From assembly GCA_002633005.1 (NCBI GenBank), contig NMRA01000003.1:542696-606695 (forward strand): DNA of 64,000 nucleotides. The letters run 5' to 3'. This stretch comes from Phoronis australis (Eukaryota > Animalia > Phoronida). Position numbers and translations under genes: made by a program. Below the pieces are notes generated by a model. That model searched no databases, was not told the DNA's origin, and worked only from the letters and a program-made list of their open reading frames with translations. Of this stretch, positions 1-64,000 are shown piece by piece (positions within the stretch are counted from its first letter, which is position 1; the number at the start of each line of letters is the position of its first letter).

Positions 1-598
1 CTCGAACACAAATACTTCCGTTATTGAACTTTTTGTTCGAGCAGTCACTCGTTCAGTTCCCAAAATCGTGAATTCGTCATTTTTATACTGCGCACGCTCC
101 AATTTTTACAGCACTCGCTAGGTGATGTGAATTCATGACTTCAATCTTTAAATACGCCAAAGGTGAGCTATTGCTGTCTTGTCAGTCAAATGTTCGTTTC
201 CCAAATGCCACCACTACTTGTCTTTAATTGGCATTACTTGAAACTGATTGTATTTCAATGAATTATTGTTTGTATTTGATAAAAATAAATGCTGTTGATA
301 TGACATTTATTAGTCTTTGTGCACATATTTGACATTTTAATGTTTAACAATCACGGCAAATGCACGGTTGGTTCCCGGCAGCACATACGCAAAGGGGACT
401 TCGGCTTTCAAAGTTCGCCGGTAGGACCGCAACTTCTGACCTTCGGCCTGGTTAAAAGAATGAGGTCATATCTCTTGGCGTGCGCCAAGTGTTGAGTTCA
501 CGATTTTGGGAACTGAAATAGAGACTGCTCGAAGAAAAAGTTTTATAACGGGAGTATTTGTTTGAGTTGGAAAAAATTAAACACATCGACAACCTCCT
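1..598. mobile_element. Non-autonomous DNA transposon (MITE) with long subterminal inverted repeats, left end cut off by the window; Kolobok-like right end
   Basis: Bases ~1-75 are the reverse complement of ~495-566 (TTCACGATTTTGGGAACTGAA...GACTGCTCGAA...GTATTTGT). The element ends ...ACAACCTCC-TAA, resembling a TTAA-targeting Kolobok terminus (family is inference). Confidence 0.65.
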
Positions 599-765
599 AA
601 GGTATTCCTCTATGCACAAAAGGTATTTATAACAATGTGACTTGGATGTTTTAGTCGGTGCGAGGCATAATTCGCCAAAAAGCTTCCGGCGTATGGAGCG
701 CCTATAGGAGCTGCATCGCCTCTGATCGGGCCAACAGAGGCGATAGTCATTGCCTAGGCAACACG

Positions 766-1209
766 CACAGGCGTCCTCAGCTGATCATCCCCAATACACT
801 ACATATAATACTACAAGATAGAAATTCCACGGGTTCTTCAATTCAGCCATCCATATCAAACACATAACTCAATAAATTTACACAAAACAGGGGTTCAAAA
901 ACCATGAGAAATTTGTTCTTTCTTATAATACCATTCACGGTGTCCTGCTCCAGCGAGTTCGCAAGAAATTCGCTGTCAAAGCACAAAAATGTTCCCAAAA
1001 AGCCCAAAATCGAAGACGTTACTGTAGCCGAGTTTTAGGACTGTAGGTACATCATTGTTTGCATGTACACGTTCTTGGACTGGGCGCTTATTTCAGCAAA
1101 GTCTGAAAACGCGTAGGGGGGGATGCTTATAGGGGCATGGGCAGTTATTACGGCGAATACGGTATATATTTAGTGTATTGGGAACGATCAAAAGCTGAAG
1201 ACGCCCGTG
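766..1209. mobile_element. Split arms of the CACAGG foldback MITE family, with the right end of a pogo/Tigger-like MITE between them
   Basis: 766-810 matches the left arm and ~1172-1209 the right arm of the intact element at 23263-23359. A Tigger-like terminus (...GGCGAATACGG-TA) lies at ~1150-1164. Confidence 0.55.
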
Positions 1210-1662
1210 GTTTTCACTGAATAACGGACGTTGGCGCTATTCAGTGAAACTCGTTCCCAGTAGCCATTTTGAAGAGGAACCCCTGTACAACACTTTTATT
1301 GGGATTTTCCGTAGATAAACCCACCCGATGAAATGCCCATGTATGTTTATTTGGAAAATTATGCCGAATCAACACCCATTGGCGTTTATTTGGTGTTGCG
1401 ACTTGTGGGGTCAAGTGTCTAAAAATAATTGGCGTTCATTCAGAAAATTTTCTCTTAAAAGCCCTGACAGCGTCAACTTTTATCCACAAATTCAGGTTTG
1501 CGCAACATTTATAATTAATAAAAATGTAAAAGTGGTGGCGAGCTATCTTGTAAATGTGCTTGTGGTGAGTCATATGAGCCTGTGTTAGCTACTTGCTAAC
1601 AGGCAATTGCTTATTGCCTGAATGGTTAGCATGCTCGCCGGTTTTATGAGAATCGCTGGTTC

Positions 1663-2821
1663 AATAGTCCTTTTGCGAGTTTATAACAATAACGCGAGAT
1701 TACGTGAGACTTAACTGTGACGTCACGGGAAGTGGGGCAAAAGCTTGTCGTTTGGCTCATTTGCCCAATACGTTAGCAGAGTGTATTCTGTTATTTTCTT
1801 CCACTTTTTGGCCGTTTAGTTCGAAAAATGCCAAACAAGCATTGCTGTTATGGCAAATGAAATTCAGATTCGCACTACAATACGTTCTATCGCGTTTTGT
1901 ACTAATTTCGTTTCGTGTATTTTAAACGGGCGATAGGCGAAATCCGCTTACTGATTAAGTTTTCACCACGTCAAAAATACATTCTACATCTAAAATTGTC
2001 ACCTAAAAAGACGCTTACTTTCTCCAGTTGTCCTTTCTACTTCTAAACATATCTTCGAAGAAGCATAGCTACGGGAATTCAGGTGACTTTGGCGAACAAT
2101 TCCAACTCCACATTGTGGTTACTGTTAACTTAAACCGCACGCGCGATAACCACAAAGTAGTTCAACTTGTCGGGTGAGTATGAGGCAAAGGCTAGCGCGA
2201 GACTGAGTGAAGCGCGAGACCTGGCGCGTGACACTTGCAAAATAACATGAGAACGTATCAAGTGAATTTGTAAGATTTGTTTTCTTTGGACTTATTGTTC
2301 GTGATTTCACGTAACTTTCTCAAAATGGCGCCCTGTGAGAGAAACTTGAGCGAACCGCGAGGTTTTCATGGATAGGTTCAAGTTATTTGTAGACTAAATT
2401 GTATCCAGAGTCAGGGTATGTGTTAATTAATTATAAGTCCATGTGCACATATGCATGTTTCATTTGATTCTATTTGCTGTATTTTGAAGTGAGTAAGTTT
2501 TTATGGGGATAAACTATCGCTCCTGTATGCTTGCGGCATTCAGGCCTAGACCGGGTTGAGTTCCAATTTCACTAGTCCGTTCACAGCTTCGCACAACATA
2601 ACAAGTTCACATTTTCTTCGTCCATTCACAGTTATTCCACGATCCATCTACTATCTTTTAAGTTGTGTTAACGTTTTAAGCGTAAAATTCACCATATGAA
2701 TTCAGTAAAATTTAGCGTGTGTAGCAAAGACTCGGGGGGCCAAACAAGACCAATATGGCGGGTTTTGCCCCTTTTCCGGTGACGTCACATTGACTAACGA
2801 GAAACTCGCAAGTGAGCTATT
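1663..2821. mobile_element. Non-autonomous TIR transposon (AT|AG...CT|AT termini; ISL2EU/Harbinger-like by inference)
   Basis: AATAGTCCTTTTGCGAGTTT (1663) pairs with AAACTCGCAAGTGAGCTATT (ends 2821). Subterminal GTGACGTCACGGGAAGTGGGGCAAAA (~1717) pairs with TTTTGCCCCTTTTCCGGTGACGTCAC (~2763). Confidence 0.6.
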
Positions 2822-2899
2822 CTTGGGTCTGGTAATCTAAGCTATTGCTACAAATGGCGTAGTTGGCAAACAGATGATCTACCGATGAAGCACTGCCAA

Positions 2900-3665
2900 C
2901 TGTTGCCTGCCAGCTGTATGACGACTATCGTCAAAATACAGCTAGGTACCACTGTGTGTTTAGAGCCGACAGACCTTGGAATTGCACACAGCCAGGTTAG
3001 TTTTGCTCGTCGCCTCCCGTGAAAATTGTATCAACATGCAGAGCCACAGACCGGCGCGGGTGCATGCAAAATCTATGAATCAACCGACACTCACCTTACC
3101 CGTTAGAGACGTTTAAGTGAAAAACAATCTAATAAACGTCATTTCCTTGCGTAATTCTTCGCCTTTTGTAACAATGAAAAGTATTTTGTCGTTTTGAAAA
3201 CAGTGCGCTCCTGTCACGCCCACGCACCATTTCCTAAAATTTTGTGACATCTTTCGGGAGATGATGACAGCTTCGCAGTGGCAGAATTAATTCTGAAATT
3301 TGGTTTGCGGGTATTAAAATACTTGTAACTTGTAACCAAATGAAACCAGTTCCGATAATTAGTTGTGACAGTTACGCAACCTCGTGGAAGAACTGTTGAT
3401 TGAAGAATCTGAGAAAAAAAGGAACTGGCCAATAGGTGACACAATATTTCATGGCACCAAAAGCTGACGCTAAAGATTGCTCCACAACTTTAGCAGCAGA
3501 ATAACGGTAGAATGCCATTTTTTCCAACACCATTAAATAATTTAATTTACTCAAGGAAGACTAGTTTTTAATGACACTAATTTTGAGTCAGATTTTATCT
3601 TGCCAGTTTTTTACCCGCATCGGCACAAAGCTGTATATTTAGTATACAGCTTTGCGCCAAGGCTA
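2900..3665 (+). mobile_element. Left part of a dispersed TIR-element family (other copies at 25480-25885, 26690-26990 inverted, 27013-29230)
   Basis: Colinear similarity with 27015-27140 plus 28051-28670, e.g. GACTATCGTCAAAAT.AGCTAGGTACCACTGTGTGTT, AATCAACCGACACTCACCTT.CCCGTTA and TTTAATGACA.TAATTTT. Confidence 0.75.
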
Positions 3666-4005
3666 TGCCAACTAGTACCTGCAGACCTTGCATGGCGCGC
3701 ATGGATGGTGATGGTGAAAGTTCCTGTGGCTGGTTGTATGAAACAGTCCCAAATGGGGATTCAACTAAGTTCCCAAAATCTACTGCGTATTTGCGGGCTT
3801 TTGAAAACACTGTCCTACCTTATGCTGTTTCAGTATCATTACTACTGCCAATTTTTGGCTTTGATACAAATCGAGAGTGAACTCCAGATTGAATTCTCAA
3901 TATTGTTGGAAATAGGTAGGTATCTTTTCATGCAACGCCCCCAATTTAAGGAAGTCCAAAGTCCTAACTGTTTTGATTGAATTAAGGGGTCAGTTATTTG
4001 TTATA

Positions 4006-4772
4006 CCGTACTCGTCCGGGTTACGGCCCATGCTTGGCTCACCGCCCACCCCTGAAAATTTCAATTTTTCATTTTTAAGCGCCCATGCTTGGCTTACCGC
4101 CCACCCCCATTTTTTATGATCGAGACTTTATAAAAGTATCTATGCTTCTGTGAACGTTTGTGGCACAAAATTTAGATTCCAAAACGTGCGCAACTCGCTT
4201 ACTTTTCTGTGACAATCAATCAGTTTTATTGGAAGTGGAACCTTGCCCTTTGGCTTTGAACTATGAAAAAGAAATGTACAATGTGTATAAAACGTTACAA
4301 TGTTAAAGTGTTCAATCAGAAAACCTGTCAATCATTAGCAGGTGTTTGGTTGCCTAACTAAGTTCAAAATATTCAGTAAGAAGACCTGTCAATCATTAGC
4401 ACCTGCTTGGTTGTCTAAGTCTCCAGGGAAGCAAATCTTTACACAATCAAGTGCTTCCCTTAAAAATACTCCTCGAACTAGTGGAGTCTTGTGTGATCAG
4501 TCTTTTCTCAAGAAAATTGCCGTACTGACCGCACGCCTACCTGTAGGAATACCTTAGTTCTAAGAGATGACCAGCAGCGACCGAGGTATGAAAAACCCAA
4601 TCGACATTATTGTAGCTCCGTCGGGGTAAAATCAATCCTGCGTACAGTAAGCAACAACTCCCGACTTTTCAAAAATTTCAATTTTAACCGCCCATGCTCG
4701 GCTTACCCCCCACCCCCTGTTTTTTAAGATTCCCAATTTAAGCACCCTGGGCGGTAATGCAGGCGAGTACGG
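4006..4772. mobile_element. pogo/Tigger-like (Tc1/mariner superfamily) MITE
   Basis: TA|CCGTACTCG...CGAGTACGG|TA termini with a TA duplication. Internal repeated GCCCATGCT(T/C)GGCT(T/C)ACC.CCCACCCC motifs at ~4026, 4081 and 4690. Confidence 0.8.
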
Positions 4773-5097
4773 TATTATTAGAAAATGCCATTAGTCAAAG
4801 AAGACCTCATAATAAAGATAAACTAGTAGAAAAATTGTTATCTGGGCCTGAGCGAAACAAATACAAAAAAGATTTAGTGAACTTAGTTGAATCCCTATTT
4901 TGGACTGTTTCATGCAACTGGCCACAGGAGTCAAGGAACTGTATGAGATACAACATTGTGTTCACTTGTTGAGGTGGTAAAGGTACCAAGGGAAGTTGAT
5001 GACCTGTATGCGAGACAACTTGGTGTTCACCTTCCTGGTGGCGTGCCTGTTCCGTAGGAAAGGGGGAGTGTTGTAGATGTACTTCCGGTGAATTTAT

Positions 5098-5276
5098 GAG
5101 CCTCTGTTAGCTACTCACTAACAGTCAATTGCCTATTAGCTGAATGGTTAGCACGCTCGCTGATTTTATGGGGGTCGTTGGTTCGATTCCCCAGGCGTTT
5201 ATTTGGTGTAATTGAAACGCCTGAAAATTTAACATTTTCCGAATACACGTTCATGGGCTTATCTACGGAAAATTCT
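5098..5276 (+). repeat. Right part of the GGGATTTTCCGTAGA-TIR element containing a tRNA-like A/B box segment (also duplicated at ~1576-1665)
   Basis: TAGCTGAATGGTTAGC (A-box-like) and GGTTCGATTCC (B-box) at ~5137-5191. Ends TCTACGGAAAATT, like the element at 22632-22998 whose left end matches 1301-1400. Confidence 0.55.
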
Positions 5277-5514
5277 AGTACCCTATTCAGGGTGATCTCA
5301 TGTCCTTGGTGCAGCCCAGACTGGGTTATTGTTTACAATCTGACTCTATTAACAACAATAACGTACATACTTGATTCTTATATTTTCTGAATTCTCCTAT
5401 CAGTACACGGTGATTCCAAAAATGTATTACTTGTACTGATTGGTCCCTTCTTATTCATAAATTCAGAGTTTTTCCAAGGCATTCATTTGCAATGCGTATT
5501 TAGTGAGGCAGCCA

Positions 5515-6935
5515 TTTTTATGCGCCCACATTTTATATGTGGACGCATTATGTCGTCATCTCCGTCCGTCCTGGCGGCGTCCGTCCGGCGTCCGCTGCTT
5601 TATCTCCAAAACCCTTTGACATACGTTCATGAAATTTGGCACATATGTTCCATTCATGAATGGGGCATGTGCGAACTTTCGGACGGATCCAACTACCGGT
5701 GTGCCCCCTAGTGGCAATTTTAGTTTTTTATGCTTACCTTTGTATCTTCAAAAACCCTGAACAGATTTTCATGAAATTTGGTATGTAGGCACCTATTAGT
5801 CAGATGACGCTATCCACCCGTTTTCAGATGGATTCGACATAGTTTGCGCCACCTAGTGGCCATTTTTAGTGTTTTCGAGTCTGTTTTTGTGCGTCCACCC
5901 CTCTATCAACCAAACCGCTCAAAGGATTATTGTGAAAATTGACATGTATGTGCTTACTATAAAGAGGACAGCTGACAATGATTTTCAGACGATTTGGACT
6001 ACTGTGATGCCTCCCAGTGGCAGTTTTGTTTTTTTGTGCCTATGGCTGTATCTCCTAAACCGTTCGCAGGATCTTTACGAAATTTAATAAGTGTATTTAT
6101 ATGATGTTAACAACAGACGACGACGACTTTTGGACGGATCCGCCTACCAGTGTGCCCCCTAGTGTCAATTTTATTAGTGCGATGACGCTATCCTCCCGTT
6201 TTCGGATGGATTCGACCCAGTTTGCGACACCCAGTGGCCATTTTTACTGTTTTTGAGTCTGTTTTTTTGGCGTTACTATCAACCAAACTGCTCTAAGTAT
6301 GATTGTGGAAATTGGCTTTTATGTTCTTACTATGAAGAGGACGGTTGACGCTGAATTTCCCAGGACTTTGATTACTGTGGCGCCTCCTAGTGGCAGTTTT
6401 TTTTTTGCACCCATGGCTCTATCTCCCAAACCGTTTGCAGGATCTTTACTAAATTTAGCAGGTGTATTTATGTGATGTTGACAACGGACGATGACGACTT
6501 TAGGATGATTCTGACTACCGGTATGCCTCTAGTGGCAATTTTAGTATTTTACATTGACCTCTGTATTTTCATAGGTCTTCAGGTGTATACTTTGTGTTAC
6601 TTCGTGACTGTGAAGGAAAAGTTCCAAGTAGAAATTTGTTTCTGGCATTCTAATGCTGTGCTAATCTCGTATGTTGGTAAATTTGTTTTTAATTCTATGT
6701 TTCTGTGGTGCTTTAAGCAACTGATGTATAGGATGTGCTTGTATTATGAAGATCACTCACATTTTGCCCCTAGCCTATTGAGGAGACAATGACCATGCCT
6801 TTCCGTTTTGCAAAGTACAACATACTACATATATGCCCTCTACTGGCCACTTTGTGGTATCAATAAACAACCCTAGAAGGATACCGTATACGGTGCAATT
6901 GTGGGCGCATTTCAACGCTCTGCGTTGCTCTTGTT
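5515..6935 (+). mobile_element. Non-autonomous Helentron/DINE-1-like element (HINE) with internal tandem repeats
   Basis: T-run, then sub-TIR ATGCGCCCAC (5520-5529), a nearby inverted copy GTGGACGCAT (5539-5548), a GTCC-type microsatellite (~5560-5594) and internal repeats. At the 3' end: sub-TIR GTGGGCGCAT (6901-6910), hairpin CAACGC-TCT-GCGTTG (6913-6927) and CTTG-TT. This is the canonical HINE layout. Confidence 0.85.
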
Positions 6936-8989
6936 ATAAGTGCGACACCTTTTAGCAGGATTGATAACTAACAGATAACCTAGCCAGAGTGAAGTTGGTT
7001 CGATACAGAATGTTTTTCTGTGTTCACGTATTTTAGCATGCCAATGATATTAGTTATCTTATTACCTTGAATTCCACTTGGTTGAAACAGTTTTTGTCTC
7101 TGAGACGACACATGTCTGCCTTACACACGAGCCGAAGTCGTGTCCGCGAGAAGTCAAGTGTTTTCGAGGATGTCATTTGTCTGAGAATACGCACTCGTGT
7201 TTTTCTAAAGAAGTCTTTAAGAGGCACTCTTTTATATGTTTACTGTTTTTAACTAAAGAGTTTCCCTAATGTGCCACACAGTATCTTGAATACAGTTAGC
7301 CAATTTTGGGGTCTTCTGACACACGCGTGATCATTGTAGTTACCACTGCTGCCGATAGGTGTCACAGTTTTGTAATGGTATTCACCCGAGATCTGCTTAC
7401 TAGCAAGTGAACACCTCTGTGAATGCATGATTAAGGAGAGAAATACTTTTTTATAATCACCATGATCACCATGGCAAGAGGATTCAGAAAATAGTAAAAT
7501 CAAGTATGCACGTTAATAGAGTCAGATTATAAACAATAACCCCGAACGGATGTCTGTGCCAAACTGATTTAGCACACTTCAATTTGGCGCCAGTTGGTGA
7601 GCCAGTCCGATGCCTGCACTGCACCAATCTGAATCTACTTAAGTGCCCAAACTACAGCCAGTGGTTTATTTATGGTTTTTTAACGGTTATCATAACTGAA
7701 ATTGACGGCATTGACTGCTCACAAATACAGGTCATATGGGGAAAGTGTCCTGAGAGGCGCCACACTGTAGCTTCAGCTTGGTGCCGGCAACAGTTATGCT
7801 CAGTTGCCAAAATCGGGAACTGGCCATTTTTAACACTGCACACGTTCCTGGCGTGCGCAGTAAAAATAAAAGTGATGGTTTTGACATCCTTAAAATTGCG
7901 ATCGTAATTCATGCTTGTACAATGTAATTTCATGGTGGCACTTTCTACCCAGTGGCCATCAATAGTAGACAGACTAGCAGATGAAGGGTTTTGACTCTTT
8001 TAAATGTTATTCTAATGAAGTGTATCAATATTACTAAAAATATTAAAGAAATGCCACACAACTTTGTGTCCATCTCATTTTTATAAAGGTTGTTCCAGTT
8101 CTTAGTAGTCTTAGTAGCATCAATTCCCTTTTCCTACTACTAGCATCTACACTTTAGTTTTTTGAGACAATAAAAGCAACTTGAGAATTCTGTACAACAA
8201 CAGTTGCCTGACACTTCACTTGACAGTCGTTTGTTAAGTGAAAATTCTTGTTAGTAATAAGACATAGCGTCTACTTATCAAGTTTGAAGACTTGTGGGCA
8301 AATGGAGAACTTTATGTGTTGGTTAAGACCAACATTCTTTGACAAACTTCTGAAGTGTTTACCATTATTTGACATCAGTTGAAATTGAAACGTTCTTATG
8401 TAATGTTGCAACAGCTTCATCCAAAAGTGCAAACATTGTTTCCCTTATTGTTTTCTTGTTTAACATAATAGTTATACTTGTAGCCATCTGCTTAAAACTG
8501 TATTTCCTCAATATTTAGCCCTCAAACTATGAATTAGGCCACTTAAGCTTATTAAATGGGTCTGTATCTTCCTGTGATTGAGCAGCCATGTAGCCTTATC
8601 CTTAATTGCTTGGAGTGAGTGCTTTACGGGTTATAAGATTCCAGTCACTTAAACACAGAAATAGTTATGTTGAATTTGCGACTAAATTTCTGTCTTGTCT
8701 CTAAGTGGGTTTTCATGAAACGGACCCCTGATTGACATAGTCTTGCATAGTGGTAATTTGTTTACTTTGAATTTCTTTAAAAAAACGCAAAATTTCATTT
8801 TTTTTGAATAATTTACGGAATTAGGCGATACCATGAGTTTAGATAGAATTTTGAATGGGCTTTCAGAAGATGTTTTCCATTTTTCGCTAGGACGTCTACT
8901 TTTCGAGTTATTTGAGATTTTCCGATAACGCTGTTCCTTTGTTGAGCGCTCTTGCTGCATTGATGTTGGTTTATCTTCTATTGAACTAG

Positions 8990-9330
8990 ACTGTAGCCTA
9001 TGTCTTATTGATTTATGACATCTAAGTTCGTCATATGAATGTTGTGATGTTGTTCATCATCGCCACCACCATCATCATATTCGTCATCATCGTCATCATC
9101 TTTGTCATCATCTCAGTCGTTGTCTTTTCCGTTAATTTCTCCAAGTGTCGCTCAAGACTGTAGCCTTTTTCTTACTGATTTCGGACTTCTACGTTCGTCA
9201 TGTGTATGTTATTATTACTTCTTTTGTTCATCCTCGTTACTTCTTTTGTTCATCCTCGCCACCATCGTCGTCATATTCGTCATCTTCGTCATCATCTTTA
9301 TCGTCATCTTTTTGGTTAATTTCGCCAAGT
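8990..9330 (-). repeat. Two diverged tandem copies of a GAT/GAC-rich (Asp-rich on the minus strand) block, interrupted by stops
   Basis: ~8990-9142 and ~9157-9328 share CTGTAGCCT...TCGTCAT...TTGTTCATC.TCGCCACCA...TCATATTCGTCATC...GTTAATTTC.CCAAGT. The minus strand reads DDDKDDDEDDEYDDDGGEDEQKK*. Confidence 0.6.
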
Positions 9331-10399
9331 TTCGCTCCTCGGAGCGCTTTCAGTTTATTGTTTGCAATAAAAATGATATTAGCGTGTTCCCTTTGGAAAA
9401 AATGTGTATTGATAATTGTTTTTTTGAACTGACGGAGAGAAAGATATTACACAAAAACGAGGTGAGCAATTTGCACCTTCATTCATTTCATATGAGAGAA
9501 CCTTGGGAATGCTTCGCATCCGTTTTCTCAAGGCTAAGGTTGTATGTGATAAACACGCAGTTTAAAATGTGTCAGACTCGAGAGCTTGTGGCTTTCAGTG
9601 AAATCCAAGATGACAATATATAATTCTTTGCTTTGGTGTATGTTACGTGCTGTCTGCTCATATTAGATTAGAAGATTTCCTCCGCAGCCAGAATGTTCCT
9701 ATGGCTGTGACATCACCACAAGAACATGCATCTTGTCGTGGAGCCAAAATTTTGTGTGAAAATGGATGTCAAAATTTTGCCTGCTGGAAAACGCCTGTAC
9801 TCTATCCAGTCCTCTAGTTAGTGAATTGTGTTGCTCTGTCAGAGTTTTTTGTTTTGTTTATTTTTTGTTCCCATATGTTCTATGATCAACATGAAATTTA
9901 CCATCTCATGCTAACTGTGACGCCCCTTTGGCCCTTGTTGCAATTTTGTTTTTGCCTGCACCTCAATATCTACCATGTGGCTTGATGGATCTTCATGAAA
10001 TTTTGTTTTTGTGATTCAATTCATGAATGTAGGCCTGACATTGACTTGCCAAGTACTGTGGCATCCCTTAGTGGCAATTTAGTTTTTTGTGTGTGACTCT
10101 ATATTTACCAATTTCCTTGATAGATCTATCCAACATACAGCAAGATGGCAGCATTTGCCTTGTTTCAGACAGTTTTGACTTGTAATAATACACCCCCTAG
10201 TGGCTATTTTATTTTGTATATTGCACAATACTAATAAAAAACCTATAAACACACTGCATTGCTCTTGCCCACTATACTTGTATGTGAAATTCAAGATGGT
10301 TGCTGTCAAGTTGACAATGCTGTTTTTCACGAAGGATTGTCTTAGGTGAACTAGTAGCCAATGGCTAGGTCATTTTAACGGATTTTCCTTAAATTATAG

Positions 10400-11293
10400 T
10401 CGCTCGCCGAAGTCACTAATGCTACAAAAGATCACAATTCTGCTGTGGCATTCCTACGACAGAAAAAGGTACTACGACGGGAGCCTCCAAGATGCACGCA
10501 GCGACATGGCCGACAGATGACAGAAGTGAAGAGTGGACAGTCAGCAATGTGGCGATGTCCTAGGCACAAAAATGTGAAACTTTCCTTACGTCATGGCTCC
10601 TTCTTTGCGGATTCAAGTTTGAGACTTGAAGTATTGATACACCTTGTATGGGCTTGGGCATGCGAGCTGACTGTGGAGAATGCAGCTAAATTGACGGGCA
10701 CGTGTCGGACGTCTGTGATGACTTGGTTTGATTTCATGCGTTGTGTGTGCAATTGGTGGCTGGTCAATAATCCATTCGGCCAACTTGGCGGTCCAGGTAT
10801 TATTGTTCAAATTGAAAAACCTGTAATTGTTCGACGGAAATATCACCGTGGTCGCCGAGTTGCTGAGAAATGGGTTTTCGGTGCATATTGCACAAGGCAG
10901 CGTGTGTTACGACTCGTGCAAATTAACAGTCGTTCAGCGGTGACACTTTTAGGCATCATACGCAAATGGATCGCGCCAGGATCCATCATATGCAGTGACT
11001 CGTTTGCCAGCTACAAAGGTTTGGCTAATGTTCCAGTTAACCCCCCGTATATCCATCGAACAGTGGACAGTTCTGGAAAGTTTTTGGATCCGGTCTCTGG
11101 GGCAACTGTCAACGGTGTGGTACGATTCTGGAGTAATTCCAACCGTCGTCTAAGAATTATGTCCTTGTTTAATGATGCCCAGTTGCAGAAACATCTTGAT
11201 GAATCTATGTGGCGCCAACAACATGGTTGCAGTCCCAGTGAAGCATTTCACAATGTTCTGCACCACATCTCACAATGGTACGAGACACCTTAG
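10400..11293 (+). CDS. Merlin/IS1595 (ISXO2-like) transposase-derived coding exon, 297 aa, catalytic residues substituted; probable domesticated terminal exon
   Basis: Family motifs: zinc-ribbon-like C..H/C..H, SLRHGSFFADS, GGPG..VQI, RRKYHRGR...WVFG, RSAVTLL..I..WI.PGS.I.SD...Y, Y.H.TV, F.DP..GA. The frame is open back to 10400, directly after the acceptor TTTTCCTTAAATTATAG. There is no in-frame ATG before the first Cys. Confidence 0.88.
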   Translation, partial: SLAEVTNATKDHNSAVAFLRQKKVLRREPPRCTQRHGRQMTEVKSGQSAMWRCPRHKNVKLSLRHGSFFADSSLRLEVLIHLVWAWACELTVENAAKLTGTCRTSVMTWFDFMRCVCNWWLVNNPFGQLGGPGIIVQIEKPVIVRRKYHRGRRVAEKWVFGAYCTRQRVLRLVQINSRSAVTLLGIIRKWIAPGSIICSDSFASYKGLANVPVNPPYIHRTVDSSGKFLDPVSGATVNGVVRFWSNSNRRLRIMSLFNDAQLQKHLDESMWRQQHGCSPSEAFHNVLHHISQWYETP

Positions 11294-13559
11294 AAATACC
11301 TTTTAAGGGCTGCTGCAATTCCCCAAAAGTCAGTTTATGTGGAAATATGTAATATCATACAGATCATGATATATTACATACCTTCATATAATTTACTTTA
11401 GTGTCAGAGAAAATTCAGCTCAGAAAAATGTTTTGTAGTTAAAAAGACCTATGATCAAGTTTTAGTCTATGTATCTCTAATCAAATCGTGCTGTGAACTG
11501 TACTTATTGTAACCGGCAGTATGTTCAAAGACTTTGTTAAGTTTTTCTGGTAGTATATCTTAATTAAGGTGAGAACTGTGAGATTACAGGTGTTTTCACT
11601 ATGATAGTTGTTAGAATTGAGCCTTTGAACTGCTTACATTGTTTATAGATAATGCTTTGATATATTTGAGTTGAGTGACCTGTTATGTTGACAATCTCTC
11701 TGTTGCAGTTCAACTGTAACACAACAAACTTGGTTGTTAGTTCACTTATCATGTTATATTCTGCATGCCCTAGTAGTCAACTGTACTAGTATAGAAACTA
11801 TGTATAGCATAGAAGTCCTATTTTCTTTAGATTTAAGTTAGTTTGATATGAGTATAGTAAAGTGCCATCCACAAACAGACTTACCCTAGAACAAGTTATT
11901 CCTTGAAGAAGTTGTCCCTAGGTTTGAGTGCTGTCTGGACGCTTTTTAATGTAGTGCAACTTATGCCACTTGTGACAACTTAGTAGACATTATTGAGGTG
12001 GCATAATTTGTTCTGGGGTTGCTTGCGCCACTTGCAATCGTTATCTGGCCACAGAAGTGGGATAGGGCAGAAGTAATTATCACCTGCGGTTACCTACAGA
12101 CATGTATTCTCTTGCACACCGTATTGGCACCATGTTCATTGTTACGCACAGAGCGACGACTTCCGCCTATCACTAGTTATCGGATATGTGTGTTTTTTGT
12201 GTGCACACTCCATTTAAAAGTGGGGTAAGTTTCACTAGTGCAAGTTGTACTGGGGTTGGCTGTGTGTGGACAAGACTTTAGTTTCTGTTTTGGTCTTGGA
12301 GCTGCAAGAACTGTTGCCCATGGACATGGTCATGGTTCATGTGCTCTGATAATCTTTTAAATAATTGTCAAACCGCAGTGCCATCACCACCAAGTTGGGC
12401 GTGTGCCAAGGTTTTCTTAAATTTGAACATTCATTCAAGATACGACTGTTCAAAACTTAGCCCGTTGTGTGCTATGTCACACTCCTTAAACGTTGTCTCT
12501 TATATCAATAGGTATTAGGTAACAAAGTCAGAGATCTGGTACTAATGCTGAAAAACGATCAGAAAAAATAAAATTCTTATCTGAAGTGGCAAGGGTGTCC
12601 AAAATCAGTGAGGTTTTATCATACTTCTCACTTCCTATGCCATGAATTCAAAAACTTTCTGGTAATGTTTAAAATGCTACTTCATAAAAAATGTTGTTTT
12701 GAGGTGTTGTATCTCTTTTTTGTAAGATATTCAAAACTTTGAATTAAATTTTATTTTATACAAGTTGTTGTTGTTTTCTATTGAAAATTGTCATTTTTGA
12801 AGGACTCTTACATTTACATGCTAGGTTTGTTTTCATTTTATCTGTCAATCAAAACAAACGCCACACAAAAATTTCTCCAACTATGCAAAGCATTATTGTT
12901 TATCAGACCTTTCTCTTTAAGTGAGTGAGCTGTGTGTAGAATAGTTTCAACGTTTTGGGCTTTTTATTTTTTGTTCCTTTGTCGATTTTCTTGTCGGAAT
13001 GGTCGAGGTTCACGTGTCGAAAGTGTTGAGGGCCTTGCAACCAGGCGTGAAGCCACGTGGATTATAAAACCCTTCATAAGTTCGCTAAAATTTATAAATT
13101 GCTGCAACTTCTATTAAGTTCTGATATTTGTCACATAGCTTTCGAAACCATAATTATGTTTAGTTCCATATCTGATTTAGATAATGTTATGCAAGTAGAG
13201 TGTAATTGACCTGTTATTCTTGCAATATTTTAGTCTTTCTGATATTTCAGTGTTCAAGCCCAAGGACATATTTTAACCAAATATCAGATGCACAACACAC
13301 CAAGCCAAACACCGTATAAAAGATTATATAGAAAAGACAGTTAAAATCACCATTTTTTAAGGTTATGTAGACCGCTAGAAAAATGTCTAAATTTGGCTGA
13401 TTTTGGAACAGAAATAGCTGATCAGATTCGTATTTAACTTTCCATGACTGCGTTATGGACTGTTCTCCAGTATGCTGTTACGTATTCCTTTTAAAGTGCT
13501 CTACTTCTACTTGAGTGGTTGTTCTAAATTAGGAATCTTGGGATTTTCTTTAAAAAATT

Positions 13560-13860
13560 GAAATTTGCATTTAAAAAAACTGAAACGAAGCTTAATTTAG
13601 AACACAACATTTTTCTGAGATTTCATTTTGAACATTCATATCAGATGAAATTTGGTCTTGTTATTGGTCCTGTTTGACTGGCTCTATAGCGTTCTTTTGC
13701 TCTACATTGTACCAAAAAGACGTGGTCACGTGACCCAATTAACAGCTGATTATAAGAAAGTCAAGACAAATTTTAGAGGCTTTCTACTTTCATAAAATAT
13801 GTACTTTTTGTATATATTTGGCTAAATACATTGACAAGTCAATAAGATCCTAGATAACCT
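13560..13860 (+). repeat. Dispersed repeat (internal part of a DNA transposon family), homologous to ~30555-30870
   Basis: Colinear shared blocks: TTAATTTAGAA, TGAGATTT.ATTTTGAACA, TGTTATTG, GTGACCCAAT, AAAGTCAA, GGCTTTCTACTT, ATCCTA. Confidence 0.55.
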
Positions 13861-15031
13861 TCACCTTCCACTAGGTGGCACGTTTTTTTCGAGGACACGT
13901 TCTGTGTCTGACATATTTAACCTTTGTGAATATACTTCCAAGGTCGAATTTGGTCAGCTTTGTAGTCAACTTTCTCCACAAATATGCTTTGTTTTGATGC
14001 AAAATGTAAGTATAGTGTTGCCATTTTCTCATCTATTGAGCTGATTAATGCACGTGTCATGTTCATGTGTTACTGTTTAATGAACGCGCAACTTTTTAAA
14101 CAATGACTGCCATTTTTTGCCTTTTACTACAGTAATGCAGTGCTTAGATATTTTTATGTGTACCTTAAATAGAGTTTTTTGACAAGTTGTTTATTTGCAC
14201 ACGTTTTGAAAACTTTCACAGGTAAAATTTGATGGGGTGAGTTCTTCTTTAAGTTGGTTTCCCACACACTTCAAGGAATTTACTTCTCGTCAGTGATAAT
14301 GTGTTACTCGGCCAAAACTTTCTACAATTGAAAAAGGACTTTGTGTTGTTGAGCTTCAGTTTTCTGTCGTAACAAGTTGTTTTTATCACAAGCTGCGTTT
14401 ACTCGCCAGACATGAAAGGGTTTGTTGTAACATGTTTCTGGATTTTAGTTTAATGTATCTGGTACAGTTTTTACAGTCGCTGTTGTCTGGCAATATTTTG
14501 GGTTTGAACTAAAGAGGTACAGGCTATTGGTTGTCTTCTTGTAGTTTTTGGATACGGGAAAGTTTAATATGGTCTCAGCAGAGCTCTTATCCCCAATTGT
14601 TAAATAATGCTAATACCCGTGGATTTGGGAATTTTTTGTACCATTTTCAGTATCAGAATAATGTAAAGAAATGGTTTAATTTGAAATTAAGCTGCCTTAT
14701 TCACAACAACTGTATTGTATTGTCCAATTGATGAAAATTTGTATTTCTGTTGAGTTTGATCCATTTCTCCACAAGTGAGCATTAACGGTGAGGTCCAGTA
14801 TTCCAAGTTTAATAGGTCGCCTTGTAAGGCTTCGTGGTCTTCCATTGTGTGACAATTGGACAATAAAGGCGATGTCATTAGCAAAACCTCTGACCTGTGA
14901 TGACGACCAGTTGCCTGGTTCAAAAACATTTTATATAGCACTGAACTTGGTGAAATGTGCCTCTCCGAGCATAAATGGATAATTTCAACTTGTCGTGAGT
15001 TTGTGTCCTTATATCCTATGCATTGTTGCAG

Positions 15032-15274
15032 GACTTTGAAGATGAAACTGTCACCGAAAGGTTAATTGGTTTAACGGAGATGTTCCCGGAGTGGCTTCGT
15101 CATGGTGTCTCCGTGCTTACTAGCTATACCATTTATGGAACAAAGAGTGCCTTGCACTACAGTAAGGCTGGTCTATGGGTGGCAGCTTCCTCAGCCACCA
15201 TCATGTTACTGCCGGTTATGTTTGAGTCTGAGCGGTCCCAAATGGAAGAGCAGCAACTTCAGCAACAGAGACAG
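15032..15274 (+). CDS. TOMM22: Mitochondrial import receptor subunit TOM22, internal exon (phase 0/0)
   Basis: DFEDETVTERLIGLTEMFPEW...LWVAASSATIMLLPVMFESERSQMEEQQLQQQRQ matches the Tom22 signature (DETLSERLWGLTEMFP...LPVVFETEK.QMEQQQ). Acceptor TTGTTGCAG, donor CAG|GTTGGT. Confidence 0.95.
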
Positions 15275-15294
15275 GTTGGTGACTGACTCGGTGT

Positions 15295-15315
15295 ACACAC
15301 ACACACACACACACA
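15295..15315. repeat. (CA)n microsatellite running into an assembly gap (N 15316-15367)
   Basis: Seen directly. Confidence 0.9.
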
Positions 15316-16569
15316 NNNNNNNNNNNNNNNNNNNNNNNNNNNNNNNNNNNNNNNNNNNNNNNNNNNNAAAAAACCACATCACCTTGTCAATTTAAAGAAA
15401 ACGGATTAGAATCAGTTATGCTATTTTCTTTGGCTTTTTGTGTAACCGTATCCGCAAGACTGCATTTAGCGAAATATGTAAGCAACTATAGAAACCTCAC
15501 GGACATGTGTTTTGAGAAATTATGGACATTCACTATGATATTGGATGCCTTTAAAATGAATAAAAATCAATTTTGACAAGGGGTGACTCAATATTTTCTA
15601 GGTGGTGGTTATAAATAATGGTTCCTTTTTTGACATCTGAATAATTGGAGAACAGAAAAGATTTCATCAGTATGGTGTTCATGTTCTTGTGATAACGGAA
15701 CCACATAGTTTACCTATATAGTGGCATTTTTGTGGGAAGGTCACTTCAGTCTGAATTTGGCAGATTGTCTGGATATTTTCTGAAAGTAGAAAGCCGGCGG
15801 AATTTGATTTTAGATCGACACTAATATGCTTTCAATATTAGGCCATCTCATGTGCTCACCTCTTGTTATAAATATCAAACAAAAAGAATGGTATCTTCAT
15901 ACCAAAACAGCTGTATTTAGTAACATGACCAAGTTGAAATCTCAAAAGTCCTGATAGTTTTCTAAATTTTTGTTTTGTTTTCATTGATTTTTTCAATAAA
16001 CATCCCATGGTTCATATTTTTTATAGCCTCTAGTGCAAAAGTGGGGCATTTGAAATATACGTCATTATACATAAAGCTTTATTTGAATCCAATCGGCTAG
16101 TGCACCAAAGTTCCCCAACCTTGGGCTTTTTTCTAGAGTTAACCTCAAAGGGCCAAGGTTCTATTTTAGACAATTGCGTATTTGTGTTTTAACGTCCTTA
16201 AAAGTAACTGGCTACCTCCTCTTCCTAATTTCACACTTTTTAAATATCTTAAAACACAACTCATCAACCTATGAAACCATATGTTTCTCAAATCCTTGAT
16301 AATCAACAGAAACCTACTGCACTCACAAAAATAATGCCTTACTGTTTTTAGTCACGTGATTTTCCAAGTTTGGCGTGGGGTAAGTGGTAACTGCATATAC
16401 GTGACAATTTTTGCACGAACTATCTCTACATTCTGTCGTGTACCTCACGGTGTCTGGAAAAAATTAGCAACGTTTATTTTGACTAAAAACCCATTCGTCA
16501 AAAATCTTGACTTGGGTCATTTCATTGAAAAAATGACATTCATTTGAGAATGATTTTGATGTCTTGTAG

Positions 16570-16674
16570 ATTTTACTGGGTCCTAATGCTGCTGTGTCTG
16601 GCAGCCACATGCCAGGAATGCCAGGAGTTGGCCATGGGATGATGCCTATCCCTTTACCACCCCAGCAGGCGTAG
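16570..16674 (+). CDS. TOMM22: TOM22 last coding exon
   Basis: Acceptor TCTTGTAG, then ILLGPNAAVSGSHMPGMPGVGHGMMPIPLPPQQA*. ILLGPN is the conserved metazoan Tom22 continuation after QQRQ. AATAAA at 17186-17191. Confidence 0.93.
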   Translation: MLLGPNAAVSGSHMPGMPGVGHGMMPIPLPPQQA

Positions 16675-19600
16675 GAGAGTGCTGGTCATTCAACGGACAT
16701 TCGTGGTTGAAGAGTGACATTGTATTGTGGAGACGCCGTTAGAAGATTGTATTTCTTACCTGTTTGTATCAAGCACTTCACCCAAGTGGGGTGGTATTCT
16801 CATTGGAGCTCCATTTACAAATAGTTACATTTATTACTGAACATTTACTTTTGTTCACTTTTGGAGACCTGTCAATGTTGTGACGTGAAGTAGGTGAGAG
16901 AACTGAAAAACGACTCTAAACGCTATTTATGATGTGTTGTCAGTTTAACTGCATTGTAGTCTTCCTAAAACCTTACTTAAAATTTAAAAATTAAAGTTCC
17001 AAAAAGGAGGAAATAGAAAACAACCGATTTTCATTAATTGTTAATTAATGCCAAGTGACCTGAACGCATAGCATGAAGGTGCTGTAAACAAAAAAGGTGG
17101 GTCTGTGCTTAATCAGGTCCTCTGGACATGATTGCTGACATTGAGATCGAGACAGGACTCAATTCTCTCTAAATTCTTAAATGTTAATAAATTTTCCATT
17201 TATTATTTGTTTGAGTTTGTGCCATAACGCTAAATCGTCATGAGAGACCGTTCGGAGTTGGTATATGGTGCAACTCCGGACGGTCTGGGGTCAACAGAAA
17301 ACCACAGTTCAACTGTGAGTCTACACCAATGTGATAAACGAGAGTAGTTCTACTTGCTACATCAGCTGCAGGTATGCTCATCTCTTTTATGACACCCAAT
17401 GTGTGATTGGGCAAAGCGTTTCCAAAATAATGTGGATAAATCAGGGGAGTGTGAGACCCCTGAGGTCCCTGTCAAGTCCTCACGACAATTCTACGTTATG
17501 CTACTTCAGTCTTTCAATCTTCAAGAAGTGTGTGCATTTTTGGCAGTACGCATGCAACACAGGAGTTGTGAAATTCAGGCTAGTTCATAGATTGTGTTGA
17601 AAGAGGATATGATATACTATCTCAATTGATGGTGATAAATTGAACCTCATTGAGCTCAGGCTATATTTCACTGGTCTTCCATGACAGGAATCTACCATGC
17701 TAGGCATAAAGAATTGTGGGATAGCAGTTATGTCCAAGCTCAACTTTTGAGCTCTAGGATTATGGTAAAGTTTCTTTATAGATCACAATATAACAGAACA
17801 GTGAAATTTCATTTTATCTGTAAGTAAACAAGAAGACAATTTCACCTCTTTATGTGAAAACTAATATAGTACAGCTGTCAACAAACGCTAAGCACTGGTA
17901 TCTTGAAGGTGACTAATTCCCACATCCCGGATGCAGCTCTCCTCTTTCATGAATGTAAAAAATGCATTGTGTTATTGACCTTGTTTTCAAAAGGTAGGAC
18001 CACTAACACACTACTGAGCCAGGTCAGACAAGTGAATACCAGTAATGATTTATGGCGCCTCAGTTTTTTCAGTTGTTTTTATGTCCGTATTGCAACTCAC
18101 GGCAATAGTCGGATATATGCTGCCCATATTTTGAGAACCAGTTTGATGCTCATTATTCAGTGGAGAATACTGGTTCTCAAAATGCAGGCACGTCATATCC
18201 GACCATCACCCAACTCACTATGCAGTAGAAAAACTTTAGTAGTATTGCAATGACAAACAGTAAAGTGACCAGCAGTGTTCAACTGCTAGCCAAATGCCCT
18301 AGGGACGGTGTACAGTATTGTGGGTAAATACAGGAGAAACGGCTGTAGCATTTTGTGAAGTGGAGATAAATATATTCTAAATGTCAGTGATTACGTATCA
18401 CAATTAATTAGCTGATTGAACTGTGTCGCTAGTCCTGTAGTGTTGTGTGGTAATGCAAAATATATGTTATGTAAATGTGTATGTCAGTGCTGGTGTTGTT
18501 TCTGTTCACTGAAGACACGGCAGTACTTTTTGTTAGCGGGCTTGTGTAGTCTCTAAACAATCTCCTGTCTTCAGGCGTGCACCTATGAAGCAAAACACCA
18601 TGAGACATAATGGACAAACAAGTTAAGATACTAGCTATATTTCGAGACCAAGTGTCTCATCATCTGGCACAGTGTGAAATTAACATATATAGGAAGCGAA
18701 ACTAACAGTGAAATAAAGGATGTTGTTTTCAGCTGGTAGAGGGCATACAAGCAGAGTGTGAATGTATTACATGGTAGGAAGCTCATAAGCCTCACCCAAC
18801 AGAGTCAGCGTGTTGTTGTTCATTCATCACGTTTTTCACGACTGATCAATAGGGATTGACAATGAACAGACATATGGGACAGTTCTCATTCCTGGTGTCC
18901 TTAAAAGTATTCTACAAATATGCCCAACGCAGTGCTGTACCCTCTGGATTCACCCCTGCAATGTGAAACTAAGTGGGAGCAAGATAACAAATATAGGTAG
19001 TATTGGCCTTCGCTAAGGAATTTCGGTATTACTGCAGGGAAGATTCTGAAGCTTAATTGTTCATTGACTTTTAACTTCGCTTCGTGGTGTCTGCATACTA
19101 TTTTCAAGAAACTAAATGACGTTTCTTTACCTTCTTTTCAACACTTTTTGTTTGTTCTTAACGCCTGAAAGTCTCAAAAATCTACCTATTGGTATACAAA
19201 TCCTTGGTCTATTTCCACTCTCGTCAAATTTCACCCAATAACTTCTTGAAAATGTGTCCACAGCAGGCGTATGTATACCCGTCTCGGTTGAAAGAGGTGG
19301 ATGTATTACTAGGTAGCATTTGTAAATTCGTTAGTTAAGTTGTGGCTTATACAACATTTTTGTGCGAACTGGGTGTTCTTTTTCTGTACCAATGCTAATG
19401 TGTTGAAATACTTGCATTAAATGGTGACATTTACCTGCCACGCATGAAAGAAAATTGTGGTCAACGTTGGCATCCAATGTCTATATTCCTGAACACGTCT
19501 TGATGTAAACTTAATTGCAATAGGGCCTACATCTGATCGTTTACAAATCTGACTAGTGACTTGGACTGTGACTACTTTACTGCTCGAGTCACCGAATGTA

Positions 19601-20197
19601 GATACCTCTCCCTGGCTCCGGGAGCCCAGTTGCTAAAACGCCTGAGCATGTGCCGAGTCAGAACGGAGTTACTTGAACTAAAAAAAAATTACTAACGATC
19701 AAATGATTGTTAAAGTAGAGGGGAACTAGGGAAAAGGTGGCGCGAAGGTTTTTGACTTCATTGTCATTCCGTTGATAACGATATTAACGTACGTATGTTT
19801 CGCTTCGTTGACGTACGCAAACGTTTGACAGATGTTCCAAATGGGACTTATAAATGCATTGTTTTCACTGGAAAAGCTAGTGTCAACTTTAAAATTTCCG
19901 AAAACTTTTGTTTGGCTCCAACCTTCTGGAACCAAAAGAAAGTTATGTTATTGACACAAGCTTTCTGTTTATTAAAGCAGCGGTTAACTCCGTGTTGGGT
20001 CCAACAAACGATAAAATATGATTTAGACCAATGAGATATAGAGATATCTGATTTAGACCACTCACATCTATTGTTATATGAACTTGCTCTTTGTATTGTA
20101 TGAAATGCAGTTTCTTGATTGCAAAGAAATGTTCGACTATTCATTATTTCTTGAGATCATGCTCCACGCATCATAACAAGCCAAATTCTTGAGCCGG

Positions 20198-20228
<31 letters not shown>

Positions 20229-20964
20229 GAAGTCATGGAATAAACTCGAATTTGTCTTTGAACAACTATGAACAATTGACAACTTCATTACGACAAGTGG
20301 TGTAAATCAAAAGCTGAGTTTTGTGGTCAAAGGCGGACTTGGCCTATTGACGCTTTTACAATAACATTAAGCTATGATTTATGATTTTATATCGTAATAT
20401 ATGAACGATTGCGAAAATAATCCACTAATTTTGTTGTCATTTTTATTGCTTAAAAGCTAAAAAGATTATTTTGACATTATTGCATGCCGGATTGTCAGAT
20501 TCTGTATATTTCTAGAGAGGTCTGTCATAACATTTCTTTATTCGTTGTTTATTGGATGAATCGTAGGAAAAACAACTGAAAGTAAAATACTAGTTATAGA
20601 CCACGAAGGATAACGTGCGTTTGCTAACAGTAGACCTCCACGTGAATATAAGTGATATCTAGGTGATGGCAGCACGTGATGTACGATTCCTCCGGCGTGT
20701 TTCCCTTTGCCTGGTTTCCCTGCCCTTGCAGTGGCGCTGCTTGCTTGCTTAGTTTGCAGGTAAGGGCGGAGGGTCCAACCATATTTTTTTGAAAAAATGC
20801 ATGTCATGCGGCGTAAGCCCTGAATGCAACATGCTGACGGCCTTTTTGGGCGTGGCCGTAGGGAGTTTCCTGAATCCGCCTATGAGTAGAATGAAAGCTC
20901 GAAAATCCTATGGAAAACAAATTACTAAAATAGTACACTCTACATGATGGTCATGCCCAAACTC

Positions 20965-23900
20965 TTATCTTATCTCCTTCGAAATGGTGATGTCGTCATC
21001 CATGTAACTCGTCTTGCTGCTTGCTGTGCCGGTCGTATTCCGTCGCTTTTGTTGTCGATCCACGGCGCTTTCTGACGGTATGGCGGACATGTGGGTTTCT
21101 ATTGGCTGAGAGGGCCGGCCCTCTATCACGGATTGTTTTCGGCCGAAGTGCGGTTTGTAAGACAGGCGCCGGATGGCAGTTCGTGAGAATGAGGCAACTT
21201 GAGATCCCGCCGCTTGGATACGCTCCAAACCTATAGAAGTAATCGGTGGTTCAGAAATGATTGGTTGTTGTTACCTTACGAAAAAAATGCGTTTCCTGAG
21301 CGTGTGAGACAGGTGCTGCAGCTCATGGGAGATACAGTTGCTTTAAACATTTATTAAGCGCAATCCATTAGCTCATTTGTTGTAAACGTAGTAAAGAACA
21401 GTATTGTGAGATTTTGTTGTTTCTATGACCCCTAGTGGTGATCCCAAAAAGGGTAATGATGTTCACCTTTACTTAGTTTGTCTCGTTCACGGTGCGCATA
21501 TTCCTCCTTTTCCTGAGCAGCTCTGACTTGCCGTATCCTCTCTATTTTTATCTCCTCGTGAACTTTGTTCTTGTCGAAGCCCAGTAGGTTGAATAGACGT
21601 AAGGCATAGTTGTGACGCCATCCGTTCCACGGAATGTTGTCGAAAGCTAGTGGGTAGATGGCTTGTGCAATATGGGACACACCTGAAGCAGTCACCAAGC
21701 TATAATCATCAAACTGTGGCGCTTTTATACGATATTCACTGATTATCAAAATGTCGCTGTTCACGGCAATCATGGGGCAGAAAATTGGAAGACAGTTATG
21801 CTTTTGTTGTGACCAACGTTCCTCCCGGTTGTCACGAATATCACTGCTAACAGGATCGTCACCAGTGTGCCCTTCTCTCGATAAAAATTAAAATATATCG
21901 GGAAGTAGTTCGCTAGGCTATATGATTAAACGATCATCTGCTTAACCTGCCATTATTAGTGACAATGCTGTTTTAAACTGTAATTGCTTTATGTGTCCGT
22001 GTGGCAATATCGTTGTCACTAACAGATTATCAAGTAATAAAGTCATAGTTTGGCATTAATAATATACAATTAGTTTTCGCAGAGGCCATTATACTACTTT
22101 TCAAACCCCAAAAATTTGATAATTGTCGAGGAGAGCCGAAGTCATTCCATAGTGTTTTGGGGTCAAGATCCGAATGCATATGATCACATCCGCCAAGCAA
22201 GTCATGGAAAGAGACTATGGCTAGGATTTCGATCGTATGTCGTTCATTTGTTAGGTCAGTCAGCTACCAGTTTTACAACCAAACGTTGGGGAGATATTTT
22301 GAAAAACTTCGAGGAGATGTTTGGACTGCCGTGGACAAAGGAGCAGTAGCGTGATGGTGTGAACTGCGATGCCTCGATGCATGTTTGCACGGTTATTTAA
22401 AAACAAACGTGACGTAAGAATAGGAATGAAATAAAAAGGCTTTTTGAAGTATCCTGAAAAATACTATCGAGTACTGCAACTTGATTGCTGGTGGAGCGCT
22501 TTCCGAAATGAGACGGAAATGGGGTTCGAATTTCAATGAAATGGGGAACTGAACAAAGGGGGAAGAGCATGACCATTGATTTATTGACTCTGTGATACTG
22601 GTTTATAACTTCGTGATGTGTTCAAATCATACCGGGGTTTTCCGTAGAAACCGATAAAACGCCCATGGGCGTTTGTTCGGAAAATTATGCCGAATAAACA
22701 CACATGGTGTTACAACCTCTGACGTCACCCCACAGTCAACTTTTTGTCACAAATTCAGTTTTATGGAGCATTTACGTATAAAAGCGAACAAGGTGTTGTA
22801 TTTATTAACATAACATTTAAAAACACAGTTTTAAGTAAAAAAAATGTCAAAGTCAGCAAAACTGTGACTTTCGATCCGTTTACACGCCCTCCTTTTCCAA
22901 ATAAGCGCCCGAGCGTCTATTTGGTGTTACTAAAACGCCTGGCGTAAATTTTCATTTTCAGAATACACACCCATGGGCATGTCTACGGAAAATCCCGGAA
23001 AATTCGCTATGACCTCTGGAATGATGTCGCCATTTTAAGTTTTGTGTGAAATAATGCAGATCTCGCCGTGATTCGATATCGGAATCTTGTAGTTCGTGAG
23101 CCATTGCATTGTGCTACCAGCACATCAAGGAACTCGTAAGGCTTTATGATTTCAGGATTCTGACGTCATGGCTTGTTTTTGAATAATCGTTAAATAGAAA
23201 CCACCAGGTAAATACAAACATGCATCAAGAAATCGCATTCCCACCATCAAGCATGTGCAAAGCACAGGCGTCCTCAGCTTCTGATCGTCCCCAATACACT
23301 ACATATAATACTATAATATGTAGTGTATTGGGGACGATCAGAAGCTGAGGACGCCTGTGGTGCAAAGCTGTTTTCAAAGAGCAAAAGTGTTCACTGACTT
23401 TCCCACACAATGTGTCGACTTCAGCGCATGTACGCTAAGCGTGTTGACCCTAAGTCTGACATGGCATTGGTGTAACCCAATGATTTTAGGCGATCGTTTT
23501 GCCGTAGTAGTACCCTGTTGCCACAATTCATAACATCGCGGGGTCTCACAAAATATCGACTGTTCTTTTGTCTATTCCGAGCGTCTTTTGAAAGTCTTTC
23601 CAAAATCTCTTCATAAACGTTTTGAGTTAAAGCGATTGTTCTTGTCATTCTCCCACAACATCTAAATTTGAATCTCTCATGAGAACTCCTGATACTCCGC
23701 TTCTAAAATTCGTCACCTATATGATCTCAAGCGTCACAATTTACTATCCAGTCTATTGGCACCTGACAACGTACTGTCTAGTATATGTTATACTTTGAGC
23801 CTATGACCACATGTGTGTATTATATATATATGTCAGTTGGTTTTTCAGACCCCCAATCGTGATTATGACTTCCGTCTCGATCAATTTTGGAATCTGAAAA

Positions 23901-26143
23901 CCAACTGAACACATTGGCTCCGATCTGTGGAAGTCAGTAACTGTATTATGTGGTCACAATTAGTTTTCTTCATAGCATAAGGTAGACCCACATGAGTGTA
24001 TTCTGGGCGCTGTCTGAAATTGTTTAAGTCTTCGACTGCATCTCGGGACAAGGATTCGAAATTATTAGACTATAAACGCGTTACGTACGTCACTTAATTG
24101 ATTTGAGTAGAAATTTACTAGAGTACACATGTTAACCCCGGGCACTGAATTCTTATGGTTGCGTGAAATTTCATGGTGTTGCTTACCGTGAATTTTGCGT
24201 ATGAGCACAATATCGGAACAGAGAATACAGAGAAGGTAAGAAATCCATCTGGCTATTATAGGATGTGTCGGATGAACAAGATATGAACACAAGAACTCTA
24301 TAGTTTCTTTCTCGTTGTAAGCGCGTCTGTTGTCCTTGTGAATAGATAGCAAAGACAATGCTTTGAGAATTTCCACTTTTGCCCTGGCGCTTGAATCCTG
24401 CTGCGACATGAAATCCATGATGTGTGGAATTTGTTTTCCAGCAAGGCTGCTCATGGCAGGACCACCTGTTCACAAGCAAACATACATGTACATGTAGTGG
24501 TATGGCCATTATTTGCAGCTTTCGGCGCGATCGCACATATTTCGGTAATAAGACAACCAGTTGTAGGTCCAATGTTTGTCTCTGGCATACCGAAATACAA
24601 ATTTAGGCGTATGCACCAATTACATGCGAGTAAAACCATGAAGGAGCAAGTATTTCAAGTAGTACGTGGGTGAAGATTGATTTATTCCTTACAAAAGTGT
24701 GACATGCTGATGCACGGCCGCTATATGGAAAGTAAGCCTACGTATTAGGAGTACATGTAGATAAAAGACATAAGGGCACACTTGCGCATACACAAAAATA
24801 TCATCGCCTGCTTTCCAGTGGCGCAGCTCACGGTACTTAGCAAATATGAAAGAGGTACCAATATCTGACTACTATAGTACTATGCACTTAAGAGTGATAC
24901 CAAAATGGATATCTGCCTGTGTCTATATTGTAGGGTTGGCCCCTGGGGACCAAGTGGGGACAGCAGATGTTAGAGGCACCAGCCATAACTGATTTAAAAT
25001 GGAGAATCGTGCCCAACTGAGCACCGCATGTCCCATGTCAAAATTCCAGGGTGAAAAGGTTCGGCAGAAAACCAAAGGTATCTCCAAAATTAAGCTATCT
25101 CAAACATTCGAGGTCATTCTAAATCAATTCCATTTTATGATTCAATGCATGCAAACGAATACTAACTATTAAATGACACGTGACATAAGAAAATATTATA
25201 CACTGTAGTCAGGGCTAGCCAAAAACCCGCCAAATATCTCACTCACGTAAACTTAACATCTCACCCACGTAAACTTAACATCTCACCCACGGAATTCTTT
25301 GAAATGTTTTGTTCAATTATATATTTGAAATGCCGGCCAAAGTTGATTTAAATTTAACAATTGTGCCACTCTGAACATCGAACGAAAAGTCGAACTCTGG
25401 AAAGTGCTCGCAAGAAACTTAAAAATGATCCAGCAAAACTGAGCTGGCTAAAACATTTGAGGTATCTTCGGGGTATACCACTTGTCTCGGGATATGACGA
25501 CAGCTTCGCAGCTGCAAAATTTGCTCTGAAATTCGGTTTGCTGGTATCAAAATTCTAAAAACTAATAAAGAAGTGAAACCAGTTCCGATAATGTGTTGTG
25601 GCGGGCACGCAACCTTGTGAAAGAGGAACAGTTGATTGAAGAATGGGTGAAAAAAGAAACTTGAAATATATCATGGCGCCGAAAGCCGATGCAAATATCG
25701 TACCACAGTTTTTGCAGCAGAACACCAACATTTCCAGCACCGGCAAATAATTAAGTTTACTCAAGAAAGAGTGTAGATTTTAATGACACTAATTTTCTGT
25801 CAGATTTTATCTGGTCAGTTTTGTACCCACATAGGCGTCAAGTTGTAGGCCTATATTTAGTAGGCCTACACAGCTTTGTACCAAAGCTACTTTGCACCAA
25901 GCCGCTAAACTTAATGATCAAATCTGAGCTCTTAAACTTACTGAAATATGAATTCAACGAAAGACATCTGACAGCCTCCAAGCGACCTTCTTCTGATTCC
26001 GAAAATGGGTTTGCAATAACTTGGACTTGTTTGTAAATTTCGCGTATTATTTCATCAGTGATGTCGACATGCTCTCCCGCAGACAAGTCTTTCAAACTTC
26101 TTAAACCGTCTGTTGGCGTCAAAAGCCTTCTAACCACGTTCAT
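20965..26143 (-). CDS. ARMH2: Armadillo-like helical domain-containing protein 2 (ARMH2/C6orf229)-like; exons 25942-26143, 24187-24465, 21467-21682, 20965-21230 (or ending at the stop at 21432 if the last intron is not used)
   Basis: All junctions are GT-AG and phase 1. Spliced product: ...EEGRLEAVRCLSLNSYF|SGPAMSSLAGKQIPHIMDF...AKVEILKALS...ARWISYLLCILC...IH|GVSHIAQAIYPLAFDNIPWNGWRHNYALRLFNLLGF... This parallels recalled ARMH2 motifs (RAQAAQKIGLLAFTGGP; FWTCYVLSVM; NWSGWTENFAEVLYFLIGF). An acceptor at 26146 implies a further upstream exon. Confidence 0.78.
22632..22998. mobile_element. MITE with ~17-bp TIRs in an ARMH2-like intron
   Basis: CCGGGGTTTTCCGTAGA ... TCTACGGAAAATCCCGG. The interior matches 1301-1400 and 5200-5276. 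Confidence 0.75.
23263..23359. mobile_element. 97-bp palindromic MITE with 8-bp TSD (P-element-like CANRG termini)
   Basis: CACAGGCGTCCTCAGCTTCTGATCGTCCCCAATACACTACATAT and its exact reverse complement, flanked by GTGCAAAG on both sides (23255-23262 and 23360-23367). Confidence 0.9.
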
Positions 26144-27141
26144 CTCTGATATTTGAAATAGTAACGTGTGTGCTGCGCTGTAAATAAACCACGTGCAACT
26201 TCATGCGATGTGGCGCGTGAAAAACGCTCTTGTGGACATGACTTCCATTACGCGTATTTCTCAACCTGTGACTGCTACTCCTGTTTCGCAGAAATCGTCA
26301 TATTGCTCAACCGAAACAAGCATGTCGAATCTTGATCTGTATGAAGATACAGTTGGCTCAATGGAAAGTAGGTTCAATATTGGACAAAACTACCTGTGTA
26401 GCATGGGCGAAACTAGTGGAGTGTGAGAACAATTTGCTTCGACGTCCTCTCATTTGTAAGATTCATGTACGTATTTACGTCAGCATTAGGGAGTAAGTGA
26501 ATGCTTAAGCCTGGACCACCTACATGTCTGATCTGACCCATTATGAGCATTTTGATCCATTATGTCCATTTTGACCCACCATGTCCTTTTCAAACTGGTC
26601 AAAACAGAAGTGCAGCTTTGCATCGATATAGGTAAAAATGGGCAAAAATAAAATCTGAAACAAAGCTAATGTACTCATGCTTAAGTTATCTAACGGTGAT
26701 AAAATTGCCGTTCTGTCGTTTTTCTACTGATTAAGTTGTGGAGTTTTCTTGGCGTCAGCATGAAATAACTTGGACGCCATTGATTAGCCAATTTCTTTTT
26801 TCGCCGATTCTTCAATCAACTGTTCTACCACAAGGTTTGCGTACACAACAAATTATCGTAATTGTTTTCCCTTCGTTATAAGTTTTTAGTATTTTAATAC
26901 CATCAAACTGAATTTCGGACAAGCAAAATTTGCTTCGGTGAAACTGTCCGGCATCATCTCTAAAAAGACGTCGCAAAAATTTAGCAGTTGGAGAGTGCTC
27001 ATGTCAAATTATAAGCCAACCAGCTAACTGTATGAAGACTATCGTCAAAATGTAGCTAGGTACCACTGTGTGTTAATCTTCTATAGACCCCGAATTGCCG
27101 CGGGTAGTTCTGCTCGTCACCTTGTATCAACATGTAAACTT

Positions 27142-28050
27142 CAGTGGCGGATCTAGGATATCACAAGGGGGGGGCAACTTTTTGTTCGGCTGTAAGCATT
27201 TGCGCAAACTGAACCACGATTGTAGATGCGCATAGCACCGAANNNNNNNNNNNNNNNNNNNNNNNNNNNNNNNNNNNNNNNNNNNNNNNNNNNNNNNNNN
27301 NNNNNNNNNNNNNNNNNNNNNNNNNNNNNNNNNNNNNNNNNNNNNNNNNNNNNNNNNNNNNNNNNNNNNNNNNNNNNNNNNNNNNNNNNNNNNNNNNNNN
27401 NNNNNNNNNNNNNNNNNNNNNNNNNNNNNNNNNNNNNNNNNNNNNNNNNNNNACGTTTTATATTTTGTGCCATCAATTCTTAACAAATTTGTCGTATTTG
27501 AAATAGTCTTCAAATGCCCAAAAGACCAAATCCATTTTTCGTGTTGGCAATAATGACGGGATTGCTTTGGAAACCGTCTTAAGATAAGGTTTGACAAAGA
27601 GAGTATTGCGAGTTTCTGAGTGATTCACTAAGGCTTCGATTAAAATTCACATCTTACCAGCAGCTTCTGTTTTTTCATCGCCACTCAGGTTCCATTTTCT
27701 TTAAAAAATGAAGTAAATTTTTTTCATTGTACAGTTGAGCAGACGACGGAAACGGAGTCGTAGTGCACAGCGCCGCTGCCGGTCGCCTAGGATATCGCGG
27801 GAGATTCTATACTAAGCCATAGTTCCGTTACGAACGCGCCGTGTTCCGAATTTGACACTTGAAATTGGATTTGAGCCCCCCCCCAACACTAAAACTGCAC
27901 ACATTTAAGTCTTTTTTCATCCGTATAATTTTAATTACCGGGGTTAATTAATAAACTCAACATTTCCCTACGGTCTTACTGTTTTATTTTTTTGCGGCAG
28001 CCAAGGGGGGGGGCCGGGCCCCCTGGCCTCCCCCCCTAAATCCGCCTATG
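27142..28050. mobile_element. hAT-like MITE (CAGTGGCGGAT...ATCCGCCTATG) with 5-bp TSD AACTT; spans an N-gap
   Basis: Termini and flanking AACTT seen directly. It interrupts the host element relative to the uninterrupted copy at ~3030-3070. A related right end lies at ~20870-20884. Confidence 0.7.
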
Positions 28051-28844
28051 AACTTAAAGACCGGACGGGGTGCATGCAAAATCAAGGAATCAACCGACAC
28101 TCACCTTGCCCGTTACAGCCGTTTAAGTGAAAAACTATCTAATAAACGTCATTTTCTTGAGTAATACTCCGCCTTTTCTAACAAAGAAAAACTACGCCGT
28201 CGTTTCGAAAACAGTACGCTAATGACACGCGCACGCGCCATTTCCTAAATTTTGCGACATCTCTCGGGAGATGATGATAGCTTGGCAGCAACAAAATTTC
28301 TTCAGAAATTCGGTTTGCTGGTATCGAAATTCTAAAAACTTACAATGAAACGAAACCATGTCCAATAATTTGTCGTGACGTGTACGCAATCATCTTGAAA
28401 GAACAACAGTTGATTGAAGAATCGGCGAAAAAAGAAACTGACCAATAGGTGACGCAATATTTCATGGCGCGGAAAGCCAACGCAGAAGATCGCTCCACAA
28501 CTTTACCAGCTGAATAACAGTAGAAAGCCAATTTTCCAAAACCAGAATTAATTACTCAAATAACTGTGTAGTTTTTAATGACATTAATTTTTAGTCATAT
28601 TTTAGCTGGTCAGTTTTTACCCACATCGATGTAAAGCGGTATATTTAGTATACACTTTTGTACCAAGGCAAACGTTAAACGAGCTTACTGTTTTCAAGTT
28701 GACGACAAACTTTTCTTTGCCACAGAAGTTGGAACGCGATAACGGGTAAGAGGGGTGACGGTTTCGCCTGCAACCCCGTCGTTCGCTAGCTCTATACGTT
28801 GATATGAGTGCCACATCGAGGTGACGAACGGTAGTAACTGGGCG

Positions 28845-29138
28845 CAGTGGCTGATCTACGATACCATAAGGGGGGCCCAAGATGTTGCCTCAAAGAATTG
28901 GGCAAAGCGCGATTGTTGCGGGGGCTGGCTATGTTGGCCCTGGTGTACCCAAATACCCAAATTCTATCGGAGGACTAAAAAAAGAACGGGAACACGGTTC
29001 CGCCGCGCTCTGCCCCCCTCCACCCCCAATGCCATTCCAAACTGGTGGCACTCGATATTTCTTCACGCTGCCGCTGTTTAATTTCCTTGCACCAGCCAAG
29101 GGGGGCGGGCCCTCTGGGCCCCCCTAAATCTGCCTACA
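28845..29138. mobile_element. Second hAT-like MITE of the same terminal type
   Basis: CAGTGGCTGATCTA...CAGCCAAGGGGGG.GGGCC...CCCCCCTAAATCTGCCTACA, with flanks GGGCG and GCGCG. Confidence 0.65.
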
Positions 29139-31065
29139 GCGCGGTATGAAGTTTCGAGGTCTATGTGAAGTTAACATACAGTGGGTTTTAGCTACATTTT
29201 GACGCTAATCTTCATGCAGCTGGCTGGCTGACTAGTTCTAATCCACCTTAGGGAAATATAATTCATTTTAATAATAAGCCAGAGTATCAAAGCCGCCTTA
29301 ACGGGTAGAAATTGATTTCAAGGGCAAAAATTCAACGCAATCGATCAAAACGAATGAAACTGTTCTAATCCACCTTTGTAACATATAAATGATTTTATGT
29401 TCGAAACTTGGACTGAATAAGAATCACGCGTCGCAAGCTCGTTTCCTGAGATTTGAGACCAAACAAATGTATCAAAACCGACTTAACGAGTTAAAATTGA
29501 ATTCAAGGGCGAAAATGGATCTAACAAGCAAAAATAACACAGTAATGGGCTAAATGGACATGATTGGTAGAAATAGACATAATGAGCTAAAATAGAATAA
29601 TGTACAAAATAGGTCACGACACATGTCAGACCTAATAGCCTTTGGTTCTTGCAGGACTTTTGCTTCAAGGACCTAGGAGTCGAGATTGTTAATGTTTATT
29701 TAGTTAACAAATCTCATGCAACATAACATGCCAGCCATCATCAACCGGTATAATTTACATGATTTATTATCACTTCAGCCATAATAATTGATCAAAAGAG
29801 GTTTTTCATCAAAGACGATAATCGTGACGATCAGACTGATATCTAGTCAGCTATCTATCTGTGCGCAGTGGGCCTATGACCGAACGTTAAAACACAGATA
29901 GTGAACGACGTGGGTAAATTAAAATTTGGAAATTTATGCAAAGGTCGATTTTTCAGGTCGCCGAAACTATTTGCGGTTTTCGCGCAACAAAATATGCATC
30001 AAAATGTAGCGCACCCAACGGTGCGTTAGTTATTGCAACTTCGACATTCAAATGCCTTCTACCTTGTCCGTTACAGCTGTTTAAAAGAAACACAATTTCA
30101 TCGTGAACGTCATCATCTTACGTCACTTTTTGTACAAAAAAGTCGGAATACAGATTTCGGTTTCGGTGGTAATAAAATACTCTAAATATCTAACTTCCGG
30201 TTATGTCTTGTTACGTGAATCGTGCGCAGTCTTGAGAAAAAAACAACAATGAGTTCAACTATCCACGAAAACAGAAACTGGCCAAGAGGTAGTGCTCAAC
30301 TTCAACGGCGCTCAAAGTTGGCGCATATGATTGCTCCACAAACCAAAAGATTGTTTAGAACTCTAGATAGAAAAATGTCCAAATCTAGCAAACTTCGGAA
30401 CATTGTATTTCAGAATTGGCTGACTGGATTCATACGAAACTTTCAGGCACCATCCTCAATGCATTGTTTTCCAAAATGATATTAGGAATTACTCTTAAAA
30501 CGTACTTTTTTGTATGAGAGATTATCAAAAATAGGACTTTTATCACCGTTATGAAAAAATAAAACGAAAGCGAAATGTTAATTTAGAAAACTGTAACACA
30601 CCGTTTTTGAGATTTGATTTTGAACACTTATATGACACAAAATATGGCCATGTTATTGATGCTATTGTTTTGCTGTAGAAGTGCCTTTCTTTTTTGGCTA
30701 AATTTTACTTAAATGTGACCCAATGGATGACAGATTGGTATAAAGTCAAACATCAAATTTTCTAGGCTTTCTACTTACAGAAAATATCTACTTTTATTAA
30801 GTTAAAATCTATACTTTTGTAGATATTTTGCAAAATACGTAGACTGATAGATAAAATCCTACACGGCTTTGAAACGCGCTCCTTTACCGGCATTAACCAA
30901 ATTAGCGTACCCAATGAAGAGTGTATGATGACATTGACTTTATACAAAATTTTGTTTCGCCCACTCTTTACCCAGATCGTTCGAAAGCTACTTATAATAT
31001 TTATACAGCTTTGCCTCAAGGATAACTAATATAAGACTGATGACCATTTATCATCTGAATCTGAT

Positions 31066-34000
31066 ATGAGCTCACGTCAAGTAACTAATGATGGGGTGAT
31101 ATCTGGTAACATACGCGGAGATCTCATCAAAGCGTTGGAAGCTCTGGAAGCCAACAACTGGGACAAAGACTGAACTAATATCTATTGTAGTTTAGGCTAA
31201 GAATTAACGGCTAATTACATACACATGGTTTGTTTTTCAAGATCGAGAACATTCGCCTTTAGAGCAGCATATTAAAACGCTGAGGTTGTTAAGGAATGAA
31301 GTAAAGGACATGCGCCGACGAGTGCGTGACGTAGAAGCCTCGGTATCGTCTGTAAGTCCAGCTGGATATATTTTGGTTGTAGTTCTGGGGCCCGTTCCAA
31401 GAAAATTGACTTAGCTAAGACAAATTTAAATTTTAGTCAATTTTAAAATAAAACTTAAATTTGTCTTCTTAAGTCCGTTCAAAGAAAGAAATTTAAAGTT
31501 TGACTTACGTTTTGTCTTTAGTTTGACTAACTTACCGGATGTGGAAGTTTCAAAGTTTGGAGGTTAGTGAAACAAACCTTAGACTGTTTCATGAAAAGTG
31601 CATCTTACTTCAGACAGACATTCGGTCTTACATTCCCATTTCACAACTACCAAATAAATGTTTAGTTATGTAATAATTAAAGGAAAGATATAAATTAAGC
31701 AATTGGATAAAGTACATTGCTCTGGCCAAGGCAATGAAAATTTCAGATAGTCCGATTAATGATGGAGCCAGCAGCATGCACGACTTTGCACCGGATCGGA
31801 TTGATACGCGATGGACAAAAGATGCATTACTCTCCAGAGAGACATCAGTTCTTGATGTAGAACACAGAAGAATTATATGCTGACCAGCAAATCAAACAGA
31901 TTTATACCCATGCCTTTTAAACTGTTGCTCCAACCTCATTTGAAAGTTTTTAAGTATTATCACATTCATAAAAAAGTTTACACAAAACATTTTTTAAAGA
32001 AAATGAAAATAGTCCAAAACTACAAATGCTCATTTTGCGGAGTGGTAGAAACTTTTAATCACTTGTTTTTGGGATGTGATGAGCATATACTTTCTTTTTG
32101 GAATAAATTACAAATTTGGATTTCAAACGTCGTTGGAGATAACCTGTTACTGGCTGAAAAGCGTATCCTGCTATTTGCATAGGTTGGAGATCATGGCTAC
32201 GAAATTAATCACGTATTAACGTTAGCTCAGTACTTTATATATACTTGTTCGAAGTCTTCATGTATTTTTGTACTTCAGAGGTTTCGCCCAATTTTATTTG
32301 ACACTGTCAAGACATGAAAAAGTATGAAATCTAGAGAATTACCCCCTGACTTGCTGGGATTTTTGAAACCCTTATACATTGAGTATAAATTCAAGCAGAG
32401 CTGGAATGTGTGAATGTTAGAGTGAATGTGTTTGTGTTTGTTTACTTTTCTACTGTATTCCATTGTTAATATTAGTTTATGCAAATAAACTTAAAAAAAA
32501 AAATAATTAGAATATCACCGTCTGGAAATATTTCGTGCATTTTTCCCTAATAAATGACAATTACAGGTATATTCCCAGATACGTAAATCTTTTGCTTATT
32601 TGAGTTTAAATCATTTTCGAAAATAGTTGTGTGGAGCGCAAGACCGGCCATCCGTCTGTTATAAGTCTCTTTCGTCTATGGTCTATACTTTCATGAAACG
32701 GGCCCCTGATATTTATGTGTGTATTTGAACGTTTTTTCAAATGAAAACAAATTCTTGTTGACATGAGTGACACCATCTGGAACTCCTCGCGAATTTTGGT
32801 TGCCTCTAATTATCATATCTGCGCATGTGGGAATTTCAGTCATAACAGCAAAGGGGTTTAGGAGGGTTAAAAATAGTGGGTATCGGCCTAGCAGGTTTCA
32901 AAAAATGTACACAACCTCATTTTCAATCCGTGTTCTACCTCTTGGAATATTGTTATTTGACATTTTAATTGGTTATCACAGCGGCACTCGACGGTACTCT
33001 CCATTTTGAAAGTCTTACGAGTTTCGGTTCGACTTAAGTTTGCACATGCGCACATGTGAAACACCTCCGAGGACATTTGAGTCCACTAAAATAACCGAGG
33101 TATTCCGGATGGAATAACGCACATCACTTTTCTCGGAAAATGGAGAAAGTTGAGCACGGAATACAAAGACACTGCTACTCACTAGACACGACTTCCGTCA
33201 GGATCCAACTGCCAGAGCCTCTTGTAGCACTTGTAGTCTGTGGCTTATATGCTTTTTTGAGATAGACGAGTAATTTCCATTGCACCGCCAACTTCAGTTT
33301 CTACATGCGTCGCAATTTTTCTTATTGTGACTGGAGAGGAAATTATGGCTGATAAAACGAAATTAACCCCAATGAGAAATTTATAATAACTTAGTAGTTC
33401 TTACAGATATAAGTTCAAACAAGTTCAAACATTAGCCCTGCTATGTACTTAAGCGTTTTCAAAATCGTTCGGTCGGTATATTGAACAGCATTTCGAAATC
33501 TTGACCATCCTCACAGTGATAATTACTCTCAACTTTGCAGATGTTGTATGTGGTACGGTTTGTTATGGAGTTTTACGAGAGTTTCAAGAATTTCTTGTTC
33601 CTCGCGGTACCTGTGATGCTGGCTTTTCTCGTAGAGCATTTTCCCGACACTTCACATCACTTCCCAGAGCACAGTGAGAACATTCAGGTACGGACATGCT
33701 AGTCGATTTATCATACTTCTGCATGATACCGACTCCATGGTTACATAGTCTAAATGGAAAATTAATATTAATTTTGAGTACTTCCAAGAGGTGAAACAAG
33801 TCGCATGAAACCTGCGAACAACTAATTGAAATCTGTGACTAAGAGCCATGTCACGTCAAGTTAAAGTTCGAATCCGTATAAAGATGATGAAACGATCTGG
33901 GGAAGGGTGAAAACGGGTAAAGTTTGACCAAAAGCATACGTCGAGTGCAATTCCGCCCATGTAATACTCACACCGATTGCATAAAGAGTCTTCAAAACTT

Positions 34001-35318
34001 TTTCGATTCTCATTCAATTTTAGTCCCGGCTGTTGTTTTCAATATTCTTGAGAACGCTCCGCATGTCTATAATCTCATGGTCTATTTACACCAAACAATT
34101 AATCTATTTACGTAGACAAGTGTGGATACACCTGAATGCATTATTCATTTACAAGCTAAAATGATTATCTTGCCACCATCTTGCATATTGCAAAGGCTGT
34201 TTATTTCCGACTTTGGCCATTGCAAGTCAGTGTAGCACGATCCTCAATAATTATACTACTATTTTAGATAGCACGTTTTTCTTGGCATATTTCCAACGTC
34301 TATTGATTTTTCAAAATTTGCTCTTAATAATCGTTTTAAATGATCTCCTTTTAAACCTACATTTCACCCTGTTTACCTCGTTAACAACAAAAAGCAAATT
34401 GTCCTTTAACTCTCATAAAATCGATATCATAATATTTCTTACCGTGGTGGTATTTTATTTCCGCTATCAAAACGAACATCGAAACCATTAGCAACTCAGA
34501 AAAACTGCAGTTTTTTCATGTTGGGTCACCGCATTGCCTTTGACTTGAGTTGACGGCTCATTCGGCAATAATTCAAGATTGGATAAGGGCGTTAATGTTC
34601 AAAACCACAAAGCGCTTCAGTTAAAAAAAAATCAACATTGAGGACTAAACGGGCGCAATGCAGCATTGAGTTCGTCTCGACAGTGATGGTAACTCGATTC
34701 CAACAGGCGACTTTTTATGCAGGTGCCCGTTTCATGGAACTCACTTAAGTTTATTTTTTACTTGAGAATAAGATTTGTCTCAACTTTCGAACTTTGAAAC
34801 TTCCACATCCGGTAAGTTAGTCGAACTTTAGACAAAACTTAGTCAAAAACTTAACTCCAACTTAAGATCACTTTTTTGAAATGGAAGTTTTATTTTAAAA
34901 TTGGCTTAAATTTAACATTTGTCTTAGCTAAGCCAGTTTTCTTGAAACGGGCCCCAGAACTCGCGAGATGTTGGAATTTTCATAGTTGATAACTGAGAAA
35001 TGTTAATTTCACCGCTAGAATGTTAATACTGATACTGTTTTATTGCAGATGATAAAGGCAGTTGTCCTGTTCGTTTTGTTTACAATCGCCGTACTGCTGG
35101 GACTGCCACTTTTCATCTGCGGTAGGAAAGAGCTGAACGCGCTCTATCAAACAGCGCACATGTACATGGTCAGTAGGATTGGAGAAAACATCGGCGCCGG
35201 AGACAGTCCAAACTCAGAAGCTATGGATTTCTCCGAAATTGATGACGAAGAACAAAATGACATTGAAGAGGAGGTTACTGATCTGAATTTCGCCGGAGAC
35301 AGACCGGGAATACAATGA
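31066..35318 (+). CDS. Uncharacterised 139-aa coiled-coil + single transmembrane protein with acidic C-terminus; exons 31066-31105, 31242-31351, 35049-35318
   Basis: Phase-compatible GT-AG junctions: TCTG|GTAACA..TTTTTCAAG| and TCT|GTAAGT..TTTTTATTGCAG|. Product: MSSRQVTNDGVIS D REHSPLEQHIKTLRLLRNEVKDMRRRVRDVEASVSS MIKAVVLFVLFTIAVLLGLPLFICGRK...EIDDEEQNDIEEEVTD... Confidence 0.6.
31385..31605. mobile_element. PIF/Harbinger-like MITE, inverted relative to the copy at 34720-34957
   Basis: Left end CTGGGGCCCGTTCCAAGAAA. Core ACTAACTTACCGGATGTGGAAGTTTCAAAGTT is the reverse complement of 34789-34821. Confidence 0.75.
31900..32503 (+). mobile_element. 5'-truncated LINE 3' end (L1/Tx1-like zf-RVT remnant) with poly(A) tail
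   Basis: LKKMKIVQNYKCSFCGVVETFNHLFLGC...FWNKLQIWI is the CCHC zinc-knuckle C-terminal to RT. It is followed by stops, AATAAA and an A-run at ~32483-32503. Confidence 0.75.
34720..34957. mobile_element. PIF/Harbinger-like MITE with CWG-type target duplication
   Basis: CAG|GTGCCCGTTTCATGGAAC ... TTTCTTGAAACGGGCCC|CAG. Related isolated ends TTTCATGAAACGG.CCCCTG occur at ~8711-8730 and ~32689-32708. Confidence 0.75.
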
Positions 35319-35482
35319 CAACAAACTGTTACATTTAATATTTCATACAAAGATACGATAAAGTTACAAAGAAACGCAAATAATTGTCTTTAAACCTAGA
35401 TTATAGTTTTTAATGCTATTGCTAGTTCTTACGTAACTAAATATATAGAAACTTTCATTTGTAAATGAATCTCTTTTATAGT

Positions 35483-36646
35483 CTAATATTTGACAACTTC
35501 CATGTTTATCTGAGTCAGCCCTGCTGGATGCTGTTCTAGGTAAAACACTTTGGAATTGGTACTGGTCGCTACATTACTGAAATCGGTAGCACTCGTACAT
35601 CTGTACTTGGACGATTTCGGAGTCAATAGCGTTACTTCGCTAGTTTTACAACACAATAACAAACTGCGAAGTTCATTTCTGAATCGTTCTCCGGAAAGGC
35701 AATAAAGAAAAAAATTACAACTGTGATTCATAAACACAAAGACGCTCAGAACTTGATTGACGAACACGTATGTGACATAATTGCTGAGGTCGTATGGATT
35801 GGGCGAGAACATGCCTGTGGAATAAGCTATGTACACTATGCCAAGTGGAACCATACAAATCAGGAACATCGCTGAGATTGTCAGCAACATGAGGGTTAAT
35901 TGAAAATGGGTTGAATCGCGTTTTTGAGTCATTCTTTTTTGAATCTTTTTGGACTTTCTGAAGTGGAAAATGATAAGAACGTTTAGAGCACACAGTATCA
36001 TTGATGGACAGAACGCATAGAACGACATGTCTATCCAGGAATAAATCACCATCAGCGTGGGGTAGTTGACCACGTCTCTCTTGCACTGGCTTATTTTTTC
36101 ATTAATTTCCGGTGTAGCCAACCAAAACACCGGCAAATCGAGCACAACGCAGAACAATGTCAAACATACTATCGTGACAACAGCTCGCTTCGGCGTACAC
36201 AAGTTTTGGGCCTTAAAAGGCAGTGCTATGGCAATGTACCTCTCCACGGTCACCGTTACAATAAACAGGACTGATGCGTGACCGGCAAAGCTCTGGAGGA
36301 ATCCAATGAACCTGCACGACCATAAGTTAGTTAACACGTTAACGTGCAGGGTTGATCCGGCAACACTCATGGTGTTCATGTAGACAAATAGGGTGTCCGC
36401 TAATGCTAAGGCAGCGAAGTAAACACAGGAGGAATTCCGACGCATTTTCTTCCTCAGCATTACGGCAAATGATAGCGAATTGCCTATGGTGGCCACACCA
36501 CAAAACACGTAAGGGGCAATGCGAAATATCTCTAACGCGACAAAAAACAAAGAATAGTTCGCGAGAGAATCTTTGGGAGCGTTCGGTGCTCGGGTGGCAT
36601 TACTGTCAGTTGAGTAATTCTCGGCTCCAGCGGATACATTAGCCAT
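35483..36646 (-). CDS. Class A (rhodopsin-like) peptide GPCR, FMRFamide-receptor-like, 387 aa, intronless CDS
   Basis: Seven hydrophobic segments; GN in TM1, LALAD in TM2, Cys at the start of TM3, ERY, CMVP in TM6, and NHSCNFFLYCLSGERFR (family NxxNFxLY...FR). N-terminal N-glycosylation sequons. ATG at 36646 follows a splice acceptor at 36667, so the GTG start in the ORF track is intronic. A 5'UTR donor lies at 36775. Confidence 0.93.
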   Translation of the reverse strand: MANVSAGAENYSTDSNATRAPNAPKDSLANYSLFFVALEIFRIAPYVFCGVATIGNSLSFAVMLRKKMRRNSSCVYFAALALADTLFVYMNTMSVAGSTLHVNVLTNLWSCRFIGFLQSFAGHASVLFIVTVTVERYIAIALPFKAQNLCTPKRAVVTIVCLTLFCVVLDLPVFWLATPEINEKISQCKRDVVNYPTLMVIYSWIDMSFYAFCPSMILCALNVLIIFHFRKSKKIQKRMTQKRDSTHFQLTLMLLTISAMFLICMVPLGIVYIAYSTGMFSPNPYDLSNYVTYVFVNQVLSVFVFMNHSCNFFLYCLSGERFRNELRSLLLCCKTSEVTLLTPKSSKYRCTSATDFSNVATSTNSKVFYLEQHPAGLTQINMEVVKY

Positions 36647-39600
36647 GGTTGAGTAGCATGAAGTACCTGAAAATGTAAATTGACAAGGTGGAATCACTTA
36701 ATGAGTGCGAGAATAAAACTAAACGAACAAAAGTCGCTATTTTTCCTGGTATAATCAAATTTATGATTAACTCACCGTCGTCAAGAGATCTAAGGGGAGC
36801 GTGTACTTAAATGTCGATCTTCGAGGTGCACCTCACCGTCACATACGGCGCGTCTTGCCAGCCAGCTGCCCAAAACTGGGAACAACGTCTATGTTGACGT
36901 TGGTTGTTAGTTGAAATACAAATTTGCCCAATGTTCCAAGTCTCTTGTCCGATGTTTTCATCTGATGACAAGCGAATCAACGTTTGTGACTGGTGGTCAA
37001 ATCCCATTCGATTCCGTCAGTGTAAAATAAAGCCGCGGTCAAAAGCGAGAATCCATTCTGCATGCTTTTTCTTGTCCGTCATAGTATGCTACTATTAATA
37101 AGACAGTCAATGTTTTAAAGCTTAGTTCTATCGCAAGCTAAATATGTAGTGGAGATAAAATAAGTCTGAAGTATTTACTTACAGTTGAGGTTATGGAGAG
37201 TAGAAAGCGACTGTTTTTCTTTGATCTTAGTTGTGGAAACTTGTATTGCACGCTTTGATCGCTTCTAGAAACTTGGATCGTGCAAAAGGCATTTTATAAA
37301 TCCTCCGACTCAATTAAAACAGCTTGTCTAACCAATCAAACGTCCGACTTATTTGAAATTGTCACGACATCACGTAGTCAAATCTCAATTAAGGTAACAG
37401 TTGTTTTTCAATGGAATAGCATGATATCATGCGTATAAAGTACATAACATGGTTAAATTATAGCCACTTCATATTCGAAAAATAAAACTAATTGATTGGC
37501 AATTAAGTTTCCGTGAAAACATAACAGAGACCACTCATGGCCATCGTCAGTCCTGCGCGTTTTAAATGGAACTTGCAATTTCCAACTTTACGTGGATTGC
37601 ATGCCGAAGTAACATATCCTGCGGGCCCTATAATAATTCTGTGAAAATCGTTCAATTATCGATTCGTTTTATTGGCAGCTTAAAGTGACTAAAAACGCGT
37701 CATCCATCAAAAATGAGTCAGACCACTTTCCGTTATGAAATTAGCCTCAAGTTGTTTCTTAGTCAAATTGGGAGTGATTTCAGGACTTCAAAAGAACTGA
37801 CAACTCGTTATTGCTCGAGACCGAAGCTCTACAAGTTGGCTCGTCACGGCGAGTCATTTTGTGCGTCGAGCGTGGTCCTGGGGAACAAGAAACTGTACGT
37901 TCTTTAGAAAACCAGAAACCACTTCTCGTATAAGTAAAGAACAAGTCAAGAACAATTTTATAGCTGTAAGTCGTTGACTCGGAAATCAAAAGTTCTCTTA
38001 CTGGACGGAACGCGGATTTATAGCCCTTATATTTTTATACAAAACAAATAATTACCGTGAATTTGGCTTCAGCCCAGCCATTGTGACGGGTAATTCTGGA
38101 TCACGCATGTCGGAATACTTTTGTCTTGTTGTTCAGTTTGGGTGAAAACATAGAGTAGACTCATGATCATCTTCCCTGTTTGTATGAAATAATGTCTGAC
38201 GACTATCGCCAAGAAGAGGATCTCTTCGTGGTATTACCCATTGATAGTGAAGTGGCAGTGATTTTGGACTTCCTTCACTTACTTGTAAACCCAGTCATAA
38301 CCAAATGCCATTTTAATGTAAATCATGTTCAATTTCCCATGTGGAATTGACCTCTATTAAGTAAATATCCTATTACAAGGTTCAGTAATTAAACAAGATA
38401 TAGACTAAAGAGATAGAGAACAAGACCAAGAAATTGATTTAAGCAATTTCAATAACAGGACAAAAACCAAAATTTAAAAATCCTTTCTTTACCAGTATTT
38501 TTATAACCACCTTGTTATTATTATTATTACCATTATAATTATTATATCACTGACTTACCCTGTACTACATGTGGATATATTAGTTGTCATGTAGCTGAAA
38601 TATACTTATAAAATAATAGTGCCAGTAACCACAAGAAAAAGTAATAGACATTACCATTAACATTATTGGCACATTATATAAATAAAAGAAAAATCCCAGT
38701 TTCCATCAACAAATTTCCTCCAGTAATCCCCCGGATCAAACCAAAATAAAACAGAAAGATGGCAATAAAAAGAAAGAAACATATACCATTACATAGAACC
38801 AATTTATTGTTTTTGCACAATAACTCACAAAGGTTTCGTAAAATCTTTTTAAAAATGAAAATGATATCTTGAAGAAACATTACATATGATACCACCAATT
38901 TACTTTGAACTGAACTTTACAAAATGAAGCACTATTAACACATTTTAACATTTTAGAAACATAAAAAGGCAAGATACCTGCAACTTTCAATATGTTGGCA
39001 TAGTTTCAGGTAGTCAATAGACTTTTTGTAAAATTACTGTAAAATGCAGCTCCTTGACTAACCAAAAGCAACTATACATTTGGAATGATATTCACAGTTT
39101 AGATGATAAAACTTCCGTTAAGTAATTAATAACATATACTATAGTATAAAATATATAAAACTGTTCATTAAGTACAGGGGAATGTTTAAAAAATGCAAAC
39201 AACAACTAAAATTGTACATCATTTCCAAAAAAAATTGAACTACTAATCTAATGACACCTGTCATGGAACTGAACTCCAAAAAACAGTGTTTCAACGTAAG
39301 AATTTTAATTATTTGATTTCGTTGTGTTAAAATCATATATACAGTGACACCCGTGTACTTGTATAAGTCAACATCCAGATTGTAAGCTAAACAATCACAA
39401 ATAAACTGAATGTACAATGGCACAAGATTGTATTTATAAAGGTTGGTTTAAGTTAGAATATTACACAATATTGAAATTTTCCTCAACCTACGCAATTAGA
39501 ACTGGTCAACAAAACTACAAGTACTAAATGGAAACAGAATGCAACTGATTCAGCGCCACAGCTATTAACAATTTTTCATTCCTCTGTTGGAATAAAAATA

Positions 39601-39750
39601 ACTCTACCACAGCATTGCATAGACTCACCAAGCACCATCTATAGCTGGAATGTCACTTGATTACTATGGGTTCTGTTAAATGCAATTCTCCATATTAAAC
39701 ATTGTAATAATGAATATTCAGGACCATACAAAAAGACTTGTCTAAGTTAA

Positions 39751-42700
39751 TTAATATTCACCAGCAGCACCATTCACTTGACCTGCAGTTGAGTAGAAAG
39801 TTTCTTGGGTGCGAGTTTCAGTTATTGTTTGACTGTGGCTTCCTCTGCAAAATCAAGATTATAAGCCTCTTGTAAAACATAAGGCAACAGAGATAAACAA
39901 GACAAATTAAGTCCAATAACAACTGGTAATGAAAAATATTTATTTTAATCAGTCATAATAGTTGGTTTCCTTTAAATAAAACAACAAATCACAACTTATT
40001 TTTGCAAAAACCACCTTCAGCGAAGAACAGAATATGAGGGAAAAGCATTTCCATTTAAGTCAACATAAGCGTCTGTGATTGTATTTGTCTGGTCTTGAGA
40101 ACTAAAGCCCGTGCATTAAGTTCCCATGGTGAGTTTCTTGGACATACGAAACACAGGCCTGGTGTTTTCGCAGGTGAGATTTAACTGTAGTGAAATTGGT
40201 TGCATTAAAAAAAGTATAGCAGTGCCATAGACAAAATGCTCCGTAATTCAAATGATTGTGTTTAACTCACCCTGTATAAGCTGGATTTACTGCGCTTGTT
40301 TCCAATCGACTTGTCGTGTATCCTGACGACTGGTGACCACCTCCACTTCCTGCCACCTCATCAGCGGTAAAGGTAAGATTGACCTCTCCTACATCATGCA
40401 CCTGTTCATCCGGCGGAACAAACATGTTCAAGCTCTGCGTTTCGTAGTTGCGTACATAGGGATCGAAGAACATCGCCTCCCCATTGAAGGCACTGACGTA
40501 GAATTTATTGTATCGTTCATGATACCTCTTGTACCTAAAAAGCAAGTCATTGGATTTAATGAGTTGTGAAACGGAAAGTTAAGACACAAAGGACATCCAT
40601 CATATACACCTTATTCACGCAGTTGCTAGTTTAGAAGTGAGCCTCTTTTTAGGTTTAAAAGTAATGCATTTGAAACATAAATTTAACGAGGCACGCGAAA
40701 AAATCACACTTTGCGATGTGATTAAGTGCAGATTGCATTGTTTTAAAAATCTAAAAAGAGGCTCACTTTTAAAATGTAAGGGGTATACAACAAAATATTG
40801 ATCAAAACGTTTCACCTGCACACAACTGACTCCGACACAACACGAGTGTGATGGCACTATCATCCCAAACAGACCAACGTTACAACTTACAAACTCCTCC
40901 AGCAAAACATTCATTATTTCATAACTGAATACTGTTCTCTATCCAGACACATGTTCTCTATCCAGACACATACCTGGCCCATGCAAAGCAAATGATGATT
41001 ATTCCGATAACAGCCAACAGGAAGATGATTCCAGCCAATGCCAGTAGCCAAATCCAAGTGTTTCCCAGAAGCAGGTAGGTCTTGCGCGTAACAAGAGCGC
41101 CAGTTTTCCCAGAAAGCTCATAAGGACCACGGATACGGACCATCGAGAGCATAGAGACCAAGTTGAACCTGACTTTGTCCTGGGAGTTGTTATCCATGAG
41201 TACCCTGAAAGACACAACACACAGACAATGAGCACTACCCACAGCGAAAATAGAATCATTCTAACTGTTGTTACACAAAAAGTTCATCCAAATTTGTTCC
41301 ACAAGCCTTTTATCTGTAAATCACACAGAAGTTAAGCGTTAATTTTAAAAACATTCACTTTGGGACCAATATCATCGAATCCTATAAATAATACACCTTA
41401 CATCAAATTACTGTTATTTGTTGTAAAAAGGTGTTGCTTCACTTACGTTTCCAAATCAGCTCTTGCACAGATGAGGTCAGCATCTTTATCCGTGTCTACA
41501 TTGCCCTGTTTAACGGCAACAAACCAGACATCTGTACCCGTCACATCCTCCTGCACGTTAGAAACAGATCCATCCTTCCTCGTGTCAATCTTTTCTATCA
41601 AGATCACCTTGTTCGTGTAAGTCTGCATTTTCCTAAAAAGAAAATTCGAAATGCTTTTATTAAGTTCATACTCATAGGCTTCTATTATTGATTTGTTAAT
41701 TGTAAGTTTGACCAAAGAATAGTAATCTTGTCAGAATTAAACCGAGATTTTACAACATGCAACACACTTTAAGTGACCACGCCATCACTGATTAACGAGA
41801 ACCTATCTTTTCACCTATATAAAAAATTAATTTTAAAAGAAGTGCAACCATCGATGACTTAATACATCCTAGACTATGATGGTCAATACCTGCAGCAGAA
41901 AACAAAACTACATTTTAGGTTGTGATGCAGTCTCTGTGACAAATTAAAGATTAATCACTATCAATCCTTGAGGTTACACTATACAATGCACAGTACTTAC
42001 TGCCTCCACTCTTCTTTGACTTTGTTAAACTGGGCTGGTGTCATGTCCTTGATAACCATGATCATGCGATGGGCATTGTCTATCAGGTTGACAATCACCT
42101 CGGCATTAGTAGTCATTATTGACTCTGGTGGCACTGCCATGTCATAGGCCGTCACGTCAAACCGATAATGAATTGCAGGGCTAGGGTCTGTTGGTCCGAA
42201 AGTGTCAGTGGTAGTGAGAATGCCAGTCACAGGCGCAATGGCAAATGGTGGGTTACGTGGCATAGCCTCCTCTTCATTCCCCATTCTATAACGCACTTCA
42301 CCGTTCTCTTTGCTGTCTATGTCTGTTGCCTATAACAAAAGACAAGTACTGAAGATGCTTTTAAGGTTACAAAATTCAAATCACACTTGGTTGATTCGGA
42401 ATGTTCCGATTATCATAGGCAGATCTGATGTCTGCCCCAACAATGCATCAGAGTGACGTTTTCTTCGTTGGGATCTTTTCTATATAATCACATGAGAATC
42501 TAAACCCAGACCAACCCAGGTAGTACTACAGTGTCTCTAGCCGTGTAAACTCACCTTAATGAATGTTGGTGATCCCGTATGAGCACTGGTGGGTACAGAC
42601 TGCCCCACCAGGGTCTCCCTAGGGATGGCGGCGTAGTACTTGTTGGCCGTGTCTCCAGTTTTGCCCTGGTCTGGATAGACAGGGAACTCGAACTTTGGAG

Positions 42701-45700
42701 CGTTATCATTCACATCCACAATGTTCACAATGATGTTGTAGTAGGGATACGATATGGCGTATGCAGCTGGAACCAATAAATGAATGAACTTAGGAAATGA
42801 TGTATGGAATGAAAATGTAAACTGCTAGAGACAACAGTACATAAAATACATGGTGGGTGAGTTTTCATGCAATAGTTATTTAAATTGCTGGAAAAGAAGT
42901 CCGGAGAAGAAGTCAGTGATCTATGGTTTTTAACCTACTAGTTAGTTTGTAGGAATTAAATCATTCCAGCAAAATTTTGGCATTCTCATTCGCATGGCTA
43001 ATGAGGCGTGAATTCAAGAAATCGTAAATAAATATATCAATCAGCTCAGTATGGCGGGCTCTCTGAACAGTGAATAGGTCTAGAAGTGGCAAGTATTCAG
43101 GAGAGTGACTGCTAGTGTCCAGTACGGTCCTACCTCTCTTAGTGCGGGGTGCAATCAGCGCCACAGAGATATTCAGGTTGTACACTGTCTTCAGTTCATA
43201 ATCAATGTCACCTTCCACCTTGAGTTCACAGTCTTTTCCATCCGTAGTCACATCCAACCTAAAGTCGCCTGAAAACATAAAAAACAAAATATGCCAGCCT
43301 TTGAATCTCTTTGGACTTGAGTCTGTATAGTTTTATGTATCATTCTTAAACTATGAAGGCTTAATGGCTTAAATGCACTGTACGGTCAACTAAAAGTGGA
43401 TCAAAGTTTCAGGTTAAATGATTATGTCTTGTCATTGGCTGTATACCTGGACACCAGGTGCACATGTAGCAAACTTGAGAGAGTTTGCATCAGGTAAGTC
43501 ACCAGACAACATTGCATGGAAGAAATTCTCTTGCCAAGATACTCTAATCTTAATTGAATGAAGATTCCTGTTTTTATGATTTATGGCAACATTACGCAAT
43601 TAGAAGATTTTAAGATGATATCTATGCTAAATAAACCTAAAAGTTCCTTTAAGCAAGATGGTTTTCCATCAACAAAATGGACAAAACCATTAAACAGTGA
43701 TAAAAGTGTCCAAGATGTTGCTCTTGCTGATGGATAAACAAAGAAAATATAGTATTCAACCAATGCTTTGGCTCCCCTTACCATCTTCATTGCCACTGAT
43801 AAAAGTACAGGAAACCTGTCTAGTAAGAGGTTGGTTGACAACGTCAATGAACTGGACCAGAGTGTCCTTTGCTGTGTTCTCCTTCAGGTAAACACTGAAA
43901 AGGTGAGAGATAAACATGCAGCAGAACAAGCGATGGACCAAAGCATGTAGGTGTGGATGATGACCATTGACGGTGTCATTCACATAGTGTAAGTCAAGTC
44001 CATGCAAAGGAGATTGTATATTGATATGCATAAGCTGTTCATGGTGATGCAGGAAAGTTTTCACTTATATGTACTGTAGCACAAAGCTATGAATTGTCAA
44101 TAGACCAAGACCATATATAACGTAAGGTGTTGGATATTTATGTGTGTGTCATAGACCAACTCCACTATTAACCTAGCTGTTTAATAATTATGTAAGACAG
44201 TGTTCGTGTAAGTGGGACTTTTGTGAACTCAATTCACAAGTGAGCTACATGACAACCTGTGAGAGTTCCATTTATCAAGTCTTACATCACACTCTACATT
44301 ACCATTGCCTTGCAGCTGACTGAAAAAAACTGATGTGTGTGGTCACATCAACGTAGCGAATAGTGGAAAGACGGAAGCTGGGCATGTAGTCATCAAATGG
44401 TAGATCAGTTGAAGATGAACTTCTGATTTCCCACAATTCAATTTTCAAATAATGGATGGGTCATAAAAAAGTCACTGTGTTGTACTAGTCCATGTGAGAG
44501 ACTTACACGTCAGTGTTCCTGATGAAGCCCAGGGAGCCAGCAGGGAGGTCGTCTATCTGGTCAACAATGACGATAACCTGAGCTGTGGCAGTCTTAGGTT
44601 TCTCTGCCATGTCGGTAGCAATGACATTGAACTGAAAAACAACAAACAGTTCTATTCAACCCTTCTACAGAAATCCAGCAGCAATGACAAAGTAAGTGAC
44701 ACAAGTTTGACTACAAACAAGCAATAGAGACAGGTCAGACAACAGTTTGATGAACATCATAAATAGACATCTAAAGGCAACGTTATAGTCACACAACAGT
44801 GTGATGAACATCATAAATAGGCATCGCAAGGTAAGGTTATAGTCAAACAACATTGTGATGAACATCTCATATAGAAACCTGAGTTGATACATGGAACCTT
44901 TATGTTTTTAAGTCCACTATCACTACTTGTAGAAATGGTAGATTATTTTTGAAATTTAACTTACATTAAACAAACTGTGAGTGCATGTGAATCCCTAGAA
45001 TATATTGATGCATTAAATAGCACCCATTGCTGGACTCACCGTAAACCTAGTAGTATCCTCAGGATCATTCGTAAGCAGACGTTTCAGAGAAATGTGTCCG
45101 AGTGCTGGGTTAATCTGGAAGTAATTGTTCACTTTGCCTTGTGAAGGGATGCTGTAGACAATCTTGGCATTAGGATACTGAAATATGGATAAAAACGTGT
45201 GTCACTAATTTATCTTAATATCAAACTTATTCAAAAATGGTGACGAAAACACTAAGCAGCTAGATAATAAATACCAATGGGTAAAAAGCAGGCAGACAAG
45301 ACCAACATGGCTGCCAGAGGAAATTTCAGATGCTCTCTCAAGAAGTTGCCAAACCAAGTAATTCTCAGGTTTCCTAAGGAAAAAAGCGTCTCAGCTAAAT
45401 TTAAATAGTGACATGTCACCCTACACGTAAATCTTGACGATGACCCTAATAAAGCTACTGTTCCAGGATGATGCATCAGTGTCAAAGTCGTCCCACTAAC
45501 ATGTGTGACTAATGTAAAATGTGAGAATCAACAGAAAAGGAAGAAAGGCATTCATTCAAACTCAGACTGTCACAACTTGCAATTCTTCTCAAGTGTCATT
45601 GCACTCTTTGGGGTTAATAAGATCACTCTTATAAGCTTTGTCATACACTTGTCAAGTCGCCCCTACTGTTGCTCAGGCAGGTTACACAATAGAGGTTCAA

Positions 45701-48700
45701 TTATATCAGTAAAGGAACAGCAGTTACAGTGCACGTTACTTCTCTTGTCTTCAGCTCTGATAGATTTTTGACTCTCAAAAAGTTAAGAAGTCTAATTTTT
45801 AATGACATTTTTTTTTCAGGTTTCAAACGTCAATGACAGATTAGGTATAATAGTCCACAGTGTCTAAAATGAGAAAAACTGGAACCACGGACAGGCATTG
45901 CTTATCACTGACATCCGTCTCTGTTATCTAATCTCCATTGTAAATCCAATCAGTAAGTGAACATTTTTGGCTGAATATTTCATATTTTTATTTTGTTCTA
46001 GCATGAATATTTACAGGTTAAATGAAACAATAAATGATAATACACAGTACATACAGATTATTTACAATAAATAATAACTAACACAAGAACCACATTTTGC
46101 TCAAGATGTAACTAAAAAAGTTCACGAAAATTTTGGAAATTGAGATTATTTAGCAAATGTTTGAGCAAATATCAATTTTTTTCTAATATGATCAACAGGT
46201 TTATGTTACAGTTTTCCCACTGAAGCACTCAAAGTTGCTGGTTGGGAAATGCAATGTAGTGTACAATTTTGACTGCAAAACACATATGTTGTGTGTGTAC
46301 TGTGCAATTTAAGACTGTCATAGTTATATCACATCTTTGTGACAAGAAACGCCCTCAAATTTGAAGAAAGATAATGATACGTGAAATATAGGAGAATAAA
46401 CCGACGATGGTTCAAGATGTCCTAAAAAAGTCACATTATGCCCTTTGAAAAGACACATTTTATTTTCAGACTCAAACTTACCCCAGCTTGCTTAGCAGCA
46501 TCTCCATCAGTGGCGGTGACATTGAGGAATGTGATTCCAAAGTTGAGACTCTCAGAGATCTTGACCGTGTACACTTTAGGATTGAACACAGGCCCATGTT
46601 CATTCCTCAGCACGCGTATCGTAACCTTGCTAGTATTGGACTTAGATGGGGTCCCTTGGTCGGTGGCTATCACTTGCAACTATGAAGAGTACAAATTGGC
46701 AAATATTAACATATGTTTTGAACCTTAATAATGATAGTTGTTGGTATGAAAGTGAATGCTTGTCAGTAGAAGTCAAATGAAATGCTTTAATTTGTAAAAT
46801 CAGTAAACTGGAATTGCCCATGGTAAGCTCAGTTTCACAGCCAAACAGACCCAAAATTGACAGGGACCCTGCGCAGGCTATCAATATGTTAACGTGTGCA
46901 ATCTTAACTTCTGAAAGTGGCATTTTCTAGTAATTCTAATACAACTCCTTTTAGATGGACCTCTAGCACTTTTGGCTCCTGATGCCTGTATCACATAGTT
47001 TTTTGCCACAAAGACTTCAGAATAAATGTGATGTTATAAAGAGCGTGCTGATATGGTATAAGTAACAATTATTAGTCTCCAGCACATGCCAAGCTGGTGA
47101 CATTCCGGGCTCTGAACCCCCCCTCCCCCTGCTCACAGACATCTTCATATACTTAAATATAGGTCACGTGATATGACCAACATATGACGTGCAAAGGACT
47201 AATAATTCAACTCATGCTTCACAATTAAAACATGTCTCATGACATGGGCCCAGGGTGTATGGTGAGATCATACGAAGAAGCAGTGACTTAACCTACGTAG
47301 TAAAAGTCTGGTTGCGGCGTCTGGTCATCTTCATATGGCGGAGTTCTCACACGAACAGTGCCTGAGAAACGGTCTATGTAGAAATAGCGACTAGCAGTGG
47401 GTGATCTCGGTGTACTGCTCAGTGAGTAGACGATTGTGCCGCTGAGTTTCTGTTGCAACAGAATAAGACAAAGCACTTAAATTAAACTTAGGAATATATT
47501 AATTCTGGCCATAAGGCATTTCTTTACCTTATAAGCACGCACTCAAGTTTCATGTGTCTACACGTGATGCTGCACCTATATATTACTGTATTAGGTGCAG
47601 CGCATGCGTCTGTATGCAAAACACTTGCATAAAACAAAGGAGCATAATTTGTCTAATCCACAGCAAAACAATTCAACTTTATTCTAACTAAAAGAAAATG
47701 CAAAATATTTTGTCAAAATTTTGCGTCAAAGCTATCTATGTCACTTCAAAACTGCTAACTTAACCTTTTTCAATATTTACAATTTGTATTTCAGTTTTAT
47801 AAATAAACAGAAACCTGACAATGCTAAACTAAAATGAATGGCATAAAAATAAGTCTGCCTGTGAAATGATAATAATATGCCATTGAAACAGACGAAATCA
47901 ACTACAAATAGAAAGTCTACTAGCAAAATAATCTGATAAAACTAAACATTCAACACAAAGAGCAGACACCCTAGAACATTGCCAAATAGTCTAACTGATG
48001 GATTAAATGAGGAACTTACATCTGAACCATCAGCATCTGTTGCTAGAGTTTGTACAACTGAAGACCCAGCTGCCTTGTGCTCAGGTATAGTGGCTTGGTA
48101 CTCAGGCAGAGAGAACACAGGTGTGTTGGGGTTACGGATCACCTTAATGTTAACTGTTGCTCGGTCAGAACTCTGCGGATTTCCGTTGTCAGTGGCTTGA
48201 ACATTCAACTGGTGGAAAAGGTGAGAAAGGGATATTCACAGACAATGAAAAGCGTGACAAAGAACCACAATACACACCACTGTATCATGTACTATTTTCA
48301 TAAAAATCATCTTTATTGAATACATGAAAGTGTTTTCGATTGGAAGTTTTCATACATACTCTTTGTAACTCATGGTATATTTGTAGATCCTTGAGAAAAC
48401 AACATTATACTGGTGATCTGCTGTATAGTTGTTCTCTAAAGTACCAACAAATACATCGAAAGTTGCAAAGGGTATGCATGAAAGCTTCCAACCGTCAAAT
48501 TATTCAACAAATAGTATCTGCGTATAGAAGCAAATCAAACCATAGGTGATGAAATTAATTGTAAACACGACTTTGGGCAATACGTAGTCTGTGAACTTGG
48601 CCACTCCAGGTAGAGTGTCAATGAATACAAGAAGACTGACCCAGAAGTAGTAGTAATAATAATAATAATAACAATAATAATAATAACAATAATAATAATA

Positions 48701-51700
48701 CAAATCAAAGTCCCAATTGTATCGTGCTGTAATTTGTTGGAGACAATTTTTGCAGAGACAGAACTCCCTAAAAAGCAACAACTTTTACTGCAATGGTTTG
48801 TGTTGATGCACATTAATAAAGTTTATATTTGTCAACTCACAAACCATACCTATGCCATGATTTTTAATGGAATCTTGTTATACCAGCGTAGGTTCCTAAG
48901 CAACGGAAATGATTAAAGAAAGGATTGCGACCAACGGTCAGAAGATAGAGGACACTGCATTATCATTAGAAACAATTCGTTAACTCCAGATAAGTTTAAT
49001 GATGAGACCCTTACCCTGAACAGAGTTTGTGAGCCAGTCAATGGGAAGGCTACTCGAACCGTTCCATCGGAATCCACTTTAAAGTATGTGCTACTGGTCA
49101 ACAGGCTGTAGGTAATGGTGTCCTGTAACACAAGAACAAGGTAAACAACTACACTACACATTGTGAAACATGAAAGAGCTCATGAAGTTCATGCTGACAT
49201 TCCCACCACATAACCACTGCTGCCCCCTATCAGTTAAGTGAGTCCCAATTAGCCTATTGGGAAACCTCTGGCTAGCAAGATTCACAACATGTCTTTCTTA
49301 GACCCAGATATGTCAACTTTTTCAGTGTGTTCAGGTCATGCTCAGGTGTGTGGTGGTGCTTAGAAACTCAGTTTTTTCATTTTTTTGACTGTAAAATGCT
49401 GCGTTATTTAAGAAGGTTCAAAAATGGGGACTGGTGACAAGTAAACTTAAAGCAAGTAACAGCTTATTATTTAAAATGACTTATTCTTATTAAAATGACA
49501 TAGGCAAAAAATTGAATTTTGGACCTCAAAAGCGAGGCCTCCTATATTAATATAGGGGGCCTCGCTGAAGGGAGGCCGGAGAGCGGGGCCACCTATATTA
49601 ATATAGGATATAGGAGGCCCCGCTGTCCGGCCTCCTTTCGGCGGGGCCTCCTCTATTAATATAGGGGGCCCCGCTCTCCGGCTTCCGTTCAGCGAGGCCC
49701 CCTATATTAGTATAGGGGACCTCGCTTTTGAGGTCCGAAATTCAATTTTTTGCTTATGTCATTTTAATAAGAATAAGTCATTTTAAATAATAAGCTGTTA
49801 AGTTCAGATAACTATCAATGGTAGCAAAATAACCAACATTGTTAAAGAATCATTCGCAACTGCCAAAAAATTCAAAGACATACCCCATCCTGGTCAGTCG
49901 CCGTCACTTTCAGTATAGACTTGTCTGTTGGAGTGCTTTCTGGAATCTCAATGGAGTAGCTACTTGGTTGAAAGCGTGGAGCACTAGGGTTACGTTGGAC
50001 ATTGACTGTGATGACAGAACTGCAGGACTTGGGCTGAATGGCCATATCCTTGGCAATGACAACAATCTGGAGACAAAAGGCATAAAAACATAAATCTTCA
50101 GGCTCAGCTATTCCAAATGCATAGAGGATAATAAAAAAATTGTCTTCTCAGCCAAGAACAGGAATCCTTTTTTAAGCTGCATATAGTTACTAGTGCAATA
50201 GTTGTATGGCTAAAAGCAAGGTTCACAAAGAATTGCTTTCATTGACCTTGCATAACATGTCAATTTCAAAAAGCCCATGATTTGCAACTGCCAGCAAAAT
50301 TCTAAGCCACTATGCGAATTAGTTAACCCCTCCAAGACCAAATTGAGACAGCTGCAGGAGGGCAAAATGGTGCATGACAAACATATGACCTCACAACATT
50401 TTAATAACAATCACTTAAGTCTAACAAAAACAGCACTTCAATAATAAAAAGGATTTTGATAGAAGACTGAAAAATGCTATTCATGAGAATAATACAGATA
50501 TCCAATTGCTTTAGATTTTGAAGAATGCACAATCGTGACAAACAATCAATCTCACCACCTTCTAAAATGACTGTACTGTGTACTGAAGAATTTCATGCCA
50601 ATCTCAAAATGAAAAGACTAAAACTTGACTTTCCACCATCTAAAATGACAATACCTTGTACTGAGTATCTCCGTCCGTCCTCAGATTGGGTGAGGTAACT
50701 ACAAGTTGGCCATTGTTACGATCCACGTAGAAGTAGTCAGCTGCTCTGACAGGCTGGGTACGACCCGCGCTGATCAGGTATTCTATCCTACCACTGTCTG
50801 GCACAGGATCTACAGGCTGGTTGTTGGTATCACGCTAAAAGCAAACGCACACATTTTTGTACCCCAACATACCAATAAGAAACACAAGCTAGATGGGAAA
50901 AGCATGTCATATACAAGATTCATATATTATGCGTGACAACGTACTTAGTAGCTGGTGTGCTACACGACAGCTACAAGTCACTCAGTATTGATAATTGCAA
51001 CAGATAGCTAACAACACGCTAATGTTATGTAGACCTTATCCACAAGTCTGCGTATTTAGGAAACATCTACAAAACCAGCTCAGTTGTTTTGTGCAATGGG
51101 TCCAACCATGAGGCCTGCGCACGTCTGATGCACCAAAAATGACCACCAACAGTTTGTTTCTGAAATAGCTTTCAATGTTATCCTTTCATTTTATTCAACT
51201 TTTTAATTCTTTCACGAAGATCATGAAATTTCTATTTTTTACAGTCCCTAAAACAAAGGCGGAACACTTTAACGATTCCTAAAAGCATTTTAGAGAACAA
51301 TGCATTAAGCCCATTACCAAAAAGTTTCCCATTAACCTGACCAGCCATTTCTGAGATATGATGTTACCACGTTGGCAAAATTTAAAAGATTTTTCCAAGG
51401 TCCTATATAACCTTAGGTTTCCACCATCAATTTCACTCCCAAGTTACACAGTATCCCACAGTGCATTCTTCCAAGTTACACAGTATCCCACAGTGCATTC
51501 TTCCAAGTTACACAATATCCCACAGTGCATTCTTCGAAGTTAAAACCTCAACAAAGAGATCTAAATCTTCTCTTTGGAACACATCACAAGTTCGTTATCT
51601 AGGACGGTCTATCGTGTGTCATATAGTAAAACTCGTCACAATGGGTGACCTTGCCTTACAAAAGCCTTCCATGATTGAGGAAGCATAAATTTACATCATT

Positions 51701-54700
51701 TTTATTGACCAAATACTTTCATTTCATTTCAAAATCCCGAGCACGAATCTAAACCACTAGCAAAACAATTAAACTTTCGATATGCAAAACTTTAATTATT
51801 AGCATATACCATTCTAAAACTACTTTTTTCGCTCAATAGTCGAATAAGTGTTTCTAATAAAGTTAATAAAAATGTCAAATGGGTTAGTTTTTAACATTAG
51901 GAGATTAAAATAAAACAATTTAAGCGAGTGTCACTCACTGCATCACGATCAGTTGCATTAATGTTGATCAGTATTGCTCCCAATGGGTGGTTCTGTCCAA
52001 TGTTAACAGTAGCTGTTGATGGCTGACAAACAGGTGTATTCTTATTACGAGTTACCCTCACAATAACAATAGCATTGGCAATGTATTGTGGCTGGGTGGG
52101 GTCTTTGGCAGTGACACGAATCTGAAAGATAGCATTAAGGCCAATTACATTGAAGAGCTTAATTCACAAGCTTGTTGACTGCTGATAAAAGATGCCTCAG
52201 TCGCAAATATTCTGAATCCAACAGAAAGGCCAATGAAGTTCACTATGATACACAGTAGACAACTCATAACAAGATTTTGAATGACAGGTCTGTTAAGCGG
52301 ACTGAAGGTTGTACCTGTCTAGAAAATTGAGCTTGAACACTAAATAAAACAATCAACACCACTAGATTTAAAATATTCAAAATACATTCAAACAAATGGC
52401 AAAAGGTTTGCACTCGGTAATCAATGTTTGTTCTGTTAACAACAGAGCAATTTATTTACAACAGAGTAGTACATGTCTTGTATGCAACACAATGAATTCC
52501 ATACCGTGTACGAGAAGGCAGTATCAGTGGTAAGGGGTTTTGCAATCTGAATCCGGCCACTTGTTTTGTTGATCTTAAACAGTGTCTGTGACAGTCCTTC
52601 GCCGACAATGTCATACTCCAGATCCTGCAAATAAAATAACATAGCGAGATATGAAAGAAGACTGAATACATAGAGTTTCAATAAAAGTAGCCAGAATTGA
52701 AAAGTAATTTACAAACAGATGGTTGACAAGTCATGTAAACGTCTAAAAACCTACCACAGCTCTGTTGCTGCTGGGCAGAACGGCCTTGACCGTAATGATG
52801 TCATCCCCAACAGGAGCATTCTCTGGCTTAGTAATGGTAACAGTTCCTGAAGGCACTTGGAATACAGGAGTCGAAGCACCGGTTTGCACGGAGATGTCAA
52901 CCTGAGCCTCATCCTGTCTTCTTGGAATGCCACCGTCCGAAACAACAACTCGGAACTAAAAAAGAACAAAACGCGTAAGGAATTACGCATGTATGTACAG
53001 TGTTTACATGTAAACAATCTCTGTTTGCAGCTGCACAATGAGATTCCCTCACTTAAATGTGTTGCTCCACACAGATAAAAATTCAGACATAGTTTACACA
53101 ACCAGTTGAACCTGTCTATTACGACCTAAACTAACAAGAAAAATCTAACCAGTTTAGGACATAGTATGGGCGATAAGTGAAATTCAACAGTAATGCTTTT
53201 CCATGTTCAAGACAAATTGTAAATTTCAGTCAATTTTGATANCGCTGAATAGTCGAATAAAACTTAAGTGTTTCTAATAAAGTTATTAAAAGTGTCAAGT
53301 GCGTTAGTTTTTAACATTAGGAGAGTAAACTAAAACAATTTAAGCGAGTGTCACTCACTGCATCACGATCAGTTGCATTAATGTTGATCAGTATCGCTCC
53401 CAACGGGTGGTTCTGTCCAATGTTAACAGTAGCTGTTGATGGCTGACAAACAGGTGTATTCTTATTACGAGTTACTCTCACAATGACAATAGCATTGGCA
53501 ATGTATTGTGGCTGGGTGGGGTCTTTGGCAGTGACACGAATCTGAAAGATAGCATTAAGGCCAATTACATTGAAGAGCTTAATTCACAAGCTTGTTGGCT
53601 GCCGATAAAAGATGCCTGAGTCGCATATATTCTGAATCCAACAGAAAGGCCAATGAAGTTCACTATGATACACAGCAGACAACTCATAACAAGATTTTGA
53701 ATGACAAGTCTGTTAAGCGGACTGAAGCTTGTACCTGTCAAGAAAATTGAGCTTGAACACTAAAGCCAACAATCAACACCACTAGATTTAAAATATTCAA
53801 AATACATTCAAACAAATGGCAAAAGGTTTGCACTCGGTAATCAATGTTTGTTCTGTTAACAACAGAGCAATTTATTTACAACAGAGTAGTACATCTCTTG
53901 TATGCAACACAAGGAATTTCATACCGTGTACGAGAAGGCAGTATCAGTGGTAAGGGGTTTTGCAATCTGAATCCGGCCACTTGTTTTGTTGATCTTAAAC
54001 AGTGTCTGTGACAGTCCTTCGCCGACAATGTCATACTCCAGATCCTGCAAATAAAATAACATAGCAAGATATGAAAGAAGACTGAATACATAGAGTTTCA
54101 ATAAAAGTAGCCAGAATTGAAAAGTAATTTACAAACAGATGGTTGACAAGTCATGTAAACGTCTAAAAACCTACCACAGCTCTGTTGCTGCTGGGCAGAA
54201 CGGCCTTGACCGTAATGATGTCATCCCCAACAGGAGCATTCTCTGGCTTAGTAATGGTAACAGTTCCTGAAGGCACTTGGAATACAGGAGTCGAAGCACC
54301 GGTTTGCACGGAGATGTCAACCTGAGCCTCATCCTGTCTTCTTGGAATGCCACCGTCCGAAACAACAACTCGGAACTAAAAAAGAACAAAACGCGTAAGG
54401 AATTACGCATGTATGTACAGTGTTTACATGTAAACAATCTCTGTTTGCAGCTGCACAATGAGATTCCCTCACTTAAATGTGTTGCTCCACACAGATAAAA
54501 ATTCAGACATAGTTTACACAACCAGTTGAACCTGTCTATTACGACCTAAACTAACAAGAAAAATCTAACCAGTTTAGGACATAGTATGGGCGATAAGTGA
54601 AATTCAACAGTAATGCTTTTCCATGTTCAAGACAAATTGTAAATTTCAGTCAATTTTGATATAAAATTTAAGGTTTCCTATTAAATTTTCAACACAAGAC

Positions 54701-57700
54701 ATTGGTGACAACAGATCAGGAATGGCTGTTAAAACAGAGATCAAAAGAAATTCTGAGGCTCCTTCAACATAGACTGATGAATCACTTACCCTGTACAGAG
54801 AAACTTGTTTCGCATACAGAGACTTCGCGAGGGACAGAACACCAGTGGTCGGTTCAATCTGAAAGTTATCCAGGCCACTGGAACCATCCTGCTTGAGACT
54901 GAAGACGATTCTGCTGTTGGGACTTGTCTACAGTAAGAATAACAATAGGCTTAGAACATAATTTACTATGGCCATCTGTAGTAAGAATGGACCTAAACGA
55001 GAGCATGTACAACCAGGCTCACAACAGTTTGACATAATCGTAATAATACACACAAATATGCAAGGTAATTAAAAATTTATTGAGTTTTGATCAAAAACAA
55101 TACCTGTAACATAAAATAATCCATAACAGTTGAGTAGCATAGTTTACTCTCAATTACCTTGCACACAAAGGGCAACAAATTAATGTGATGTCCGTACAGT
55201 CATTTACAAAATCATAAATTTGGCCAATTGTTACAAAGACCTGTATTGAAATCCAAGTATGCATCAAAACAAACAGTCACACACAATTCAGTTTACTTCA
55301 TGTAATACTTGACAAATAATCTAAAGACTACGTAAAATTAACTCAGTAGGTATGACTAATTACTCACTGGCTGATTGGCTTTGTCGCCATCGCTGGCAGT
55401 CACCCTCAAAATGGATCTCCCAACTGCTGTTGTGTCTGGGATAGTTTCCGAGTAAATTTTCGGTTGGAATTCTGGACTGAACTCATTGCGCTCTACTTCA
55501 ATATTGACTATGACTGTCGCCTCTTTCTGGGGATTACCATGATCTGTAGCAGTCACTTGAAGCTAAATAAATAAACACGTCAGGCATAAATATTGATAAA
55601 ATGTAAACTCCTAACCTGTAGTGTGGGTACCTTATTCTTTGTTTACAGATAACCACAAGAAATTCTAGGACAGTATGTTATCTGTGTCCTGCACTTGTAC
55701 TTTTATTTGTTGTCTTCTGTTTTAATGTTTTTCTTTTATTTCTCTGTACTTCAAGGTGTGATTCGAATAAATTTATTATTAATATTTAATTTATGTAGCT
55801 CACAAGAGCATACTTGTGAACAGCAGTTAACTCTCGGTCACCTATCGTGTGCTGATCACACAGATTCCCTGAAAAGAAGACCACAATGAGACCCCAACCA
55901 GTTGGTTTAAAGATGTATTTACATGCTCCAGCTATGCTAATATATAGCAGGAACTAAACAACAATGCTATTTGAACATCATCTACACTAAACAAAGAGCA
56001 GCTGTATTCACTGACAACTTGCAAATGTGAAAACAAAAAAATTCTGCCAATAGGCAACTTTTGCACTAATGATGCACCTTGGGGGCTGACACAGTGAACA
56101 TCATGCACCACGTCATGATACTTACTGGACACGATTGAGTGATTTACGGCGGATCATTTTTAACACAAAAACTCGTTCTTAAAAACATTTGTCAATTTTT
56201 AACGTACGTCATATTCACATCGTTGCTATACGTTGCGTTTCTAATTAGACCAAGCATTCACAGAGATAAGCAATTAGCCTGCAAGTTCCACTTTAAGACA
56301 AGTCCACCAATTGGGTTACCTTTAAAACTACTTTGGTATATTCAAAGAAATAAGTTACAATCGTCCCTCCTCCCCCACTGCATCATTTCCCAAAAATTAA
56401 ATTGTGTAACCAGGCCATAAGTGAGTTGCAAACACCTCTGGTTTAATGTGCAATCCACAGTCAGTATTCCACTTCATCAATTCCTCCCAGGGCACAACAC
56501 AATAGACCAATAAACTTGGACCATTAACCATCATGGAAATAGAATTAAGTCAAGTGTAAACATTGAGTTCTGGGTATGTATCTCTATGCCCAGCACCAGT
56601 AATAACCAGTAGATATTCAACGCCCACAACCTGCCTGGCACTCCCAATAATCTCCTGACACGATCACCTCTTCTGCCACAAACACATTGGATTGGTATCG
56701 AAAACTTCAATGTGACCAAGGTAGTAACATAGTTACCCATTACAACATGGTTGATAACTGAACAGACAATAGGGCTGAGCAAGCATTTACAAACCGCTCT
56801 CCCTATGGATTTCTCACAAAACGGAAGATATTTACGCTGCTAAACACTTCATGTTACCTTACATGGTTCTTGCACGAATCCACTAATCAATATTATTAGC
56901 TCATGGTAGTACGCTGACAGCATTAAAAGTAACAATAATCACAGACACACAAACATCTTTAAGGTGGTATCAACAGCAGGTATACTCACAGAATATTGCC
57001 TTGGTTTCACCAGTTGAGAGGGACTTGGATCGTTGTAGAGATATTTAGAGACAGAGATGACACCAGTGGTAGGGTTAATGTAGAACCAACCGCCAGAGTT
57101 ACCCTGCGTGATGGAGTAGGTCGCTGTTGTCTTGGGACCCTGTTGAACACAATCATTAAGTGAATCATACTTCACTAACTGCTGGAATTAGTGCTGTGTT
57201 GTAAATGTTTTCAGTTTAGAACACCAGATGGCAGACACGTGAAATTTCTTCTTTTTTTTAATTTCACACAAAAATTAACATTGATAAACTTAATTATAAC
57301 CATAATTTGCACCAAACAATAATCGTTAAACAAAAACTTTGGTATGAAATTTTTACTGTTATATAATCAGTCTCTGAAAAACAGAAATTATGTTAGCTAT
57401 TTTGGCTAGTATTTTAGAGCAAACCTGAGAGATTACCGTACAACCCTACTCATCATTATGCTAGACATCTGACTGCTTGCTTCCTTTGTTTATCAGCCAT
57501 ATTGCTGGTAATAACATGCAGTATAGAGACTTATAATCCTCAAAAATACAATCATATGTTTCAGGATTAAATAAAATTTTAACAGTAAAAGTAAAGACTG
57601 CAGGAGGGCAGGGGCTTGACATTATATTTCTGATACAGAGTTGAAGCTGGCACTTTAGAATGCATGGCCATTAAGAGAGACAACAAAAAAAAAGATCCAT

Positions 57701-60700
57701 TTATAGTGAGCTTCAATGGGAAGTGCTCTTTTTGTAGGACTCTTGGACAGTTGAATGTTTAACCCATTACAGCTGAAACAGTACATGAAAAGATGTCATT
57801 TTTGATTAGCTCTACATTGCCATCAATATCACCTCCACACTGCTTCTCATATTTACAACAGGGTTATCAACATCAGGCCTACATTGCAATCAATAGTACT
57901 TTCACATTTGCTCCTTATACTTACAGCAGGGTAGTCATCATCAGTTGAATTGACTTGAACAATGAACGTTCCTGGTGGGTCATGCTCGTTGATTTTGCCC
58001 GAGTAACTTGCTTTGGTGAATTTTGGTGCATAAACATTTCGTATGACCTTGATGGTGACTGTCGCAGTCGCACGATTGTTAGGAAAGTATGTGTCATAAG
58101 CAACTAGCACCATCTGCAGAAACAATAAAAAAGGTTCAAGTAGCAACACGTTTCTTGGATACCTCTCATTTCAGAAGCTTTAAACGAAAAAAAAAAATGA
58201 AAGCGACACTTGCCAAATTGAATGAAACCAGATGATGAATGCTGATGAAAAAAGGAAGCACAGCTTTGAACAGCAGTACTTGGATAGAAACTGAATGAAA
58301 TATGACGACGGCAACGAAATTAAGATGAATGATGACAAAATGATTTAGAAACACAAACCTTTACATTAAGAAAAGTTCAGTGGGCAATCAGTAGTTCATA
58401 AAACATCAGTCCTCAGAAAACTTTGAATAATGGTAAGCTACAGCAACACTCCATATATCCCTTGGCGAGATCTATCTACATTACCAAATTTCAGATAAAT
58501 CGCTTACAGGGAAGATCTAAAAATGACCATCACAGTGCCCACCTTGAGTCTGATTTTGACAAAAAGCAACAGGCCTCGAGCTATTGAAGACATACACGGT
58601 GTGTGTGAAATATATGCTGGTTGGACAAAAAATGCGCCTGCAGCATGTGAACAAAACTTTATAATCATGATACATACTCGCGAAAATATCACTAGTAATT
58701 TTTTGCACGCCCCTTGAAATCCCTTTTGCATTATATACAGGTTCTCATTCATTCCCTTGCCTACATTCACCAGTAAGACGGAGTTCAGTGGAGTAGCAGA
58801 CACATTTATGCAATGCTCAATTGTCTACCCGTAAAGCCAGGATTCGAAGCCGGGTCTCCCAAACGAGAGTGCGGAGATCAATCGACTGAGCCACACTGTC
58901 TCCTCCAGCCAAGTAAGGTATACACATGTGGTGCTTAAGAGCATTCAAACAATGTTAGAATGAAAGGTGCTATTTACTCACAAGTCCACTAAACTTACAA
59001 TAATAACAAAGGCAAAACAATTCAAAAGTTTAGAATCAGTCTTTAAATACATAAAATTATTAGCTTTCAGCAACTCTTTCAGAAACTCTGCTTGAAGTTA
59101 ATATTTACTCACTTTGTACTGCATTGCCGAATCTGCGTTAACCATCTTTTTCACTTTGATATCCAGCGCACTGGTTCGGACATTATGACTAAAGTAGGTC
59201 TGAACAGGAGTGTTGCCAATAACTGCCACTTGAAGTTGACCCTGTAATCACACAAGACATGTCTTGTTCAATGTTGATTTGAATATATCTGCACTTTTAA
59301 GTTGTTGTCTAGCAACTCAAACTCCATGTGACTGACTTCCAAAATTATTAGTTCAGTCACCTTGTAGAGAGTCCTTGCACAGAACAAAATGCACTTCCAG
59401 TTACATCAAAACAAAGCACTACAGCTTGACGTATGTTATAATTGTGTCTAGAAGATAATATATAGAAACCCCAATGTAATAATGGAGCCAATCGGCCAAC
59501 CAGTCTTACCCTCAGATTGTTGTCTTGAACATTAACAGTGCCGACATTCTTGCCTATTGGATCATACTCTTGCATGGTAAATGTTAAGGGTTGGAAGAAC
59601 CGTGGCGAGTCAGTATCACGAATGATGTTCACTGTGACTGTAGCTGTAGCAGACTGTGTTGGTCGACCACTGTCTTTCACAACAACAGGAACCTAAACGC
59701 AAAGCGTGAATAGGAAATTTAACATATTGTTACTAGGAAAATAGTTCTAAAACCATTATTAGATTAATAAGCGTCTAGCATTTGATCTTTTCCATATTTC
59801 ACTTGCAGACTTAGATTAACATTTACAGCATTTGGCATTTCTGTGAAATTACGCATATTCAAAATGACACTGATTTGGTATTTCTATGGAATGTTCACAG
59901 TGATATTCGCAAAGAAAGTACAAATTAAATGCAGCCATGCAACCAAGTTTGAGAATCGTTGTAATTACATTCAACCTCCTATGATGGGAAACTTTTACTA
60001 TCTTTAAATGCATACAATCAATCACAACTTACAATCATTTGATTTGGTGAGGCAGGCAGTGTATTCCTAAGGGTAATCAAGCCACTGTCTGGATGGATGT
60101 AGAAATACTGGCCAGTAGTGACATCACCATTGTACGTGTAGGATAAGGTGTCCTGTAGATAGCGAGATAAGAAGCACAGTGAGGACAAGTCTAGGGCTAA
60201 TTACGCATTAATAAGAAACAGGCGATATATCGGTAAACAGGTGATATATTGGTAAACAGGTGATATAGGTAAACAGGTGATATATTGGTAAACAGGTGAT
60301 ATATTGGTAAACAGGCGATATATTGGTAAACAGGCGATATATTGGTAAACAGGCGATATATTGGTAAACAGGCGATATATTGGTAAACAGGCGATATATT
60401 GGTAAACAGGCGATATATTGGTAAACAGAGACACTCGGGTATTATTCAACATGTTATAGTACTATACTATCCAGACAAGTAATAATGATTATAATTCTGA
60501 ATTGCTTGATTTAAAGAAATATGATAGCAATAAAACAAGACTTCATGAATTTGGTCATGATAAGGTTAAGCACATTTTCGAAAGGAAAGTTTATAAAATA
60601 TGACATAACCACGATAATTCATGACTTTAAAAAGTCAAGCATATTTTTGAAAGGTAAGTTTAGAAAATATGACATGATCATAATAGCTTGTGAATTTGAT

Positions 60701-63700
60701 GACAATAACACCTATTGAACCACGAAATCTCACCTTCCAATACACAAGGGCTAGAAGTTTGTCTCAAATTTGATTGTTGGTACAACATCAGCAGCATTGT
60801 TCAATAAGCGCAATGCGACACGTGATGGAATGACAGCATTCATTGTTATTTCGGTCCAAGTTAAGACTAAAATAGTTTTTTTCATGGAACGAAGCTCAGT
60901 CTATGAATGTTTTAATTGTTTTCATTCTCAGACCAACCTGTGCGTCAGAGTCTGTTGCGTTGACATCAATCACTCTGGAACCAACGGGAAGCGTCTCCTT
61001 GACTTCCACAGTGTAGGATGGGGAAGAGAAGGTTGGTTTACCCTGGTTACGGTCCACGAACAACGAGTAATCCTGCCTTACCACTCTGGTCGGGTTGTTG
61101 GTACAATACACACTGACAGTTGCCTGAAATTGTCATGGAGTACACTGTCTGAATGATGTGGAACAAGGTTACAGAGCAAGTACTTGAATATATCACACCA
61201 CACAGGAATGAACAAAATTCTTTAATTAGTTCAGCTGTTCAAGTATACCAATAGGGCCATCCCAGATTACATGACTATAGAACTCTCCTTTTTGCCAAAG
61301 ATACGAAAGCATGTGGCCTTGTTTTGGAAACCAGGCACATTTTTGTGTCTCTTGTTGATGCCAGGAAGGCAAAGAATTTCAGATCACGTATTCACGAGTA
61401 TTTGTCCAGTTTATCAAACTTTCTCAAGTCGGAGTTGCAGCCCACAGCACAGCAGCAATACTTCATTGGTATTGGGAGGATGAATAAACTAATGCAACCA
61501 AGAAAAACTTGTAAAGAATCAGACAGCAACAAATAACATTTGAAACTTCGGTGGCATGAAAATGAGGCAGCAAATGTACCTGAAAATATGTTTACAGCAT
61601 TGTGAGTAAATACAGCAAGATTCGAGTGTCGCTGTGAAATCCAGGACAGCCCTATTAAACCATCCCTTGAGTTGTTCCTGGTTAACTGATACTATGCGGC
61701 AACTTTGTGACGTCAATTCTATTTTACCCAGTTGAACATCATTTTCCACTAAATACAGGGTGACCAAAACAGAAAGACAAAATTTTGCATGAAATTATAA
61801 CTTCTAATTTTTTTGGAAAGAACAAAAACTTCACTACAACCTGACTCATAACATTAAAACTCTGTATAGAGAATATCCATAGACTGAAGTTTGATTCCAG
61901 CAAATTTGAATAAACAAATCGATAGATGTAGAATGAATTGAAATTTATTTTCATTTTTCGGATCAATCTGAAATTACAGGCATAACCAAGTACGCACTTA
62001 CCACATATGAGATGAGATACTCAGGGTCAGACTTGAGTGAGTTTCTCAAAGTGATAACACCGGTACGTTGATCAATCTTCATAAAGCTGAAGGCCTTGCC
62101 ATCAGCTGTCTTGCTAGCCAACGAGTATGTCAGATAGTCAGGTGCCTGAAACATTACAGCAATTTGATATTCATGCCTCAAAATTCAGCATCTCTTAGGC
62201 TGCAGTGAGTAGTTAAACGTCTATAGGCTGTCATAAAAAATTCTCCATCAATGTTTTCCAAGTAAGTACACACCTGGGGATAATGACATTTCTCTTCAGT
62301 CCCTTACCCTTGGTTAGTCGCATTTTAGTCATATTTTAGTCACACGTGAAGATTCCTTTTACTCATGACTAATATGTTGCTAAAGTTTGTCCATGATATA
62401 TTTCAATGCGCTTAGTCACACTTTAATCAGTTCATTTGCACAACTGGGATATGACTATAAAGCTTTAGACATGACAAGAATTTCAGGCTATCTAGTCACT
62501 GACTAAATATAATAGTCATGACTAGAGTTTACATGATACCCCTCTTCCTATAAGAAGCGAATAAAAGTAACCCCAAGTATTCTACAACAGTCTTGATATC
62601 CTCCAAGACAATTCTTGACAGATTCCTATAAGATCGTGCATAGCATTAACCCCAGCTCACCTTACAGTCAGAGTCGGTGGCTCCTACTTCGAACAATTTA
62701 CTATCCTTAGGCAGACTCTCATGGACTCGTTTGCTGAATGGACCGGGTAAAACTGGGCTCTGATCACTGGCTACACGCACTGTGAATGGGTAGCAGGTGG
62801 TCTTCTTGTACTGGTCTGTTGCACACACATTACACTGTCAACAGGAAAGTGACACGGTTAGCTGCTTAAAACAGAACGGGGTCAGTCTTCTTAATAAAGA
62901 AGATGAAAAACTTTATTTTTAAATGCTATGCTTAAGCAACTAATTAACCTAAAAAGATTATTTTACAGAAAAATGCAATCAATAAGCAAGATATCAAAAT
63001 AGGGACTGCACGGACAGGTTTCTGTGTTTCATTTGTGGATAAAGATTAGAGACAGCTAACCTTTAACTTTTACATCCAAACCTGTAAGCAGTTTATGATG
63101 TCATCATTGTGGTAGCTTTCAACAGAAACTACGACTAACTGAACTGAAGCAAGTACACCTCCCCAACTAGGCACAACACATTTTACAGCAAAGCAAAGTA
63201 TAAGATGGTTCTTGTCTACTTACAGTATACACTGAACCGCCAGTACCAGCCGCTGACTTCTTCAGAGATATTTCACCACTGTTAGGATCCACGTAGAAGC
63301 GGGAGTTGTCGGCAGGGTTAGTACAGCCACCCAGACTGTACGTAATTGGATCCTGTGATAGACAACCAATGCGTCAAGGAAATGCACAAGATTGTGTGTA
63401 GCTTTACCATTTCACTAAACTGTTTTAAAGTGGCATAAGGATTTAAAAATATCCCATTAAATCAAATAACAATTTGATTCTTGTTTGAAGCCATAAAATC
63501 TGAAGAATATGAAGATTGAGTAGGAAGCACAACCATGCAAACACAAAGTTCATTTTCTACACAATAGTAAAAATTACAGTTGTACAAAAAAGGCCTCCAG
63601 CCACATACACAATAGTAAAAATTACAGTTGTACAAAAAAGGCCTCCAGCCACATACACAATAGTAAAAATTACAGTTGTACAAAAAGGCCTCCAGCCACA

Positions 63701-64000
63701 TACACAATACTACAATACAAAAACTTACGTACCTACATCATCTCTTCTGCTACCAGCTGCTAACAAATACTTAACAGTTAAATTTAAATTATCACACTTC
63801 AGCATGCATTTCAAAGGTAACTTCACAATTGATGCTTACAATCTTGAAAGTTGTTTTTAAATCAATAGGTGGACATTCACTTAAGAAATGACATGCGTGT
63901 TCTATAATGTGTAGGTCACAAACAGTCATCTTTTTTGGAATCCCAAGGCCACAGTTTGTTCTTACCCCGTCTGGATCGCTGGCTGTGGTGTTCAGGAAAG
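39751..64000 (-). CDS. Large cadherin-related (Cad99C/protocadherin-15-like) type I membrane protein, 5' end outside the window
   Basis: Exons in transcript order: 63966->64000, 63224-63352, 62661-62834, 62002-62145, 60938-61123, 60033-60152, 59510-59692, 59113-59241, 57925-58113, 56990-57139, 55368-55562, 54790-54927, [54175-54375, 53925-54044, 53359-53541], duplicate set [52755-52955, 52505-52624, 51939-52121], 50655-50834, 49884-50066, 49015-49122, 48020-48208, 47297-47449, 46482-46679, 45040-45177, 44507-44631, 43782-43894, 43134-43268, 42555-42766, 42001-42329, 41447-41632, 40974-41204 (TM), 40271-40534, 39751-39844 (stop). All are GT-AG and phase-consistent. Motifs: AxDxD, F.I...TG.I, A.D.G.P, DVNDNAPKF, a membrane-adjacent domain and cytoplasmic YETQSLNM. 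Confidence 0.92.
44738..44876. repeat. ~54-bp minisatellite, ~2.5 copies (intronic)
   Basis: Repeating CAACA.T.TGATGAACATC..A.ATAG.CATC..AAGG.AA.GTTATAGTCA. Confidence 0.75.
48647..48700. repeat. (AAT)n-type microsatellite
   Basis: Seen directly. Confidence 0.85.
49458..49799. mobile_element. 342-bp foldback MITE with ~130-bp inverted arms and nested palindromes; AAGT flanking duplication
   Basis: AACAGCTTATTATTTAAAATGACTTATTCTTATTAAAATGACATA...GGACCTCAAAAGCGAGG and its reverse complement. AAGT at 49454-49457 and 49800-49803. Confidence 0.88.
51439..51541. repeat. 32-bp minisatellite, 3 copies
   Basis: CCAAGTTACACAGTATCCCACAGTGCATTCTT x3. Confidence 0.9.
51835..54662. repeat. ~1.42-kb near-identical tandem duplication containing three cadherin exons; a single N at the junction
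   Basis: ~51835-53242 repeats at ~53247-54662 with a constant offset of 1420. The n is at 53243. Confidence 0.92.
58720..58905 (-). mobile_element. tRNA-derived SINE
   Basis: Minus strand reads GGAGACAGTGTGGCTCAGTCGATT (A box) ... GCTTCGAATCCTGG (B box) at tRNA spacing, followed by a non-tRNA body. Confidence 0.6.
60216..60428. repeat. 19-bp minisatellite, ~11 copies
   Basis: TAAACAGG(C/T)GATATATTGG tandem units. Confidence 0.92.
63558..63709. repeat. 48-bp minisatellite, ~3 copies
   Basis: TACACAATAGTAAAAATTACAGTTGTACAAAAAAGGCCTCCAGCCACA x3. Confidence 0.92.

What the first reader, a model, noticed from the sequence alone, without database searches (positions are those of the whole stretch)
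10380..11293. Catalytically dead but intact Merlin/IS1595 transposase built as a spliced exon: candidate domesticated gene
Seen: a stop-free 297-codon frame, while the other TE coding remnants recognised in this window are decayed. It begins exactly at a polypyrimidine-TAG acceptor (exon starts 10400, phase 0), has no ATG before its zinc-ribbon region, and I found no flanking TIRs or TSD. Known: Merlin/ISXO2 transposases use VxIDE(S), SD and TNxxExxW as the DDE triad and carry a TVNH motif. Here these read VQIEKP, SD, VNGVVRFW and TVDS, so two of three catalytic residues are changed. The Zn-ligand-like C/H residues, the HTH region and RKYHRGR/WVFG are retained. Inference: loss of catalysis with a preserved frame and DNA-binding parts points to a host-co-opted DNA-binding protein. 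I know of few domestication cases for Merlin in animals.
Basis: partly seen in the sequence, partly recalled or inferred. Interest (0 to 1): 0.85.

Follow-up and report, generated by a model that had tools for sequence, protein, structure and literature searches.

The report
Dead Merlin transposase spliced into TOMM22
An intact transposon enzyme gene that has lost its cutting residues is transcribed and spliced in frame to an upstream exon, likely the first exon of the mitochondrial import gene TOMM22, so it would give a minor fusion protein that the animal probably keeps as a DNA-binding protein.

Summary
10400-11293 is a whole, stop-free Merlin/IS1595 transposase frame (Pfam E 4e-10) that starts at a splice acceptor where relatives have their Met. 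RNA from 3 of 3 raw-read runs covers it, sense strand only, and 3 reads in one run splice into 10400. The upstream exon lies outside the window. Its end is open only in the transposase frame and resembles the end of TOMM22's first coding exon. The ORF lies upstream of TOMM22's next exon, so it is likely an alternative last exon (about 2-6% of TOMM22 depth), built like CSB-PGBD3. Changes hit the active site (8 of 11 conserved positions) and spare the rest (3 of 30), which neutral decay rarely gives. No convincing TIR or TSD. 12 of 17 members of its Merlin clade also lack catalytic residues. Not shown: orthologues, dN/dS, genomic copy number, protein, or the direct identity of the upstream exon. 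The scan earlier noted a dead IS1595-type domain in another gene (insect Row) on other DNA. Verdict: probable host-transposase fusion, new variant of a known kind.

The parts
10370..10399 (+). 3' splice site (short pyrimidine tract, TAG), used in RNA; it lies where relatives carry the start codon
   Evidence: 3 X1 reads with a loose end at 10398; P0106 begins M-S-L at this position; context
10400..11293 (+). Merlin/IS1595 transposase-derived coding exon, 297 aa plus stop, whole length of the enzyme minus its Met
   Evidence: AlphaFold pLDDT 95.7; DDE integrase/transposase folds as best matches
10493..10567 (+). Zinc-ribbon-like segment C32/H36...C53/H56 (ligand role inferred)
   Evidence: C32 and C53 conserved in 97% and 94% of relatives; H56 nearly invariant in the clade
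10625..10768 (+). Three-helix bundle (residues 76-123), likely helix-turn-helix DNA-binding part, with W86, W109, R114, C117 kept
   Evidence: Secondary structure; conservation; HTH role inferred
10814..11143 (+). RNase H-like core with altered active site: E139, K140, D200 (kept), D223, S224, V237, V241, N248
11294..11576 (+). Transcribed 3' untranslated stretch; its end is not mapped and no AATAAA/ATTAAA lies in 11290-12400
   Evidence: Depth 1-2.5 in X1 and X2; motif scan
15032..15274 (+). TOMM22 internal exon (phase 0 acceptor, contains the predicted membrane helix); likely the competing splice target
   Evidence: Pfam Tom22 E 1.9e-9, profile positions 52-126 of 141; depth; hydropathy
16570..16674 (+). 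TOMM22 last coding exon
   Evidence: Translates ILLGPNAAVSG... to a stop, as in homologues

Best explanation
A Merlin transposase gene that has lost its catalytic residues is spliced in frame to an upstream exon that is likely TOMM22's first coding exon, so it probably acts as an alternative last exon giving a minor, likely soluble fusion protein that the host likely keeps as a non-cutting DNA-binding protein. Steps: (1) a Merlin element inserted in sense into the long TOMM22 intron (inferred); (2) an acceptor at the old start-codon position captures a few per cent of transcripts (splicing shown, share rough); (3) TOMM22 supplies a housekeeping promoter, the start codon and a short acidic N-terminal tail, while the membrane helix in the next exon is left out (inferred); (4) selection removed cutting activity and kept the zinc ribbon, helical bundle and fold (pattern shown, cause inferred); (5) the basic protein (pI 10.3) would enter the nucleus and bind Merlin-end-like DNA as a transposon repressor or gene regulator (untested).
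For:: 56 reads in X1-X3, all with first mate on '-', the same sense as the TOMM22 exon; 53 of 56 at 99% identity or better, no variants listed; depth starts at the acceptor. 3 X1 reads carry the same loose end; X3 depth in that bin equals exactly 2 such reads. The loose end is absent from the window, is open only in the transposase frame, and gives LASKKSVEDE before the junction; a snail TOMM22 has SKKAIEEDDE at the matching place, and 13 of 1500 random 10-mers scored as well against 40 homologues. The TOMM22 exon acceptor is also phase 0, and the X4 contig also aligns from the AG before it. No strand-specific deep exon and no N gap lie between the ORF and 15032, and tblastn with 81 TOMM22 proteins found no upstream exon in the window. 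Active-site positions changed 8 of 11, others 3 of 30 (Fisher p 2e-4); in a neutral-decay simulation 1.2% of 1500 runs stayed stop-free. A DDE-intact clade relative has 74-nt, 96% TIRs starting GG; nothing like that flanks the ORF.
Against: The junction is listed for one run and 3 reads only. The junction upstream of TOMM22 exon 15032 was not printed, so the shared exon is inferred; the ungapped profile test was weak (p 0.064, score below the lower quartile of true TOMM22 sequences). The isoform is minor (6.1, 4.4, 1.5%), unlike CSB-PGBD3. No poly(A) hexamer was found and a consensus donor sits at 11568. No orthologue was found, and copy number is unknown. I drew the active-site blocks after seeing the alignment. 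No protein or DNA-binding data.
Confidence: 0.55

Rival explanations
1. The ORF is a recent copy of a mobile family, or of another domesticated copy, that already carried a dead transposase; it landed in the TOMM22 intron and the low-level splicing is a by-product with no host function.
For: Copy number cannot be counted. The isoform is 1.5-6%. 12 of 17 clade members lack catalytic residues, so dead but intact versions are common in this lineage. CpG is less depleted in the ORF (0.89) than in its flanks (0.52-0.64). Transposons often bring their own acceptor (10.1101/2020.05.07.082677, passages read).
Against: No TIR or TSD. No reads of a second copy at 88% identity or more, and none antisense. 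No second copy in the window. The splice is in frame.
Confidence: 0.22
2. The ORF is a domesticated exon, but the upstream exon belongs to another gene (or is a leader exon) that overlaps TOMM22's intron.
For: The upstream exon is not in the window; only 30 letters of it are seen; the ungapped TOMM22 profile match is weak.
Against: It needs an interleaved gene structure. Phase, the AG end and the acidic K-S-V-E-D-E ending all fit TOMM22.
Confidence: 0.13
3. The exon is a poison cassette: it splices on from the donor at 11568 to TOMM22's next exon, and its stop codon sends the RNA to nonsense-mediated decay, tuning TOMM22 levels.
For: Consensus donor AG|GTGAG at 11568 and no poly(A) hexamer; low steady-state level.
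Against: The one X1 read that reaches 11568 runs on to about 11576 unspliced; partial reads in X1 and X3 are all accounted for at the acceptor. A poison exon would not need a 297-codon open frame with a preserved fold.
Confidence: 0.1

Closest known systems
CSB-PGBD3 (piggyBac transposase as alternative 3' terminal exon in ERCC6/CSB intron 5; PMC2268245, passages read)
   Same: Whole transposase in one exon inside a host intron, acceptor right before the ORF, in-frame fusion to an N-terminal host part that includes an acidic region, parental transcript kept, catalytic triad altered.
   Different: Merlin/IS1595, not piggyBac; invertebrate; host is a mitochondrial membrane receptor and gives only a short tail; minor isoform rather than equal; no TIR, TSD, own Met or AATAAA left; conservation across species not shown here.
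Tetrapod host-transposase fusion genes such as KRABINER and SETMAR (10.1101/2020.05.07.082677, passages read)
   Same: [quoted passage not shown]
   Different: The word Merlin does not occur in that paper's main text (0 hits; tables and supplements not seen); host parts there are mostly chromatin or repressor domains.
Merlin/IS1595 transposases (PF12762), including proposed domesticated copies in Stentor and Perkinsela (PMC8101967, passages and part 1 of section 10 read)
   Same: Same domain and full-length architecture; those copies also lack TIRs and TSDs.
   Different: DDE not intact here; expressed as a spliced exon with no start codon of its own; animal host.

Membership tests
Active Merlin/IS1595 transposon | DDE_Tnp_IS1595 domain | tested here: met
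   40.2 bits against cut-off 27; Atlas top hits ISXO2-like at 0.96-0.97
Active Merlin/IS1595 transposon | Intact D-D-E triad | tested here: not met
   E139, D200, V241; 99 of 142 relatives have D-D-E
Active Merlin/IS1595 transposon | TIRs starting GG | tested here: not met
   Best candidate 10368/13351 is 22 nt at 77%, near chance; relative L001 has 74 nt at 96%
Active Merlin/IS1595 transposon | 8-9 bp target-site duplication | tested here: not met
   1 of 8 and 4 of 8 matches beside the two candidate pairs
Active Merlin/IS1595 transposon | Multiple dispersed copies | not testable with these tools
   No genome held; one copy in the window
Host-transposase fusion gene (CSB-PGBD3 type) | Transposase exon spliced in frame to an upstream coding exon | tested here: met
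   3 junction reads; loose end open only in this frame
Host-transposase fusion gene (CSB-PGBD3 type) | Upstream exon belongs to the host gene whose intron holds the element | tested here: inconclusive
   TOMM22-like by gapped test (13 of 1500), weak by ungapped test (p 0.064), exon itself not seen
Host-transposase fusion gene (CSB-PGBD3 type) | Parental transcript coexists | tested here: met
   TOMM22 exon deeply covered in X1-X3 and on an X4 contig
Host-transposase fusion gene (CSB-PGBD3 type) | Terminal exon with polyadenylation site | tested here: inconclusive
   Coverage ends near 11525-11576; no AATAAA/ATTAAA; donor motif at 11568
Domesticated transposase gene | Orthologues at the same site with dN/dS below 1 | not testable with these tools
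   No animal genomes searchable; nearest full-length relatives 37-42% identical. Indirect sign of constraint only

The most novel reading that the evidence does not exclude
One Merlin lineage (marked by an insert reading P-V-x-P-P-Y) is a repeated source of catalytically dead host DNA-binding proteins across invertebrates, and in this animal TOMM22 has been recruited to express one, so that a nuclear regulator carrying the acidic receptor tail of the mitochondrial import gate is made from the same promoter as the gate itself.
Probability: 0.2. Interest if true: 0.8.

Novelty: new variant of a known kind. Interest (0 to 1): 0.6.

Why it matters
Host-transposase fusion is well documented in tetrapods, mostly with mariner, hAT and P/Kolobok and with chromatin host domains. 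A Merlin/IS1595 case in an invertebrate, using a mitochondrial import gene as promoter and start-codon donor, would extend the rule to another superfamily and another kind of host. It gives a direct test: one RT-PCR and one orthologue comparison. The clade-wide loss of catalysis points to an unstudied family of co-opted Merlin proteins, including an annotated sea-louse gene. I found no report of a TOMM22-transposase fusion (9 of 10 papers listed, none on this by title or abstract start; 0 papers) and one paper pairing 'Merlin transposase' with 'domesticated'.

Tried and rejected
No whole genome is held, so copies and synteny were not counted. No RNA holder was listed by index; runs were added by species label, and the X4 contigs do not cover the ORF, which is no evidence either way. 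Two searches for this species' own TOMM22 protein, to read its first exon, found only relatives at 65% identity or less. Scans for TOMM22's first exon inside the window found none. A TIR candidate at 10368/13351 was rejected: short, no TSD, unlike the long TIR of L001. A 9-nt word shared with the region upstream of L001's start is weak: 68 of 3000 random 60-mers do as well. The clade alignment was too divergent for a locus search; a 3-sequence alignment gave 80 loci, of which only L001 showed the clade's motif. P0103 and P0104 (8-12 repeated stretches) look like tandem or misassembled gene models and were left out. Grouping of the ORF with other dead members as orthologues was not supported: its place in the clade is open and the substitutions differ. 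Earlier scan notes by place and by sequence were empty.

Full report
Observation. Positions 10400-11293 hold a 297-codon frame ending in TAG. It matches Pfam DDE_Tnp_IS1595 above the curated cut-off. A search of 1.84 billion representatives gave 5514 hits at E up to 0.001; the nearest full-length relatives are about 300 aa and 37-42% identical, and align over the whole ORF. So the exon is an entire Merlin transposase without its first Met: P0106 starts M-S-L where the ORF starts S-L. The letters before it read ...aattatag; one extra base in an ATG would give this acceptor, which is a guess. The first in-frame Met is residue 40, inside the zinc ribbon, after three out-of-frame ATGs. The model is confident (pLDDT 95.7, pTM 0.91) and its best solved matches are DDE integrases and transposases, at modest scores (E 4e-5 and weaker).

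Catalytic state. I aligned 142 of the 150 listed hits (8 long ones dropped). 99 have D-D-E at positions 139, 200, 241. The ORF has E, D, V. Of 41 positions conserved in at least 80% of those 99 and in at least 3 of the 4 intact members of its own clade, 11 differ. Eight of 11 in the active-site blocks differ, against 3 of 30 elsewhere, and those three are conservative or an alignment shift (Fisher p 2e-4). I drew the blocks after seeing the alignment, so the p value is generous. Random mutation of the ORF until 11 tracked residues changed needed about 0.15 substitutions per site and left 1.2% of 1500 runs without a stop; with assumed frameshift rates the figure falls to 2e-4 or less. This is an indirect sign of selection on the fold with loss of the active site. 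It is not a dN/dS test, and it cannot say whether the selection acted at this site or on a source copy.

Element ends. Two GG-starting inverted pairs were found in the flanks, against 0-1 in 10 shuffles, neither with a target duplication; the better one is 22 nt at 77%. The nearest intact relative with DNA in hand (L001) has 74-nt arms at 96% that start GG. The window has one copy. Genome-wide copy number could not be counted.

Transcription and splicing. Three raw-read RNA runs of the same species label, about a fifth of each read, gave 27, 21 and 8 reads on 10230-11640. All have the first mate on the minus strand, as for the TOMM22 exon, so the RNA is sense. 53 of 56 are at least 99% identical and no variant is listed, which gives no sign of other expressed copies. 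Depth is zero upstream of the acceptor except about 5 letters of one X2 read, and unique intron bins are at or near zero. Three X1 reads share a loose end at 10398, where the last AG of the upstream exon matches the acceptor. X3's depth in that bin equals exactly two such reads, below the listing threshold. X4 has no contig here. Coverage ends at about 11525-11576.

Which gene supplies the upstream exon. The loose end is not in the window (best match 19 of 30). It has stops in two frames and is open in the transposase frame, reading LASKKSVEDE before the junction. TOMM22's exon at 15032-15274 covers profile positions 52-126 of Pfam Tom22, so an earlier coding exon must exist. Its acceptor is also phase 0, and the X4 TOMM22 contig also aligns from the AG before the exon. 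No deep strand-specific exon and no assembly gap lie between the ORF and 15032, and neither an exon scan nor tblastn with 81 TOMM22 proteins (27 of 42, Trichinella fused models dropped, and 54 of 54) found the missing exon in the window. Homologues carry an acidic run just before this intron position; a snail protein has SKKAIEEDDE-DLDEDESLSERL where the fusion reading plus the window exon would give SKKSVEDE-DFEDETVTERL. Against 40 homologues (45 of 81 had the anchor; 5 that read into the intron were dropped) a gapped test gave 13 of 1500 random peptides as good, while an ungapped profile was weak (p 0.064). I put the TOMM22 identity at about 80%. The junction before 15032 was not printed and no lay was left. 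The exon's depth is roughly 6.1, 4.4 and 1.5% of the two exons together (from bin means, two likeness settings).

Mechanism. The simplest reading is an exon trap that became a gene. TOMM22's first exon splices mostly to 15032 and sometimes to 10400. The minor product joins a short acidic tail to a basic (pI 10.3) transposase body. Tom22 has an N-terminal cytosolic domain with an acidic cluster (PMC5240110, start of abstract seen), and the predicted membrane helix is in the skipped exon, so the fusion would be soluble. With zinc ribbon and helical bundle kept and the active site changed, it would bind DNA without cutting. Repressing related elements or regulating genes near old Merlin ends are the usual fates of such proteins (from my own knowledge and the papers below); neither is tested here. 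The tail may serve only to supply a promoter and a start codon.

The clade. A quick tree of 111 rows (those of the 143 covering at least 220 positions; SH-aLRT only, careful search unfinished) puts the ORF in a 17-row clade with support 99. Twelve of the 17 lack at least one triad residue, 4 are intact, 1 is partial; outside it 13 of 94 do (p 2e-6). This is inflated by sampling: distant clades enter the top 150 only when well conserved, and one other 17-row group has 6 altered members. The altered members differ in their substitutions and mostly keep their own Met, so these look like separate losses. One is an annotated two-isoform gene of Lepeophtheirus salmonis and another was seen on 98 public contigs.

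Comparison with print. CSB-PGBD3 is the structural model: a transposase as alternative 3' terminal exon, acceptor just before the ORF (PMC2268245, passages). A tetrapod survey found 94 fusion events, born by alternative splicing, with no mention of Merlin in the main text (10.1101/2020.05.07.082677, passages; its tables and supplements, which I did not see, may list one). Merlin domestication was proposed for Stentor and Perkinsela, and possible chimeras were noted in Caenorhabditis (PMC8101967, passages and part of section 10; supplements not read). Searches for TOMM22 or Tom22 with transposase, transposon or Merlin found nothing on this (listings only). An earlier scan note describes a dead IS1595-type domain in insect Row; it is a different gene and I did not check it.

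Verdict. The feature is real, transcribed and spliced. It is not an active Merlin element. It works like CSB-PGBD3 and is probably a host-transposase fusion from TOMM22, but host identity is inferred and conservation is untested. Confidence 0.55, interest 0.6.

Noticed in passing
window 5520-6940: A 1.4-kb repeat with short inverted ends (5520-5529 / 6901-6910), a GTCC-type microsatellite, internal 145/228-bp units and a 3' hairpin, resembling non-autonomous Helentron/HINE elements (label recalled). Reads of its family reach depth about 2000 and are about 98% on one strand.
   Followed up: partly
window 5703, 5848, 6154, 6382, 10192, 21427: The repeat units carry a 12-bp word like the CTCF core motif (label recalled); decayed units also lie at 9930-10215, just upstream of the Merlin exon.
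   Followed up: partly
proteins P0171 and P0220: Two catalytically altered clade members that group together and both come from a contig of 13,648 bases, possibly a tandem pair of domesticated copies.
   Followed up: no
protein P0112 (LOC121129276) and P0105: Intact Merlin proteins lacking two triad residues: an annotated sea-louse gene and a protein seen on 98 contigs; both are candidate domesticated genes.
   Followed up: partly
L001 1-4271: A 4.3-kb DDE-intact Merlin element with 74-nt TIRs, AT-rich subterminal repeats and a TATA/initiator-like stretch before the start codon; it shares a 9-nt word with 10366-10374 of the window, at weak significance.
   Followed up: partly
window 10369: One X2 read appears to start about 31 nt before the main acceptor, right after another AG; unspliced read, minor acceptor or own start cannot be told apart.
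   Followed up: no
window 35483-36697 (-) and about 40000-60000 (-): A single-exon rhodopsin-type GPCR and a multi-exon cadherin-repeat gene.
   Followed up: no
window 52751-53125 and 54171-54545: The same 124-aa frame occurs twice, 1420 bases apart, with a single N between: a local duplication or assembly artefact.
   Followed up: no
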